Positions 1-64,000 of a stretch of 64,000 nt of DNA are shown one piece after another. The position numbers and the translations under genes were made by a program. The stretch is from an uncultured Spirochaetota bacterium. GTDB taxonomy: Bacteria; Spirochaetota; Brevinematia; Brevinematales; JAOACQ01. Under the pieces are notes generated by a model, which worked only from the letters and a program-made list of their open reading frames with translations, ran no database searches and was not told the DNA's origin. Positions within the stretch are counted from its first letter, which is position 1. Each line of letters opens with the position of its first letter. Location: contig CAWAOD010000016.1 of the NCBI GenBank assembly GCA_963783575.1, forward strand, positions 64,001 through 128,000. The letters run 5' to 3'.

Positions 1-1
1 G

Positions 2-148
2 TCAAAAATCAGTTTAAAGGTTACCGGCTGTCAAACGGACACTATGCGGAAATTCAATGGCCGTATTGTTTGGGTGAAAGGCACAGTTTTAAAAGATAGC
101 TTGTGGAGCGGTACTGTCGAAATCACATCAATCCTGTCAAATCAATAA
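2..148 (+). CDS. 3' end of a hypothetical protein entering from the left edge
   Basis: Open frame from the window edge (SKISLKVTGCQ...SILSNQ) ending in TAA at 146-148. Confidence 0.5.
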   Translation, partial: SKISLKVTGCQTDTMRKFNGRIVWVKGTVLKDSLWSGTVEITSILSNQ

Positions 149-288
149 CGTAAGCTATACCTATCGCAATGTTGCGTTCGCAAATTTTGTTTTTCTTTAT
201 CCAAATAAATTGTACTTATATATTGAAATAATATTGTTTAGTATTTACTTTTAATTAATAGTTGAATTTAAAGTAAGAAGGTTTTTTT

Positions 289-2582
289 ATGAATGGAGAA
301 GAAAAGGCAAATAAAGAGCTTCTTGCCGAATTAGAGGGTTGCCGGGAAAAACCCAAGAATTCCAAGGGTAATCAGGCTGATGATAGAGAAAAAAAATTGC
401 TTGAAAGATTAAATCTTGCCTCGCGCGCGGCCCGACTGGGAATCTGGGACTGGGATATTCAAAAAAACGAACTTACCTGGGATGACCGGATGTATGAACT
501 TTATGGGATAAGGAAGGAGAATTTTTCCGGTGCATATGAGGCCTGGCTGGCCGGCATCCATCCTGATGACCGCACACGAAGCGATGAGATTTCCGAACAG
601 GCCCGGCGTGGAGAAAAGGAATACGATACCGAGTTCCGGGTCATCTGGCCGGACGGGTCTGTTCATGTGCTGAAGGCGTATGGCGAGATAGTACGCGATT
701 CGAATGGAAACCCGGTAAGGATGACCGGTATTAATTATGATATTACCGAGCAGAAAAAGATAGAATTCGACAGATATATTAAAAAGAGGGCTATCGAATC
801 CTCTATAAACGCTAAGTTAATCGCTGGTATTGACTGGTGCCTGACTTATGTCAATAAGGCCTTTCTTGATTTATGGGGATATTCCGGCAGGGATGAGGTT
901 CTGAACAGGCCTGTCGGGGACTTTTGGGAAAATCCTTCCGAAGCCTCCGGGGTAATAGGGAAACTGATGATTGAGGGCCATATCCTATCGGAAATGACGG
1001 CGCGGCGTAAGAACGGGTCCATTTTTATCGCACATTTCAGCGCCAATCTTGTAAAGGATGAAGCCGGCAATGTTATCTGCATACTGGGTTCGTTTATTGA
1101 CATTACCGAACAAAGGGAAGCGGAAGAGGCTTTACAGGAAAGTGAGAAGTATTACCGCGGTTTATTTGAGAATATGACCGAAGGATTCGCGTACTGCCGG
1201 ATGATATTTGAAGAAGGACGCCCGGTGGACTGGATTTATCTTATAGTTAACGATTCGTTTGAATCCCAGACTGGTTTGAAGAGTATTCAGGCTAAAAGGG
1301 CTACAGAAGCAATTCCGGGCATCAGGGAATCCGATCTGGAATTATTTGAGATTTACTCCCGTGTTTCACTGACCGGCAAATCTGAAAAGTTTGAAAGGTA
1401 TGTTAATTCATTAAATATGTGGTTTTCTGTTTCGGTATACAGCCCGAAAAAGGAATACTTTGTTGCTGTTTTTGATGTAATAACTGAAAGGAAAATTAAA
1501 GAAGAAAGGGAAAAATACTGGCTCTTTTCCCCAATTGAATCCTAATCCTATCCTGAAGTCCGGCCAGATTTGGCAATTACCTTTTCTAACGACGGACTGC
1601 AGAAGGCCCTGGAAATACGGTAGAAAAGACGCGGGAAAATTCTTCCCCGCCGACATTGATGAAATCCTTAAGGCCGGAGAAAATAACACAGCCGAATTTT
1701 ACAGGGAAGTCGAGGCCCGGGGCCGGGTTTTCAGCGAGAAATATAGACAGTGTTCCGGGATCGGGAAATATACGTATTTACGCTAATGACATAACGGAAC
1801 GTAAGTGTGCGGAACAAGGTTTAATTGAAATGAACCGTAACCTAAAAATGATGGTTGAGGAAAAAGTGGCGGAGAATATGCAGAAGGACCAGATTGTCCA
1901 TGTCGAGTTCCGCCTGGCGGCAATGGGAGAAATGATAGGCAATATCGCTCATCAGTGGCGCCAGCCGCTTAATGCCCTGGGACTGATTATTCAGAATATT
2001 CGGCTGTATCATAAAAGCGGAAAGCTGGACGAACAAATGATTAAAGAATTTGAGAAAAAGTGTATGGATATGATCCTGCATATGTCGAGGACGATCGATG
2101 ACTTCAGGGACTTTTTTAAGCCGGATAAGGAAAAGAAAGCATTTAATTTGAGGGAGATAGCTGAAAGAACGCTTTCCATCATTGAAGCCGTTTATAAAGA
2201 CAACGGCGTTAGTTTAACTCTGAATGTTAAGGAAGATTTGAAGGCTTTCGGATACCCGAATGAGTATGCCCAGGTACTGTTGAATATATTGAATAATGCG
2301 CGGCAGATAATTCAGGAAAGGCAGGTTCAAAACCCCTTTGTCAGAATCGAAATATTCAGCGAGGGCGGAAGGTCTGTTATAGCCATCTGTGATAACGGCG
2401 GGGGTATTAAAGAAGAAAATATAAATAAAGTTTTTGAGCCTTATTATTCAACAAGGCCTTCGGGTACAGGGATCGGCCTTTATATGTCAAAAATCATTAT
2501 AGAAAAAAATATGGGCGGCAGGCTTTCCGTCAGCAACAAAGAAAACGGCGCCGAATTCAGGATTGAAGTACCGGGGGAATAA
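289..2582 (+). pseudogene. Multi-PAS sensor histidine kinase split by frameshifts (ORFs 289-1545, 1535-1786, 1656-2582)
   Basis: PAS/PAC motifs (GIWDWD, RMTGINYDITEQK); LALFP..NPNPIL motif broken across frames near 1515-1560; H-box IAHQWRQPL and G-boxes DNGGGI/GTGIGL in the last ORF. Confidence 0.75.
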
Positions 2583-2693
2583 TAAAAATTCGGGGGCTTT
2601 TATGAAAAGGGAAGGAAGAACCAAAAAGGAACTGCTCGCGGAATTGAGTCTGTGCAGGGAAAAACTGGAACTGGCTGGAAAGGCTTCTGAGGC

Positions 2694-3053
2694 GTGTCAA
2701 CAGGCGGTACGGTTGCCCTGACAAAGATCATCAATCAATTTCCGGCTAATATGCCCGGAACTGTAATAGTCCAGCATATGCCGCCCGTATTTACAAGGAT
2801 GTTCGCCGACTCGCTGAATAAAACATCGAAGGTGGAAGTTAAGGAAGTTGAGGACGGCGACAGGATAATTACCGGAAGGGTTTTTATAGCCCCCGGCGAT
2901 TTTCAAATGACCGTCTTCCGCTCAGGCGGGCAATATATAGTTCAATGCAGAAAAGGTGAAAAGGTAAACGGCCATTGTCCTTCGGTTGACGTAATGTTTT
3001 ATTCAATTGCTGAAAGTACAGGAATGAACGCTATCGGCGTATTATTGACCTGA
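2694..3053 (+). pseudogene. cheB: Fragment of CheB methylesterase catalytic domain
   Basis: STGG, IVQHMP and HCPSVDVMF motifs; stops at GVLLT just before the GMG.DG motif; no receiver domain. Confidence 0.8.
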
Positions 3054-3204
3054 CAAAAAAGAATGCCGTTCTGGAACAGACACAGGCGGAACTGCTTAAA
3101 TTCCAGGAAGAACTGAAAGAAAAGAAGAACTGCTCATTGAAGATAACATCGAACATAAAAAGACGGAAGCGGCTTTATATAAGAGTGAAGAACACAGCTA
3201 TCGT

Positions 3205-5267
3205 TTGCTTGAAAGCGGGAATGACGCCATTTATATTCACGAAATTAAAGAAAACGGATTACCTGAGAAATTCAGCTTTGTAAATAAAATGGCATGCGTG
3301 ATGCTGGGCTATACCTGTGAAGAGTTTCTGAAAATGACTCCTGCCGATATTAACGCGCCGGAAAATGTAATCAAATTAAGATTAAAATGTCTGAGCTGAT
3401 TTCTAACGGGCATCATATTTTCGAATCGGTACAGGTCACAAAGGACGGCCGCCGGATTTCCGTTGAAATAAACGGCCATTGTTTCTCTCTTGACGGGCAT
3501 ATGACTATCATGGCGATAGCCAGAGATATCACCGAACGTAAACAATTGGAAATATACGGAGAAATGAACCGGGAAATTCTGCAGATATTAAACGAACCAG
3601 GGGATCTTCAGAATTCAATCCAGCGAGTACTCAATGCACTTAAGGACCGGACAGAATTTGACGCTATCGGCATACGCCTTCAAAATGGGGAAGATTTCCC
3701 GTATTTCATTCAGAAAGTCTTCCCGGAGGATTTTCTTCTTACGGAAAACACTCTTATTGAGCGTACCGCGGGCGGGGGTGTATGCCGTGACAAAAACGGA
3801 AATATCAGCCTGGAATGTATGTGCGGTCTTGTTATTTCCGGCAGAACCGATCCGGCCAATAAGCTCTTTACCCCCGGGGGCAGCTTTTGGACAAATGATT
3901 CATACCCGTTTCTGGATATTCCACCCGGCTATGATCCCCGGCATAATCCCCGCAACAATTGTATACATAAAGGATTTGCCTCAATTGCCCTGGTACCGGT
4001 ACAAAATAAAGATAGGATTGTTGGTCTTATACAGTTGAACGACCAGCGCAAAGGATGTTTCACCTTCGATACTATTGAACGCCTTGAAAGTATTGCTTCA
4101 CACATTGGAGAAGCGTTAATGCGCAAACAGGCCGAAACCGAACTTCTGGAAGCAACAGCTAAAGCAAATGAAATGGCAAGGCAGGCTGAAGTTGCGAATA
4201 TGTCGAAAAGCGATTTCCTTGCCAATATGAGTCACGAAATCCGCACGCCTATGAACAGCATTATCGGCATGACCGGCTTGCTTCTGGATACCGAACTTTC
4301 ATCGGATCAGCACTACTATGCTGAAATTGTACGCTTAAGCAGCCAATCCCTGCTGGAAATTATCAATGATATTCTCGACTTCTCAAAGATAGAGGCAGGC
4401 AAGCTGATGTTGGAAATATTAGACTTTGACCTCTATGTCTTGCTAGATGATTTTACCGGGCAATTTTCAGTAAGCTTCAATGAAAAAGGTATTGAATTCA
4501 TCAACTCCATTTATCCTGACGTTCCGGCAGGTCTTTGCGGTGATCCCGGAAGACTTCGCCAGATTCTTACCAATCTGGTGGGAAATGCTTTGAAATTTAC
4601 AAATGAAGGCGAAATTACATTGAAAGTAAACCTGGTTTCGGCGGATGAAAACAAAGCGTTTATTCGTTTTTCCGTCAGGGATACTGGAATCGGAATCTCT
4701 CAGGAAAATCTCGATAAAATATTCCAGAAGTTCACCCAGGAAGACTACACGATAATGCGCAGGTATGGGGGAACTGGCTTGGGACTGGCCATTTCAAAAC
4801 AATTAACCGGAATGATGGGTGGAGAAATTGGGGTTAACAGCGAAAAAGGAAAGGGTTCGGAATTCTGGTTTACGGCGGAATTTGCTAAACAGTCCGGGCA
4901 GGATAGTCATTTTATACCGCCTGTGGAAATCTGTGATGCCCGCATTCTTGTGGTAGATGATAATTCAACAAATCGTGAACTTCTCAGGATGTATCAGTGT
5001 GTGGCTCAGGGTATCCTGATAAAAATGGGCCTGAGGACAGATACCGTGGCTAACGGCGAAGAGGCGGTCAATGCCCTCAAAACAATTCCCTACGACCTTG
5101 TCCTGATGGATATACAGATGCCGGAGATGGACGGATTGGAGGCTCTCAATATTATCAGAACCATGGAATTTGACAAAGGTATCTTTTCCGCCGAAGGGCC
5201 GAAAATAGTTATGATTACGGTATTAAAAGATATGAAGATTATCTATACCGCTGGCTTGATTAAATGA
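3205..5267 (+). pseudogene. PAS-GAF hybrid histidine kinase, frameshifted near 3390, with a collapsed/truncated receiver region
   Basis: PAS split between ORFs 3205-3399 and 3387-5267; [39 protein letters not shown] motif [14 protein letters not shown] but truncated C-terminus. Confidence 0.7.
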
Positions 5268-5394
5268 ATTGAAATAAATTTTTTTCACCGCTCCTGCTAT
5301 CCCTACCGTAAATCTTCAGTATAAAATTTTGATTTAGCTGAATACTTTACCGATAATACGAAAAGAATTAATGCTTTAAGAGGCATACTGTTTT

Positions 5395-5985
5395 ATGGGT
5401 GTCAAAAATTTTCTTGATGTTGTCGATGTAATTGAATGGCATAAGTGGCTTGAGACAAATCATAATAAAGAAAGGGAAATCTGGCTGATTTTTTACAAAA
5501 AGCAAAGCGGTTCACTCCTGAGTCAATCACATAATTTATCCTATGAAGAAAGCATTGAAGAAGCTTTGTGTTTCGGCTGGATTGACAGCGTTGTGATGAA
5601 AATTGATGATATTAAGTACGCAAGGAAATTTACGCCTCGTATCAATAGTTTTAAATGGTCTGATTCAAATATCAATAGAGTCAGAAAGCTAATAAATGAA
5701 GGCAGGATGAGGGAAGCCGGCCTTTCAACAATCCCTGTTGATATTTTAGATGATAAATTCAAAACAGTCGTAAAGACCGGCGAAACTGAAGAAATTCCTG
5801 GTTTTATCATGGAATCTCTCGAAAAAAATAAAGAAGCCGGTATTTTTTTTAAAAGTCTTGCTCCATCATACCGGAAGCTTTATATTAAATGGATTATGAG
5901 CGCAAAAAGACAGGAAACCCGTGAGAGAAGATTATTTGAAGCGGTTGAACTTTTAAGCAGGGGAGAAAAACTAGGTTTAAAATAA
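5395..5985 (+). CDS. YdeI/OmpD-associated (OmdA) family protein
   Basis: EEALCFGWIDS, FTPR...WS..N, WIMSAKRQETRERR motifs. Confidence 0.85.
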   Translation: MGVKNFLDVVDVIEWHKWLETNHNKEREIWLIFYKKQSGSLLSQSHNLSYEESIEEALCFGWIDSVVMKIDDIKYARKFTPRINSFKWSDSNINRVRKLINEGRMREAGLSTIPVDILDDKFKTVVKTGETEEIPGFIMESLEKNKEAGIFFKSLAPSYRKLYIKWIMSAKRQETRERRLFEAVELLSRGEKLGLK

Positions 5986-6156
5986 CTACATAATTGATTA
6001 TTCCACAAATCTTAATTAAAATATCATTCAACATTATTTAAGTTCAGAATTTTGGTTTTTAATCGAATTTAATCGGATCAATCCGAACCAAAAGAAATAA
6101 TATGGACAATTCATAATAAATTGAAGCTTTTTTTTTTCAATTTCAGGAAAGTTAAG

Positions 6157-7419
6157 ATGCAGTTGAAAAGAGTGGTTGTAACAGGCCTGGGCGCTCTGAC
6201 TCCGATTGGAAACAACACGGAGGACTTCTGGAAAGGTCTTTTATCAGGTAAGAGCGGAGCCGGTAAAATAAAAAGGTTTGACGCATCAGCATTCAGGACG
6301 AAATTTGCTTGTGAGCTGAAGGGTTATGATCCGCTGAATTATTTTGATAAAAAAGAAGCCCATAAAATGGATTATTTCAGCCAATATGCATTGTTGGCTG
6401 TTAACGAAAGCGTAAAAGACGCCGGCATTCGCCGAGAAAATTCGGACTTCAGCCGGGTCGGTGTTATCTGGGGGACAAGTGTCGGCGGAATGATAACATT
6501 TCAGGAGGAAATGGAAAAATATATTAGAGGAAACAAAAAACCCCGCTTCAGCCCATTTTTTATTTCAAAAATTATTCCGAATATTGTTTCGGGTTTAATC
6601 GCAATACGTCAGGGTTTTGGCGGTGTAAATTTCGTGACTGCATCCGCTTGTGCGTCTTCAGCAAATGCAATACTTGACGCTTTCAATTATATACGCCTGG
6701 GAAAAGCCGATATCATTATTACCGGAGGATCAGATGCCGCCGTAGCAGAGATTACTCTTGGCGGGTTTAATGCGATTCAGGCACTTTCCCAGAGAAACGA
6801 TTCGCCGGAAACAGCGTCAAGGCCTTTCGATAAGGACAGGGATGGTTTTGTCCTCGGTGAAGGAGCAGGCGCGCTTGCCCTTGAAGAGATGGATCATGCG
6901 CGAGGCCGCAACGTTAAAATTTATGCAGAGTTATCGGGAGGAGGATTGTCATGCGATGCTTACCATTTCACGGCTCCCCATCCTCAAGGTAACGGAGCGG
7001 AATCGGCGATGCGGTTTGCCCTTGAAGATTCGGGCATTTTACCGGCAGACATAGATTATCTTAATGCGCATGCCACATCAACTATTATCGGAGATATAAG
7101 CGAAGCAAGGGCAATAAGCCATGTTTTCAAAAACTGCCTGAATAGCCTCAACATAAGCGCGACAAAATCAATGACAGGGCATCTTCTGGGCGCTTCGGGC
7201 GGGATCGAAGCGATCGCTTGTGTAAAGGCTGTTGAGGAGGATCGGATACCGCCGACAATCAATTGCAAGGAAATCGGCCCTGAAATAAATCCGGATTTGA
7301 ATTTGACTTTCAATAAAAGCATAAATAAGACTATAAATTTTGCAATGAGCAATAATTTCGGTTTCGGCGGCCATAATGCCGTTATTGTATTTAAAAAATG
7401 GGATGAAAAAGATTATTAA
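6157..7419 (+). CDS. fabF: Beta-ketoacyl-ACP synthase II
   Basis: KRVVVTGLG, SACAS, NAHATST, KSMTGHLLGA, SNNFGFGGHN. Confidence 0.95.
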   Translation: MQLKRVVVTGLGALTPIGNNTEDFWKGLLSGKSGAGKIKRFDASAFRTKFACELKGYDPLNYFDKKEAHKMDYFSQYALLAVNESVKDAGIRRENSDFSRVGVIWGTSVGGMITFQEEMEKYIRGNKKPRFSPFFISKIIPNIVSGLIAIRQGFGGVNFVTASACASSANAILDAFNYIRLGKADIIITGGSDAAVAEITLGGFNAIQALSQRNDSPETASRPFDKDRDGFVLGEGAGALALEEMDHARGRNVKIYAELSGGGLSCDAYHFTAPHPQGNGAESAMRFALEDSGILPADIDYLNAHATSTIIGDISEARAISHVFKNCLNSLNISATKSMTGHLLGASGGIEAIACVKAVEEDRIPPTINCKEIGPEINPDLNLTFNKSINKTINFAMSNNFGFGGHNAVIVFKKWDEKDY

Positions 7420-7421
7420 AG

Positions 7422-8354
7422 TTAAATATCATCTTTTGACAGATTTTCCATTACTTCGCTTAATAACGGTATGGAATTTCTAGCCCCGTATTTTACAGTT
7501 GATAATGCCGCTGCCATGGTTCCAAGTTTTAAACTGAATGGCAGATCGTAACCCTTAATAAGCCCGTATGTAAAAGCCCCATGAAAAATATCGCCTGCCC
7601 CGGTTGTATCCAAAATGTTTTTTGCAGATGTGACCTTAAAGGGGGAATATGCTTTCATTTCACAGTATATTCCGTTATTATCATAAAATAACCCCCTTTC
7701 TCCAATTGTTACTATTATATTATTTTTATTCACAAATTTCAGGCGTTTCAGACATTTTTTCCTGTTTTCCCTCAGATTAAGATCATCAATCTCTGTAATT
7801 TGTTTGGCGAATTTTTCGGAAGCCGCAAGATAATCGACCCTCCCGCATAGAAGTTTTGTGCCTTCCCTTAAAGAACCTGCATCCAGGACAGTTTTTGCTT
7901 CCGGGAAAATTTCAATCGCTTTCAAAGAAGCTTCGGGTTCATGTCCGTCAAAATATAGAAACCGCGGATAAAAATGCTCTAATTTCCCGCGTCTAATATC
8001 AAGGAATTGACCCTGATTTTTTATATTTATAAGGGTGCGGCTGCCGTTTTCTTTATTGACCAGAATAATTGAATAAGGTGTCCTTCCGTTTTTTTTTATC
8101 CGGCATAGGGATGTGTCGATTCCGATTTGTTTAAATTCATTCAGAATTAATTTTCCGTAATGATCTCCGCCGATAATTCCCGCATATGCACATTTAAGCC
8201 CCCATCCGGCCATTAAATTAACTGCGTTAGCGGCCGGACCCCCGCCGGATTCGAAAGATTCATAAGTCTCAATTTTAGAATCCTCATCAGGAAATGAATC
8301 GAGCGGAATGGTTAAATCATATGATGAATTGCCGATTGATAAGATATCAAACAT
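7422..8354 (-). CDS. PfkB family carbohydrate kinase
   Basis: GGGPAANA and DTTGAGDIFHG signatures. Confidence 0.9.
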   Translation of the reverse strand: MFDILSIGNSSYDLTIPLDSFPDEDSKIETYESFESGGGPAANAVNLMAGWGLKCAYAGIIGGDHYGKLILNEFKQIGIDTSLCRIKKNGRTPYSIILVNKENGSRTLINIKNQGQFLDIRRGKLEHFYPRFLYFDGHEPEASLKAIEIFPEAKTVLDAGSLREGTKLLCGRVDYLAASEKFAKQITEIDDLNLRENRKKCLKRLKFVNKNNIIVTIGERGLFYDNNGIYCEMKAYSPFKVTSAKNILDTTGAGDIFHGAFTYGLIKGYDLPFSLKLGTMAAALSTVKYGARNSIPLLSEVMENLSKDDI

Positions 8355-8613
8355 AGGCCTTCCTCTAAAAAGCCCCTCACTCAGGGCAGGCTGCCTGACT
8401 ATTATAAAATGATCGATAATATATGTCTATATTGAAATTATAATTTATAATAAAATTTTGATGCATCATCATGCCGCGGTTTTTTTTGCATATTCTGAAT
8501 TTATTTGATATTATATTCAGGAATAAATTGAGACTACTTTCAGGAATTCTGAATGCTTCTTGCAGTGAATGGATTTATTTCTTAATCATTTAATAAAAAG
8601 CGCGGGGATCTTT

Positions 8614-8994
8614 ATGAAAAATATTTATTTGAAGGCTTATTCTCTTTTGGAGCTTCTAATTTATCTTACAATTATCGGCATACTTATGTCAATCGGGCTC
8701 GTTACTTATAACCGCATACAGGAAACGGCCATGAAGAAATCGATGCAGATAGAGATGAAGCAATATCCGATAGCCGTTTACAATTATAAAGTTGACAAAG
8801 GGACAATTCCGGAAAGCGTTGATCAGTTATTGAATGAAGGTTTCATCACCAAAGAACTGGCGGCCGATCCATGGGGAACAAAGTATAAAATCGAATACAA
8901 TCCCGAAACGCATATATTGAAAATAACCTCGGCTGGGCCGGACAAACAGATGGGAACGGCGGATGATGCAAGTATTGAAGAAAACATTTATTAA
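8614..8994 (+). CDS. GspG-like pilin/pseudopilin
   Basis: Class III signal KA|YSLLELL; C-terminal DPWG...SAGPD..GTADD. Confidence 0.85.
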   Translation: MKNIYLKAYSLLELLIYLTIIGILMSIGLVTYNRIQETAMKKSMQIEMKQYPIAVYNYKVDKGTIPESVDQLLNEGFITKELAADPWGTKYKIEYNPETHILKITSAGPDKQMGTADDASIEENIY

Positions 8995-9448
8995 TTCCAG
9001 GGTTAAGGCTTTTACAATCATTGAAGTCCTCATATCAATGTCGATTGTTTTTATCGCGGTTGTAAGCGTTCTATCGGTTTATTCAAAAGTTTTTACAGCG
9101 ATAGGTTATGATAACGATATTCAAGATGCCGTATCGTTTTCGGAAGGATTCATGACAAAATTATACTTTGCTGAAAATTTAAAGACAGCCCTGCTGGATC
9201 AGGCTGAAATATCGAACCTGATGAAGGGTAAGGTTTTCCCTGTAATTCTTAAGCCTTATAAAACAAATATCTCGGGGAATACCGGTATAATAATCAATAA
9301 AAGGATAAGAAGACTTGACCCTCTTCTGGCCGATATAGGCATTGAAGCGATTATCCAGGAAAAAGCCGGAAGTAAATTGAGGAATTACTATGTTGAAAGC
9401 ACTTTTTCGGAAAATTATCTTGAAAATATAAAAGGCGCAAATCAGTGA
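8963..9448 (+). CDS. Minor pilin/pseudopilin with N-terminal methylation motif
   Basis: KA|FTIIEVL followed by a hydrophobic helix. Confidence 0.8.
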   Translation: MMQVLKKTFINSRVKAFTIIEVLISMSIVFIAVVSVLSVYSKVFTAIGYDNDIQDAVSFSEGFMTKLYFAENLKTALLDQAEISNLMKGKVFPVILKPYKTNISGNTGIIINKRIRRLDPLLADIGIEAIIQEKAGSKLRNYYVESTFSENYLENIKGANQ

Positions 9449-9930
9449 TAAAGATAAAAGCGTTTTCATTAATAGAAATGCTTGTGACGCTTGTGATTTT
9501 CTCAATCTGTATTCTCGCAGTTTATGGCGTTATGGAAGCGAATTTAAGGCTGATTAATAAACTCTATTCAAGCGGTGCAAATGAAACGCAGGCAATTATT
9601 CTGTCAAAAAATATCGAAAATATTGTTAAAAACTCCGCTGCTATTGAAGAAAATGGAAAAGGGGAAATAATCCTGCATTCCTTTAATAATTCGGATTATT
9701 TTATAAACATTAGCGGAAATAATTGTCTGATACAGGAAAAGAGGAAAAATATTCTCTGGTATGAAAAAGATTATAGATTTGATGATGCCGGGGAATTAAG
9801 CGTTGAAATTCTTCAAAAAGGCAAAATTTACGCTTTGAGACTGAAAATAAAATTGAACGAAATGAATATTGACAGGACAATTCTTGCCGGTTCGATTAGA
9901 AACAGGGGAAACTATGAAAAAGGAACCTAG
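9445..9930 (+). CDS. Minor pilin/pseudopilin with N-terminal methylation motif
   Basis: KA|FSLIEML followed by a hydrophobic helix. Confidence 0.8.
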   Translation: MIKIKAFSLIEMLVTLVIFSICILAVYGVMEANLRLINKLYSSGANETQAIILSKNIENIVKNSAAIEENGKGEIILHSFNNSDYFINISGNNCLIQEKRKNILWYEKDYRFDDAGELSVEILQKGKIYALRLKIKLNEMNIDRTILAGSIRNRGNYEKGT

Positions 9931-11380
9931 GGAAATACCGGTTTTTTTAGCCCGGGCCCTGACATATTTTGGGCTATGGAAAACTGTTGTTGATATCGGA
10001 AGCAATGAAATCAGGATTCTAAGCTGTGTGAAATTTCTGGACAAGTTGTTTTTTTTAAGAACGGACAAAATTCAATATTCCAATAAAGAAGAGCTGGAAA
10101 ATTGCATTACCGGGCTATCAGCGTCCCTTAACGGTAGCATACAGATAACTCTTTCAACGGCTTCAGTCAATACGTTCTTTTTAATCTACCCGGGAATTAC
10201 ATCCGACAGATTAAAATCTTTAATTGTTATGGATCTGGAAAAAAGGCTGCCGGTACCCCTTGAAAGGGTTTATTATAATTTTAAGGTTGTTCCGTTTTCA
10301 TCGGTCAATAACGGTAATTCATGGAATGTAATTACAATAGCAGCGAAAAAAGAAGAAATCGATCAATATACCGCTTTATTCAAACGGCTGAACCTGCGGG
10401 TCGAATCAGTATATTATCTGCCTGTAAATATTATTAAAACATTCTGTAAAATCAAACAAAATCTCAAAGGTTACATTGTTATTTCCGAAAGTTTGATTGA
10501 AATATATATCCTTAAAGATATAGTATTAATCAATTACCTGGGTTTATCCGGCCGCTATTCCGAAAACAACCGTCCGGCTCAAAAAAATATAATGGAATTC
10601 TTCTCTTCAATGATAAAGCAGAATATTATCCCGGATGAAATTGTAATAGTGAATAAAACCGATATTGACGCCGGTTCATTGAGTAAATATTTATCCGGCG
10701 CTTTGAATATTAAAATTATAAACGCAGGCGGGGAGAATTTTCAAAATTTTATAAACCGGACACGCACTGGTATAAATTATTATGATATGCTTGGTTTTGT
10801 CTTTAAAAGAGATCATTCAACGGAAATTGCCCCGATGAATATGAGAGTGAATAGAATAATTCAGTCGGTTATAAAATACGCTGTAATATCACTGATATTG
10901 CTTGATATCGCAGCATTATTAATTTTTTCGGCGATTTTACCTGCCGAAAAAGAATATGATTTGATCCGAAAGGCTAGAAACCCGTCGGCGCTGACATCAC
11001 AGGATGATAAAATACGGAACCTGGCGCTTAAGATTAAGAATATTGACGATCTTCACAGATACCAGTTAAAAATTGCTGAATTACAGAAAAAAATCAAAAT
11101 AATCAAAAGCACGGGAATGGAATCTTCAAGGATAAAAATCGTGCTCGCCGAAATAGCAAGACTTATTCCGGACAGCGTATGGCTTGTTAACCTGAATATT
11201 ATCAATCAAAAAGGCGATATGGAAGGATATTCTATCGCCAGCGAGGGACTGGAGGAATTTGTAAGCTCTTTAACCGGTTCAAAAATATTTGACAATGTCG
11301 TATTGAAAAAAGCGGAGCTTGCAAAAGGACAGAGTGAAGTCGCTGTAAAATTTGAAATTTCTTTCGGAGCCCGGAAATGA
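9914..11380 (+). CDS. PilM-like/PilN-domain fusion (GspL-like architecture)
   Basis: N-terminal VDIGSNEIR actin-like motif, one TM helix, C-terminal IARLIPDSVWL PilN-type motif. Confidence 0.7.
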   Translation: MKKEPREIPVFLARALTYFGLWKTVVDIGSNEIRILSCVKFLDKLFFLRTDKIQYSNKEELENCITGLSASLNGSIQITLSTASVNTFFLIYPGITSDRLKSLIVMDLEKRLPVPLERVYYNFKVVPFSSVNNGNSWNVITIAAKKEEIDQYTALFKRLNLRVESVYYLPVNIIKTFCKIKQNLKGYIVISESLIEIYILKDIVLINYLGLSGRYSENNRPAQKNIMEFFSSMIKQNIIPDEIVIVNKTDIDAGSLSKYLSGALNIKIINAGGENFQNFINRTRTGINYYDMLGFVFKRDHSTEIAPMNMRVNRIIQSVIKYAVISLILLDIAALLIFSAILPAEKEYDLIRKARNPSALTSQDDKIRNLALKIKNIDDLHRYQLKIAELQKKIKIIKSTGMESSRIKIVLAEIARLIPDSVWLVNLNIINQKGDMEGYSIASEGLEEFVSSLTGSKIFDNVVLKKAELAKGQSEVAVKFEISFGARK

Positions 11381-11877
11381 AGCGGAATGTTTTAGCTTTT
11401 ATATTTATTGTAATGTCGATTATCTGGCTCTCTTTTTTTATTGTATATTTTATAGGCTATATTAATAATTCAAATGTAACTTCCTCAATTAGGGAGTCTG
11501 AAAAGAACCTTGAAAATTTGAATTTTTATAAAAAGAACTCCGAAGCGCTGGAAATGGAATATGAGAGTATCAGTCTCCAGACTTTTTCATCAAAATCCAC
11601 GTCTGAATTTATTGCTCAACTTCCGAAGCTTGGTGAATTTTCCGGTATCGGGGAGATGCAGATTGAAAATACCGATGTGAAAAAGGAAAAGGATTATGAG
11701 ATAACGGAACTGAAAATCACAGTCAATTCTTCATTTCCGAATATCGCTAATTTTATTGATATACTTGAACGTTCAAAACTTCCGATTAGGGTCGCAAGCC
11801 TGCGGATGGCATTTGACAAGAAAAAGCTGTATACGGAGATGTCTATAAAGATATATAAAAAAGTTATTGAGGATTGA
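11377..11877 (+). CDS. PilO/GspM-like protein
   Basis: N-terminal TM, coiled coil, SFPNIANFIDILE motif; follows the PilN-like gene. Confidence 0.6.
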   Translation: MKRNVLAFIFIVMSIIWLSFFIVYFIGYINNSNVTSSIRESEKNLENLNFYKKNSEALEMEYESISLQTFSSKSTSEFIAQLPKLGEFSGIGEMQIENTDVKKEKDYEITELKITVNSSFPNIANFIDILERSKLPIRVASLRMAFDKKKLYTEMSIKIYKKVIED

Positions 11878-11880
11878 TGG

Positions 11881-12495
11881 ATGAATAAAAATAAACAGAT
11901 TTTATACATAACTATTTTTATCATATTGAATCTTATTTTATGGCCTTTTATAATACTGCCCAACGCGGTCAGGTTTGCGGTTTCAGTAATAAAAAACGTA
12001 AAAAACACAGGCGGGGCAATTGTTATAGAAAACTCTGACACCGCAAGGGAAGTACTTGAAAGAATCGATTTTTACAGGCTTAGAGACCCCTTTATATCAA
12101 GGATAAAAGCGCCTGAAAAAATTATAAACACGCCAAAAAAAATAGAGAAAACCGCCCCGGTAGTTGAAAAAACTAGTGTAACGAATGCTTCAACAGAAGA
12201 AAAATATGAATCCAGGTTTAAACTCAAATCCATTGTTCTTTTGAAAGATAAATACGCCGCCGCCCTTGAAGAAACTCCACATTATGGAAATCAGGCAGAT
12301 AATTCGCCTTATTCTTACAGGTTCGGCGATAATTACGAACAGCCCGTCCAGGGGCCGAAAAGCTATCTTGTCATTGAGGGGGATACTGTTTTAGGAGAAC
12401 AGGTAGTAAAAATCACTGCGGATTCTGTACTGCTTCAAAAGGGTAAGAAGTATTTCAAGCTCACTTTTTCCGGCGGGATTCCGGTAGAACAATAG
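11881..12495 (+). CDS. Hypothetical membrane protein, possibly PilP/GspC-like
   Basis: TM anchor, RDPF motif, C-terminal V.EGD.V....VVKIT.DSV; last gene of the cluster. Confidence 0.45.
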   Translation: MNKNKQILYITIFIILNLILWPFIILPNAVRFAVSVIKNVKNTGGAIVIENSDTAREVLERIDFYRLRDPFISRIKAPEKIINTPKKIEKTAPVVEKTSVTNASTEEKYESRFKLKSIVLLKDKYAAALEETPHYGNQADNSPYSYRFGDNYEQPVQGPKSYLVIEGDTVLGEQVVKITADSVLLQKGKKYFKLTFSGGIPVEQ

Positions 12496-12497
12496 CA

Positions 12498-13295
12498 TCA
12501 TTCCATTTTCTGCATTTCAATATCCTTCCAGCCGCAGACAGGGTTGTGATAGCGCATTCTTCCGGCCGTCTTTTTTCCATATTGTATAGCTTCCTTCGGG
12601 CAGAAATTCAGACAACCCTCGCACAACTGGCATAAAGCGCCCCAGGCCGGTTTTTTATCTATCATTGAGATATTGCTAACCGGGCAGACTTTTTCACAAA
12701 TTCCGCAACCATTGCAATTGCCGTCGGAATAAAATTTTTTCCAACCGTTTGCAAGCCCTATTAAATAAACCTGTGAATGCCTGATGTGCCTTAAAAAACC
12801 CGCGAATTCCCTTTCGTAATACTTTTCCCCCGCGATTATCTTATTGGAAATTTCCTGAATATCCCAATCTGCAGAAGCAAGGAGCTCGTTTTGTTTTGCA
12901 CTGTCAGGGACCGGGAATATAAACGTTATATCGTTACTTGGCATGTTTATATAAAATCCTGCGGATAAAGCAGTTCCTTTCTTCCTGAGAATTTCCCTCA
13001 TATGGGCAATAACCCCTCCTGTGAAATTCGTACCTCGTGTCACGGCTATAAAAATATAATCCTTCCCGGAAAAATCATATTTTTCAATAAAGTCCATTAC
13101 GATTTTTGGGAAACTAAGAAAATAAAGGGGAAAAACAAATCCTATCCTTGGGGCGGAATGGGAATACCCCCCATTTTTTATGGATTTAACAATAGGGATA
13201 AGTTCGCAGTCGGGAATATTTTTGCATATTTTTTCCGCCGCCCTGTATGAATTGCCAGTACCGCTGAAATAATAAATAACCGATTTCATTTTCAT
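12498..13295 (-). CDS. EFR1 family flavodoxin-ferredoxin protein
   Basis: YFSGTGNS; CNGCGICEKVCP and CQLCEGCLNFCP. Confidence 0.9.
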   Translation of the reverse strand: MKMKSVIYYFSGTGNSYRAAEKICKNIPDCELIPIVKSIKNGGYSHSAPRIGFVFPLYFLSFPKIVMDFIEKYDFSGKDYIFIAVTRGTNFTGGVIAHMREILRKKGTALSAGFYINMPSNDITFIFPVPDSAKQNELLASADWDIQEISNKIIAGEKYYEREFAGFLRHIRHSQVYLIGLANGWKKFYSDGNCNGCGICEKVCPVSNISMIDKKPAWGALCQLCEGCLNFCPKEAIQYGKKTAGRMRYHNPVCGWKDIEMQKME

Positions 13296-13919
13296 TTATT
13301 TCTCCTTTGCCGGAAAAAGTGCTTCCAGTCCGGCAAAATGATATGACAGCAAGCGCCTGCAAAGCGCTTTAATCGTATCGACATCATTATTTTCCTTTAA
13401 AACCGAGCAGAAAGAATCTATTAAAGAGCGATAAACTTGAGTTGAAAGGAATTTTTCTTCTTCGGAAATTTTAACTCCGGATTCTTTGTTAATGCTCTCT
13501 ATATATTGACGAAACAAACCGGTAAGAAAAAGCGTCGATTCTTCTTTAATATTCGAATACTTTGTACCTTCGCTTTTTAAAAATACGATATACCAATACT
13601 TTCGGTTTGATGCTATTAATTCAATCAATTCATTTTGAATAACATCCTCAGCCATTTTACGCGGACAAACCGACATGCCGTGACTCTTTTTAAATTTAAA
13701 CTCAATTATTTTTTTCAGATTTTTGATATTTTCATCAGTGATTGAAGAATAGAAAATATCTTCCTTATCCTTAAAATAGCGGTAAAGATTTCCAACTGCA
13801 ATCCCAGCTTTTCCAGCTATATCACTCATGGAGGAATTCTGTAAACCTCTTTCGAAAAAACAGTCGATAGCGGCATCTAAAATCGATTCTCTTACTCCGC
13901 TTTTTAATCTTTGGGCCAT
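13296..13919 (-). CDS. TetR/AcrR family regulator
   Basis: IAGKAGIAVGNLYRYFKDKE HTH; RBS gaggt upstream of ATG at 13919. Confidence 0.9.
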   Translation of the reverse strand: MAQRLKSGVRESILDAAIDCFFERGLQNSSMSDIAGKAGIAVGNLYRYFKDKEDIFYSSITDENIKNLKKIIEFKFKKSHGMSVCPRKMAEDVIQNELIELIASNRKYWYIVFLKSEGTKYSNIKEESTLFLTGLFRQYIESINKESGVKISEEEKFLSTQVYRSLIDSFCSVLKENNDVDTIKALCRRLLSYHFAGLEALFPAKEK

Positions 13920-13982
13920 AATACCTCTATAATGAATAATGAACTCATTATTCATTATAGAGGTATTTTTTATTTTTGTCAA
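13920..13982 (-). promoter_or_regulatory. Consensus sigma70 promoter overlapped by a 48 bp palindrome (probable TetR operator)
   Basis: Minus strand TTGACA(13982-13977)-N17-TATAAT(13959-13954); 23 bp arm perfect inverted repeat 13920-13967. Confidence 0.75.
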
Positions 13983-14103
13983 GAAAAATTATTTTATTAA
14001 AAAATGATTGTCATTATTAAGAAAAACAATAAATTAATTGTTTCTTTATCAATAACTCAAATTCTTCATTCAAAATAACTAACAAAAATTTATGGAGGAT
14101 TTT

Positions 14104-15852
14104 ATGTATCGTGTTAAAACCATTTTTTCACTGTCTATCCTATTGATAGCGGCATCGCTGATCGGCTGCACCAATACGCCGGCATCCATCAGCAATTCAA
14201 GTAGTTCCAGCAGTTCTTCATCTGCTCCTTATGTTGCGCCATCGGTTAATTCCAACCCCTGGTCTTTCGGGGTGATGGGAGATACTCAGTGGCTATTTGC
14301 GGATGACGGTTATAATCCCGGCTCGGTTTCTGTCGGGATTGTCAATTTTATTAACCAGGAATTTATTAGCAAAAACGTCAAGCTTGTGGTTGAGGTCGGT
14401 GATCTGGCCGATAACCTGGCTTCCGATTATCTTCTCAATAATGACAGTACGACAAATCACCTGATGACAAATTACCCTGCTAATGAGGATGTCCGTGCCG
14501 TCTATGCTCAGGCTCTTTATAACGCAGGTATTGCTTTCTACCCTCTTCGCGGCAATCATGATGATTATTCGAATGTAGCCGTAGAATTTACCCGCATTTA
14601 CCCTCAGACTGCGAATGGTGGTAACAACAATACTCCCGCCGATGTCCTGGCCAATACCGGAAATCTGACAGATGCCTCTGTAACACCTGTTGCAAAGACC
14701 GGCGGTACATTCAATGTTGGAAGCAGCTTCAACAGTCCCTTTGCAAATTTAAACGGGCTCAGCTACTCTTTCGATTATAATAATGTCCGATTTGTTTTAA
14801 TTGACCAGTTCACCAGGCTTGACGGAACAGCTCCTGGTGTCATCGATGACCAGTTATCCTGGATCAACACATCTCTTTCCGGAAGACCTGCCGGCACTCA
14901 TGCATTTGTTTTTGCGCATAAAGGAATCGTTACGGAAAATCATCTTGATAACCTGTTCGGCAGCGATCCATCCCAGGATACTACCGGTCAGAATAATTTT
15001 ATATCAAGTCTTTCCAATAACGGTGTACGTTATTTTATAGGCGGCCATGATCATATCCACCAGAGGTCAATTGTTAAAAGTCCGGATTCTCTTTCCCAGG
15101 TCTGGGAATTTACCGAGGCTTCCTGTAGTTCAAAGTTTTATGTTCCTAATAATACAAATTCACGAGAAACATGCGTTAGCCAGGAAACCAACACTATTGG
15201 CTATTATATCTATACTGTGAATGGCCCCCTTTTAAATGTTGATTTTTACTCGGAGAACCCCCAGCCAATTCTAATTAATGGCGAATGGCTGATTACCAAT
15301 ATGAATGGAGTAACATCAGGCTTCACCAAAAAGGAAAGTTACGGCTACAGTCTTAACGGAAAAGAATTCCTTGTTCCGGAAGGCTCCAACTACACTGTTG
15401 TATTGGATACCTTCTCCAATACTACAGCGGCTATTCTCGAAGGTGTTAACGGAAGTATGATGAAAGACGGCCAGGGCCGCAGTTTGACAAAAGCAGTTGA
15501 TACCGGCTGGATTGCTAAAAACGGTACTGCTTACAGCGATATTTTGAAGATATGGGGCATGTCAGATATCGGTACAACACAATCCGACAAATACGTTCTT
15601 TCTCTCAGTTACAGTGCTGCCGGTTTGACCGCGAGCCAGTTGACAAATGGACGCTTCGGGATCGCTTCTTTAAATGGTAGTACCTGGTCCAACGCAGTAG
15701 ACTTAAACCATACCTCAGGAACAAAGACTTTTGTTAATGGCGCATATTCTTCTGCTTATAACAATATAGGTACATACGGTATAAATACAAATAACAGCAC
15801 AGTTTGGGCAGTAATTGATTATAATGGGTATTTTGTTGTGACAATATATTGA
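14104..15852 (+). CDS. Calcineurin-like metallophosphoesterase lipoprotein
   Basis: Lipobox LIGC, Ser-rich linker, GDTQ, GDL, RGNHD, GHDH motifs. Confidence 0.85.
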   Translation: MYRVKTIFSLSILLIAASLIGCTNTPASISNSSSSSSSSSAPYVAPSVNSNPWSFGVMGDTQWLFADDGYNPGSVSVGIVNFINQEFISKNVKLVVEVGDLADNLASDYLLNNDSTTNHLMTNYPANEDVRAVYAQALYNAGIAFYPLRGNHDDYSNVAVEFTRIYPQTANGGNNNTPADVLANTGNLTDASVTPVAKTGGTFNVGSSFNSPFANLNGLSYSFDYNNVRFVLIDQFTRLDGTAPGVIDDQLSWINTSLSGRPAGTHAFVFAHKGIVTENHLDNLFGSDPSQDTTGQNNFISSLSNNGVRYFIGGHDHIHQRSIVKSPDSLSQVWEFTEASCSSKFYVPNNTNSRETCVSQETNTIGYYIYTVNGPLLNVDFYSENPQPILINGEWLITNMNGVTSGFTKKESYGYSLNGKEFLVPEGSNYTVVLDTFSNTTAAILEGVNGSMMKDGQGRSLTKAVDTGWIAKNGTAYSDILKIWGMSDIGTTQSDKYVLSLSYSAAGLTASQLTNGRFGIASLNGSTWSNAVDLNHTSGTKTFVNGAYSSAYNNIGTYGINTNNSTVWAVIDYNGYFVVTIY

Positions 15853-15896
15853 TCAAAAAATTCTTGCAATCAATAAACAAGCTTACACAAAATATT

Positions 15897-15923
15897 GGGG
15901 TGTCTTTTGACACCCCTTTTTTT
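15897..15923 (+). terminator. Rho-independent terminator
   Basis: ggggtgtc-tttt-gacacccc followed by a T run. Confidence 0.85.
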
Positions 15924-16148
15924 ATTATTGATTCATTTGTTAAATTTTGTTAATAAACAATAAGTCTGAAAATAGAAAGTAAAAGTATAAAACATATGAT
16001 TTTACTAAGTTTGATTTACTTGTAGGAAGGAACAACAGCGGAAAAACTTTATTTTGCAAGCACTTGCAATTTGGCAGTACTGTGTCGTATGAAAAGCCTG
16101 AAATGTGATGAGAATGATTTGTTTATAAAACCAATAAAAACTACCTTC

Positions 16149-18629
16149 TTAAACACTTAGCAATTCCAGCTTCTCTTTAATCCCGTATGATGAATTGCCG
16201 CTTATTTCCCCAGGTTCGGTATCATTCTTAAATTCGGGCTCCATTGTAACCTCATTGATATAATTGTTTTTATATGCTTTATCTTCAAAGATTCCGCTTA
16301 AAACCTCATTCCAGCTGTGTTTTTCAATCACTCTTCTCCTTGTTTCATTCCTCATAAGGGTATATTCAGAATGCCTGTGATGAATCATATCAATAATCTG
16401 TATAATTTTTTCTTCCCATTCCTTAGCGCTTGAGGTATTTAAAGCCCATCCCGTTTTACCGTTTTCTATGATTTCCTTTGGCCCGCCGGTATCTGAGACT
16501 ATAGCAGGAAGCCCGCAGGATTGCGCCTCCAAAACAACCATACCGAAAGTGTCTGTTGTGCTTGGGAAAACAAGAATATCGGAGAAGGAATAAATTTCAG
16601 GCAGCAAATTATTTGCAATGGCGCCGGTAAAAAGGACCCTTTCATTATCCTTAAACCGTTTTTTCATTACCGGAAGATATGGTCCGTCACCCACAATAAT
16701 TAAGTTTACTTTCTTTATTTTCTTTGAAAGATTCTCATAGACATTGGACAAAAAGGCCAGATTTTTATCCTTTGATACTCTGCCGGCAAACAGAAGATTG
16801 ATCCCGGTTTTTATTCCCATTTGTTCCTTTAACAGGCCGTTCCGGGGCGAAAATGCTCCGGTGTCTATTCCTCTACCGAAATGAGTCATTCTGGAAGGAT
16901 CAAAACCTCTTTTTATTAGCAAATGTATGTATTCCTCCGTTGGAACCCGGATTTCATCCATCACAGAGTAAAACCATTTTGTATAAGCCTCGATCATACT
17001 TGCTATACCTTCCTCCTGTGTTATCTCTGCAACTTCTTTTGTGAAATCGGTATGATAAACACCCGAGCACTTGATTTTCAATAATTTTCCGATCAAAAGA
17101 CCCAATAATCCAACAGGACCTGGCGTTGATATGATAATTTCATCCGGGTCAAATTCATAAAGATTTTTTAAAGCGGTAAGAATAGATGGAATTTTAAGCC
17201 TGATCTTTTCATAATAAGGCAGCTTGAAGCTGTAGCTCGCAGGTAAATTTATTACTATTGGCGGAATATCTTTATTCTGCTCATCCGGCAGAAGGGAAGT
17301 TACAATCTTCATTTCTCTGTTCTGTTCACTGCAGAGCCAGCCTATCTTTTTAAGCGTTATGGAAACACCGTTTAAATCGTTCAATGTATCGGTAAACCAG
17401 AGTATTCTTTTGCTCTCATGCCTTCTTTTTTTACAGAGCGATGTGCTTAAGCTTTGAAGAAGATGTTTGTTGCTGTGCATATGCTGGAATGTGCTGAGGA
17501 AAGGTATTGACAGGAAAATACCGGGCAGCGAAAGGGAAATATTTTTAATCAGCTTGACGATATTTCCTTCCTTTAAATTTTCCTCCAATGAAAAAGTCAG
17601 AATCCTTAAAAATTCATCCGCTATTTCACTCACTTTATCATATACCAGTTCAAGTTTCTTTTCAACGTTGTCTTCTTCCTGCCTCTGCACTTCCTCGACA
17701 AGTTCCACAAGCATCTTTTTAATTCTGGACTCTTTCTGAGACTTAATCCGGTTAATCTTGATCTTATCCAGAAAACTCAAGCGGTTTTCTTCAAAAACAA
17801 AATTAGTTATCTGGCTGATGAATGACTTTGTCACACCGGTACTCTTTGTTTTGGAAAAATCATAAGCGATTTTATAAATTGTAAATGCAAGAGATTGAAA
17901 ATTATTATGCCTTCCTTCCGCAATGCTTTTTTTATACCTGATGGAATCCAAAAATTCTTCAGGAGTCCTGGCAAAAGCCAGGGTGTATGTTTTACCGATA
18001 AATATTCCGGCATGATCGTCCGAACCCCCGGTAAAGCTTTTGATCCATGGAGTGTCACTGATAGGGTCGATACCGTGCTTTAATTTAAGCCTGCCGATAT
18101 CTTCGGGAGTAAGTTCCTTTAATATCTTCATCCAGCCGTTATTATGGATTTTATCCCTTGCTCCGTTCAGACCCTCAAAAACGTCAAACAGAAGAATGAG
18201 TTTCTCCAGATGTTCCCCGCTAATCTTATTATTGACCGAATAAGTAGCATGAGCTATGGAATATGCCAAATCGTTATCCCTTAAATAATCTCTCAATTCA
18301 TAAATATTAATCCTTAACTTTTCAATCTCTATAAAATTCGTTTCTGTAATACCGTAAATCAAAATATGCACTTTACAGCCGTCTTCAGGGAAATATGCGG
18401 TTGCTTCAACTCCTGTAAAAACCTTATCAGGATATTTTTCTTTTAAGTACATAGCCCCCCGGATATTATTATGGTCTGTAATGACCACAAAATCCATTCC
18501 TCTTTTAACCGCGGTCTGGTATATAAAATCCGGTTCAGTATAGGATTCCGCAGTTCCAATCCTCTGCAGGAACCACTCCGACGGATGATCGGAAAATTTG
18601 GAATGGACATGTGCATCTGCTTTCATCAT
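16149..18629 (-). CDS. PHP domain - GT4 glycosyltransferase fusion
   Basis: DAHVHS, ITDHN, GGSDDH (PHP); FAGRVSKDKN, DTFGMVVLEA (GT-B/GT4). Confidence 0.9.
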   Translation of the reverse strand: MMKADAHVHSKFSDHPSEWFLQRIGTAESYTEPDFIYQTAVKRGMDFVVITDHNNIRGAMYLKEKYPDKVFTGVEATAYFPEDGCKVHILIYGITETNFIEIEKLRINIYELRDYLRDNDLAYSIAHATYSVNNKISGEHLEKLILLFDVFEGLNGARDKIHNNGWMKILKELTPEDIGRLKLKHGIDPISDTPWIKSFTGGSDDHAGIFIGKTYTLAFARTPEEFLDSIRYKKSIAEGRHNNFQSLAFTIYKIAYDFSKTKSTGVTKSFISQITNFVFEENRLSFLDKIKINRIKSQKESRIKKMLVELVEEVQRQEEDNVEKKLELVYDKVSEIADEFLRILTFSLEENLKEGNIVKLIKNISLSLPGIFLSIPFLSTFQHMHSNKHLLQSLSTSLCKKRRHESKRILWFTDTLNDLNGVSITLKKIGWLCSEQNREMKIVTSLLPDEQNKDIPPIVINLPASYSFKLPYYEKIRLKIPSILTALKNLYEFDPDEIIISTPGPVGLLGLLIGKLLKIKCSGVYHTDFTKEVAEITQEEGIASMIEAYTKWFYSVMDEIRVPTEEYIHLLIKRGFDPSRMTHFGRGIDTGAFSPRNGLLKEQMGIKTGINLLFAGRVSKDKNLAFLSNVYENLSKKIKKVNLIIVGDGPYLPVMKKRFKDNERVLFTGAIANNLLPEIYSFSDILVFPSTTDTFGMVVLEAQSCGLPAIVSDTGGPKEIIENGKTGWALNTSSAKEWEEKIIQIIDMIHHRHSEYTLMRNETRRRVIEKHSWNEVLSGIFEDKAYKNNYINEVTMEPEFKNDTEPGEISGNSSYGIKEKLELLSV

Positions 18630-18825
18630 ATTTTACTCCTTTGCTTATAACCATAAACAATTATAATTAAAATAGGATAAGATATTATTATTAAGCGTCA
18701 ATGTGTTTTGTATTAATTTTTAATTGGGCATAATTTTGCTTAGAGACTTAGATGATCAAGAAATGGCTATGTATCAAAAATGTGCATATCCTGTGCGATG
18801 TGTGCTTTGTATAGTTGTATTATCC

Positions 18826-20532
18826 TTATTTGAATATTGATGAAAGCGGCATAGCGCTCTTTCCTATGAAAAGAGGGAAATTTCTCTTGAAGACACGGTA
18901 AGTGAGAAGGAATAACACGGATGTGACGGAGTTAAATAAAAACCTGTCTAAAAAGCGGTATTCCTTTCTTTTACGGACAAAGAGGCTGATTAAAAGTTCG
19001 GTAAAGAGAGATTTTTTTTGTTTTGTCACATTTATATAGAATTTATAGCATTTCGGATACTGATTCCTGTATTTTTCCAGCAGATGATCGATATATAAGC
19101 AGTCTTCTCTTTTATGATCTGAATATATAAGCTTCCTGCAGTAAGCTATAATCTTTAAGGTATCATAATGAAAATCAAAGTCGTAAGGGAAATTGTGTTT
19201 TTTGCTGATTTCACCCATTCGTTTTATTCTTGAAAGCATTCTGAAACCGGTCCTCACCGATTCCTCCGTATCATCCGAAAAAGCGTTGTAAAACCGGATA
19301 ATACCATCCGTAACTGAAACGCTGTCCCATATAATATGGATTAGAGGAGGAATTCTAACCCTGTTGAAATAAAGCTCTTTTTTTGAAAATTCCGGTTCAT
19401 AAAGAAGGTTTTTTATTACTTCATCGGATAGTTTCAGGAATTTTACCAGCGCTTTCCAATTCATCTTCCCTGAGTATTTCCGGACGGCTTCTTCCACGGA
19501 TAGATTTTCCCTGAATAGCTTTATCGTTACAAATGTATTCAGCTCGTTCCAGAAAGATGTTTTCTTTAAAAATGTAAAGTTCCTGAATTGCGACCATCCG
19601 CCTGTCTGGCACCAGACATAAATTCCTTTTATAGATGGGTTGTCCTTTAATTGATCCCGGAATTCCTGATAATCCCAGCCGGTAAAAGACGGATATTTGC
19701 CGAACCCCTCATACTCTCTTCTTGTTTGAAGTTCAATAATTTTTTTTATACCGCTCATAAAAAACAACAAGTTTAATTTTAGATACCTGAAAAAATCCCC
19801 TTCACCGAATTTCATAGACAGGATGAAATAATCGCTTGAAATATTTTTAAAAGCCTTTTTAAAAGTTCTTTCATTCCAAATAAGATCACCGATAGGGTAG
19901 GCGCCGATAGTCCAGGTCCTGAAAATCATCAGTTTCTCATTTTTTTCAAAAACAGGAAGGAGTAGACGGATAAATAAATTAAGCTGTTCCGGAGTTTTTA
20001 CCACCAGTCTGCTTATAAAATCCCCTTTCACATCAACCCCGTCAGATTCTCCCATCCGGAATATCACACCATCAACCTCAGGAAATTCCTTAAAAAGCTT
20101 TTCCACGGCTTCAATTAAAAAACTTATCATTCCGGAGAATTTATTCCCGGTTTTTTTTTCGATCCAGGAATTAAAAAAAAGAATATCGGTTGTAACAAAT
20201 AATTTCAGATTATATTGTTTTATGTAGAGAAAAAGCCTGGAAAACCCGGACTGATATTTGGCAATTTTATTTTTAAGTATTTCAGGGTAAAAATCAAAAC
20301 TTACCATACGGCTGAGCTCATCGATGGAAACGGAATTATAGCCGATCTTCTGCACTTTGTTCAGATATTTTTCATAGTCGGTATGGATTTTCCTATGTGT
20401 TTTTTTGTGGTAATCGCCCTTTCTTTCCAGATTATGATAGGGAATTTTTGACCAGTTGATTAATTCACCGGAATGCCTGATGAAAAATGGGGGGGAAGAG
20501 TCGATAATAAATAATTTTTCCTGTTCATTCAA
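18826..20532 (-). CDS. Hypothetical protein, possible glycoside-hydrolase-like TIM barrel
   Basis: 568 aa ORF; DGVIFRMGESDG, FRTWT, ELQTRREYEG; family uncertain. Confidence 0.45.
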   Translation of the reverse strand: MNEQEKLFIIDSSPPFFIRHSGELINWSKIPYHNLERKGDYHKKTHRKIHTDYEKYLNKVQKIGYNSVSIDELSRMVSFDFYPEILKNKIAKYQSGFSRLFLYIKQYNLKLFVTTDILFFNSWIEKKTGNKFSGMISFLIEAVEKLFKEFPEVDGVIFRMGESDGVDVKGDFISRLVVKTPEQLNLFIRLLLPVFEKNEKLMIFRTWTIGAYPIGDLIWNERTFKKAFKNISSDYFILSMKFGEGDFFRYLKLNLLFFMSGIKKIIELQTRREYEGFGKYPSFTGWDYQEFRDQLKDNPSIKGIYVWCQTGGWSQFRNFTFLKKTSFWNELNTFVTIKLFRENLSVEEAVRKYSGKMNWKALVKFLKLSDEVIKNLLYEPEFSKKELYFNRVRIPPLIHIIWDSVSVTDGIIRFYNAFSDDTEESVRTGFRMLSRIKRMGEISKKHNFPYDFDFHYDTLKIIAYCRKLIYSDHKREDCLYIDHLLEKYRNQYPKCYKFYINVTKQKKSLFTELLISLFVRKRKEYRFLDRFLFNSVTSVLFLLTYRVFKRNFPLFIGKSAMPLSSIFK

Positions 20533-20544
20533 TATAATTTCCTG

Positions 20545-21288
20545 TTAAATAATTTTCTTTTTTATTTCTTCCCATAAGGCATAATATGACTCGGCTGCCT
20601 TTGAACCAGGGCGTGATAAAGGCACCGGGGTCCTTGTAATTCCCATTTTTTCTATATCCGATAAATAGGGGATATAATTTTTGCATATTCCGGAAATAGA
20701 TTTATTTAAATTTCCAAGTATATCGCGATGGATTTTTTTTCTCTGCTCAACCATTGAAAAGAAAGGTATAATCTGCTTTAAATCCATTTGATTTTCTTGA
20801 AAAAAGTTAATTGTCAGCTGGTATGTCCTCAGAGAAAGAGGCGTAGGGACAGTCGGCAGAAGGATAATATCGGCAGCCTGAAATACGTTTTCAGACAAAA
20901 GGGATATTCCCGGGGGACAGTCCAGGAATATCCTTTTAAATTCACCTTTTAACGATTTCAGTATTTCCGAAAGCCTTTTTTTAGATTTTTTTACATCATC
21001 AAGAATTACATCCATATTTCTAAATGAAAAATCCGAAGGAATAAGATAAAGATTTTTGTACTCGGTTTCCCTTACAAGATCAATCAGCTCAGCTTTACCT
21101 GAAAGGATCTTTCTGGTACTGGTATCAACACCCTGCTTAATATTAAAATAAAATGTCGATGAACCCTGGGGGTCTAAATCCCAAAGCATGGTTTTTACGC
21201 CTTCGTTCGCCGATAAGAAAGAAAAATTAACCGCTGTGGATGTTTTCCCGACGCCGCCTTTGATATTGTAAATACCGATTATTTTCAT
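20545..21288 (-). CDS. ParA/Soj family ATPase
   Basis: KGGVGKT, DLDPQG, LDCPP. Confidence 0.9.
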   Translation of the reverse strand: MKIIGIYNIKGGVGKTSTAVNFSFLSANEGVKTMLWDLDPQGSSTFYFNIKQGVDTSTRKILSGKAELIDLVRETEYKNLYLIPSDFSFRNMDVILDDVKKSKKRLSEILKSLKGEFKRIFLDCPPGISLLSENVFQAADIILLPTVPTPLSLRTYQLTINFFQENQMDLKQIIPFFSMVEQRKKIHRDILGNLNKSISGICKNYIPYLSDIEKMGITRTPVPLSRPGSKAAESYYALWEEIKKKII

Positions 21289-21315
21289 TTAAAAATCCTG
21301 TAAAAAAGTAACAAC

Positions 21316-21627
21316 TTATTTATTTCCAAATCCCATTTCCTTTATAACCTTTTTAGAAATATCTTTTCTAAACATTTTTCTTATGGTTTTTAGAATTCTT
21401 CCAATATTTTTTACTTTTCCCGAAATCTCTTCTTTTTTCTTTTTTAATTGGCTTGTTATTTTTTCCGTTTCTTCTTTTTCAGCCTTAACTTCCTTAACCA
21501 GCGCATCAAGTTCCTGGATAATATCGGGATTTAAGCCCAGGTCCTTAGGGTTAAAGTCTTTAGCTTTTGTTTTTTCAAGCATTATCTGGGCAAGTTCCAA
21601 TTTTCCGGGGTTTGATTTTTTAGCCAT
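21316..21627 (-). CDS. Small basic coiled-coil hypothetical protein
   Basis: 103 aa ORF with strong RBS aggaggt. Confidence 0.7.
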   Translation of the reverse strand: MAKKSNPGKLELAQIMLEKTKAKDFNPKDLGLNPDIIQELDALVKEVKAEKEETEKITSQLKKKKEEISGKVKNIGRILKTIRKMFRKDISKKVIKEMGFGNK

Positions 21628-21812
21628 AATAAAACCTCCTGATAATTTTATTGTTTAGATCAAACCATAAAACTCCATTTTAGTTTAGATTATAAAATGG
21701 AATTGTTAATTTTTGATTAATTTTTAACTTATATTGAAAATAATTAAGTATTGAAAAAAAGAAAAGTATTTTAATGATGATTTGTTATTTATTTTCCGGA
21801 ATGCCCTGGAAT

Positions 21813-22673
21813 CTAAATGAATTTATCCAGCCTGGATTTTAAATCCTTTGTTATTTCAAGGATAGGCAGCCTTGTTTCAAGGGAGTGTATGAGGCTCATC
21901 TTTTTAAGGCAATATTTTATGGGAGCGGGGTTAGGCTCTACAAATAAAATCGGGATCAAACCGGCCAGGTTTTTCCAGCTTTTAAGCGCGGCCTGATGAT
22001 CGTTTGCTTTCATTGAATTATAGATGGATACATATTCCAGGGTTTTAAGATGAGCCGCGGCCAGAATGCCACCGTTTCCGCCAAGGGATAGAGTGAGATA
22101 GAATAGTATATCCTCGCCTGTCATTATGGAAAAATCCTTGGGCGGATTTAGTAAAAGTTCCATTGACTGTTTAATGTCGCCGCATGAATCCTTCAGGCCA
22201 ACTATATTTTTCAAACCGGCAAGTTTATATAAAGTGCTGTTCTCAATATTTCTTCCGGTCCTATAGGGAATATTATAAATAATGATATTTAAGCCGGTGG
22301 ATTCGGAAATTTTGAGAAAATGCTCATAAATTCCCCTCTGGTCCGGACGGTTATAATACGGCGAGACCGATAAGATTCCATCGACTTTGTATTTTTCTAT
22401 AATTTTGACCAGGTTTACCACTTTAGCGGTGTAATTGCCGCCGGCTCCGATGTAAACCGGTATTCTTCCCCTAACGGTTTCCACTGTAATATCAATGATT
22501 TTTTCCAGCTCTTTTTCTAAAATTGCCGGGCTTTCGCCGGTGGTCCCGGCAGGGACGATCCCGGAAATTCCTTTGCCTATATAAAACTCGATCATTTTCC
22601 GGTAAGAATCCATATCCAGCTCATCATTAAGAAAAGGTGTTATTATCGGGAGCCAGACACCTTCTATTTTCAT
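21813..22673 (-). CDS. dapA: 4-hydroxy-tetrahydrodipicolinate synthase
   Basis: GTTGES, YNIPYRTG, GLKDS, PNPAPIK. Confidence 0.92.
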   Translation of the reverse strand: MKIEGVWLPIITPFLNDELDMDSYRKMIEFYIGKGISGIVPAGTTGESPAILEKELEKIIDITVETVRGRIPVYIGAGGNYTAKVVNLVKIIEKYKVDGILSVSPYYNRPDQRGIYEHFLKISESTGLNIIIYNIPYRTGRNIENSTLYKLAGLKNIVGLKDSCGDIKQSMELLLNPPKDFSIMTGEDILFYLTLSLGGNGGILAAAHLKTLEYVSIYNSMKANDHQAALKSWKNLAGLIPILFVEPNPAPIKYCLKKMSLIHSLETRLPILEITKDLKSRLDKFI

Positions 22674-22674
22674 T

Positions 22675-23613
22675 TTAATTTCCTCCATTGAATTTTATGC
22701 GTATTTTTTCCTTTTTCATGAACTCGTCAAAATCACCGATGATAATGATGCCTTTCTTGTAAAGAATGATATTTTTATAATTTTTCTGAATGTAAAGTTT
22801 GATTTTATCGATATATGCGTAAACACCCTCAAATACCATACCCCTGGCTATTATTGTCCTGTCCAGTTCTTCGGTTTCATTATTTTTACTTATCAATTGA
22901 TCCTTTTCATCCTGTAAAGCAAGCAAATGTTGCTGCAGGTCATTGTATTTTTGAACCTTTAAAGCCAGGTCCTGTTTTTTTTCCATTGGAAGCGAAACCA
23001 CACTTTTCCCGAGTAAACGAATAACTTTTATGAATTTTTCGAGGTCGTCAACCTGTTTTTTTAAATCTTCCATTTCCCGGTCAAGAATTATCAGAACAGT
23101 ATATGTATCCATCTGTTTGAAATTTGTCAACTTAACAATAGTTGTGATTTTATTGCTATTGCCGATAAAATTAGCCGCAATTTCAACGCCTGCTTCAATC
23201 TCCCCGCCCTCAATTATACCTTGATTATCAATCCCTGTATCAACCTGGAAATATATTGAATTTCTGGCAATAAGATGGGCATCCGAAGCAATTTCGGTTA
23301 CTTTGATATTATGGCCGGCCTTAAGTGTTGAATTATAAACAAATCCGGTTTCTATATCCTTGCCCGCATTAACCTGAGTTGTTACACCCCTGATGCCGCC
23401 TTTGACTATAATATTTCCGTTTATGGATTTAATTTTTGAATGAATCACATCGCCGTAAATCTCAATATTTTCACCGGCAATGATATAACAGCCGCTGTCG
23501 ACATTTCCATATATTATTAAACTCCCGGGATGATTAATAGGCTGGTTTGATGTTAGATCTCCTTTGATTTCCAGTTGATTTGCGGGTAGTTCCTTTGTAT
23601 TATCATTCGGCAT
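22675..23613 (-). CDS. Short FapA/DUF342 family protein
   Basis: Beta-helix repeats (IYGNV..G..I.A, VKGGIRG) plus coiled coil; resembles the C-terminal half of 29957-31936. Confidence 0.7.
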   Translation of the reverse strand: MPNDNTKELPANQLEIKGDLTSNQPINHPGSLIIYGNVDSGCYIIAGENIEIYGDVIHSKIKSINGNIIVKGGIRGVTTQVNAGKDIETGFVYNSTLKAGHNIKVTEIASDAHLIARNSIYFQVDTGIDNQGIIEGGEIEAGVEIAANFIGNSNKITTIVKLTNFKQMDTYTVLIILDREMEDLKKQVDDLEKFIKVIRLLGKSVVSLPMEKKQDLALKVQKYNDLQQHLLALQDEKDQLISKNNETEELDRTIIARGMVFEGVYAYIDKIKLYIQKNYKNIILYKKGIIIIGDFDEFMKKEKIRIKFNGGN

Positions 23614-23627
23614 ATTATTCCAGCCCT

Positions 23628-25226
23628 CTATTCGATCATATTTAAGAGTGACATTTTATCTTCCCCGTCATCCGGATAACTGGCTGTTAAGATATCCGCT
23701 TCGACATTTATTTGCCTATCATTATCAAATTCGTTTCTTGCAGCCTGATAAATTCTGTTTTTTATATCATCCAGATCGCTTTCGGCAATCGCAGGTAATA
23801 TTATCAGAATGCTTCCTGCGGTGTAGCGGATAACCGTACTTGTTAAAGGCAATTCTTTTAAAAGGGTTTCGTTGAAATTATCTAATTTTTGATAAGCGGT
23901 ATTTCCACTGTAGAATTGAATATATTTTGAAAAGTTTTTAAGTTTAAGCATCGCAAAAGTAACTCCGACACCAAAAGTTTCAGCCTTGCTGATATGATTT
24001 TCCATCAATGATAATACTGGATGGAAGGTATCCTGAAACCTGCTTTTTTGATCCTGGATCATCTGGGATATACGTATGGGATGGGAGATTTGTGATGAAA
24101 TAATTGAAAAAAGATCAAGAAGTTCATTATTATTCATGTTTATTGCATAATTGTCGATAGAAAAGATTATTATGCCTCCTACCTGTTTATCCAGGCTTAT
24201 AAGCGGAATAAGAATATATCCGCCGGATAATTCCATATCACCGTTTTTATAATCATCAAATTTAACTATAAATTCGATTACTCCGGGTTTGTTATTATTA
24301 AAAATAGACTCTTCCCGGCCAGAAAGATTAACCGAACAATTTATAATGGCTTCGTCCAGTCCTGCAACCTTTCTAACAACATATTTTCCGTCTTCCTGTG
24401 TAAATAAAAGTGCTTTTTTAACACCAAAACCTGTTGTTATTGTTTCCATTATCAGGGACAAAACTACCTGAGGGTCATCGCTTGAGTTTATAACTTTGCT
24501 GATTTCATAAAGAGTTGAAAGCTCGGAAAGCTTTTTATCAAGTCTTGTATACGCATTTTTCAATTCTCCGTAAAGCCCGGCGTTATCAAGCGCAACACCA
24601 GCAAGCGATGCCAGGGTAAAGAAAAATTGAAGCTCTTCATCGGTATAAGCAAGGTTTTCCGGTTTGTTGCCGATGATTATCAAACCGACAAGTTTATCAT
24701 TATTCTTCAAAGGAACAAGCTTTGTTATCTTGGGGTTGCCGGATATTGACAAATTATTAATATAAGGAAGCGCTTCGGATAGATTAATAACACCGTCATT
24801 TACTATTAAATATTGTATTAAATCCGGAGAAGCATTAAACGAACCTATATCTTCCAATCCCTTTTGATCTGATAAAATAAATGTTTTATCGGTTAATATA
24901 AAGATAGCGATTTCGGACAACCTGAATTGACCCATCAGGGTGAAAACCAAAATCTGAATAAGCTCGCTGACATTCAGGGTTGAGTTTAATTCGCGTCCTA
25001 TCTCAAAAAGTGTTTGTATATCGATAAGTTTTCTTTCAAGTTTTTCTTTAACTTCCGAAAGACCTCTGTTAAACTCGGATTTTATCTCTATGAGATCCTG
25101 CCTATTCAGGACTTTTCCTTCGAAATAGACTTCAAAATTTTTAATTTTATCATATATGGGAATATCCCTGTATTTAACAGCCTTATCTCTGAGTCCCATC
25201 CGGATCGACTCCTTATTAAATGCCAA
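23628..25226 (-). CDS. Tandem GAF protein with a degenerate GGDEF-like C-terminal domain
   Basis: LFEIGRELNSTL, LYEISKVINS, VALDNA; C-terminus has RYTAGS in place of GGDEF. Confidence 0.7.
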   Translation of the reverse strand: MAFNKESIRMGLRDKAVKYRDIPIYDKIKNFEVYFEGKVLNRQDLIEIKSEFNRGLSEVKEKLERKLIDIQTLFEIGRELNSTLNVSELIQILVFTLMGQFRLSEIAIFILTDKTFILSDQKGLEDIGSFNASPDLIQYLIVNDGVINLSEALPYINNLSISGNPKITKLVPLKNNDKLVGLIIIGNKPENLAYTDEELQFFFTLASLAGVALDNAGLYGELKNAYTRLDKKLSELSTLYEISKVINSSDDPQVVLSLIMETITTGFGVKKALLFTQEDGKYVVRKVAGLDEAIINCSVNLSGREESIFNNNKPGVIEFIVKFDDYKNGDMELSGGYILIPLISLDKQVGGIIIFSIDNYAINMNNNELLDLFSIISSQISHPIRISQMIQDQKSRFQDTFHPVLSLMENHISKAETFGVGVTFAMLKLKNFSKYIQFYSGNTAYQKLDNFNETLLKELPLTSTVIRYTAGSILIILPAIAESDLDDIKNRIYQAARNEFDNDRQINVEADILTASYPDDGEDKMSLLNMIE

Positions 25227-27042
25227 GTTTATCTAATATTTTAACATATAGGTCATAGTAATCTGATTTAGCAAATTGCTTGATCTTATCTTCCGGAAGG
25301 TTTTCCAGTAGATTGTCAAGATATGATAATACTGATTTTAATTCATCCTTTGTTTCAAGACTTAAATTACCGATATTTTCATCTATTATTTTTTCTTTAA
25401 TTTCCTTTTCCACAATTGCCTTTGCTTCATCAAATGCCGGTTTCGCAGTTTCCGATTCCGCAAATTCTGGCATTATATCAGGCTTACGCTGCTCTGTTAT
25501 ATCTTCCTGCATTTTATTTAATTCTTCAAGCTGTATTTCCTGTTTCTCAACTGTTGTTTCGGGCTTTACTTCTTCTTTAAATTCAAACCGGCCAATCGGT
25601 TCCTCCACTAACTGGATGCTTTCTTCAATTGAAGGTTTTATTTTCATTTCCGCTACTTCTTCGGCGTAAGGGATCTCTTCTTTTATTGAGACTTCTTCGG
25701 ATGTCCTTAATTCTTCAGGCAATTCAGCATTTTCAGCGGGACTTACCTCAGAGATATCTATATTGTTTAATTCATCAAGAGATAATGCAATCGGCTCGTC
25801 TTCCTCAATTTCTGCGACATCAGGAATAACAGACAGATCAAAACTGAAATCTTCAGCCTCTGCTTGAGGTGGTGCCGCTTCAACCGATTCTTGTATCTCA
25901 GGCGCCGCTTGTTCAGATTCTTTACTTGACCCTATTTCCTCCAGATCAATCCGTTCTTCTGCAAACGGTTCATTTAAGTTAAATTCAATTATTTCCGGTT
26001 GTTCAACTTTTTCCGATAATTGCTCCTCTGTAGCTATAAATTCCGTGCTTACAGGTTGAATCCCCAATGTTGAAATGGGTTCTTCCGCAGAAATAGTTTC
26101 TTCGGGAAGCGGTACAGGTTCAGCTTCTGATTTGATCTCAGGCGCTTCTTTTTCATTTCCTGTAAATTCAGGAGAAGGTATTCTCTGTTCTTCAACCGGA
26201 GATTCTTCGGAAGGAATTTCAAAACTTTCCACTCCAATTTCACTTATCGGGATTAATTCTTCTTCTTTTTCAGTTTCATATATTTCGGGGGCTTCTTCAT
26301 CAACCATGGCCTTTTCGATTACAGGAACTTCTTCTATCTTTTCAATACCACTTTTTATTTTTTCCTCAGGATGTTCTTCCGGAATAGGTGCGGCTGGCGC
26401 TTTATTCATTTCTTCTTTTTCAAAAATAGCCGGTCCTTCTTCTATTTCCAGATCTGACGAAAAGTTATTTTCTATTGGAGGTTTATTTGAAGGAAAATCA
26501 TTTGAAGGGAATTCATTCCCAGATGGAAGTTCACTTCCATAGATCATCTTATCCAATTCACTGCCGTCTATAGATATAATATCATCCTCAGATTCAAATA
26601 CAGAATCGTTTTTCATATCAGTTTCTTTTAGCTTAGATGATGGAGATATTTCATCAATTATAGGTTTTTCTTTTGGTAAGTCAGGTTCCGGAGTCTCGTT
26701 AAAAATATTTAAAGTTCCTATGCTGATATTTTGTTCCTTGGCGCTGGAAATTTCCGCTTTTTCTTCCTTTTGATTATTTCCAGAAAACGCACCGGATAAA
26801 CCGCCGTTCAAGTTAATATTAATTCCCCCAGGAATATTTCCGGATGATAAATCGATTTTATTATTGATGGAACCAAATTTAGTTTGACCTGCGCCCTTCA
26901 TTTCATCTTCCGGAGATTCAGTTTCTTCGACTACTTCGGGAAGTTCAGCCGGTTCTTTAAATTCCATATCATCAAGGGTAATTGTCTCAATATCCATATC
27001 CAGAATGAAATCATCTAATACTTCTATATTTTCATCCGGCAT
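25216..27042 (-). CDS. Very acidic Glu/Pro-rich protein with a helical C-terminal domain
   Basis: 608 aa low-complexity ORF ending ELKSVLSYLDNLLENLPEDKIKQFAKS. Confidence 0.7.
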   Translation of the reverse strand: MPDENIEVLDDFILDMDIETITLDDMEFKEPAELPEVVEETESPEDEMKGAGQTKFGSINNKIDLSSGNIPGGININLNGGLSGAFSGNNQKEEKAEISSAKEQNISIGTLNIFNETPEPDLPKEKPIIDEISPSSKLKETDMKNDSVFESEDDIISIDGSELDKMIYGSELPSGNEFPSNDFPSNKPPIENNFSSDLEIEEGPAIFEKEEMNKAPAAPIPEEHPEEKIKSGIEKIEEVPVIEKAMVDEEAPEIYETEKEEELIPISEIGVESFEIPSEESPVEEQRIPSPEFTGNEKEAPEIKSEAEPVPLPEETISAEEPISTLGIQPVSTEFIATEEQLSEKVEQPEIIEFNLNEPFAEERIDLEEIGSSKESEQAAPEIQESVEAAPPQAEAEDFSFDLSVIPDVAEIEEDEPIALSLDELNNIDISEVSPAENAELPEELRTSEEVSIKEEIPYAEEVAEMKIKPSIEESIQLVEEPIGRFEFKEEVKPETTVEKQEIQLEELNKMQEDITEQRKPDIMPEFAESETAKPAFDEAKAIVEKEIKEKIIDENIGNLSLETKDELKSVLSYLDNLLENLPEDKIKQFAKSDYYDLYVKILDKLGI

Positions 27043-27064
27043 AACCTTACCTCACAATAATATT

Positions 27065-27475
27065 TTATCCCTTTATATTAAGGCTGTTTGATTTGTTTAT
27101 AGACTCACTTTTTTTCTGGGTTTTCAGTATAGTTTCCCATGCTTCCTTTAAAGTAACGAGCAATTTTATAATCTCATTAATAATTTCTGTGTTTTTCTCG
27201 ATATTGGCTTCCAATAATCTCCTGTTTATATAAATATAAAGGCTGTAAAGATTATGTGCTATTTCTCCCGCATCAAAATTCAGAGAGGTCATCAATTCGG
27301 ATATAATATCCTGCGCCTTTATAATATTATTATTTGCGATATCCAATTTCTTATTGCTGATGCCGTCCTTTGCAATATTCAAAAACTTTATTGCCCCGGT
27401 ATAGAGCATAACTACCAGTTTTAAACCGCTTGCTGTTTCAATTTCCACCTCTTTGTAATTTTTGTAACCTTCCAT
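27065..27475 (-). CDS. fliS: Flagellar export chaperone FliS
   Basis: LVVMLYTGAI, KAQDIISELM.SL, NLYSLYIY, LKEAW. Confidence 0.92.
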   Translation of the reverse strand: MEGYKNYKEVEIETASGLKLVVMLYTGAIKFLNIAKDGISNKKLDIANNNIIKAQDIISELMTSLNFDAGEIAHNLYSLYIYINRRLLEANIEKNTEIINEIIKLLVTLKEAWETILKTQKKSESINKSNSLNIKG

Positions 27476-27544
27476 TAAGCTCCTCTTTAAACATTAAATC
27501 TTTAATCATAAATCGGCATTCTAAGCTTAATTCTTAAGAAACTT

Positions 27545-28285
27545 TTATTTCATTCTTTTAAATGCTTCAAGAATATCCATTGGAATCGGAAAAACTATTG
27601 TTGTGGCATTTTCAGCCGATATTTCCATTAATGTCTGCATATAGCGGAGTTGTAATGATGCCGGTTCCTGAACCAACTTTTGCGCTGCTTCAAGAAGTTT
27701 TTCCGAGGCCTGCAGTTCGCCTTCCGCAGCAATTACCTTTGCCCTTCTTTCACGGTCGGCCTCAGCCTGTTTTGCCATTGCCCTCTTCATTTCTTCCGGT
27801 AAAATGACATCCTTGACTTCAACCTTGGAAACCTTGATTCCCCATGGATCCGTCATCTCATCAATAATTACCTGAAGTTCCTCATTGATTTTTTCCCTCT
27901 GCTGAAGAAGGCCATCCAGTTCGAACTGTCCGAGTATGCTTCTAAGAGTTGTTTGTGAGATTTGCGAAGTGGCGAACATAAAGTCTTCTACCTCAATGAC
28001 AGCCTTATCCGGATGAATAACCCGGAAATATACCACGGCATTAACCTTTACCGAAACATTATCTTTTGTAATAATATCCTGGGGTGGAACATCAAGGGCA
28101 ACAGTACGCAGTCCGATCTTTACCGGCCTGTCAACTCCAGGGATAATAAAAACAAGTCCAGGGCCTTTTACTTTGAAGAATTTTCCGAGTCTGAAAACAA
28201 CCAGTCTCTCATATTCCGTAACAATTTTAATAGTGGCAAATAATACGATAATCAGAAAAACAACTACATAAATAATATTAAGCAT
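27545..28285 (-). CDS. SPFH/stomatin (slipin) family membrane protein
   Basis: [24 protein letters not shown]-like [10 protein letters not shown]-terminal TM. Confidence 0.92.
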
Positions 28286-28514
28286 AAATTCCTCCAACAA
28301 ACTCTGTTTTATTATATTATAATTTAGCTATTGTAAAGTCAAGACTTTAAAGGATATTTTTTTATCTTTTCCGGCTGGTTTATAAAGTATTCAAAAGTTT
28401 GTAAAGTTGTTCTTCATCAAATATAATTAAGAAGATTTTAAAAAGTTTGCGCAGGTTAAATTTCAGGTTTAAATTGAAGTTTTTAAGTAAATATTGTTTT
28501 TAAGGAAATTTCTT

Positions 28515-29864
28515 ATGAAAATAGAAATCAGCCAGGAGCAGCGCCAAATCATTTCCCCAGCTCTGATTCAAACATTGGAGCTTGTAATGCTTCCAGCTCT
28601 GGAATTGAAAGAAAAGATTGAGGAAGAGGTAAAAGCGAATCCGGCTCTTCAACTTGAAAAAAAGAGATTGGAACATACCAAATCAAGGCTGAAAAATAAA
28701 AACTCCAGCAATTTTGACAGCCAGGCATTTCTTGAAAATCTCTCGGTTTATGATTTTAATCTCTATAAGTATATGATGGATCAGGTAATTAATTTATCAT
28801 TTACCGGTAAAGAGAAAATAATCAGCGAAATAATTCTCTCAAGTATAAATGAAAACGGTTTTCTGCAGGAGACCGATGAAAAAGGACATGTCCATCAATT
28901 GCCTCCGGAAAAATTAATAGAGAATTCCGATATTACGTTAAATGAGTTTGAAGAGGTACGTAAACGAATACAACGGCTTGACCCTATAGGGATTGCTTCT
29001 TACAATTCCTACGAGTATTTAGTCCTTCAGGCGGAAGAAAAATTCGGAAAAGAAAGCCTGGAACACTTTATAATCCGGGACTGTAAGGATTTTCTGGAAA
29101 AGAAATTATTTACAAAAATTGGCAGAGAATTGAACATAAGTTTTGATAAGGTAGTAAAAGCAATTGAACAAATAGGAACCCTGAATCTTGTTCCGGCATC
29201 AAACTTTTCGATGGGAACTCCCCAGTATATAATACCTGATGCCTTTGTTTTAGTAAATGATAACGGTATAAAGCTTACATTAAACGATGAATATATACCG
29301 GATGTAAAGCTTAACAGGCATTGTCTGGATCTTTACAGCAGTGAAACATTTAGAGGGAAAAAAACATCTCTTGATAAAAATGACAGGCAATTTTTAAAGG
29401 AAAACATTGAGAAAGCAAAAATACTTATAGAGAATCTGAAATCAAGAAAAGAAATCATTTTTAAAGTAATATTAAAGATTGTTGAAAAACAAAAAGATTT
29501 TTTTTTAAAGGGATATCAATACCAAATTCCTTTAAAATTAAAGGATATTGCCGATGAATTAAATATACATGAATCCACTGTCAGCAGGGTTGTAAGGGAC
29601 AAATATATCCAGACAAATAAGGGAATAATCAACCTTAAAAGTTTTTTTTCAACGAATATTGGAAACAGGGATACTTCTTCAAAGAGTGTAAAAGAAATTT
29701 TAAAAAGTTTTATTGAGGCTGAAGATAAGAATAATCCTTTAAGTGATGATAAAATAGTTCAGATACTAAAAAAGAAGGGAATACAGATTTCCAGGAGAAC
29801 CGTAGCTAAATACAGGGCGGAATTGAATATCCCGCCTGCTTTTATGCGGAGAAATCCTATTTAA
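28515..29864 (+). CDS. rpoN: RNA polymerase sigma-54 factor
   Basis: HESTVSR and RpoN box SRRTVAKYR. Confidence 0.95.
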   Translation: MKIEISQEQRQIISPALIQTLELVMLPALELKEKIEEEVKANPALQLEKKRLEHTKSRLKNKNSSNFDSQAFLENLSVYDFNLYKYMMDQVINLSFTGKEKIISEIILSSINENGFLQETDEKGHVHQLPPEKLIENSDITLNEFEEVRKRIQRLDPIGIASYNSYEYLVLQAEEKFGKESLEHFIIRDCKDFLEKKLFTKIGRELNISFDKVVKAIEQIGTLNLVPASNFSMGTPQYIIPDAFVLVNDNGIKLTLNDEYIPDVKLNRHCLDLYSSETFRGKKTSLDKNDRQFLKENIEKAKILIENLKSRKEIIFKVILKIVEKQKDFFLKGYQYQIPLKLKDIADELNIHESTVSRVVRDKYIQTNKGIINLKSFFSTNIGNRDTSSKSVKEILKSFIEAEDKNNPLSDDKIVQILKKKGIQISRRTVAKYRAELNIPPAFMRRNPI

Positions 29865-29866
29865 AT

Positions 29867-29944
29867 TAGCTGCCAGTCTTTAGTCGCTAGTCGTTAGCTA
29901 ATCCCGGAACAGCTAGTGATTAGCGACTAACAGCTAGCGGCTAA
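29867..29944. repeat. Inverted array of heptamer-like repeats forming a hairpin
   Basis: tagtcgc tagtcgt tagct ... agcta gtgatta gcgacta acagcta gcggcta. Confidence 0.6.
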
Positions 29945-29956
29945 ACAGGGGGTGCT

Positions 29957-31936
29957 ATGGACAGGTTGAAAGATTTATTGGATCAGGATCAGGAAAAGGA
30001 TATGCTCGGAGCAAAGAGCGCGGCTTTGCCCGAATTTACTGAAGTTGAAGTGTTTGCATTTTCAATTGAGGAAGCTTTAAAAAGCGCGGCTGAAGCATTG
30101 AATACCAGTATTGTTAATCTTGAATATGAAATCATCGAAAGAGGTCAGAGTGGATTCTTTGGAATAGGAAAAAAACCTCATAAAATTCTTGTTAAATTAT
30201 CTGAAAATACTTCATTGAATGATGAATCCCTTATTGAGGACTTTGATGTTTCTTATGATGAACCTGCTATGACTATGAATCAGGATGGAAAATTTAAAGT
30301 GCTTATTACAAAAGACGGTGTTTTGCTTAAAGTCGATCCGTCCAAAGGCAGTGGAAATCCGGTTAGCTTTCAAGTGATCCAGGCAAATCTTTCAACAAGA
30401 GAAATACAAAAATATAATGAAAATGCGATAAAAAAAGAAATTGAAGTCCCAAGCGGGAATTATGTTAAGATCGGTGAATATATACCGTCTCAATATGACA
30501 GCCGTTTTCAGATTCAGGTTTCTCCCGATGAGATGAAAGCCTATGTCACATTTACCAAACCGGAAAAATTCGGTAGGGTCGCAAGCCCGGAAGAAGTATT
30601 ATCAGGGCTGAAGGCTAAAAATGTTTTTTATGGCATTAGAGAAAACACCATAAAGGAAGCCATTGAAAATGAACTTTACAATATGCCGATTATTATAGCT
30701 GAAGGAGATCAGCCGGCTGAAGGCAGGGACGCACAGATTAAATATCATTTTAAAATGGATAAGGATGATGTAAAATTTCAGGTAAGCGATGACGGCAATG
30801 TTGATTTTCATAAACTGGACCTTATTCAAAGTGTTGTTGTCGGACAGGTTGTTGCGACCAAAATGCCGGCTGAAAGGGGAAAAGCGGGTAAAACTATTAC
30901 CGGAAGGGTTATACCTTCAAGAGACGGAAGGGATATAAAGTTGTCAAGCGGAGCCAATACACATCTTTCTCCTGACGGTTCTCAGGTAATCGCCGATATT
31001 AACGGCCAGGTTATTTTTAAAAACAATAAAATACAGATTGAGCCTGTTTTTGAAGTTAACGGAGATGTCGATCTGACAACCGGAGATATTAATTTTCCAG
31101 GCAATGTTATTATTTACGGAAATGTGAACGATACTTTTAAAGTCTATTCGGGCGCCAACATAGAAATAAAAGGTAATATCGGTAAATCAAAGGTAGTTGC
31201 GGAAGGCAATATAATAATACGGCAGGGAATACAGGGAAAAGATGAGGCATCAATTATAAGTGCCGGGGATGTTTACGCGAAATTTATTGAAAGGGCCAAT
31301 ATTAAAGCCGACGGCTATGTGATTGTTTCTGAAGTTATTCTTCACAGTAATGTTGAATGTAAGAAGAAGGTCATCTGCCAGGGAGGGAAAAGATCACAGA
31401 TCGCCGGGGGAAGAGTACGTGCTTTACTTGAGATTAACGCCAAGTTTTTAGGAGCTGAGTCTTATACCGAAACAATTCTTGAAGCCGGTATAGATCCGTC
31501 AGCGGAGGATAGGATTACCGAAATTCATAAAAGAAAAGATGAAATCACAAAAGAATGGCCGGATGTAACCCAGCAGATTTCAAACCTTACGATGTTGATG
31601 TCCGGCGGGCCGCTGACTCCTGAAAAACAGGAGCTGTTCAACACTTTGACGCTGAAAAATAACGAATTTAAACAGGAGATGAACGGGCTTGAAGAACAGC
31701 TTCACCAGCTTATGACATATCTTGAAAGCCTTGGTAAGGATGCGAAGATTGCCGCATCTAAAACAGTTTATCCCGGTGTAAAGGTAAAAATTAAAAGCGA
31801 GGTCCTTATCGTTAAAAACGAATATAAATTCGTGACATTCTTTAAGGAAGGAGCGTATATTAAAGTTGCCCCGTATGAAAAAACAAAAGAAATGGAAGAA
31901 AAAATGAAGGAAGGGACTAGAGCCAGGAGAGTTTAA
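29957..31936 (+). CDS. FapA (DUF342) family protein with N-terminal Jag_N-like domain
   Basis: SIEEALK..A..L...LEYEIIERG..GFFGIG; VDFHKL; VDLTTGDINFPG. Confidence 0.85.
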   Translation: MDRLKDLLDQDQEKDMLGAKSAALPEFTEVEVFAFSIEEALKSAAEALNTSIVNLEYEIIERGQSGFFGIGKKPHKILVKLSENTSLNDESLIEDFDVSYDEPAMTMNQDGKFKVLITKDGVLLKVDPSKGSGNPVSFQVIQANLSTREIQKYNENAIKKEIEVPSGNYVKIGEYIPSQYDSRFQIQVSPDEMKAYVTFTKPEKFGRVASPEEVLSGLKAKNVFYGIRENTIKEAIENELYNMPIIIAEGDQPAEGRDAQIKYHFKMDKDDVKFQVSDDGNVDFHKLDLIQSVVVGQVVATKMPAERGKAGKTITGRVIPSRDGRDIKLSSGANTHLSPDGSQVIADINGQVIFKNNKIQIEPVFEVNGDVDLTTGDINFPGNVIIYGNVNDTFKVYSGANIEIKGNIGKSKVVAEGNIIIRQGIQGKDEASIISAGDVYAKFIERANIKADGYVIVSEVILHSNVECKKKVICQGGKRSQIAGGRVRALLEINAKFLGAESYTETILEAGIDPSAEDRITEIHKRKDEITKEWPDVTQQISNLTMLMSGGPLTPEKQELFNTLTLKNNEFKQEMNGLEEQLHQLMTYLESLGKDAKIAASKTVYPGVKVKIKSEVLIVKNEYKFVTFFKEGAYIKVAPYEKTKEMEEKMKEGTRARRV

Positions 31937-32016
31937 TACTTATGCTTAATATTACACTTGTAGATTTTTCTGATTGAATATACTATAATAAAGTGTCTCG
32001 ATATCAGGGAGAAAAA

Positions 32017-32844
32017 ATGGATGAGAAATCTTTACTAATCCAGGCAAAAGATTATATAGAAGCAAGAATAATACATATTAAAAAGAAATATGAAATGATA
32101 TATTCAGCTACTAAAGACTATAAAAAGAAAGAAGCTTTTGTTAAAACAATATCAGATATGGATAAGGATTTAAAAAAACTTGCATCAAGCAATTTTTTAG
32201 AATCCGATTTAAAAAAATATGATATTACCGAACAGGATTTAAATGATTATATATATAATGTTCAGAAACCGAGAGCCGATGAATACAAGATTTTAAGAAA
32301 TATTAACATTGAAAAATTAAATAAATTTTCCATTAATATAGAAATTAATTCGATATGGTCCTACTTGAATTATTTTGGGAAAGAATATCTGGGATTATTG
32401 AGTGAACAGAATCTGAAGCTTGATTACGGCCATTCTTTTCAGAGGGACTCTTTTTTTACAATGTATAATCAGACAATACGGGCTCTTGACGATTACGGAA
32501 AGATTCTGGAAGAAATAGATACCGCGGGCATTAATAGCTATAAACAGTATAAGGAAAGTCTTTTAAAAGCCCAGAGTAAAGAATATAGGGATATAGTTCT
32601 TAGAACCGGCCGTTTTCTTTATTCATTGAAAACTTTCATCACCGAAATAAACGGAACCGGGGGCGATGGAAACAGCAATTTGCTTGAGCCTTCCAAAGTT
32701 GTTGAAATTAAAGGGGAGAACTCCAGTATTAACGGCTTGACGGCTAAAGGCGCCCTTGCCGATCTTGATATGTTTTTAAACGAGTTTATTGATTTTTTAA
32801 AAATCCCCGATTTAAAAAAAATATCTGAAGAAGATAAATCTTAA
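32017..32844 (+). CDS. Hypothetical protein
   Basis: 276 aa ORF with RBS gggag. Confidence 0.7.
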   Translation: MDEKSLLIQAKDYIEARIIHIKKKYEMIYSATKDYKKKEAFVKTISDMDKDLKKLASSNFLESDLKKYDITEQDLNDYIYNVQKPRADEYKILRNINIEKLNKFSINIEINSIWSYLNYFGKEYLGLLSEQNLKLDYGHSFQRDSFFTMYNQTIRALDDYGKILEEIDTAGINSYKQYKESLLKAQSKEYRDIVLRTGRFLYSLKTFITEINGTGGDGNSNLLEPSKVVEIKGENSSINGLTAKGALADLDMFLNEFIDFLKIPDLKKISEEDKS

Positions 32845-32902
32845 AAAAGATTTATCATAACGATAATTTATCGTAACGATAAAAAATCATAAGGAGAAAA
32901 AA

Positions 32903-33283
32903 GTGGCGCTGAAAACTGAAGTGACAAACAGCTTTATAGGTGAAAAATCCTTCTTTGAAGGTAAATTTCTGATAAACGGAACAATCCAGATAAATGGAAA
33001 ATTCGAAGGAAATATATTAAAAGTTGATCAGATATTTGTCGGCGCTTCCGGCAGAATAAAAGCAAATCTGGAAGCCTCATCAATAGTTATAGAGGGTGTT
33101 GTAATAGGAAATATTAAAGCAACAACGCGTGTTATGCTTCTTCCTACAGCAAGAGTTCTGGGCGATTTGAAAACACCTGAATTAATCATCCAGAATGGGG
33201 TAATCTTAGAAGGAAGATGCCTTATAAGCAACAACCTTAATGCGCCCGCCAAAGATGAAATTTTAAAGCTCTATAATGTCTAA
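32903..33283 (+). CDS. Bactofilin (polymer-forming cytoskeletal protein)
   Basis: IGEKSFFEG, INGKFEG, IEGVVIGNI, GVILEG. Confidence 0.9.
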   Translation: MALKTEVTNSFIGEKSFFEGKFLINGTIQINGKFEGNILKVDQIFVGASGRIKANLEASSIVIEGVVIGNIKATTRVMLLPTARVLGDLKTPELIIQNGVILEGRCLISNNLNAPAKDEILKLYNV

Positions 33284-34217
33284 AAAAATCGCTTTGACAT
33301 TAGGGAATCCGAATGGAATCGGACCTGAAATCTGTTTTAAAGCCTTAAAAAAATTCCCGGGAAAAATTCTTAGAAATATTTTAATTATCGGTAATGAAAC
33401 GGTATTTTCATATTATAGCCGGGAATTTGATGATTATCGCTTAAACCGAATCCTGATAAATGATAAAATTTCCGCGAGTTTTAATGTTAATCCCGGTGAA
33501 AAATCTTTGGAGTCGGGATTACTATCGTATTTGTATTTAAAGAAAGCCGTGGAACTTGCAAAAGAAGGAAAAGTTAGCGCGATTGTAACCGCTCCCATTT
33601 CAAAAGAACTGATTGTTAATTCAGGTATTAAAGATTTTATAGATCATACTACTTATCTTGCCGGACAATTCAATGTTAAAGATTATAATATGATGTTCCA
33701 CTCGGATGATTTGAAAGTTGTACTGACAACGATCCATATCCCGATTTCCGAAGTCAGCCGGAGTATTACAAGAGATAAGGTTGATTCAACGATAAATAAT
33801 TCAGTTCTTTATTGCCGCAGTTTTAAAAAGAGATCATTCAGGATAGCCGTTTGCGGTTTAAATCCGCATGCCGGTGAAAATGGAATTATTGGAACCGAAG
33901 AAATTCAAATTATCAAACCGGTTGTAGAAGAATATAAAAAGAATGGAATTGATATTGAAGGCCCGCTTCCCGCGGACTCCGTGTTTTATAAAGCTTATTC
34001 CGGATATTATGACCTTGTGGTAGCGATGTATCATGACCAGGCATTGGCACCCTTCAAACTGCTTCATTTTATGGATGGCGTAAATATGACACTCGGCCTT
34101 CCGGTTATAAGGACATCTCCAGATCATGGTACAGCTTTTGATATAGCCGGTAAAGACATTGCGGACGGGACAAGTATGTTTAAAGCCCTAGAACTTGCTG
34201 TTCATATGATGAAATAA
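33276..34217 (+). CDS. pdxA: 4-hydroxythreonine-4-phosphate dehydrogenase
   Basis: GIGPE, GLNPHAGE, AMYHDQ, RTSPDHGTAFDIAG. Confidence 0.95.
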   Translation: MSKKIALTLGNPNGIGPEICFKALKKFPGKILRNILIIGNETVFSYYSREFDDYRLNRILINDKISASFNVNPGEKSLESGLLSYLYLKKAVELAKEGKVSAIVTAPISKELIVNSGIKDFIDHTTYLAGQFNVKDYNMMFHSDDLKVVLTTIHIPISEVSRSITRDKVDSTINNSVLYCRSFKKRSFRIAVCGLNPHAGENGIIGTEEIQIIKPVVEEYKKNGIDIEGPLPADSVFYKAYSGYYDLVVAMYHDQALAPFKLLHFMDGVNMTLGLPVIRTSPDHGTAFDIAGKDIADGTSMFKALELAVHMMK

Positions 34218-34237
34218 CCATTTTTTAATATTAGATT

Positions 34238-35290
34238 TTATTCAATTATACGGATGCCGTCCTTGCCGCATGTTACATAAAGATAACCGGTAATTTTAGA
34301 ATATAAAATCTTATATGCCATCGATCTGTCATTGAATTGTTTTTCCAGTATAAAATTCCCCTGTGCCGGGTGTTTGATTTTTAAAACTCCGTTTATCCCA
34401 TCGGCTATGTATATATCGTTTCCAACAGGCAAGACTTCATTTGCATCTCCGGGAGTATCATAATTCTCTATGAGAACAGGTTTTTCCGGTTTTTCAAGTT
34501 TATAAAACAATATACCGTTCATTTTATCGGCAACAATCAGAGTCTTGTTTTTAATTGCCATACTATTTATATAGCTGATAGAGGTTTTCATCTGTGACAA
34601 TATTTTTTCCCCTGATAAATCAATAATAAACATTCCGTTATCTTTTGCCGCAAGATAGCCATATTGTTGATAAATTAATAAATTAACCGAAGTATTTGTT
34701 TTTATTGAAATGGATTTCCCAAGTGTAATCATAAAACTGTTCCAGTCGATCGTATAACCCTGGCAGCCCTTCGTTTGATCGGCGGTGTATATGTTAACGC
34801 CGGCATCGTTATTGATATCATAGCCTTCCGGGTATGATGCAAAAGCATAACCGCTTATATCATTGCTGATTAAAATATTTGTCAGATAAATATTCGTCGG
34901 ATCGGTTACATCCAGGATTAAAAGGCCTCCTTTACCGATAAAGCTTCCCAGAACGGCGACGGCGTATTTATTTGAAGAAACCGATTTCACAATTAAGTCC
35001 TGAAAGGGATAATTGGTAGAAAAACTTCCGATCAAATTTAAATTTGTAGGATCAAATATCATCAGGCCATCAAATCCGGCTGCCGCGTAAAGATAATTTG
35101 AATCAAGGTACAGGGACTTTATTACCTCGCCGTTCGTGCCTGTCCATTCCGAGATCAGCGTAAACGATGAAGGCGCCGTGGGCTGGTTTGAGGAATCAAA
35201 ATTATTCCTGTTCGGTATAAAAATGATTAAAAGTAATACTGCACCGACAATTAAAAGTATTGTAAATACAATGATCAGAATTTTTTTCAT
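34238..35290 (-). CDS. LVIVD-repeat beta-propeller membrane-anchored protein
   Basis: YLYAAAG.DGL, GLLILDVTDP, YDTPGDA, IYIADG. Confidence 0.75.
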   Translation of the reverse strand: MKKILIIVFTILLIVGAVLLLIIFIPNRNNFDSSNQPTAPSSFTLISEWTGTNGEVIKSLYLDSNYLYAAAGFDGLMIFDPTNLNLIGSFSTNYPFQDLIVKSVSSNKYAVAVLGSFIGKGGLLILDVTDPTNIYLTNILISNDISGYAFASYPEGYDINNDAGVNIYTADQTKGCQGYTIDWNSFMITLGKSISIKTNTSVNLLIYQQYGYLAAKDNGMFIIDLSGEKILSQMKTSISYINSMAIKNKTLIVADKMNGILFYKLEKPEKPVLIENYDTPGDANEVLPVGNDIYIADGINGVLKIKHPAQGNFILEKQFNDRSMAYKILYSKITGYLYVTCGKDGIRIIE

Positions 35291-35357
35291 AAAACCTCAT
35301 CCGGAAATTTAATTAGAAATTTTTAGGATATTAATATTTTTTATTTAACATTTATTG

Positions 35358-36431
35358 TTAATTGGTTTCCATCAGAATTCTTATACCGCTTTTTCCGCAA
35401 GCCGCATATAGATATCCTGTCGAGGAAGAATAATAAAGCTTATAATATACAGCCCCATCCTGATAAACCCTGTCCAGGGAAAATGTTGAAGGCGGAGTCC
35501 AGCTGACTTTTAATATACCGTACGACCCGTCCGCGATGTAAATATCGTTGCCGTTCATAACCACGTCATAAGCTTCTCCCGGTGTGCTGTAGTTTGCCTT
35601 CAGTTTCGGGTAAGATGCCACATCATAAATAAGGATACCGTTCAGGCTGTCTACGGCTGCGAGGTTATTTCCGCTGACCGATAGTGCCTGGATTGATGAA
35701 ATAGGATAATTGTTTATCTGAAATATCGTAGAACCTGTTGTGATATTAACGACAAATATACCGGCGGTTTTTGCCGCAAGAAAAACTTCTGAATTGTCGC
35801 TGCTTAAGGCAATATCAACCGCTGGGTGTGTACTTATCATTGCCGTGCCGAGCGCTGTTGCGGCTGTTGTAAAATTAACATTGTAATCCTGGAAACCTTT
35901 ATTGTCATCTGCAGTATAAACATTATAAACCGGCGCTCCGGCTGATCCGATAAAATCCAGGATTGCATTACAGCTTAAATTAGGATTGATAAGAGCATTC
36001 GTCACTATTATGTTTGTTGGGTCATTAACATTCAGGACAATGATTCCACTGTTCTGGTTATATACCCCCAGAGCCGCAAAAGCGTATTTTTTAGAATTAA
36101 TGGTATTAACCACAACATCATTCACAGGATAATAATTTGTTTGGAATTTTCCTGCTTTAACCGGTCCGGGATTGGTTAGAATGAAAAGACCGTCATATTT
36201 TGCCACGGCATAAATAGTATCATCGGCGTCCACATATACAGAATCAATGAATTCCTGGTTCGGGCCTGACCAGCTTCCTATTAATGTGAAAACAGGCTGG
36301 ACAAAAACACTGGTACTGGAACTGCTGTTAGTCGAAGACGATGGCTGTCCCGGACTGCATGAATTGACGCAGATAAGCTCGAATACGATCATTAAAACTG
36401 AGATTAAACCGAATAAAATTATTTTTTTCAT
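35358..36431 (-). CDS. LVIVD-repeat beta-propeller lipoprotein, paralog of 34238-35290
   Basis: VNSC lipobox, Ser linker, YSTPGEA, IYIADG, GYLY..CGK.GIRI shared with the neighbour. Confidence 0.75.
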   Translation of the reverse strand: MKKIILFGLISVLMIVFELICVNSCSPGQPSSSTNSSSSTSVFVQPVFTLIGSWSGPNQEFIDSVYVDADDTIYAVAKYDGLFILTNPGPVKAGKFQTNYYPVNDVVVNTINSKKYAFAALGVYNQNSGIIVLNVNDPTNIIVTNALINPNLSCNAILDFIGSAGAPVYNVYTADDNKGFQDYNVNFTTAATALGTAMISTHPAVDIALSSDNSEVFLAAKTAGIFVVNITTGSTIFQINNYPISSIQALSVSGNNLAAVDSLNGILIYDVASYPKLKANYSTPGEAYDVVMNGNDIYIADGSYGILKVSWTPPSTFSLDRVYQDGAVYYKLYYSSSTGYLYAACGKSGIRILMETN

Positions 36432-36697
36432 TACTTCTTTCCTCCGCGATACCGGATTATAAATTCTCGGAATTATAAATTCAAAGGATTATAATATAAA
36501 TTTACAGGTCAATAAAATCAAATTAAAGTTCCGGATCAATTATTTATTTTCGAAAAAATTTGCTTTAAAGTGAAATACTTCAAAAAATTGCTTGATTATT
36601 TTTTTTGATCTGTTATAATTAGGCAGTCTGAATTTTATTATTGTAAATAAATTAGAAAGTACTCTTGCTTAAATATTTAAAAATAAAAGCAGTGAGG

Positions 36698-37075
36698 ATG
36701 GAAATGATAAAAATTTTGGCTGTTGACGATCACGAGGAAATACTGCAGATCGTTAAGAGTATATTAACAAAGAGCGGATATATGGTTGAAACGGTTTCGG
36801 ATGCGGCGCTGGTTATGAATAAAGTCAGGGAATTCAAACCCGATCTAGTTTTTATGGATATTATGATGCCCAAGATCACCGGATTTGAATTATGCAAAAT
36901 TATTAAGGCCGACAAGGGACTTAAGCATACTAAAGTAATTTTCTTAACCGCCAAAAATATGGATTTTGCAAGGGAAAAGGCCGGAGATGCAGGTGGAGAT
37001 GGGTTTATATCCAAGCCGTTCTCTCCTAAAGAGCTTCTGGAATACGTAAATAATATATTCAGTCAAAATAAATGA
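36698..37075 (+). CDS. Single-domain response regulator
   Basis: ILAVDD, DLVFMDIMMP, FLTA, KPFS. Confidence 0.92.
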   Translation: MEMIKILAVDDHEEILQIVKSILTKSGYMVETVSDAALVMNKVREFKPDLVFMDIMMPKITGFELCKIIKADKGLKHTKVIFLTAKNMDFAREKAGDAGGDGFISKPFSPKELLEYVNNIFSQNK

Positions 37076-37239
37076 AAAATTTGCGCTTTTTCAAAAAAAA
37101 CAATTACCTAAACTGAGCGATTCTTATTAAGGATTAGCTTCAATTCAGTATCTTTACAATTCAGTTGTTCTATTTTATAATTTTACAGTTAAATTCAGGT
37201 TGGTCGGTTTTTCATATTGATTTAAATGAGGTAAATTTG

Positions 37240-38091
37240 ATGATAAGATCTTTTATAGTTTTTTTTATGTTAACATTATTAATGTCATGCGGAAATTATA
37301 TGAAAGATTATTATCCGAAATACCATATAACCGCTTTTTACTCCGAGGCCGCCGGTTCTTCCTCCGGCGTGTCATCATACCTTAATTGGGGCGACAAGCT
37401 TACCTATATGAATCAGTCGACAACAAACAAAAATAAAGCCGGCCAAAGAATCATATATTTAAAAGTAAAAAACAATATAGATAATTCCTTAGGGTATGTG
37501 GACCAGGATAGTGTTATTAAAAATCCTATTTCAAAAGGTGTTATCCTTGGATCAACAATTGCTTATGAAACTCCGACAATCCTGTCCAGAAATAAACAAA
37601 GTGTCGATCCGCCGGTTCTGGCTTATATTATAGAAATAAAAGACAAGGAATGGGCAAAAATTGAGCCTTACAATGCCCCTTTGTCTTACAGTTTGACAGA
37701 TACGCCGGGAACCGTTCCCTCACAGGTCTTTTATCCCTGGATCTATCTTAAAGAAATTTCGACGAATGAAGATAATGTTAACTTTACAATAGCCCTGCAG
37801 TTTGCAATAAAAAAATATAATGATGCGAAACAAATTTATATTTCAAAACCTGATGACAAAAAGCTTATGATTTTTCAGTCTTCAGTCAAACCTGACAGGG
37901 AAAATATTCTTAATATTATGAAAAATGTTCCGCTTTTATCTGTATCTAATCTATCTCCGTCTCTCTCGAATTTAGTCCAGTTGTTTTTAAGCGTTTCGGA
38001 CCTTGGTGATAAATCGAATTCAGCGGAACCTGCTAATGAACAAAATTCTATAAATCAAAATGCCACGAATACCAATGTGGAACAATTATAA
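37240..38091 (+). CDS. Hypothetical lipoprotein
   Basis: Signal peptide with LMSC lipobox. Confidence 0.7.
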   Translation: MIRSFIVFFMLTLLMSCGNYMKDYYPKYHITAFYSEAAGSSSGVSSYLNWGDKLTYMNQSTTNKNKAGQRIIYLKVKNNIDNSLGYVDQDSVIKNPISKGVILGSTIAYETPTILSRNKQSVDPPVLAYIIEIKDKEWAKIEPYNAPLSYSLTDTPGTVPSQVFYPWIYLKEISTNEDNVNFTIALQFAIKKYNDAKQIYISKPDDKKLMIFQSSVKPDRENILNIMKNVPLLSVSNLSPSLSNLVQLFLSVSDLGDKSNSAEPANEQNSINQNATNTNVEQL

Positions 38092-38102
38092 AGGAGAGTA
38101 GT

Positions 38103-38555
38103 ATGAAAATAGCCGTCGCATCCGATCATGCGGCATTTGCTTTAAAAGAGGGTGTAAAAAAATATCTCTTGAAAAAAGGGTTGGAAATAATAGATTTTGG
38201 TACTAATTCAGAAGATTGCATGGATTATCCCGATACTGTAAAATTGGCCGCAAGAGCAGTGGCAAAAGGGGAATGCAAATATGGGGTTGTTCTTTGCGGG
38301 GCAGGTGTCGGAGCTTCTATTGTGGCGAATAAGATTCGCGGAATTCGTGCCGCTTTATGTATGGATGAATATACTGCCGAGTATGCACGAAAACATAACG
38401 ATGCAAATATAATGGTTCTGGCGGGCAGGAGAAGATCTTTGCAGGAAGTTTCCAAATATATCGATATTTGGTTTTCAATGCCTTTCGAAGGCGGAAGGCA
38501 CAAGATAAGGATCGATAAGATCGCCGAGATTGAAAAAGAAGAAGGAATGAAATGA
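38103..38555 (+). CDS. rpiB: Ribose-5-phosphate isomerase B
   Basis: ASDHA, DYPD, CGAGVG, ANKIRGIRAA, FEGGRH. Confidence 0.95.
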   Translation: MKIAVASDHAAFALKEGVKKYLLKKGLEIIDFGTNSEDCMDYPDTVKLAARAVAKGECKYGVVLCGAGVGASIVANKIRGIRAALCMDEYTAEYARKHNDANIMVLAGRRRSLQEVSKYIDIWFSMPFEGGRHKIRIDKIAEIEKEEGMK

Positions 38556-39442
38556 TTGACGCAAGCACAAAGCTTTACTGTATTCTTGGAAATCCCGTTC
38601 GGCATTCATTTTCACCCTATATGCAGAACGCAGCTTTTTTAACATCAGGAATAAATGCGGTTTATACTGCTTTCGAAGTCAGCGATATTGAAGGTGCGGT
38701 AAAGGGAATAAAAGCTTTTGGAATTTGCGGGGCAAGCGTCACCATTCCGCATAAAATCTCTGTTATGGCTTTTCTTGATGATCTAACAGATATCGCAAGG
38801 CTGATCGGTTCGGTAAATACTATAATAAATAATGACGGCAGGCTGATAGGGACAAATACCGATTCTTATGGATTCTATAAGGCATTAAACGAAAAGACGG
38901 ATATAAATGGGAAAAAAATTGCTCTTTTCGGGGCAGGCGGCGCTGGAAAAGCAATCTGCGCCTCGTTATTTTATTATGGCAGCCCTGAAAAGGTTTATCT
39001 GCTTGATATTGATAAAGACCGGAGAGAGGGGCTTGAAAAGCATATTCTTACCGAATTTCCGAAAATAAATAAAATTGTTGAGAATAAAAATATCGAAGCT
39101 TTTGATCAGGAAAACTGGGATCAGATCAAAGACGGGATTGAGATTATCATACATGCTACTCCGATGGGAATGGAGCCGGATATTAACTCAAGCATATTGG
39201 AAGCCGGGCAGATACCTGAAAATATTACCGTTATGGATATTGTTTATAATCCTCACCGGACAATGCTGTTAAAATATGCTAAGGAGAGGAATTGCACAAT
39301 AGTTCATGGAATCGATATGCTGCTCTACCAGGGGATTCGCCAGTTTGAACTTTGGACAGGGCTTAAAGCCCCCGAAGATGCAATGAGGGACGCGCTGCTG
39401 AAATCGATCAATCTTTTCGCTTCCGCCCAGGGCGGCAAATAA
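38552..39442 (+). CDS. aroE: Shikimate dehydrogenase
   Basis: HSFSP, SVTIPHK, NTD, GAGGAG, DIVYNP. Confidence 0.93.
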   Translation: MIDASTKLYCILGNPVRHSFSPYMQNAAFLTSGINAVYTAFEVSDIEGAVKGIKAFGICGASVTIPHKISVMAFLDDLTDIARLIGSVNTIINNDGRLIGTNTDSYGFYKALNEKTDINGKKIALFGAGGAGKAICASLFYYGSPEKVYLLDIDKDRREGLEKHILTEFPKINKIVENKNIEAFDQENWDQIKDGIEIIIHATPMGMEPDINSSILEAGQIPENITVMDIVYNPHRTMLLKYAKERNCTIVHGIDMLLYQGIRQFELWTGLKAPEDAMRDALLKSINLFASAQGGK

Positions 39443-39468
39443 GACCATTTTTCAAAAGGAAATGTAAG

Positions 39469-40548
39469 ATGAAAATATTAAACATTATTATTTTATTGAA
39501 TTTATTATGCTTAATCCATCTGGTCTATTGTTCCGACAATGGCTCGCAAATTCCTTCATTATACGGTGTTTACAAGGATTATTTCCCTATTGGAACGGCG
39601 GTTGAACCCGGGCAGTTATTTGGAAGTGAAGGCGAAATTGTGGACAGCCATTTTTCCGGCATAACCCCTGAAAACGTTTTGAAGCCGGATCATGTGGAAC
39701 CGATGGAAGGGGTGTTTAATTTTGACGGCCCTGATGCTATTGTCAATTACGCTCAAAAACACAGTAAACTTGTAAGAGGACATGTCCTTGTATGGCATCA
39801 ACAGGAGCCTAAATGGTTTTTTATAGGAAGCGACGGAAAAAAGGCATCCAGGAACCTTTTATTGAAAAGAATGGAAACATATATTAAAACCGTGGTCGGG
39901 CGGTATAAGGGAAAAATATATGCCTGGGATGCCGTTAATGAGGCTATCGATTCTAAAGAATCGGACGGTTATAGAAGATCGGATTGGTTTTATATAATCG
40001 GAGAGGATTATATTGAAAAAGCCTTCCGGTTTGCGCATGAAGCCGACCCGAATGCGAAACTGTTCTATAATGATTACGATACGACCGAAGGTGACAAAGA
40101 GTATCAGATTTATTCTATGTTAAAAAATTTACTGGATGATGGTGTGCCTGTTAATGGAATCGGGATGCAGTTTCACATAAATCTGGATAAGCCGGCCTTA
40201 AGCGAAATTGAGGATTCGATAAAATTATTCCGCAAACTGGGGCTTGAAATCCACATCACGGAAATGGATATGAGCCTGAATCCTTCCGGGGCTTTAACAA
40301 CAGTATCGGAAAACCAGCTTATACGCCAGGCGAAAAGATACCATGACGTCATGGAAATATTTAAAGCAAATAAGGATATCATTAGAAATGTCACATTCTG
40401 GGGTTTTAATGACTGGCATACCTGGCTCTTCAATTTTCCGATGAATAGATCGGAATGGCCGCTCTTATTTGATAAAGATCTAAAGCCAAAATATTCATAT
40501 TGGGCGCTTGTCGATCCTTCAAAAATCCCGCAGGAAAGCACAAACTAA
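39469..40548 (+). CDS. GH10 endo-1,4-beta-xylanase, exported
   Basis: RGHVLVWH, WDAVNE, YNDY, GMQFH, ITEMD. Confidence 0.93.
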   Translation: MKILNIIILLNLLCLIHLVYCSDNGSQIPSLYGVYKDYFPIGTAVEPGQLFGSEGEIVDSHFSGITPENVLKPDHVEPMEGVFNFDGPDAIVNYAQKHSKLVRGHVLVWHQQEPKWFFIGSDGKKASRNLLLKRMETYIKTVVGRYKGKIYAWDAVNEAIDSKESDGYRRSDWFYIIGEDYIEKAFRFAHEADPNAKLFYNDYDTTEGDKEYQIYSMLKNLLDDGVPVNGIGMQFHINLDKPALSEIEDSIKLFRKLGLEIHITEMDMSLNPSGALTTVSENQLIRQAKRYHDVMEIFKANKDIIRNVTFWGFNDWHTWLFNFPMNRSEWPLLFDKDLKPKYSYWALVDPSKIPQESTN

Positions 40549-40629
40549 AAAATTGCTAAACATAGAATAGAAAAGCAATTCAAAGGAAATTTGGGTTATC
40601 TTTTTACGGAAATTTTATTGAGGAAAACT

Positions 40630-42753
40630 ATGGAAAAAATGATCTATAAGGATCCGGAGCAGAATCTGGAAAAAAGGATTGAAGACCTTATCGGTAGGCT
40701 TACTCTTGATGAAAAAGCCTCACAGCTTATTTTCAATTCGCCGGGTATCCCGCGGCTGGGCATACCGGCTTACAACTGGTGGAGCGAATGCCTGCACGGT
40801 GTTGGCAGAAACGGGAAAGCTACGGTTTTCCCACAGGCGATCGGTCTTGCGGCTGCCTTCGACGCCAATTTGATAGAAAATATTGCCGATACGATAGGAA
40901 CAGAGGCAAGGGCGAAATATAATACGGCTTTAAAAAAGGGTTATACCGATATTTACCAGGGATTGACATTCTGGTCGCCGAATATTAATATATTCCGGGA
41001 TCCGCGTTGGGGAAGAGGGCAGGAAACATACGGAGAAGACCCTTTCCTGACGGCCGAATTGGGGAAAGCATTTGTAAGAGGACTACAGGGGAAAGACCCT
41101 AAATATATGAAAGCCGCCGCATGTGCAAAACACTATGCTGTCCACAGCGGGCCGGAAAAAGACCGGCATTCCTTTGATGTATCGGTAAGTCTTAAAGACC
41201 TCCGTGAAACCTATTTGCCGGCTTTTGAAGCTTTGGTCAGGGAGGGTGTCGAAGCAGTTATGGGGGCTTATAACCGGCTTTACGGAGAACCCTGCTGCGC
41301 CAGTAAGCTCCTGCTTGAGGATATCCTGAGGGGAGAATGGAAATTCAAAGGGCATGTGGTGTCGGACTGCGAAGCTATCGATGATTTTCATATGGCGCAT
41401 CATTATACAAAAGATATTTGCGAATCGGTTCAAGCTGCATTAAACAAGGGATGCGATCTGAATTGCGGAAGAACTTATTCACATATTCTGGAATGTTTTA
41501 GTAAGGGAATGATTGATGAGGAAACAATAAATCGATCTCTCAGGAGGCTTCTAAGGACAAGGTTCCTCCTTGGTATGTTTGATCCGCAAGAAAATGTGAT
41601 TTATTCAAAAATTACCGAAGAGGTTGTGGATAGTCCGGAACACCGTAAGCTGGCCCTTAAGGCTGCCGAAAAATCCATGGTTCTTTTGAAAAATAAAAAT
41701 AATATCCTGCCTATAAAACGTGAGAATTTGAAACTGTTTGTCACCGGTCCTAATGCCGCTGATGTTAATGCCCTTTTGGGAAGTTACAGCGGATTAAACG
41801 GCAGCCTGGTTACCGTTCTTGAGGGGATAATCAACCAGGGCGGCTCTTCATTGATTGTTGATTACCGCAAGGGTTGCCAGCATTACCATGAGAACCTGAG
41901 CAGCGAACAATTATTCATGTTTGATATAAAATCCTGCGACCTTGTAATTGTTGTTATGGGATTAACGCCGGAGATAGAAGGAGAAGAAGGCGACGCTATC
42001 CTATCGGATGCAAACGGGGACAGGAAAGATTTACTGCTTCCTGAAAGCCAGAGAAATTTCTTGAAGCTCATATCCACAACGGGAACACCGATTATCCTTG
42101 TACTTCTCGGCGGAAGCCCCATTGCACTTGGCGATACCGAAGAAATAGCCGACGCAATCCTATTTTCATGGTTTCCGGGAGAGGAAGGCGGTAACGCTTT
42201 AGGCCGGATATTATTCGGAGAGACCGTTCCGGCAGGGAGGCTTCCCATCACTTTTCCTAAATCGACGGAACAGCTCCCGCCTTTTGAAGATTATTCAATG
42301 ACCGGGCGGACATACCGGTATATGAAAACCGATCCTCTTTTTCCATTCGGATTCGGCCTGTCTTATACTACTTTTAAATATATCAGCATGACGCTTTCCG
42401 ATAATAATATACATCCGGGAGAAGATATAAACTGCAAAGTTATTGTCCGGAACACCGGGAAATATGACAGCGATGAGGTTATTCAAATTTACCTTGAAAA
42501 CACGGGAGCGCCGGAACCCAGACCTATTAATAGCCTTTGCGGTTTTAAGAGGGTATTTGTTCCTTCCGGACAGGAAAAAGAGGTCAGGTTTTTATTAAAA
42601 CAGGATTTATTTACTATAATCAATGATGAAGGCAAAAAAATTCCCTTCCCCGGTAAATACAGGATTACTGCAGGCGGATGTTCGCCGGGAAAAAGAGGAA
42701 TTGAACTTGGAGCGCCTTTACCTGTTTCCTGTGAATTAACCGTTGAAAAATAA
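40630..42753 (+). CDS. GH3 beta-xylosidase/beta-glucosidase
   Basis: ECLHGV, RDPRWGRGQET, CAKHY, VVSDC, C-terminal Fn3-like domain. Confidence 0.92.
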   Translation: MEKMIYKDPEQNLEKRIEDLIGRLTLDEKASQLIFNSPGIPRLGIPAYNWWSECLHGVGRNGKATVFPQAIGLAAAFDANLIENIADTIGTEARAKYNTALKKGYTDIYQGLTFWSPNINIFRDPRWGRGQETYGEDPFLTAELGKAFVRGLQGKDPKYMKAAACAKHYAVHSGPEKDRHSFDVSVSLKDLRETYLPAFEALVREGVEAVMGAYNRLYGEPCCASKLLLEDILRGEWKFKGHVVSDCEAIDDFHMAHHYTKDICESVQAALNKGCDLNCGRTYSHILECFSKGMIDEETINRSLRRLLRTRFLLGMFDPQENVIYSKITEEVVDSPEHRKLALKAAEKSMVLLKNKNNILPIKRENLKLFVTGPNAADVNALLGSYSGLNGSLVTVLEGIINQGGSSLIVDYRKGCQHYHENLSSEQLFMFDIKSCDLVIVVMGLTPEIEGEEGDAILSDANGDRKDLLLPESQRNFLKLISTTGTPIILVLLGGSPIALGDTEEIADAILFSWFPGEEGGNALGRILFGETVPAGRLPITFPKSTEQLPPFEDYSMTGRTYRYMKTDPLFPFGFGLSYTTFKYISMTLSDNNIHPGEDINCKVIVRNTGKYDSDEVIQIYLENTGAPEPRPINSLCGFKRVFVPSGQEKEVRFLLKQDLFTIINDEGKKIPFPGKYRITAGGCSPGKRGIELGAPLPVSCELTVEK

Positions 42754-42757
42754 TCAT

Positions 42758-43375
42758 TTATTTTAACCAGAGTTCTTTTGCACCTGTAACAATGAACTGA
42801 AATGCGATCGATCCGACAACAAGCCCCATTAAACGTGTAAAGATATTGATGGTAGTCTTGTTTAAGATTTTTTCCAGGCGAATGGCGTTTAAAAAAACAA
42901 AATAGAGAATCACACAGTTGATGAAAACCGCAATAAACAGGGCGGTAATATGAGTCAAATCAGCCTGGTTCCTGTATATTAGAAGGGTTGTGATGGTACC
43001 TGGACCTAATGTTCCCGGTATTGCCAGGGGAGTGATTGAAATATCGGCTTTGCTTTTTGCTTCATCGGCCTCATTTTCATCATACCTGACGCCGCTGATT
43101 CTTGCCTGTACCATCTGGACCGAGAGAATCAGCAGAATCATTCCGCCCATAATTTTAAATGAAGGTACGTCAACGCCGAAAAACTGTAAAACCAGGCTTC
43201 CGGCCAGGATACATACTATGCTTCCGATCAGGACCCCCAGAGTACTTTTAAAAGCTATACGGGCCATTCTTTTTTCTTTAGACTGGGGCATCAGAGATAA
43301 TAATATGACAAGGGAAACGAAAGGATCAATGATGACAAATAATGAAGTTGTGTAATCGAAAATAATTTTTAACAT
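42758..43375 (-). CDS. MarC family membrane protein
   Basis: LFVIIDP, PLAIP...GPG, RLMGL. Confidence 0.9.
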   Translation of the reverse strand: MLKIIFDYTTSLFVIIDPFVSLVILLSLMPQSKEKRMARIAFKSTLGVLIGSIVCILAGSLVLQFFGVDVPSFKIMGGMILLILSVQMVQARISGVRYDENEADEAKSKADISITPLAIPGTLGPGTITTLLIYRNQADLTHITALFIAVFINCVILYFVFLNAIRLEKILNKTTINIFTRLMGLVVGSIAFQFIVTGAKELWLK

Positions 43376-43499
43376 TTTCTGCTCCGGATTCTCATTATTT
43401 ATTCTTATTGTCGGCAAATTTTAAATAATTAAAAACCTCTTTCACTTTTGTTATAATGCAGAGTGAAGGAATAAAAAAATAAATTATAAAGCAGGAAAA

Positions 43500-44282
43500 A
43501 TGGAAAATTTAAGAAAATACGGTAATCCGCCTTATTCTATCGCCGTTATTCATGGCGGGCCCGGAGCCGCCGGTGAAATGGCTCCCGTCGCCATGGCATT
43601 ATCAAAAAAAATTGGCATTCTTGAACCTCTTCAGACAAAAGATTCTCTTGAAGGCCAGATTATCGAACTTGACGATACATTGAAAAATAACGGATTCCTT
43701 CCGTTTACATTAATCGGTTATTCCTGGGGCGCGATGCTCTCATTTATTTACTCGGCCAGGTTCCCTGCATCGGTAAAGAAGCTTATTATGGTGAGCAGCG
43801 GCGTTTTTGATGAAAAGTACGCCCCGGGCATAATGGAAACCCGTCTTAAAAGGCTTAAAATTGCCGAAAGAGAAGAAGCCCTGGAAATCATGAAAAAATT
43901 AAGCGGATCTTTAAAAGAAAAAAATAACAAGCTTCTCGCAAGACTGGGTTCCTTATTTTCCAAATCGGATTCTTATGATCCAATAATAAATGAAAGCAAC
44001 GATATTGCCGTAGATGAAAATATTTATAAAAATGTCTGGAAAGACGCTGTGGAACTCAGGAAAGGCAGAGGTCTTCTTGATCTTGGGAAATTTATAAAAT
44101 GCCCGGTAATTGCAATCCATGGAGATTATGATCCTCATCCTGCCGAAGGAATCCGTGACCCGCTTTCGGGAATATTGAAAGATTTTAATTTCATTACATT
44201 GAAAGACTGCGGACATACCCCATGGCATGAAAAGCAGGCGAAAACAAAATTTTTCAATATTTTAGATAAAGAATTATCCTGA
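43500..44282 (+). CDS. Alpha/beta hydrolase
   Basis: HGGPG, GYSWG, HGDYD, CGHTPW. Confidence 0.9.
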   Translation: MENLRKYGNPPYSIAVIHGGPGAAGEMAPVAMALSKKIGILEPLQTKDSLEGQIIELDDTLKNNGFLPFTLIGYSWGAMLSFIYSARFPASVKKLIMVSSGVFDEKYAPGIMETRLKRLKIAEREEALEIMKKLSGSLKEKNNKLLARLGSLFSKSDSYDPIINESNDIAVDENIYKNVWKDAVELRKGRGLLDLGKFIKCPVIAIHGDYDPHPAEGIRDPLSGILKDFNFITLKDCGHTPWHEKQAKTKFFNILDKELS

Positions 44283-44401
44283 CACAGGGATTCGCCCGAG
44301 GGCGGGTTGCTATCGGAAGAACGCTGCGTCGAAACACACTCACGCCGATGCGGCCTTTATTCCACATCCTTGTCTCAATGTCGGCCGCCGGCCGCATCCG
44401 T

Positions 44402-46251
44402 GATTTTGCTGAAAAATGTAGAGGGCAATCATCGCTATTTATATAGATACGTGTTATAATATTAATAATAATTTACAAATGAGGACTTATATGTCTTTAC
44501 CAAAAGAAAAAGAAGAAAGTCTCTATTCGGCACATATAGTGATGAAAGATTTCCTGAAGCCTTCCGATCCAATGCAAGTGTTCAGTAAAGAGCTTTTCCC
44601 AATATTTAATAACGAGCCTTTTAAAGATTGTTATTCAGACGTTGGAAGAAATTGCAGATCACCTTCATTCCTTGCTATGGTAACATTACTTCAATGGAAA
44701 GAATCACTGTCCGACGATGAAACGGTAAAAGCCGTTAACACAAGACTTGACTGGAAAATTGGCCTGCATCTTGAAGTTGCCGCTAAGGATATCTTTGAAG
44801 CCAGCACACTTTGCGTATTCAGGAAAAGACTTATAGAAAACGATAAAATGTGCATCATATTTGACACTCTATTAAATCAAATCAAGAAAAAGGGTTTCAT
44901 TAGAGACCATGCCAAGCAAAGGATTGATGCGACTCATGTTGTAAAGCATTTAAACAGAATATCCACTACTGATCTTCTGTTTCGGGCAGTAAAATGGGTT
45001 GTTATAGAGATAGGAAAAATTGACCCTGAATATTATAACAAGATGATTCCGGATGATATACAGGAACGTTACAGTAAAGATTTCAGTTCCTTCGGATTAT
45101 CAAAAGAAAAACGGGGAGACAGGCAGGCAGAGATTGTTGAAGACGGTTTCAGGATTAAGAGGGGCATTATGGATAATCCGGCAGAAAGCCTTAAAGAATT
45201 GAGGCAATTAGAGATTATGGAAACTATTTTTTCTGAGAATGTGATCATCCGGACAAAGGAAGTGGGGAATAAAGAATTCATTGAAGTGGAAGAAATAGTA
45301 ACCCCGAAGCAAACGATTTTCACGCCTGACGATCCGACATTGAAACTGGGCAAAAAGGGTAAAACAAGTTGGGTAGGAGAAAAGTGCCATGTTGTTGAAA
45401 CCGCGGAGAAAGGGGAAATCAATTTTATAGTCGGTATGATACAACAGCCTGCGAATGAGAATGATAATAAAATTCTTCCTAAGCTCAAAGAGATGAATGA
45501 TGAAAGGGGCTTGAAGCCTGATAAGACATATGCAGATACAAATTATTTAAGCGGAACGGCAATAAGGGAATTCGAAGAACGTGGAGAAAATCTGATGGGT
45601 TATGTACAGAAAGACACTTCATTAAAGCCAAAGAATTTTAAATTAGAAAATTTCAAGATTGATATGAAAAACCTGACAGCTACCTGTCCGAAGGGCGTTA
45701 GAAGTGAAAGACATAAAAAAAATGGTGATAATGCTTATTGTATAATATTTCCAAAGAATGAATGTATGGCCTGCGCCTTCTTCAAAGATTGTGTAGCCGG
45801 AAGGGAAAAGATGCGCATAATAAGAGTCGGGATGGATTACGATCATTTGAGAAAACGGAGGGAAGAACAAAAAACCGCTAAATTTAAAAGCGAAATGAGT
45901 GTAAGGGCGCAGGTAGAAGGCACAATCAGCGAATCGGTAAGATTTCATGGACTCAGGAAAATAAAATATAAAGGAACAGAAGGCAGACAATTCCAGTATT
46001 TAATGACAGGGGCAGCGGTGAACTTCAAAAGATATATTAAGAAAATATTGTCATTACAACAAAAGTTGCCAATATCTGAAGGAATATTGGCTTAATAGAG
46101 TAACATAGAGGGTATAATGCTCAAAGAATCCGGGGAAAAAGAGGTAAATAATGACGTAAGGCAAAATTGATCTGTGTCTTAGGTAAAAATTAAAAAATAT
46201 TTAAAATTTGGAAAAGACGGTTGTTTTTTTACATTATTTTTCAGCAAAATC
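44402..46251 (+). mobile_element. Complete IS1182-family insertion sequence (1850 bp)
   Basis: 16 bp perfect TIR gattttgctgaaaaat; 6 bp direct repeat atccgt at 44396-44401 and 46252-46257. Confidence 0.9.
44479..46095 (+). CDS. IS1182-family DDE transposase
   Basis: LSD..T...RLDWK, RIDATHV, YADTNY, CP..C..C...C, R..VEGTISE. Confidence 0.9.
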   Translation: MRTYMSLPKEKEESLYSAHIVMKDFLKPSDPMQVFSKELFPIFNNEPFKDCYSDVGRNCRSPSFLAMVTLLQWKESLSDDETVKAVNTRLDWKIGLHLEVAAKDIFEASTLCVFRKRLIENDKMCIIFDTLLNQIKKKGFIRDHAKQRIDATHVVKHLNRISTTDLLFRAVKWVVIEIGKIDPEYYNKMIPDDIQERYSKDFSSFGLSKEKRGDRQAEIVEDGFRIKRGIMDNPAESLKELRQLEIMETIFSENVIIRTKEVGNKEFIEVEEIVTPKQTIFTPDDPTLKLGKKGKTSWVGEKCHVVETAEKGEINFIVGMIQQPANENDNKILPKLKEMNDERGLKPDKTYADTNYLSGTAIREFEERGENLMGYVQKDTSLKPKNFKLENFKIDMKNLTATCPKGVRSERHKKNGDNAYCIIFPKNECMACAFFKDCVAGREKMRIIRVGMDYDHLRKRREEQKTAKFKSEMSVRAQVEGTISESVRFHGLRKIKYKGTEGRQFQYLMTGAAVNFKRYIKKILSLQQKLPISEGILA

Positions 46252-46692
46252 ATCCGTGCGGCCTATCTCTGTGAGTGTGTTTCGCCTCCGCTTTACTTTC
46301 CGAAAGCCTTTTAAAAAAGAACAGCCGGGATTTAAAAAAAACGATTCTTTTATTATTATCAATAATCTGAAATTACCGGTTCTTTTCGATTATTGGACGG
46401 CTGTTGGGTGGAGATTTTGCTAAAAACTCATTTGTAAACTAAATTCTGGTGCAGGTTTATTTGATTCTCTTAGCTATTCCTTTCATTTTTTTGTTAATTC
46501 AATAACATTCTTCATTTTTTCATCCTCAGTCAGGTTTTCGAAAGGCAAAATTATCTAAGATAATTTGAACCGGTTTTAATAAATCAATGTCTTTAATTTC
46601 TTCTTTTCCGGATAGTTTGGCAATAATGTTGAGATTATCCTGCAGTTTCTTTATTTTATAAAGATATTCCGACTTAAGGATTTTGTATTCAT

Positions 46693-46965
46693 TTAAATTT
46701 CTTCATATATTTTATTTACCAGAACTTCATCTCCGGATTTCTTAATTTGACTTCCGATAATCCCGTCATAAATCCAGTTGCATAAAATTTCAACCTCTGA
46801 AATATTGAGTTCTAAAAAGTTTGTTGAATTATTAATTTTTTCAAACAATATCTGAAGTTCCGGTAAAATAAAATCATCAGAATCAAAATGATCGGATTTT
46901 AATTTTTTATTAACAAGCTCAATTAACCGGAACTTCTCCATTTGTGAAATATTCAGCTTAACCAT
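46693..46965 (-). CDS. Hypothetical protein, possibly the degenerate distal cassette
   Basis: 90 aa low-GC ORF next to a half attC-like repeat, same orientation as the array. Confidence 0.5.
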   Translation of the reverse strand: MVKLNISQMEKFRLIELVNKKLKSDHFDSDDFILPELQILFEKINNSTNFLELNISEVEILCNWIYDGIIGSQIKKSGDEVLVNKIYEEI

Positions 46966-46993
46966 AAAATACTCTCTTTAATTATAGTGTTAA

Positions 46994-47100
46994 AAAAACG
47001 GGCGAACCCGAGGAGCGCAGGAAAAACTTTTTCTTCTTCTCCGTTACGCCCTGAAAAGTTTTTTCGAGCACCGGAGCGATATAGCCGCTTATAGGTGAAG
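46994..47100 (-). repeat. Truncated attC-like site (one half of the long type)
   Basis: Near-identical to 54730-54825 (aaaaacgggcgaacccgaggagcgcagg...tatagccgct); other arm missing and GTT degenerate. Confidence 0.7.
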
Positions 47101-47118
47101 TTGGCCAGTCATTAATAA

Positions 47119-47391
47119 TCAGCTTATACTGATATGTAAATTCTTTCCTATTGCTTTTGCAAACTTCTCTAAAGTTGAAATCTTAATATCCTGAGCGTGA
47201 TTCTCAATTCTTGATATGACACTTTTTGTTGTTTTAAGTTTTGAAGCAATTTGTTCCTGGGTTAATCCGGAATTCATCCTTGCTTCTTTCAATAAATAGC
47301 CTATTTTAAACTCATCATATCCTTCCCAAAGTAATTTCTCGGCTTCAGGATTATTTTTATATCTTTCTTTGATATAGTCATTAAATTTCAT
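47119..47391 (-). CDS. XRE/HTH antitoxin (HigA-like), cassette gene
   Basis: LKEARMNSGLTQEQIASKL.TTKSVISRIEN; directly follows a toxin-like gene. Confidence 0.85.
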   Translation of the reverse strand: MKFNDYIKERYKNNPEAEKLLWEGYDEFKIGYLLKEARMNSGLTQEQIASKLKTTKSVISRIENHAQDIKISTLEKFAKAIGKNLHISIS

Positions 47392-47727
47392 TTATTTTCT
47401 CCTCAAATAATCTTTCTTTAATGCTTCTGCTAATTCAATTTCTTTTTTTGGTGTTTTTTGAGTTTTCTTTTGAAAACCATTTGTAAGTAATATAATATTA
47501 TTTTTATACAAAAAGCTTAATATTCGATCCTGAATCAATAATTATTTCCCAAATATCATCAGTATCAGGAAGTTTTTTAAAGTAGTTTGATGGAATGATA
47601 GATAATTCGCCTATGAGTCTTAAAACCCAGGAAACCTTTTAAAATCACGCTCCTTTAAACCATCTAAAAATGTTTGAACAGGAATTTTCCCATTTTCGGA
47701 TTCATAAAATTCAATTTCTCTTTTCAT
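47392..47727 (-). pseudogene. RelE/HigB (Gp49-like) toxin, inactivated by two frameshifts; absent from the ORF track
   Basis: Manual translation MKREIEFYESENGKIPVQTFL / VSWVLRLI...DDIWEI / LLTNGFQKKTQKTPKKEIELAE. Confidence 0.8.
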
Positions 47728-47734
47728 GATTTAC

Positions 47735-47763
47735 ATGTTAGCAAATATGCTTACCTCTGTCAA
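47735..47763 (-). promoter_or_regulatory. TA cassette promoter with internal operator-like palindrome
   Basis: TTGACA-N17-TAACAT; gtaagca-tatt-tgctaac between the boxes; ATG 7 nt downstream of the -10. Confidence 0.7.
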
Positions 47764-47798
47764 ATTATTGATAGCATTTATTTAGCCTGGCCAATTAC

Positions 47799-48139
47799 GT
47801 AGAACTCTGCGGCTATGCGAAGCCCGCAAGCCTTAGCGCCAGCCCTGCGCACTTAGGCTTGCAACTGTGGTGAGTCCGTAAACAATGACCTTTATTTTAT
47901 TTATCATCATAGTCAATTTGTACTCCTTTCTCTTTTTACAAAATCAAAAACGGGCGAACCCGAGGAGCGCCTGGAGCTGCTGCAGTGAGGACGCACCGCA
48001 GCAAGCCGAGGAGCGGAACGCCTATGCGTGGAGTCTATCGAAAAAGCACGTTTCTAAAAATTTTCTTTTTGGGAAATATGGAGTTAAAACGAATAAATTG
48101 ATAAAAATCAGGGTTTTGCGACAGGCTCCATGGTTGTAT
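47799..48139 (-). repeat. Long attC-like site containing a MITE
   Basis: gtagaac...gttgtat ends; first ~170 bp highly similar to 54582-54753; nested hairpins. Confidence 0.75.
48031..48128. mobile_element. Degenerate MITE (98 bp) with IS1182-like ends
   Basis: gagtctatcgaaaaa / ttttgcgacaggctc (12/15 inverted match); flanks cgtg/catg. Confidence 0.55.
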
Positions 48140-48161
48140 GAAGATGCCGCAAAATTTTGTT

Positions 48162-48881
48162 TTACTCTTTTTTTATAAATTCAATTAAATCGCCAATAAC
48201 AAAAGTATGCTTACCTTTACTAGCTATTTTTGAAATTGTTTCTAACCACTGTAAATATTTAATGTTGTCATCTTTCAACATAATTTCAGAAGCATTTTTT
48301 AAAGAACGTGCAGCAGCAACTTGTGTTCTTGCATTTTCTAAATCAGATTTAGCTCTAATAATTGATTCTAAATATTTTGAAAAAACATCTTGGATATCTT
48401 TTGGAAAATTTATGTCTTTTATAGCTACTCTCTCAATTTTCACACCATATTTATCCATAGATTTTTGAATAGATTCAATAACATTAATAAATAATTCATC
48501 TTTTTTATCATTTAATTCTAAACTTTTCACTTTAGCAATGAATTTTCTAATTTCAATTTGTGAAATATTATGTATAAATTGTTCAAGTTCAGCAATAATT
48601 TCATTATTAGTTTTGCTTAAATCAAGGTTTTTAATTGCTATTTCCGAATTTATCATTATATATGTTATTATATATGAAAATCTTAAAGAAATATTATCAT
48701 TAGTTATAACCTCTTGATTTGTAACTAGCAATAATTTCTCTGTTAATGGAAAGGAAATTAATTTATATTTTTTTGAATTTCCAAAAATAATGTAATATCC
48801 TGATGGTAATTTCTTTAAATATTTATTCTTAAAGAATAAATGTCCTTCATTATTTGGTTCAACATTAAATTTTATAAACAT
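48162..48881 (-). CDS. Soluble SPFH/slipin family protein, cassette gene
   Basis: QEVITNDN..LR, IKDINFP, ARTQVAAARSLKNA, LQWLET; RBS ggagga; no TM. Confidence 0.85.
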   Translation of the reverse strand: MFIKFNVEPNNEGHLFFKNKYLKKLPSGYYIIFGNSKKYKLISFPLTEKLLLVTNQEVITNDNISLRFSYIITYIMINSEIAIKNLDLSKTNNEIIAELEQFIHNISQIEIRKFIAKVKSLELNDKKDELFINVIESIQKSMDKYGVKIERVAIKDINFPKDIQDVFSKYLESIIRAKSDLENARTQVAAARSLKNASEIMLKDDNIKYLQWLETISKIASKGKHTFVIGDLIEFIKKE

Positions 48882-48904
48882 AAAATCCTCCTTCAATTTT
48901 AAAA

Positions 48905-49127
48905 GGTAATGGCACTGCAAATTACGGAGTATAAATTAATTTGAGAAATTTCTCAAAGGTATCTTTTATACCACAAAGTAATATGCAGCTATGTCATAGA
49001 CATTGCCATTACCAGTGCCATAACGGTGGCGCCGTTCCACCAATTCGGAGGGGAATCGAACCCCTAATCTACACCCGCAATACCCTGTATGTGTAGATCA
49101 AATTTATACAGGTGGCGGTTAAAAGCC
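48905..49127 (-). ncRNA. Candidate structured RNA (T-arm-containing tRNA/Y-RNA-like domain plus a long hairpin) upstream of the SPFH gene
   Basis: Minus strand aggggTTCGATTcccct T-arm, atctacac/gtgtagat stem, ccacc/ggtgg closing stem; 109 nt hairpin at 48905-49013. Confidence 0.5.
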
Positions 49128-49180
49128 ATTTTGTAAAAATTCGTACAACTGTGCGGCTATACGAAGTTGCCCGAAGCCTA

Positions 49181-50871
49181 CAGACTGTGTGAAAACTCAG
49201 TAAAATTTTATAGTAAAATCGATTAATTATACAAAAACTCCATTTTTTGATATATTTTTCAAGCTAAAAAAATCTTAGTTTCAAAAATCTATCCGAATAC
49301 GATAAACGATGGTTTATTAGCATCAAACCAGAGTCATAAGTCTCTTTATTCCCAATATATTCAATACTTTTATTAAATTATGAATGAATCCTGCCAAACT
49401 GGATTCCGTCAGAACGCCATCCTTTCCCTTCATTAAAAAATAACTGTAACCCATATTCCTTTTTATCGATCCAAATGGATGTTCACATATCTCTTTCCTT
49501 TTCTCTATGATCTTTTTCCCGGCTTCAGAACGAATTTTCCTCTTGAAGTTCTCAATTTCTTCTTTTCTAACTGGTACTTTGATACTTCGTCCTTCCACGC
49601 TTTCAGTACACTTATTTCTTACTTCACATTGGCTGCATAAGCCGCACTTGTACCTGACTATCTCTTTTCCTCCATTGACCTTCTCTACTTTTTTCCCATT
49701 TCTCACTAATGGGTTTCCCTCCGGACAATAATAAACATTTTGTCCCGGATCATATTTGAATTTATCAACCTGGTATTCTTCAGCAGGTACTCCTTTATTA
49801 TCTTCTTTGCCTCGAATCCTTGCCTTATGTCCGTCATCCGGATTCGGCATATATACGTTATGTCCCTTATCTATACATTCCAGTATCTGCGGTTCGCTGT
49901 AATAACCGGCATCCGATACTTTGACCGTTTCAGTCTCTACCTTAAGCTCGTCCTTTATTTCTTCTACTCGGTCACACATTCCTGCCATCTGTTTGATATC
50001 ATTGTTTTCATTCGTCACATCAATCACCACAATCAGTTTATTCGCATCATCTACTGCCATCTGCAGATTATATGCAATGTCGGATTTCCCTTTATCATTC
50101 ATAAACCGGCTTTCCGGGTCATTTGAATAATATTTCTCCATTTCAGGATTTCCCTCAAAAATCTTTTTAATAGCCTCAACTTTATCCTTTTTTGTTTTCA
50201 TTTTCTTTAAACGTTCCGCTATCTTTCCGGAAAGAAATTCAAATTCATTCTTTTCTTCCTTATCGTTCTTATCCATCTCATTCAAATATTCTTCGATCTT
50301 TTGATCTATTCTATGTATGATTTCTTCTATGTTTTTCCTATGATAAACATTGTTATTGTGGTTTTGCGCACTGATCTTGGTTCCATCAATTCCAACAACG
50401 TCAAATGATAAAAGCCCGGCTTTATGACATATCTTCAAAAATTCTCTGAATATCGACTGTATTCCCTTCTTATTATCTTTCCTGAAGTCGGCAATCGTCT
50501 TGAAATCCGGCGCTAGTCGTCCAGTCAGCCACATCAACTCTGTGTTTCTTCGGCACTCTCTCTCTAATTTCCTGCTTGTCCTGATTTTATTCAAATATCC
50601 GTAAATATAGATTTTTAAAAGTATTTCGGATTTATATGAACTTCTGCCGGTTGATGCTTCTTTTACTTTAAAACCAACTCCTTTCATATTTAGCTTATCA
50701 ACAAAAATATCTATAAACCTTACCGGATCTTCTTCTCCTAACAGATCTTCCAGTGTTTCATTGAACAGAACTATCTGATCCCTTGATTCTCCCTCAATAT
50801 GCTTCATCTTTTACTCCGATTATTTTTGTTCTAATAATTATAGCATATTTACTGTGTTTTCACACAGTCTG
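49181..50871 (-). mobile_element. Complete IS1182-family insertion sequence (1691 bp)
   Basis: TIR cagactgtgtgaaaac(t/a)cagtaaa 23/24; 3 bp direct repeat cta. Confidence 0.9.
49323..50807 (-). CDS. IS1182-family transposase
   Basis: LLKIYIYGY...SRKLE, PDFKTIADFRK, IDGTK, DAGY, EHPFG.IK. Confidence 0.92.
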   Translation of the reverse strand: MKHIEGESRDQIVLFNETLEDLLGEEDPVRFIDIFVDKLNMKGVGFKVKEASTGRSSYKSEILLKIYIYGYLNKIRTSRKLERECRRNTELMWLTGRLAPDFKTIADFRKDNKKGIQSIFREFLKICHKAGLLSFDVVGIDGTKISAQNHNNNVYHRKNIEEIIHRIDQKIEEYLNEMDKNDKEEKNEFEFLSGKIAERLKKMKTKKDKVEAIKKIFEGNPEMEKYYSNDPESRFMNDKGKSDIAYNLQMAVDDANKLIVVIDVTNENNDIKQMAGMCDRVEEIKDELKVETETVKVSDAGYYSEPQILECIDKGHNVYMPNPDDGHKARIRGKEDNKGVPAEEYQVDKFKYDPGQNVYYCPEGNPLVRNGKKVEKVNGGKEIVRYKCGLCSQCEVRNKCTESVEGRSIKVPVRKEEIENFKRKIRSEAGKKIIEKRKEICEHPFGSIKRNMGYSYFLMKGKDGVLTESSLAGFIHNLIKVLNILGIKRLMTLV

Positions 50872-50960
50872 CTAGCGCAGGGCAATTTGGGAGAGGGCGG
50901 TACTCCGCCGGAACCCGCTACCGGCCGTTGTGTGAAGTGCTTGGGGCGTATTTTCATTCA

Positions 50961-51908
50961 TTAACATATTTTAATTGCTACTCCTCCTTTTTTATTCCCT
51001 TCCTCAACATATTTATGCGCTTCTACAATTCTTTCAAGAGGATATATTTTATCGATTATAGGTTTAATTTTTCCTTCTTCAATCAATTTTGTTAAAAAAT
51101 CCAACCGCTTTGAATTTAATTTTAAAGCACCATCATCAATTGATACATATTTCCCACTTTCTGCTAAAGCATTTTTACATTCTTCTTTAAGCTTTGATGT
51201 TCTATATTTTCCAACAGAGTCCAAAATGAAATTAAATGTTGTATTTGCTTCTAATGTATCGTTAGTTGTGTAATCAATTGCATAGTCTGCTCCGAGTGAT
51301 TTGATAAAATCAATGTTTTTTCCGCTACAAACACCTGTTACCTTAGCCCCTAAATATTTGCCATATTGTATTGCAATGGTACCGGATGTACCCGAAGCTC
51401 CATAAATTAATATATTTTGGTTTTTTTGGATATTACCCATATCCATATATTGAAGAGCTAAAGAACCCCCATAAACTGCAGATGTAGCTTCTTCAAAAGA
51501 AATGTTTTTTGGTTTAATAGATACACATCCGGTAGTGGAATCTGTTTCTTTAATACAAGTGTATTCGGCATAAGCACCTAGATTAAATCCAGTCATGCCA
51601 TAGACCTCATCTCCTGGTGAAAATCTTTTTATTTTGCTGCCAATTTCTTTTACAACTCCCGAAAAAACAAGACCAATAATAGATTTTCTGGGCTTGAAAA
51701 CACCCATCATTAATCTAAAAGGGATAATTATATGAAATGGTAACTTTGAGCCTCGTATAAAAATATCACTATTTGTTACTGCAGATGCTTTAATATTAAT
51801 TAGTAGTTCATTATCTTTTGGTGCTGGTATTTTTACTTCTGATAGTTGAAGCACCTCTGGTGGTCCATATTTACTGCGAATAATTGCTTTCATTTTATTT
51901 TTATTCAT
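50961..51908 (-). CDS. NAD(P)-dependent quinone oxidoreductase/alcohol dehydrogenase (MDR family), cassette gene
   Basis: YGPPEVL, GAYAEY, IYGASGTSG, LGADYAIDY. Confidence 0.9.
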   Translation of the reverse strand: MNKNKMKAIIRSKYGPPEVLQLSEVKIPAPKDNELLINIKASAVTNSDIFIRGSKLPFHIIIPFRLMMGVFKPRKSIIGLVFSGVVKEIGSKIKRFSPGDEVYGMTGFNLGAYAEYTCIKETDSTTGCVSIKPKNISFEEATSAVYGGSLALQYMDMGNIQKNQNILIYGASGTSGTIAIQYGKYLGAKVTGVCSGKNIDFIKSLGADYAIDYTTNDTLEANTTFNFILDSVGKYRTSKLKEECKNALAESGKYVSIDDGALKLNSKRLDFLTKLIEEGKIKPIIDKIYPLERIVEAHKYVEEGNKKGGVAIKIC

Positions 51909-51955
51909 AAAAAGACTCCTTTCTATATCTTTATTTTAGCCGTGTACGCGCTGTT

Positions 51956-53672
51956 GAGCCTGTAGAAAAAGTCCGTCATTCATGTACAGAATATCGTATA
52001 TACTTTAAAATATATTGGAAATAAAATCAAGAGGTAAAAGCAATTATGGCAAGATATAAGAAAGTTAATTACGATCAAATGGAACTCATACCTGTCTCAT
52101 TCGATGAGCAGATTATACCGGGAACATTCGAATATACATTGAGCTTTCTTGTCGACAATAAAACTGATCTTAAAATCTTTGAGAATAAGTATAAGAACGA
52201 TGCTACCGGTGCCCCGGTTTATAATCCGCGGGTTAGGCTGAAGATAATACTCTACAGCTATTCCCGCGGCATTTTTACATCACGTGAAATCGAATATTTG
52301 AGTAAAACGAATATTATAGCCAAAGCCATTTCCGCCAATTCAATACCGCACTTTACTTCAATCGCCGATTTTGTTTCTTCGATGAAAAATGAGATAAATA
52401 CCGTATTCCTGAATATATTGATGGTTTGTGACGAACTGAATCTCATAGGCGGGGATATGTTCGCGCTGGACGGGTGCAAACTATCGTCAAATGCATCAAA
52501 GGAATGGAGCGGAACATTTAAGGATTTGAAGAAGAAAAAAGAGAAGCTGGAAAACCTGGTTAAGGAAATGCTTGATGAACATGAAAAGCGTGATCAGGAC
52601 GGCGGTTTTCCTGAGAAGGATAAGGAAAAAGATCTGGCACGGATCGAGAAGATTTTAAAGAAAGCTGAAAAGATAGAAAAGTTTCTGGAAAGTGAAAAAC
52701 CCAAAGACAAGGCACGGCATGGTGAAAAGCAGTCCAATGTCACTGACAACGAGAGTGCGAAAATAAAGAGTTCACATGGTGTTATCCAGGGCTACAACGG
52801 ACTTTCTGTAGTGGATTCGAAGTATCAGGTTGTGGTATATCCCGAAGCTTTTGGGAGCGGGTCTGAGGGGGAATTCCTGAAAGGGATGATCCGTAAAGCA
52901 AAAGTAGAATTGGGAAAAGATTTAAAGGATAAAATAATCACCGCGGACACCAATTATTTCAGCGAAAAGAACCTGAAATATATTTCGCAAAACGGTATGA
53001 AACCGGTCATCCCGGATACGAATTTCAGGAAGCGCGATTGCAGGTTTGAAACCGCTGACAGACATAAGCCTGCGAAGAAAGGGCAGTATACAATTGATGA
53101 TTTTCAATATGATCCGGAAAATAATGTTTATATATGCAAGAAAGGAGAGGAACTCCGGTTCAGAAATAACCATACGGTGAATCATATTACATATGCGAAG
53201 TATATCTGCCGGTTATCGGCCTGCCGCGGTTGTAAATTCCGGAAAGACTGCCTGAAAAGAGATACGGTCAGATACCGTACTCTACAAAGGCCATTGAATG
53301 CGGATAACAGACATTACTCGGACGAAATGAGAAAGTTCATAGATACACCTGAAGGCAGAAAGCTTTATGCGAAAAGAATGGCTATAGTTGAGCCTGTATT
53401 CGGGAATATAAGGGCATGTAAAGGTATGGATCGATTTACGCTGAGGGGAAAGGGAAAAGTGAATATTCAATGGGTATTATATAATACTGTGCACAATATC
53501 GGGAAAATTCAGGTCTATGGAGGTATATAATGGCATAGTGATGGAATAAAAGCAGTTTTGCCGGTAAATTCAGCCCGGTTTTATATAAAAAAGTGATTCC
53601 AGACAGATCAAAAAAAACATACTGTTTGGGAATGGAGTATTATTACCTGAAATTAACTTTTTCTACAAGGCC
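51956..53672 (+). mobile_element. Complete IS1182-family insertion sequence (1717 bp) in the GTT of an attC-like remnant
   Basis: TIR gagcctgtagaaaaagt vs ggccttgtagaaaaagt (14/17); gtt duplicated at 51953-51955 and 53673-53675. Confidence 0.88.
52046..53530 (+). CDS. IS1182-family transposase
   Basis: LKIILYSY..G..SREIE, PHFTSIADF, LDGCK, TDNES, ADTNY, VEPVFGNI. Confidence 0.92.
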   Translation: MARYKKVNYDQMELIPVSFDEQIIPGTFEYTLSFLVDNKTDLKIFENKYKNDATGAPVYNPRVRLKIILYSYSRGIFTSREIEYLSKTNIIAKAISANSIPHFTSIADFVSSMKNEINTVFLNILMVCDELNLIGGDMFALDGCKLSSNASKEWSGTFKDLKKKKEKLENLVKEMLDEHEKRDQDGGFPEKDKEKDLARIEKILKKAEKIEKFLESEKPKDKARHGEKQSNVTDNESAKIKSSHGVIQGYNGLSVVDSKYQVVVYPEAFGSGSEGEFLKGMIRKAKVELGKDLKDKIITADTNYFSEKNLKYISQNGMKPVIPDTNFRKRDCRFETADRHKPAKKGQYTIDDFQYDPENNVYICKKGEELRFRNNHTVNHITYAKYICRLSACRGCKFRKDCLKRDTVRYRTLQRPLNADNRHYSDEMRKFIDTPEGRKLYAKRMAIVEPVFGNIRACKGMDRFTLRGKGKVNIQWVLYNTVHNIGKIQVYGGI

Positions 53673-53709
53673 GTTGTACGAAGTTTGGCTGCCAATGTTT
53701 AACTAATAA

Positions 53710-54537
53710 CTATTTTGAAATAACAGTTACATCTTTATCTAAATTTTCGAATACATAATCTATATTGGAAGTAAATTCATTATATTGATCATTTTTCTCA
53801 ACATCGAAAATTACGATAATTAAAGAATCAAAATATTTTACATGTCTAACTGTTTGACCAAATAATCTATCATATTCTTGGAAATTAGGTGATTTCTTTA
53901 ATTCTATTGGATATTTATCATTTATTATTAAGTCGGCCTTACTATCACCTTTTTCTTCACTAACTTTATATTTTAAATTTTCAAAATGACTTCTAAGTTC
54001 AACTTTATAACCTTCTTCTTGATTACGCTTACGTGCAGGAATCCATGAAATTATAATATCAACAATTTTATCATATTCATTCTTTTTAATTGGTTCATAA
54101 TTAGGAATATTTAAATCTGAATAATTTTGAATAATATTTATGACATCAAACCATTCTGTTTGATTTTTGTATTTTTCTAGAAATATTTTAGGAATCTCTG
54201 ACCAAATTAAATTGTGTGGCGCATGTGTAATACTGCTAGCTCTTGGTCTAATATTTTCATAACTCCAATCTGCTTGAGTTGGAAATTTATTTAATTTTCT
54301 ACATAATTCACCCCACTTTATAAAAATATTATCAGTTGGTGTTTTTTCATGGAAAAATGTATTAGGTGTATCTCCACATTCTATTTGTAACTTTGAAAAT
54401 GCATTACTACCAAATAAACTACCTAAAACCTGACTAGTAATTTTTATATATTTAAGAAAACTAACAGAATCTGGTTTTTTACCCATTTTTTGTTTAAGTT
54501 CAAGATATTTTCTTTTGCATTCTTCTTTGTCTATCAT
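53710..54537 (-). CDS. Hypothetical cassette protein: N-terminal helical repeats plus C-terminal PD-(D/E)XK-like nuclease
   Basis: Two LxxKxxKxP repeats; E....ADLII....IELKK motif then D...GQ..RH. Confidence 0.55.
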   Translation of the reverse strand: MIDKEECKRKYLELKQKMGKKPDSVSFLKYIKITSQVLGSLFGSNAFSKLQIECGDTPNTFFHEKTPTDNIFIKWGELCRKLNKFPTQADWSYENIRPRASSITHAPHNLIWSEIPKIFLEKYKNQTEWFDVINIIQNYSDLNIPNYEPIKKNEYDKIVDIIISWIPARKRNQEEGYKVELRSHFENLKYKVSEEKGDSKADLIINDKYPIELKKSPNFQEYDRLFGQTVRHVKYFDSLIIVIFDVEKNDQYNEFTSNIDYVFENLDKDVTVISK

Positions 54538-54581
54538 AAATCACCTCAAAAAATTAAACTAAATGCTGGCAGCCAAATTTC

Positions 54582-54944
54582 GTACAACGGAGCGGCTATG
54601 CGACGTTTGCAAGCCTTAGCGCCAGCCCCGCGCGCTTAGGCTTGCAAATGTGGTGAGCCCGTAAACAATGACTTCTATTTTATTAATTATCATAGTCAAG
54701 TTGAACTCCTTTCTCTTTTTACCAAAAGCAAAAACGGGCGAACCCGAGGAGCGCAGGAAAAACTTTTCTCTTCTTCTCCGTTACGCCCTGAAAAGTTTTT
54801 TCGAGCACCGGAGCGTATAGCCGCTGTTGAGCCTGTAGAAAAAGCCCTTTTCTATAAAATTGCGAAATTATAATTCTATATTATATAATAAATTAATTTT
54901 CAGATATTTCTCAAAAATCCACTTTTCCTACAGGCTCGTTAGCT
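54582..54944 (-). repeat. Long attC-like site (about 251 bp without the MITE)
   Basis: aac-gg-agcggctatgcg pairs with cgtatagccgct-gtt with extrahelical bases; three internal hairpins. Confidence 0.8.
54829..54937. mobile_element. MITE (109 bp) with the same ends as the IS at 51956
   Basis: gagcctgtagaaaaag / cttttcctacaggctc (15/16); gtt duplicated at 54826-54828 and 54938-54940. Confidence 0.88.
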
Positions 54945-55002
54945 GATGGGCGCGGGAAAATCGGTACAATCAGCTAAGCCAAGGATGGCGATGTTTATTA
55001 TT

Positions 55003-56088
55003 TCAATCAAATGCATATTCACCGTTGTCTTTAACAAATGATGCGGCCACCTTCTCTGCTTTTACATCATCTTTTAAAATATATTTGCAATAATTATAAG
55101 TACTTTTTATGAAAGAATATATTCCACGACCATAAACATAGTCTGTATCATAAGTAGTCTTGATATTGTTCCTATTGCAATACTGTACAAGTTCCCAACC
55201 TGACATTTTATGATTTCTTTCAGATAAATATTCTGCTAATGAAACGATATTTTCTTTCCTTAAATCAAGATAATTATTATTTAATAATGAATCTATATTT
55301 AATGATTCTTTTTTTTTAATTTTTAATTTCTGCTTGATAAATAAATTAAGATTTGATAAGCTTTTCTCATATCCTATTTCCATATTTATCCAAGTAGGAT
55401 GAGCATGCCAGAAAATATGAGTCGAATCAATTTGACAATATTTTAAATGTTCATCAATGTCTTCAAAGTTAATTTTATCATCTGAAGTTAACTTAAAGTA
55501 ATTTTCGTCAAGATTCCAGTTTAAAATAACAATTATATCAGGTGATAAAGATTCAATTAAATAATGTACATTGTCCATTTTTTTAGAAAATGCTTTTACT
55601 TTATTATAATCATCCAATATAATATTTTGGTTATTTGGAATTTGGTCGTAAGGGCTAATAATATTAGTATTACCCCATACAAAACTACTTAAAATTTGAG
55701 GTATTTCATTATTTTTTAGTTTTTTCCAATCATTGATTTCATAAAATACAGCTAAAAATTGTAAAATATAATCCCAGAAACTTTTTCCAAAATTATTTGT
55801 ATAATTTAAAAATTCAAAATCATCAAAATCAACTTCATTCCTAAAAAGAGAATCAATTGAGCACTTATTAAAATGTTCAATAAAATCTTTCATAATACCA
55901 TAGCCTTTTGCATCTCTACCAATAAAAGCAATTTTATATTTTGTAAATGGATAACTTTTCCCAAAACTAGGAAGACAAGGTTCTGGTATCCCTGATAAAT
56001 TTAAATTTTCTATATCTAGCATAAATTGTTTTATCATTGGTAAATAAACATTAGTAAACTGATTTTTAATCTTCTCTAAATTTTCCAC
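55003..56088 (-). CDS. Hypothetical first-cassette protein, possible uracil-DNA-glycosylase-superfamily domain plus C-terminal domain
   Basis: GTG start with RBS aaggag; P.FGK.Y...KIAFIGRD, WGN, L.PDIIV and HAHPT motifs. Confidence 0.5.
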   Translation of the reverse strand: MENLEKIKNQFTNVYLPMIKQFMLDIENLNLSGIPEPCLPSFGKSYPFTKYKIAFIGRDAKGYGIMKDFIEHFNKCSIDSLFRNEVDFDDFEFLNYTNNFGKSFWDYILQFLAVFYEINDWKKLKNNEIPQILSSFVWGNTNIISPYDQIPNNQNIILDDYNKVKAFSKKMDNVHYLIESLSPDIIVILNWNLDENYFKLTSDDKINFEDIDEHLKYCQIDSTHIFWHAHPTWINMEIGYEKSLSNLNLFIKQKLKIKKKESLNIDSLLNNNYLDLRKENIVSLAEYLSERNHKMSGWELVQYCNRNNIKTTYDTDYVYGRGIYSFIKSTYNYCKYILKDDVKAEKVAASFVKDNGEYAFD

Positions 56089-56149
56089 AAAAATCTCCTT
56101 GCGGCAGGACGCCGCATCTTGTTCAAAACAAAAATCTCCCGTGCCTTTC

Positions 56150-56200
56150 AGCTAACTCGATATATACGCATTGCGTATATCATGCCATTTTGGCACTAAT
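56150..56200 (-). other. attI-like junction at the head of the array
   Basis: Minus strand G|TTAGCT core with no attC hairpin upstream; adjacent palindrome atatacgca-t-tgcgtatat (56162-56180). Confidence 0.55.
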
Positions 56201-56266
56201 TACACAGTTATTGAATTCATTGTTTAAAAACAATAAAACTTCCGGCCAACGGAGTGGAATAATTTA

Positions 56267-56296
56267 ATTATAGCATTTTAATTTATTGATTGTCAA
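56267..56296 (-). promoter_or_regulatory. Pc-like promoter firing into the cassette array
   Basis: Minus strand TTGACA-N18-TATAAT with TGn extended -10, about 110 bp upstream of the first cassette. Confidence 0.75.
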
Positions 56297-56909
56297 GAAG
56301 GCCATTCACAATCCCGCCGTGGTTTCCCGTAAATCTTAGGCTCAATGAAACAACCAGCTTAAATACTCCCCGCAGCATGAGTGCCATACAACCTCGTGTT
56401 GTTCGCCGAACTTTGGTTCGGCGGCCTGTGTGACAATAGTGAAGATATCATGGAACCTCCGTGTTCCATTGGTTGCTTGTGCTCACAGGTTTAGATAACA
56501 ATTCTTATCCCGTAGTGGTTTCCTGTTAGCATAGGATAAAGGATTAATTAAAGCTGAAAAAATCAAGCGCATTATCCACTTTCATAGGAAAAGAATTTCG
56601 AATGTGGTAAGCGCAGGATGTGCGTCAGCGGCGAATCAAAACAGGACGTTTTAATGAGTCGCTATTTTAGTAAATAAGAATATCAATTAATAATCGGATA
56701 ATGCAACTATTATTATCAGATATCTACGCTATGAAAACCACGTAGGGTGACTTTTCTTTTGGTCAATCAAAAGAAAAAGGACGAAAGCTCCTCCGCCATG
56801 GCTTTATGGCGATTTTCCGCTTTTAAGATAAAATACCTATTGTATTTTTAACATAATCAGTGTATGCTAATATCATAATTAAGAATTTTAAATTCAAAGG
56901 AGATTTTTT

Positions 56910-57773
56910 ATGACAATATTTATTCGCTTAACCGTGATTGTTTTAATATGCTGGGTATTCATTACCCCGGCATTCCCGATGGGCGGAAAAATTCAGAAAA
57001 TTCCCATGAAAACATACCCGAATATAGACATACCTGACGGTGAGTTTCTCCATTACGGTTATTATAACGGCGGTGAAAAAGAAAGCGACTATTATATGGT
57101 TACAAAAAAAATAACAAATGAAAAGGGTAAACTTTTGTACTGTACATACAGTCTGGAAAGACCGCTTTCCGGTAATATAAAACCGGCAAAAAAATATACG
57201 GAATGGCCGTCTTATATTTTGATCGATCCGGAACAGGGCTCGGTAATTGAATCCGAGTTAAATAACAACAATACCAATTCAAATGACCCGGACTCATCAA
57301 ATCCTTACTATAATATAGTTTACACGCATTATCAGATGTATACTGACAAGGGATACGTGGAATATATATCAAGGGTAAAAAACAAAAAAGAATTGACGGA
57401 AAGCAGGTACAGGGTTAACATAACTCCCGGTTTTCCATACTGGGACGGCCCGTCATTTTTTTATTTCCCGGCCCGTTTTATGGATATCCGGAGCCAGGGG
57501 ACAATGTTTTTAATAACGCCCGAGTACCTGAAAGACCCGATGCCTTTCTCCTTTAAATATGAAGCCGATGAAACAATCCGGACAAAAGCCGGTACTTTCC
57601 ATACAAAAAAACTAAGTGTTGTCACGGGCGATCCTTTCATAAGCAAGCTAAGCGAGCCACTGTTAAAGAGATTTGCAACCTGGATCGAGGATTCTGACAG
57701 AAGACTGGCTGTAAAGGTTCAGATCGCGTATGGTGGAGAGCTTGTGCTTGAGGAAATTTCAAATGTCAGATAA
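56910..57773 (+). CDS. Exported hypothetical protein (possibly DUF3108-like)
   Basis: Signal peptide; ETIRTKAGTF.T.K and WIEDSDRRL.VK motifs. Confidence 0.6.
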   Translation: MTIFIRLTVIVLICWVFITPAFPMGGKIQKIPMKTYPNIDIPDGEFLHYGYYNGGEKESDYYMVTKKITNEKGKLLYCTYSLERPLSGNIKPAKKYTEWPSYILIDPEQGSVIESELNNNNTNSNDPDSSNPYYNIVYTHYQMYTDKGYVEYISRVKNKKELTESRYRVNITPGFPYWDGPSFFYFPARFMDIRSQGTMFLITPEYLKDPMPFSFKYEADETIRTKAGTFHTKKLSVVTGDPFISKLSEPLLKRFATWIEDSDRRLAVKVQIAYGGELVLEEISNVR

Positions 57774-57802
57774 AAAGAAATGAATTATGCCCCAACAATC
57801 CT

Positions 57803-58117
57803 TTATTTTATGCTGTTAGCTACAAGTCCAATAATCAGCCCGCTGATTATACCGATGATGTTTATCGGCAGATAAGCCCTTGTGATTATAGATGTCGGAA
57901 GGCTTAAACCAAATCCTATTATCCCGCCGGCGATAACAGGGCTTACTCCAAGATTAACATTGGGAATGATCAGACCGACCATAAATCTTTCCAGAAAAGC
58001 CCCGAGGATCGCCTCTGTCTTTTTCCTGCTATCCTCGAATTTCATAGGAAGCATAATAACCGCGTCAAAAACTCCAAAAACAAGACCACAGATAACGCCT
58101 AAAAAAATCCTGTTCAT
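57803..58117 (-). CDS. Small integral membrane hypothetical protein
   Basis: 104 aa hydrophobic Gly-rich ORF, RBS aggagg. Confidence 0.75.
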   Translation of the reverse strand: MNRIFLGVICGLVFGVFDAVIMLPMKFEDSRKKTEAILGAFLERFMVGLIIPNVNLGVSPVIAGGIIGFGLSLPTSIITRAYLPINIIGIISGLIIGLVANSIK

Positions 58118-58168
58118 CCCTGCCTCCTAATTATCAGTTATTTTAAAGAAAGGACTTTAAATCAATTT

Positions 58169-58624
58169 TTATATCTTGTCTTTTCTGCCAAGTATTCTCT
58201 CGAATTTACTCAAGATAAGCCTGAAGTCTTCAGCTTTTTTGCTGAAATCATATCTCTCATCCTCAGGAATATCTTTTAGATGATGATAGATGAACATTTC
58301 AACATCTGAAAACTTGTTATGATAGCATTCGGACATAAATTCGGAATACAATTTCATCTCTGCTTCCGGGATTCTATTGGTGCCCGAAGAATCAACGGAA
58401 CATGTAAAAATGTGGCCGTAAAACAAAATACCGAGTTCGCTTTTTGCTAATGAATAAACAGGAATGTGCTGCTGATTGATTTTTGATAAGACCTTGTATA
58501 AATCCGCCGATGTTTCGGGGCTTAAAAATTTCATATTATCAAAGATTATTTCATTTTTATCTGTTTCACGGAAACTGATATCCTTATTAGCCGGACCGGT
58601 TTTACGGTCAATAAAATTATCCAT
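58169..58624 (-). CDS. Hypothetical protein
   Basis: 151 aa ORF with RBS gaggt. Confidence 0.65.
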   Translation of the reverse strand: MDNFIDRKTGPANKDISFRETDKNEIIFDNMKFLSPETSADLYKVLSKINQQHIPVYSLAKSELGILFYGHIFTCSVDSSGTNRIPEAEMKLYSEFMSECYHNKFSDVEMFIYHHLKDIPEDERYDFSKKAEDFRLILSKFERILGRKDKI

Positions 58625-59018
58625 TTTAACCTCAAATAAAATTATATTATATAAGTTATTATAATCATTATTATTAAAAAAATAAAGTTATTGACAGGCT
58701 GTAATTTTCTTTACTTTTAATGACTTAATTATTACTTTAAAATATTAATAAATATAATTATGACACTTCCCGTCTTTATATGAATAATAGATGATCCTCA
58801 AAAGATAATAAAAAGTGCTGATTGTTTCAAACAACACTGTTTTTTTTGATAAAAACAGATCATTATAAGGCTTTTTTAATATGCTTTTCTAATCATAACT
58901 TTTAATCTAACTTTTTTGTTCAATGTATTTTAAATTTATTAAATATAATAAAAGACTGAAATAGTGGAATAATTTTGCATTTTATTATAAAATCTTAAAA
59001 ATTCAGGACTGAATAAAA

Positions 59019-60389
59019 ATGAGATTATTAAATTTCTTCTTCGTTTTTTTATATATCTTTATTTATTGCCAGGTTTACGGCAATAAAACTCATGTTATCG
59101 AAAATGGAGTCCTTAATCTGTCGGATTGGAATTTTCAAAGAAACGGGACGGTTGAATTTATTCCCTTCCTGGAAGGAACTTCCGCCAGGTATGACAAAGC
59201 TGAGGATTCCGCAATATTTGATATAACAATAATCCTTCCCGCCGCAAAAACCATTTATATTCCGGAAAACCTTGCCGTAAAAATCCCACCGATCGACACG
59301 GAATATTGCTTATGGATAAATGATGAAATCGCCCTGTCAAACAGATTTGATTATATAAATCATTGGGTAGATGATTACCATAGAAAAACAGAGATAATAA
59401 GTTTTATTAATCACAACGAACCTTTTCATCTTATATTAAAAATCAGCCGGTTTTCCTATATTAAGTTGATAAGGGAGCCATTTCTGATAGGTACGGACAA
59501 ACAGATCCGGGAAATGAGACTGCAGAGTATGTTTAAAGAAGGCATGATAATCGGGGTATTTTTCTTTATTTTTATAATAAATCTATTTTTGTGGATTATA
59601 AACAGGAAACAATATTCCTTTCTGATTATTGGATTATTCTCGCTAATTGAGGCAGTTAATTTAATCGGAAGAGGCGAAACTGTCCGTTTTTTATCATTCA
59701 TTAACGACGACATATATTTAAAAACCCAGTTATTATTTCTTTATTCCAAATTATTATTGATCAGCTCATTTTTCTTATTTCTTTTTTATAAAAAGTCCAA
59801 TTTTTACGCTTATTGTATCTCTTCAGGAGTATTAATAGCTCTTTACCTGACATCCATTTTCCTTCCGGAGAAATATATAATATTATTCCTTTCTGTTTAT
59901 TATTTATTTTTATTAGTAATCCAGCTGTATTACCTTTCACAGGCAGTTTTACTGATGAAAAGCGAAAGAAAAAAGGCTTTTATATCTTTAATTTTAATTT
60001 CTGTTTTATTGGTTTCTTATTTTATAGATACAATAAATTACCATTTATACCTATTCAGCATAACGCTTATTTCTTACGGCTATAATTCAGCCTTAATTTA
60101 TGGTTTTATAGCATTCGCGATCGCTTATACTTATTATCTGTTCATAAACTTAAATATGAATGAAGCTATAAATATTTCTCTTGACAAGTTTGCTTCCGGG
60201 TACGGCTTGTCTCATAGAGAAACCGATGTTCTTATATATTTAATAAAAAGATACGGATATAAGGAAATTGCAAACAAACTTTTTGTATCTTATAAAACCG
60301 TTGAAACTCATGTTTATCATATTTACCAGAAAACCGGCGTCAGCAATAAAGAGGAATTGATAAATCTTCTGGAATCATATCAAAAATAG
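59019..60389 (+). CDS. 7TM-DISM-type membrane sensor fused to a LuxR-type HTH
   Basis: Signal peptide, NGVLNLSDW extracellular domain, ~7 TM helices, LSHRETDVL...YKEIANKLFVS.KTVETHV..IY.K. Confidence 0.85.
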   Translation: MRLLNFFFVFLYIFIYCQVYGNKTHVIENGVLNLSDWNFQRNGTVEFIPFLEGTSARYDKAEDSAIFDITIILPAAKTIYIPENLAVKIPPIDTEYCLWINDEIALSNRFDYINHWVDDYHRKTEIISFINHNEPFHLILKISRFSYIKLIREPFLIGTDKQIREMRLQSMFKEGMIIGVFFFIFIINLFLWIINRKQYSFLIIGLFSLIEAVNLIGRGETVRFLSFINDDIYLKTQLLFLYSKLLLISSFFLFLFYKKSNFYAYCISSGVLIALYLTSIFLPEKYIILFLSVYYLFLLVIQLYYLSQAVLLMKSERKKAFISLILISVLLVSYFIDTINYHLYLFSITLISYGYNSALIYGFIAFAIAYTYYLFINLNMNEAINISLDKFASGYGLSHRETDVLIYLIKRYGYKEIANKLFVSYKTVETHVYHIYQKTGVSNKEELINLLESYQK

Positions 60390-60435
60390 CCCATTTCTTT
60401 ACAAAACCAGTTGTGTTAGCTAAATCCTAATTCAA

Positions 60436-60520
60436 ATCAGTGGAAATCCCTGATCTTTAAAATTACTTTCAGTGTATTTTCCTGATACATAATTGTAAAA
60501 AATCAGTGATTTTACCTGAT
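60436..60520. promoter_or_regulatory. Three 19 bp operator-like boxes (ATCAG-N9-CTGAT)
   Basis: atcagtggaaatccctgat 60436, ttcagtgtattttcctgat 60468, atcagtgattttacctgat 60502. Confidence 0.65.
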
Positions 60521-60871
60521 TTCGATTTATTAATTTTATATTAAAATTATTTTGAATATTAAACTAAAAAAGGATTTTTAAGATGAATCTGAATAAAATT
60601 ATAATTTTAATTTTATCTTCAGTTTTTTTAGTTGCTTCAATAATTATAAGAGAGTTTCTTATGATCAGTTCGATTTTGTTTTTAATAGGTATAGTAGGAA
60701 CATTGTATATAATAAAAGGAATTTGATTATATAATAAAGAAGGCGGTAATTATGACTAATTATTTTTTATCGGATATTGCTGGGTTTAAATATTTGTTAT
60801 ATTCAATATTGATATTTTTAATATGCATAATTTATCTATCATACAATAGATTATTTATCAGGAGGTAATCT

Positions 60872-62176
60872 ATGAATCTTATAAATAAAAAGAATTTTGC
60901 AATACTCTTAACCGGAACCATACTGGCGGTATTATTAACCGGGTGTACATCCCTGGAAAATCTAAAGAAAGCACAGGCTGATAACTATAACCTTCAGCAG
61001 CAGCTGAATGCGGAATCTGACCAGATCACCGATCTTCAGAGCAGGACAAGACAGCTTGAGCAGTCGCTTGCAGATAAACAATCGGAACTGGACAACAGTA
61101 CAAAAAAGCTCACCGACCAGTTTAATACTGTAAACGGCCGGCTTGCGGATATTACATCCGAGAGGGACAACCTTCTGAAATCGAACAAGGACCTGCAGAC
61201 TTCACTGTCGGCAAAAAGCGATGAACTCTCAAAAATGATAGCAAAGCTGAACGGGGATAACCAAATCTTACAAAGCCAGGTTATTCAGCTGAAAGCGGAC
61301 AATAAAAACGCTTCCGATAAGATAGATTCCCTTTTAAGCGATAATAATGCTTTGAAACAGCAGCTCGCCGACCAGCAGAAAAGCATAGACGACCTTAAAG
61401 CTACAGCCGACAGGGTATATAACCTGGAGAATTATAACAATGATTTGAAGCAGCAGCTTGACGCGCTCCAGGTCAGGTATAACAATGAACTTTCTATGTA
61501 CGGGGATTTATCCAACGCTAATAATGAACTGAACAAGGCTATCAGCTCGAAAAGCGAGGAATTATCTCAGACTATCGCAAAACTGACGAAGGAAAACGAA
61601 ACCCTTTCGGCGGAAAACGACGCCTTGAAGAAGACAGCCGACGAACAGCTTGCCGCGGCCGAGAGGGAAAAAGCGAGGGTTGAGGAAACATACAAGCAGG
61701 CTCAGGAACAGCTAAAGAATGAAATCGCCCGGGGCGAAATAGAAATTCAGAACATAAAATCGGTGCTTACGTTTAACATAGCCGAAAGAGTATTCTTTGA
61801 TTCGGGCGACGCTGCGATCAAAGCCCAGGGTAGGGATGTACTGAAAAAACTTGGGAACCTTGTAAATAAACTGCCTGAAAAGCTTGTCCGTGTCGAGGGG
61901 CATACGGATAATGTGCCGATAGGCGCGAATCTTCTTGGGAAATATCCCTCCAACTGGGAATTATCGGCTGCGAGGGCGATCAATGTTATCCGCTTCCTTC
62001 AGGATAGGACCGGTGTAGATCCGTTGAGGCTCGTACCTGTAGCGTATTCGGAATACCGTCCGATAGCTTCAAATGATAATCCGGAGGGGAGGTCGAAGAA
62101 CAGGCGTATTGAAATATTGTTGGTCGATAAAGAATACAATCAGTTAATCCAGAAAAAAGAATTAGCAGGTAACTGA
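60872..62176 (+). CDS. Lipoprotein with long coiled coil and OmpA/MotB-like peptidoglycan-binding domain
   Basis: LTGC lipobox; FDSG.A, VEGHTDNVP, NWELSAARA, NRRIEI. Confidence 0.9.
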   Translation: MNLINKKNFAILLTGTILAVLLTGCTSLENLKKAQADNYNLQQQLNAESDQITDLQSRTRQLEQSLADKQSELDNSTKKLTDQFNTVNGRLADITSERDNLLKSNKDLQTSLSAKSDELSKMIAKLNGDNQILQSQVIQLKADNKNASDKIDSLLSDNNALKQQLADQQKSIDDLKATADRVYNLENYNNDLKQQLDALQVRYNNELSMYGDLSNANNELNKAISSKSEELSQTIAKLTKENETLSAENDALKKTADEQLAAAEREKARVEETYKQAQEQLKNEIARGEIEIQNIKSVLTFNIAERVFFDSGDAAIKAQGRDVLKKLGNLVNKLPEKLVRVEGHTDNVPIGANLLGKYPSNWELSAARAINVIRFLQDRTGVDPLRLVPVAYSEYRPIASNDNPEGRSKNRRIEILLVDKEYNQLIQKKELAGN

Positions 62177-62218
62177 TGATGAAGAAGTAAGCTTTATAAA
62201 TAGTATCCCCGATTAGTT

Positions 62219-62390
62219 AACAAGTATGTGGACATTCCTCCTTCATCCTGCACCGCTCAATTTGCGGTGCAGGATTTACTTAGGTAATTTTTGGCAAGTA
62301 AAAAATGAGTATAATACCCATATACTCCAACAGCTACATGGATTTTCCTCCTTCATCCTGCGCCGTCGAAAAATTGCGGCGCAGGATTGA
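62219..62390 (+). repeat. Two tandem ~60 nt units, each ttcctccttc followed by a GC hairpin
   Basis: ttcctccttcatcctgcaccgc..gcggtgcaggatt and ttcctccttcatcctgcgccgt..gcggcgcaggatt. Confidence 0.7.
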
Positions 62391-62535
62391 TTTGTTTTTA
62401 TTATTCTATATTAAGTTTATATCTAAAATTTCATTCAATATAAAATGATTGAATTGACCTATTACAAGATTTATTTGTTGTTTTTTTTGAGGTATTTTGC
62501 AGGATTCAGTATAATTATCTATCAGGGAGATTATC

Positions 62536-63444
62536 ATGATTTTGAAAGCCAACCTGTTTTTTTTAAGTATGTTGATCTTTCTGGGAGTATTATTTACATA
62601 CAGCTTTGTTTATAGCACAGTTTATACCGCAGGGCATGACGGCAGCGATGCCTGCTACTGGACCGGATCTGAAGAGACCAAGCTGCCGGGCGGAGTCGGC
62701 AAATATGCTAGCGCAAAATCAATCTTTGTATATAACGGTACTGTTTACACAGCCGGGTATGACAGCAGCGGCCATGCCTGCTACTGGACGGAAACAAACA
62801 TTACAATATTACCGGGAGGCTGGGGGGCAAATTCAATATTTGTATATAACGGAAAGGTCTATACTACAGGATATGACATTAACCGCAACGTTTTTTACTG
62901 GAAAGGGACAAATAAGATAATTTTACCGGGAGAAAAGGGCGAGGCATATTCAATTTTTGTAAACAACGGCATTGTCTATATCGCCGGGATTACCATAACA
63001 ACGAATGAAAAAGACGATATTTACGACGCCTGCTACTGGACTGGAACGAACAAAACAATATTACCGGACGGCTTTTTAGCTGATTCTATCTTTGTTAACA
63101 ACGACACTGTTTACACTGCCGGGTTGGACACCGGCAGCAACGCCTGCTACTGGTCCGGAACGAATATAACAATATTACCGGACGGCTTTTTTGCAAACTC
63201 TATTTTTGTTTATGACGGCACCGTATATACTGCCGGGTTGGACACCGGCAGCAACGCCTGCTACTGGGCTGAGACAAACATAACAATATTACCGGGCGGG
63301 CGGGAAATAAAATCAATGTTTGTAAATAACGGGACTGTGTATACAGTCGGGGATGACGGCAGCGCAGCCTGCTACTGGACAGGAACAAATAAAACAAAAT
63401 TATCCGATGGCTTTTTTGCGAACTCAATTTTTGTGACGCCTTAA
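62536..63444 (+). CDS. Exported repeat protein (about 7 repeats of ~38 aa, probable beta-propeller)
   Basis: Repeated SIFV..GTVYTAG.....ACYW...N..ILP. Confidence 0.8.
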   Translation: MILKANLFFLSMLIFLGVLFTYSFVYSTVYTAGHDGSDACYWTGSEETKLPGGVGKYASAKSIFVYNGTVYTAGYDSSGHACYWTETNITILPGGWGANSIFVYNGKVYTTGYDINRNVFYWKGTNKIILPGEKGEAYSIFVNNGIVYIAGITITTNEKDDIYDACYWTGTNKTILPDGFLADSIFVNNDTVYTAGLDTGSNACYWSGTNITILPDGFFANSIFVYDGTVYTAGLDTGSNACYWAETNITILPGGREIKSMFVNNGTVYTVGDDGSAACYWTGTNKTKLSDGFFANSIFVTP

Positions 63445-63550
63445 TGATAAGATTAGCCAAAGCTCCATCCCAATCACCGGGCGGTTTTTTTCAAACACGA
63501 AAGTATATAAATCACAAGTTTAATTATAAAATTATTTTTTAAATTAAAAA

Positions 63551-64000
63551 TCATAATCTGACCCTTTCTTTAGTTAATCCCATTTTTGCATCTTTTTGAA
63601 AATACAGGATAAGATAACCAGTAATAGCAGAAATTACCGAACCCAGCAGAATGCTTGCTTTAGCAATGGTAAGCAGGTTTTCTTCATGGAAAGATAATTC
63701 GGCTATAAATATCGACATTGTGAACCCTATCCCGGCGAGCCACCCAGCTCCGTAAACCTTGATCCAGTTTGTTTTTTCAGGCATCGCAGATAATTTCAAT
63801 TTAACTGAAAGGAATGAAAAAATAAAAACTCCAGTTGATTTGCCGATCATAAGGCCAAGAATTATACCAAGAGCCAGCGGGCTTAATAAATCAAGGATAT
63901 GGATGTTCTGAAGCGATATTCCGGAATTTACAAAAGCGAAAAGAGGTACAATCGCTAAATTCACATATCTCTTTAAAGTCCTTTCATAGCGCTGAAGAGG
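63551..64000 (-). CDS. nhaA: Na+/H+ antiporter NhaA, 3' part (runs off the window)
   Basis: PLFAFVNSG, GLMIGK..G, LAGIGFTMSIFIA, AK.SIL.GS. Confidence 0.9.
   Translation of the reverse strand, partial: PLQRYERTLKRYVNLAIVPLFAFVNSGISLQNIHILDLLSPLALGIILGLMIGKSTGVFIFSFLSVKLKLSAMPEKTNWIKVYGAGWLAGIGFTMSIFIAELSFHEENLLTIAKASILLGSVISAITGYLILYFQKDAKMGLTKERVRL

Follow-up and report, generated by a model that had tools for sequence, protein, structure and literature searches.

An integrase-less cassette row with its own promoter and attI in a Spirochaetota genome, a probable docking station of a distributed integron-like system

Ordinary integrons have a single promoter that drives no more than the leading few cassettes, and their integrases are held to be defined by an IntI-specific insertion that forms the I2 helix. 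Among the described systems closest to the locus analyzed here are two kinds of array. Rows that contain a minimum of two attC sites and lack a neighboring integrase are described as CALINs, and the action of an IntI from elsewhere has been proposed for them (PMC4889954; Neron et al. 2022, PMC9024848). The co-oriented chromosomal integrons of Treponema, as presented by Wu et al. (2013, PMC3607928), reside in Spirochaetota hosts and have an integrase transcribed towards attI and the cassettes. Our locus resembles both, but differs from the CALINs of these accounts in being headed by a promoter and an attI, an arrangement found at 12 or more places of the genome, and from the Treponema integrons, for which one attI per integron is assumed, in the multitude of heads. 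IntegronFinder detects attI only in class 1 integrons, so such heads would have gone uncounted. In the literature searched, we found neither this distributed layout, nor its enzyme, nor attC sites targeted by insertion sequences in this way.

The window (the whole 64,000-nt stretch of contig C16 that was analyzed) contains a row of five decaying cassettes behind a promoter and an attI, and the row is devoid of an integrase. As the first-pass annotation had proposed, the genes are GC-poor and all lie on the minus strand: the ORFs of the region (55003-56088, 53710-54537, 50961-51908, 48162-48920, 47119-47730 and 46693-46965) have a GC content of 0.23-0.32 versus 0.374 genome-wide. The units have the properties of cassettes, being single-gene, co-oriented and variable in order, with complementary ends. 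In cassette 1 (54938-56156), the start and end are complementary at all of the first 9 positions and at 18 of 24, and its ORF (55003-56088, 361 aa) matched no Pfam, NCBIfam or PADLOC family at the thresholds applied. The ends of cassette 2 (53673-54588; ORF 53710-54537, 275 aa) are complementary at 21/24 positions; its protein has weak nuclease-like look-alikes with scores below 0.9, which we treat as a lead only. The cassette 3 remnant (50927-51908) has its AAC end, is devoid of its GTT start and encodes a member of the medium-chain dehydrogenase/quinone reductase family (50961-51908), and cassette 4 (48133-49149) encodes an SPFH/Band 7 family protein (48162-48920). Cassette 5 (47095-47805), whose end core is degenerate, carries a bacterial toxin-antitoxin pair, with an HTH antitoxin (47119-47391) and a Gp49/RelE-like toxin gene in three pieces (47392-47730), and has a promoter-like site of its own at 47763. 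The trailing 90-aa ORF (46693-46965) lacks both a family and the ends of a cassette, and is possibly not part of the array. Family, profile and look-alike searches assigned no function to this ORF or to either of the first two cassettes, an Rfam scan of 44000-60000 returned two sub-threshold matches and no family, and ARAGORN found neither a tRNA nor a tmRNA in the window. No copy of the window cassettes was found elsewhere in the genome.

The spacers between the genes are related palindromic repeats, as had been noted, and fall into repeat families D4, D7, D8 and D9. Five of them are attC sites or remnants, and as none has an integrase with it, the row qualifies as a CALIN. The attC sites of this family have AAC and GTT cores and a bottom-strand fold. 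In the window, attC1 (54582-54832, minus strand, 251 nt) is the only complete site with no insertion downstream of its AAC. Its mean column identity to five attC sites on contig C5 is 94%, and its bottom-strand fold, which has a 2-nt bulge beside the R box, has a z-score of -6.0, with none of 200 shuffles being equally good. In place of the single protruding L-box base of a canonical attC, 19 of 23 attC rows of the genome have a GTT-side arm that is longer by 2 nt; the excess is 3 nt in 3 further rows, and the last row is a duplicate. Some left arms have an extra base in the L box, and the scan yielded no canonical attC as a control. Of the other minus-strand sites, the attC2 remnant (51909-51955) retains the left arm only, attC5 (46994-47094) lacks its right arm, and attC4 (47799-48139) carries MITE-2 (48031-48128) four bases past its AAC. 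The decay of the row thus comprises the loss of one cassette start, two truncated attC sites and a fragmented toxin gene.

The description of the contents as cassettes stands, but it overlooked four mobile elements that sit within attC sites, namely two IS1182 transposons and two MITEs. MITE-1 (54829-54937, minus strand, 109 nt) has IS-A-like ends, is inserted after the AAC of attC1, which is repeated so that the core is regenerated, and holds a 10/12 promoter-like site aimed at cassette 2. IS-A (51956-53672, plus strand; transposase 52046-53530) is inserted after the AAC of attC2, which is likewise repeated, and IS-B (49182-50870, minus strand; transposase 49323-50807) interrupts attC3. The transposases exceed the NF033551 cut-off of 270 bits (278.6 and 347.1 bits, respectively), and both elements have the features of the IS1182 family (transposase, terminal inverted repeats, short target repeat), a 3-nt target repeat being seen for IS-A. 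The left end of IS-A is preceded by AAC in 21 of 23 cases. The 31 near-identical genome copies of IS-B lie mostly within another palindromic repeat. IS-A resembles known attC-targeting insertion sequences in its choice of target, but differs from them in being an IS1182-family DDE element that inserts after AAC and repeats it, regenerating the core.

The head of the row bears out the first-pass annotation in both of its elements. The putative Pc, a sigma-70 promoter (56267-56296, minus strand), has perfect -35 and -10 hexamers, an 18-nt spacer and an extended -10, points into the array, and is the sole 12/12 match among the 59 promoter-like sites in 46000-57000, a total near the chance expectation (mean 50). 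It belongs to a conserved module that this genome carries in 13-14 copies; in 11 family genomes, the search for the module gave nothing beyond chance-level matches. A short palindrome (56242-56252, minus strand) just downstream of the -10 box, present as a variant in every module copy, is possibly an operator. We rejected it as a genome-wide SOS box: 20 matches are preceded by AT-rich DNA, but 13 of these belong to the module and the seven that remain have no promoter-like context. A derivation of the module from a former integrase promoter was also unsupported, as by eye none lies upstream of the integrase of this genome or those of six relatives. Judged from its sequence, the junction at 56154-56180 (minus strand) is an attI. 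Its 27 nt are identical to the site at C5:458222, which adjoins a recombinase, and its crossover triplet GTT, starting at 56156, is where homology to other arrays stops.

The locus had been taken for a lone satellite; it is instead one of at least 12 promoter-attI heads at separate places in the genome, with 12 of 13 promoter modules leading to an attI-like site. The weak heads C10:108453, C12:18574 and C6:127613 were left out of this count. The 27-nt attI is identical at 4 genome places, one of them directly behind the C5 recombinase, with differing upstream flanks. Among the six closest heads, identity falls from 153/162 positions before and in the GTT, a value that is high partly by selection, to 29/114 at +11 to +29. 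The end of the first cassette's own sequence is complementary at ≥12/16 nt at 9 of 22 candidate heads versus 45 of 454 mismatched pairs; 13 of the 22 fail this threshold. The 360 rows obtained by scanning the whole genome for end complementarity are mostly due to chance and were used as a lead only. Two heads retain an integrase tail of 27-30 residues (E 3e-4 and 0.027), whereas 10 of the 12 module-linked heads, including that of the window, have no integrase trace within 2 kb, so that an origin of heads by deletion is visible for two only. A 'leader' repeat is present in 21 copies, 7 of which precede heads (8 counting C15:196.6 kb); no ends marking it as a carrier were found.

A PF00589 profile search gave 15 matches genome-wide and none on C16, in line with the reported absence of a tyrosine recombinase from the window. 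The only cassette-linked recombinase, and the only place where an integrase gene adjoins attI, is at C5:457-458 kb. The enzyme, co-oriented and HARP-fused, falls short by about 41 residues at the IntI insertion. Its 219-residue piece reaches 161.6 bits, where TIGR02249 has a cut-off of 265, in an alignment that passes over the insertion. The segment near patch III that would hold the I2 helix has 67 residues here and 66-67 in 19/19 short enzymes, as compared with 107-108 in 12/12 Spirochaetota enzymes above the cut-off, all with the full insertion; no such full-insertion enzyme was found in 9 family members searched. VchIntIA/IntI4 (PDB 2A3V) is both the best sequence match (143.5 bits versus 141.2 for archaeal XerA) and the best fold match (E 1.5e-16), with the SAM_4 and catalytic domains in common; the short recombinase differs in the missing residues and in an added N-terminal HARP-like domain. 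The latter is seen as a PF07443 match at E 0.01 in 19 of 92 homologues, and at E 0.003, below the cut-off, in the C5 piece. A quick tree sets canonical IntI apart (100) but leaves it unresolved whether the short enzymes form a single clade. On these sequence comparisons, the C5 recombinase is not a canonical IntI. The expectation of an IntI elsewhere was therefore right as to a cassette-linked recombinase, but not as to its kind, and the gene has two frameshifts in this assembly (real or assembly errors). The neighboring cassette ORFs look intact, and multi-copy insertion sequences of the genome show only 2 indels in 116,467 bases. Among the sequencing runs listed there is no RNA holder, and the contigs of two DNA runs, which have small shares, span neither of the frameshifts.

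In relatives G011, G005, G004 and G002, intact homologues lie behind attI and cassettes, and two G011 copies differ in their first cassettes and in cassette order. The short enzyme lacks the I2 helix, yet it stands behind shuffled arrays. Integrase-less heads occur in G011, G005 and G009. In G005, the attI of such a head matches the integrase-adjacent one, and in G011 an integrase-less head and an integrase-adjacent head have their first cassette in common (99.3% identity over 585 nt), with an attC free of insertion sequences.

We consider it probable that the window is a docking station of a distributed integron-like system that was served in trans at least until recently; whether the system still acts in this strain depends on the frameshifts being real or not. 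The short, co-oriented, HARP-fused recombinase without the I2 insertion would excise cassettes at folded attC sites and insert them at any attI in the cell, and the promoter at the head would express the first of them. The heads would be platform copies from which the integrase gene disappeared; co-orientation makes such a loss easy, since it allows the promoter to remain joined to attI. A portion of the heads would later have been copied as promoter-attI units. IS1182 elements and MITEs would parasitise the attC core, letting rows decay. According to 10.64898/2026.03.17.712381, an integrase provided in trans can serve an attI under laboratory conditions. The trans rearrangement suggested by the first-pass annotation finds a sign of exchange at another satellite, C9:382 kb, but no counterpart among the window cassettes. 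This integrase-less array has a block in common with the C5 array (2,638 nt, 99.85% identical) that consists of two cassettes and part of IS-A, begins 2 nt before GTT and is preceded by different attC sites. It is the only common block among 53 cassette starts, and since its right edge lies inside IS-A, homologous recombination also shaped it. In favor of this reading we count, besides that block, the identical attI at 4 places, the modules that lead to attI-like sites, the end complementarity at 9 candidate heads, the two integrase tails, and the intact homologues and integrase-less heads of relatives. Against it we count the frameshifts of the sole enzyme, the lack of window-cassette copies, the decayed row, the 13 candidate heads below the complementarity threshold, the 10 module-linked heads without an integrase trace and the single common block. 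It is possible, and we propose it tentatively, that many separately promoted attI stations, spread as units, share a cassette pool via one I2-less HARP-fused recombinase in trans.

The heads could instead be inert fossils, namely former complete integrons that were loaded in cis, lost the integrase and are now decaying, so that the row would be an ordinary CALIN with its head kept. The integrase tails, the frameshifted enzyme, and the decay and insertion sequence load of the window row fit this, and intI loss is a proposed origin of CALINs (PMC8618304). We nevertheless find it unlikely, as the 27-nt attI stayed unchanged while its flanks diverged, the near-identical C5/C9 block begins at GTT, and the G011 cassette is common to heads with and without an integrase. 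Movement of cassettes between rows by IS1182, through transposition or RecA exchange between IS-A copies, would account for the AAC before most IS-A left ends and for the C5/C9 block changing identity inside IS-A and continuing into different attC arms. However, there is no insertion sequence at the left edge of that block, the two-head cassette of G011 has an uninterrupted attC, and IS action leaves the attI conservation unexplained, which makes this explanation quite improbable. We give hardly any credence to heads being strain variants of one locus or pieces of mixed genomes. The assembly has a completeness of 89.85% and a contamination of 4.91%, the GC content of two small contigs is 49-52%, and the G011 copies on C6 and C7 may be alternative assemblies, but all 22 candidate heads lie 7-361 kb away from the ends of their contigs, the sequences flanking them upstream are unalike except for one 187-nt repeat and one tandem pair, and the same insertion sequence copies, 99-100% identical, are on all head-bearing contigs.

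If the distributed integron is real, nature would have in its enzyme an integron integrase devoid of the helix taken to define the group, a helix to which the safety of attC recombination is ascribed (PMC7790495), and this enzyme would read asymmetric attC hairpins another way. Tools that require the IntI domain would miss or mislabel such a system, and among the CALINs now regarded as dead there would be some functioning platforms. At least 12 heads would let the cell express many cassettes at once. The system would also be a living test case for the origin of IntI and, with an intact homologue and matching att sites in hand, that origin could be tested by a standard assay.

The cassette row occupies the minus strand and runs downwards from 56296, where a perfect sigma-70 promoter starts that leads downwards into it; a non-attC junction follows at 56156. 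Cassettes 1 and 2 carry 361-aa and 275-aa genes without a known family, cassette 3 a dehydrogenase gene, cassette 4 an SPFH protein gene and cassette 5 a toxin-antitoxin pair. The GC content of these five cassettes is 0.23-0.32 (source genome GCA_963783575.1, here G000, 0.374). Cassettes 1, 2 and 4 start at GTT, and their ends are complementary to the starts and close in AAC. An alignment of attC1 (54582-54832; predicted folding z = -6.0) with five sites of its kind from contig C5 shows 94% likeness. The first-pass annotation had described the low-GC genes, related spacers, promoter and junction correctly, but overlooked two IS1182-family transposons (IS-A, 51956..53672, plus strand; IS-B, 49182..50870, minus strand) and two MITEs housed in the attC sites. 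The row has decayed: the start of cassette 3 is gone, attC2 and attC5 retain no right arm, and the gene of the toxin is split in three pieces. As had been stated for the window, a tyrosine recombinase gene is absent, and this holds for the whole contig (C16); the row falls under the definition of a CALIN. In the long leader of cassette 4, 49049-49065 resembles a tRNA/tmRNA 3' arm (Rfam tmRNA E 0.026, far under gathering); it has no second copy in G000 and ARAGORN finds no gene there. A secreted-looking 302-aa protein of 38-residue (114-nt) repeats, with no Pfam match, is encoded at 62536-63444.

The junction is an attI site. Its 27 nt ending at GTT, searched in G000 with up to 6 mismatches (7 matches), have three further identical copies and three that differ at 2-4 positions. 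This genome-wide search, proposed by the annotation to find a copy beside a recombinase, placed one exact copy on C5, immediately after a tyrosine recombinase gene oriented into a ~25 kb array. In the six closest heads (a head being the promoter module and/or attI-like site that starts a row), 153/162 positions are identical up to GTT, a figure inflated in part by choosing heads with the same motif, and 29/114 at +11 to +29; this drop fits the entry of different cassettes at one crossover. The promoter module has 13 copies in G000 at ≤7 mismatches, 12 of them with an attI-like site 115-412 nt downstream followed by low-GC or cassette-like sequence and the thirteenth with an attC-like junction; a fourteenth, more divergent copy has no attI. 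Profile searches, whose training set contained 17 of the sites, recovered several extra heads without the module. The first cassette's own end matched its start at ≥12/16 nt in 9 of the 22 candidate heads, with 13 below this threshold, versus 45/454 mismatched pairs; eight of the nine matches lie at an attC or IS-A junction. Two heads retain the last 27-30 integrase codons between promoter and attI, and the others, the window head included, show no integrase trace. A 'leader' repeat of 85-140 nt, often behind a GC-rich palindromic repeat, occurs at 46321-46424 and 20 other places in G000, in 7/21 copies immediately upstream of a promoter-attI head.

The annotation had suggested that an IntI encoded elsewhere may act on the array. 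A recombinase does sit beside the identical attI, but no G000 protein reaches the cut-off of the IntI family profile TIGR02249, which is reached in 18/201 genomes of the phylum and 0/9 of the family. It is here that the system falls outside the canonical integrons, its candidate enzyme lacking the integrase insertion (I2): the segment between two catalytic patches spans 66-67 residues in 19/19 proteins of this short type, 107-108 in 12/12 canonical IntI and 73 in two Xer proteins. The closest PDB entry, in sequence and fold alike, is VchIntIA (structure model pLDDT 91.9). HARP domains act at single/double-strand junctions, which suggests that the N-terminal HARP-like domain of the short enzyme might assist the reading of folded attC. 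In 19/23 rows (G000 sites alone) the GTT-side arm of the family's attC is longer by 2 nt. At E 1e-30 the short-type family comprises a large number of representatives, 3,371 with other recombinases counted in. Its relatives are carried by 42 plasmid records, H1-H20 among them (24 from Acinetobacter and 12 from Clostridium); the last three of these hits have shortened N-termini, one being annotated TnpF. Plasmid genes of this kind presumably lie near tet(X) genes. G000 also has five copies of a tandem tyrosine recombinase pair (about 450 + 350-370 aa; C5:2631-4984, C5:14-17 kb, C5:30-32 kb, C15:6-8 kb and C15:26-28 kb), unrelated to the arrays.

Comparison of 53 cassette starts between arrays gave one sign of exchange, a common block of 2,638 nt at 99.85% identity in the C5 array and an integrase-less array at C9:382 kb. 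Its left edge lies 2 nt before GTT, preceded by different attC sites; its far edge is inside IS-A, hence homologous recombination acted too. Short-type recombinases are present in 8 of 31 genomes, G000 counted. An attI and cassettes follow the gene in four relatives (G011, G005, G004 and G002), as well as in one Bacillota and one Mangrovimonas record. The two recombinase-array copies of G011 differ in first cassette and cassette order, and may be alternative assemblies of a single varying locus. Integrase-less heads were seen in G011 (three), G005 and G009 (one each); one in G011, which belongs to the G000 family (uncultured Spirochaetota), shares its first cassette with an integrase-adjacent head, and that in G005 has the attI of its integrase-adjacent head. 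Two G011 arrays (L038:7250-8300, L039:6150-8600) contain several near-identical copies of an ORF-poor ~520 nt cassette; similar ORF-less first cassettes occur in G000 (C5:114977) and in G005.

IS-A left ends follow AAC at 21/23 places in G000 (background 1.5%), and its right ends adjoin AAC and then the attC left arm; with AAC on both sides, the 3-nt repeat regenerates the attC core. Homologues follow AAC at 3/3 left ends in the relative G001 and 7/7 visible ones in G011, where 8/8 right ends are of the AAC type and two targets are not attC-like. Nearly all of the 31 IS-B copies (99.3-100% identical, no indels) target the centre of another palindromic repeat family, one member of which lies in attC3; IS-B-derived MITEs of ~100 nt are nearly all in this family too. 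A third IS1182-like element (44390-46263; transposase 44479-46095, 216 bits, below cut-off; 4 identical copies) sits in a palindromic repeat beside an inverted 'leader' copy.

That the heads are inert fossils is an unlikely reading. The window row is decayed, its cassettes have no copy found elsewhere in G000, and the G000 recombinase gene has two frameshifts, both at short homopolymer runs. The evidence points both ways on whether these are real or assembly errors. Across 116,467 bases of multi-copy IS 2 indels occur, and the ORFs adjoining the integrase appear intact. Ten of 120 orthologue pairs with G011 (from 248 G011 ORFs) were flagged; without the integrase and the three tandem paralogues, 9 events in 6 genes remain, 6 of them inside 14 kb, so patchy assembly errors exist. 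It is hardly conceivable that the many heads are an artefact; they lie interior to long contigs, with flanks unrelated to each other. The small contigs C7 (52% GC) and C17 (49%) are possible contamination (other contigs 33-39%).

Earlier papers describe CALINs with possible service in trans (PMC4889954, PMC9024848, PMC8618304, PMC9668308) and co-oriented integrons in Treponema (PMC3607928), regard near-attC recombinases without the IntI domain as not IntI (Cury et al., PMC4889954), and present the I2 helix as the innovation enabling attC recombination (PMC7790495). Full-text literature searches, covering few subscription journals and including passages of PMC9137128 and PMC3971601, gave no description of multi-attI genomes, an I2-less integron integrase or an attC-targeting IS1182; relevant material on non-IntI recombinases close to attC may be contained in the PMC4889954 supplements.

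We consider a distributed integron-like system, active at least recently, to be the probable reading, and cassette movement driven by IS elements to be very improbable. The system is predicted to work like an integron: cassettes would be inserted in trans at any attI and expressed from the promoter module, and heads may arise when the integrase is lost first and the head is then copied.

Follow-up and report, generated by a model that had tools for sequence, protein, structure and literature searches.

The window analyzed here, a 64,000-nucleotide stretch (C16:64001–128000) of the genome of an uncultured Spirochaetota bacterium (G000; assembly 89.85% complete), carries at 54582–54944 an element that, once an inserted MITE is removed, is very probably a cassette-junction site in an integron-like array. 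Sequence comparisons and predicted folds make a tyrosine recombinase without the IntI-specific (I2) insertion the likely enzyme acting on it, with the folded single strand as substrate.

Structure of the site in the window

Subtracting the MITE (54829–54937) and one copy of the 3-bp target duplication from the 363-bp interval leaves 251 bp, and the related site at 47799–48139 comes to 239 bp without its MITE, in line with the sizes of about 251 and 240 bp given in a preliminary description of this DNA. The plus strand, which is the bottom strand of the site, folds at −53.7 kcal/mol (z = −6.16), a stability reached by 0 of 200 shuffled sequences. In this fold, three branches lie within an outer stem whose closing pair is AAC/GTT (Table 1). 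The preliminary description had proposed an attC-type outer stem enclosing separate hairpins and had suggested folding the bottom strand as single-stranded DNA; the fold bears the proposal out. The top strand folds less stably (−50.6 kcal/mol, z = −4.22), the advantage of the bottom strand being small (3.1 kcal/mol). A search against Rfam returned no family at the gathering score and two weak matches, both far below threshold.

Table 1 Features of the array and of its 251-bp site (positions in the window)
Feature	Position	Strand	Remarks
Giant attC-like site closing the first cassette	54582–54944	−	363 bp; 251 bp without MITE
L′ arm and R′ box	54582–54602	−	Crossover triplet 54586–54588; two extra bottom-strand G beside the R box; from fold and arm table
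Branch 3, GC-rich hairpin stacked onto the L stem	54603–54651	−	From fold; common to G011 sites
Branch 2, short stem closing a 73-nt AT-rich loop	54652–54744	−	Loop 54662–54734
Candidate mini-ORF, 25 codons	54616–54693	−	ATG 54693; stop 54616–54618; hand-derived coordinates
Shine–Dalgarno-like motif of the mini-ORF	near 54706–54712	−	Alternative TTG start 54699
Branch 1, forked hairpin	54745–54813	−	The "last module" of the preliminary description; from fold and module table
L′′ arm and conserved R′′ triplet	54814–54828	−	
MITE with IS1182-like ends	54829–54937		Inserted at the R′′ triplet; triplet duplicated
First cassette	54941–56156	−	ORF 55003–56088, without Pfam match; ends complementary, score 11
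Second cassette	53673–54588	−	ORF 53710–54537; ends complementary, score 17
attI-like site	56150–56190	−	Crossover triplet 56154–56156; core motif same as behind the C5 integrase
Sigma-70-type promoter candidate	56267–56296	−	12/12 consensus, extended −10; points into the array
IS1182-family element	51956–53672	+	At the R′′ triplet of the second cassette; site behind (near 51941–51955) truncated
IS1182-split site	49143–50933	−	IS 49178–50871; 97 bp without IS; arms pair poorly
Chimeric site, 239 bp	47799–48139	−	MITE 48031–48128 removed; L′′ arm from another family; mini-ORF intact
Truncated site	46994–47100	−	R′′ damaged; L′′, branch 1 and a single strand of branch 2 follow

The window array and its broken sites

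From 46.7 to 56.3 kb, the window holds a minus-strand array of short ORFs with structured spacers between them; three transposases of the IS1182 family lie within the array or next to it. The core motif of the attI-like site has four exact copies in the genome, one of them at 56150–56190; with no recombinase of its own, the window array is an attI-like platform. Several arrays of G000 (on C4, C5, C9, C13, C15, and C16) are headed by attI-like sites with a near-identical strong promoter consensus and no recombinase gene; these dispersed solo promoter–attI platforms, which include window positions 56150–56296, are given as copies seen, with no genome-wide count. At 22 places in G000, all of them cassette ends, IS1182-family elements or MITEs sit at the exact end triplet and duplicate it, which leaves the site behind the IS with a usable core; in a second group of IS and MITEs, the insertion lies 4 nt further in.

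Three other sites of the window had been taken as evidence of module swapping. The resemblances themselves are real: the 47799 site shares its first part with the 251-bp site (179 bp at 88%), the 46994–47100 site carries only the last module (a 98% match over 97 bp of the opposite end), and the 49143 site shares just the outer arm. Their reading as swaps is not supported. The 47799 site is a mismatched chimera in which the two outer arms fail to pair (L-stem pairing probability 0.07, arm score 6.1; outer stem predicted absent); the 46994 site is a truncation that has lost its R′ half, has a damaged conserved triplet, and runs into the start region of ORF 46693–46965; and the 49143 site is split by an IS. 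All three are probably decay products, and the broken sites of the window may have arisen by recombination between shared internal motifs or by IS damage.

Other features of the window were also recorded. An HTH antitoxin-like ORF (47119–47391) follows a short region resembling a decayed partner gene, making 47119–47600 a possible toxin–antitoxin cassette. The SPFH-domain cassette opens with a GC-rich non-coding stretch (49000–49140), single-copy in the genome and with a weak tmRNA/tRNA-end match. An ORF at 62536–63444 encodes ~38-residue repeats (114-nt period) without a Pfam match, and a similar fragment occurs in a relative, G008.

Size and distribution of the sites

Twelve near-full copies of the 251-bp site occur in G000, all within same-strand ORF arrays; genome-wide collection of copies had been advised in the preliminary description. 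The largest array of the genome lies at C5:458–485 kb. A DNA search of 60 relatives matched the site in G011, a Spirochaetota relative of the same family, and once, weakly, in G008, and nowhere else among them. Sites with matched arms in G000 measure 153–253 bp; all 22 are above 141 bp and 16 are above 200 bp. The default attC size limit of IntegronFinder is 200 bp, and size-limited screens may miss such sites, as the preliminary description supposed. Matched sites in relatives span 59–223 bp, and, of 39 other Spirochaetota genomes in which the recombinase region was examined, 16 have the same site type beside the recombinase family described below (92 sites, 94–187 bp; five automatic calls dropped by eye); 66 of the 92 are above 141 bp and none is above 200 bp. 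G000 is the upper size end of a wide site family.

Searching for the branch-2 pattern gave 119 stretches in metagenomes, none in an attC context, a single genome (G000) out of 401 across the phylum, and three matches among viral sequences, none attC-like. A first genome-wide scan for arms was too strict, recovering none of the known sites, and was replaced by the later site calling.

Several individual loci stand out. In G309, loci L273 and L274 hold an array alternating ~98-bp and ~155-bp sites, the longer ones with a 65–68-nt AT-rich loop and no Shine–Dalgarno signal. Genomes of family f15 contain dense arrays of 151–187-bp branched sites (L250, L254, L255; 42 sites in 60 kb) with the same recombinase family upstream. 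G011 (L043, L041) has many copies of one cassette that lacks a long ORF, including directly behind the attI-like site. At positions 199100–199170 of C15 in G000, an array that is otherwise non-canonical includes what looks by eye like a classical attC hairpin of short length (~65 bp).

Conserved arms and interchangeable branches

Arms were compared in 57 sites, 29 curated in G000 and 28 called in relatives (three automatic calls were dropped by eye); 52 could be anchored and five could not. Matched arms were found in 49 of the 52, a count that is partly circular since arm complementarity was itself the basis for calling the sites in relatives. Among the matched sites are 27 different arm pairs, which show many compensatory changes, and the L stem covaries, with 3–7 pair types at five of nine positions. 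AAC/GTT triplets close a folded R and L stem, the triplet being mutated in two G000 copies. All 49 matched sites have 2–4 extra nucleotides on the bottom-strand 5′ arm beside the R box, starting with GG in 44. The conserved extrahelical G that canonical attC sites carry near L′′ is not seen: the inner nine L pairs are free of bulges in 32 of the 49, and the remaining bulges vary, sit near the inner end, and are not a conserved G, with the excess bases on the opposite arm. The length of the matched G000 sites likewise falls outside the 57–141 bp published for attC (accessible text of PMC5371416 and PMC5027507), the ~250-bp sites reaching almost double its upper end. The preliminary description had taken both IntI and attC geometry to be normal; neither assumption holds, the linked recombinase having no IntI insertion and the sites no conserved extrahelical G.

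Behind these arms, interiors are exchanged. Arm A encloses different interiors (160, 219, and 248–253 bp), arm B is found at 154–160 bp without the AT-rich loop and at 222–225 bp with it, and branches, assigned by rough motif labels, recur between arm families and genomes. The broader claim of giant, branched, modular cassette sites therefore stands, since copies lie in cassette arrays, outer stems covary, and arm families surround different interiors.

Cassette ends and junctions

In 35 cassettes, the 22 nt that follow the opening GTT were compared with the 22 nt that precede the closing AAC, the latter reverse-complemented, and the match was scored. The mean own-end score was 11.63 vs 2.65 for other pairs, and the observed sum was reached in 0 of 100,000 permutations, in a test that is not fully independent and is partly circular because some cassette boundaries were first spotted by a signature-based caller. 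Own ends were the strict best partner in 21 of the 35 cassettes, four had own-end scores of 0–1, and the two sides of one array site scored just 2.27 (22 adjacent pairs). This match is the pattern left by circular cassettes opened at GTT.

Junction comparisons are independent of the end-match score. Two places in G011 carry the same cassette with its 223-bp site, with identity covering 920 nt upstream and only 3 nt from the G of GTT, and one cassette start stands behind an attI-like site and in six other 30-nt contexts. In G000, a two-cassette block found at two places behind different sites is 99.9–100% identical and shares 2 nt upstream of GTT. Three cassettes closed by 251–253-bp sites, including the one in the window, stand first behind an attI-like site. 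The complementary core sites and the crossover at GTT that are expected of a canonical integron are thus present. On the sequence evidence, AAC/GTT triplets bound the cassettes, and identical cassettes change neighbors at GTT.

Predicted R-box pairing is below 0.5 in six of 11 giant sites folded in the array and at least 0.93 in all 11 circular forms, where the added complementarity raises predicted pairing by construction; by folding energies, the bottom strand is the more stable in 10 of the 11 circular forms. The ~20-nt match between a cassette's own ends would clamp the giant site in the excised circle, and on these models the clamp suggests how such long sites could stay usable. It predicts a bias of insertion over excision.

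The linked recombinase

On C5, a tyrosine-recombinase gene lies directly upstream of the array on the same strand and is followed by the attI-like motif (C5:457129–458248). The gene (C5:457129–458193) contains two frameshifts, for which decay and assembly error are both possible, and no second copy was found in G000; the arrays of this genome may therefore be inactive. A recombinase and an attI head a same-strand array in G000, in G011, and in a Bacillota-labelled contig; in G239, the array lies on the strand opposite to the recombinase.

The gene is intact in G011 (L030:1405–2460, minus strand), and its 351-aa product comes closest to IntI4 and archaeal XerA. In the alignment, its residues 251–276 span IntI4 181–248, which makes ~42 residues fewer, and the I2 insertion is absent. 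The protein scores 212 bits against TIGR02249, below the 265 cut-off, and lies above the NF040815 cut-off. A profile search of G000 found nothing over the TIGR02249 cut-off and no match covering profile positions 193–232. The IntI-specific insertion is described as necessary for integron recombination in the accessible parts of PMC9668308 and PMC8138268.

The structural model of the G011 enzyme (pLDDT 88.8) has an extra N-terminal α/β domain. Pfam HARP matches 24 of 47 homologues at E ≤ 0.01 (best 2.4e-6), the G011 query itself having no HARP match. A homologue search gave 7,719 proteins among 8,000 candidates. From the repeated adjacency, we infer that the I2-less enzyme acts on the giant sites. 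It would read the 2–4-nt bulge beside the R box and not the classical bulged G, the N-terminal HARP-like domain possibly helping.

AT-rich loops and candidate mini-ORFs

An AT-rich stretch occurs in 26 of the 57 sites, which measure 161–253 bp, and 30 of the 31 sites without one, most of which have matched arms, are below 190 bp; the ~70-nt loop is much of the extra length. AT-rich loops of 58–77 nt were found in 19 of 21 loop types examined. Nine loop types of 65–77 nt are mostly dissimilar, and seven of them contain a Shine–Dalgarno-like motif, an ATG, and an open sense frame of 20–27 codons, a pattern noticed by eye before its test, with 0.16 expected from shuffles and 0 of 9 in antisense. 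Six of the seven stops lie 30–39 nt before GTT. Three unrelated loops enter branch 2 in a common frame, and three others enter their own stem in a common frame (1 in 81 if independent). Among family-A copies, the frame is open in 16 of 17 and the other two frames carry stops; the substitutions (4 synonymous, 10 non-synonymous, 0 stops with ~0.6 expected) show no clear selection. In one loop type, the frame is retained in G000 and G011 alike. Held-out loops from eight other spirochaete genomes gave the signal in 0 of 12 with ATG and in 1 of 12 when TTG or GTG was allowed, so the mini-ORF feature is at most specific to G000 and G011.

No sense-strand promoter consensus was matched inside the window site, and loop promoter scores were mostly at shuffle level, with two loops more promoter-like (shuffle fraction 0.04 each). 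Origin of the loops from a captured gene start was tried with the dehydrogenase gene of the window and rejected, its start scoring 32 where the shuffled best reached 35–42; among 6,002 gene starts, the best donor scores were not clear of those of shuffled loops.

A translated mini-ORF would keep ribosomes on the long untranslated site and so protect expression of the next cassette, and from the sequence patterns we put at about even the chances that the mini-ORF in the AT-rich loop has this selected role. The accessible literature reports that short ORFs in attC sites relieve a hairpin block of translation (PMC8876359, PMC11511950) and that, in a class 1 array, downstream expression fell 4-fold owing to an untranslated stretch of 98 nt (PMC11511950). 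A site with its own translation start, if true, would answer this loss of downstream expression from untranslated stretches.

Discussion

The cassette junctions could be real and the Shine–Dalgarno/ATG loops neutral relics, whether captured gene starts or promoter fragments, a reading that falls somewhat short of an even chance. It would fit the 12 held-out loops without the signal, the unclear dN/dS, the 31 sites that dispense with the AT-rich loop (most with matched arms), the two rather promoter-like loops, and the broken sites at 46994 and near 51941, where a site runs into a real gene start and such fusions evidently occur. Against it stand the frame relative to the downstream stem, common within both groups of three loops, the narrow placement of six of seven stops, the loop type whose frame is conserved in G000 and G011, and the lack of a donor clear of shuffles among the 6,002 gene starts.

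Two further readings leave the I2-less enzyme or the cassettes without a role. A canonical IntI, missing from the assembly or acting in trans, might recombine the sites with the I2-less enzyme as a bystander, as the ~90% completeness (89.85%), the short classical-looking site on C15, and the frameshifts in the resident gene would allow. This is improbable, since G000 has no match over the TIGR02249 cut-off or covering positions 193–232, I2-less gene, attI-like site, and array follow in succession in G000, G011, and other phyla, and the bulges are those of no classical site (32 of 49 bulge-free in the inner nine L pairs, the others without a conserved G). That the elements are dispersed modular hairpin repeats of the BOX/REP kind, or structured RNAs, with no part in cassette recombination, is highly improbable: their modular make-up and many decayed and truncated copies do recall such repeats, but the copies are concentrated behind attI-like sites, within arrays of same-strand ORFs, a passive repeat would predict neither own-end matches nor GTT junctions, and no Rfam family was reached at gathering score, so that the elements belong neither to BOX/REP-like repeats nor to a known structured RNA.

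Taking the element as a cassette-junction site, we tentatively propose a second kind of integron, a possibility in which an I2-less, HARP-bearing recombinase would read the R-box bulge and site interiors would be free to grow. Here it may have produced composite sites of up to 253 bp that combine a recombination site, a folding clamp, and a translated mini-gene tuning the next cassette, with interchangeable branches. A literature search, with subscription journals mostly outside it, main texts covered in part, and supplements that may list longer sites, returned no description of I2-less cassette arrays or of attC above 200 bp. Integron surveys take the IntI insertion as defining the system and rely on attC models derived from sites of 57–141 bp; if the proposal is true, current counts leave out a large pool of cassette arrays, the recombinase family being matched in 35 of 151 Spirochaetota genomes. 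The defined parts make testable the need for the I2 helix and the bulged G in folded-DNA recombination, and the maximal site length.

Short ORFs inside attC and attI sites (ORF-11, ORF-17) were reportedly described by Jacquier et al. in 2009. Like these, the loops described here place a short ORF with its own ribosome-binding site within a recombination site, an arrangement reported, in the accessible text of PMC8876359 and PMC11511950, to raise downstream translation. Unlike ORF-11 and ORF-17, which are called anecdotal there, the mini-ORFs occur in seven of nine dissimilar loops and make up much of the oversize; their function is putative.

The system resembles the Treponema integrons in being a spirochaete array, and the co-oriented ("reverse") integrase is typical of Spirochaetota (PMC9668308, in part). 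It differs from them in its sites, the attC of Treponema being 63–132 bp with a protruding G in the accessible text of PMC3607928. With the attC of sedentary integrons, such as the Vibrio cholerae repeats (VCR), the sites share the AAC/GTT core, the GTT crossover, one site per cassette, a folded outer stem, a branched terminal structure in long sites, and bottom-strand G:T wobbles, as far as PMC5371416 and PMC5027507 describe them in their accessible parts. They depart from VCR-type attC in their size (153–253 bp), the absence of a conserved extrahelical G, the 2–4-nt excess beside the R box, the ~20-nt own-end complementarity of each cassette, and the optional ~70-nt AT-rich loop.

Among recombinases, the G011 enzyme has its best sequence and fold match in IntI (IntI4/VchIntIA, PDB 2a3v), with a Phage_int_SAM_4 and a catalytic domain, and like IntI it adjoins an attI-like site and a cassette array. 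Unlike IntI, it is missing the ~42 insertion residues and has an extra N-terminal α/β domain that is HARP-like in half of the homologues. Taken together, the system appears from its sequence to work like a sedentary integron, yet it fails the three tests by which integrons are recognized: the IntI insertion, the extrahelical G, and the size of the site.
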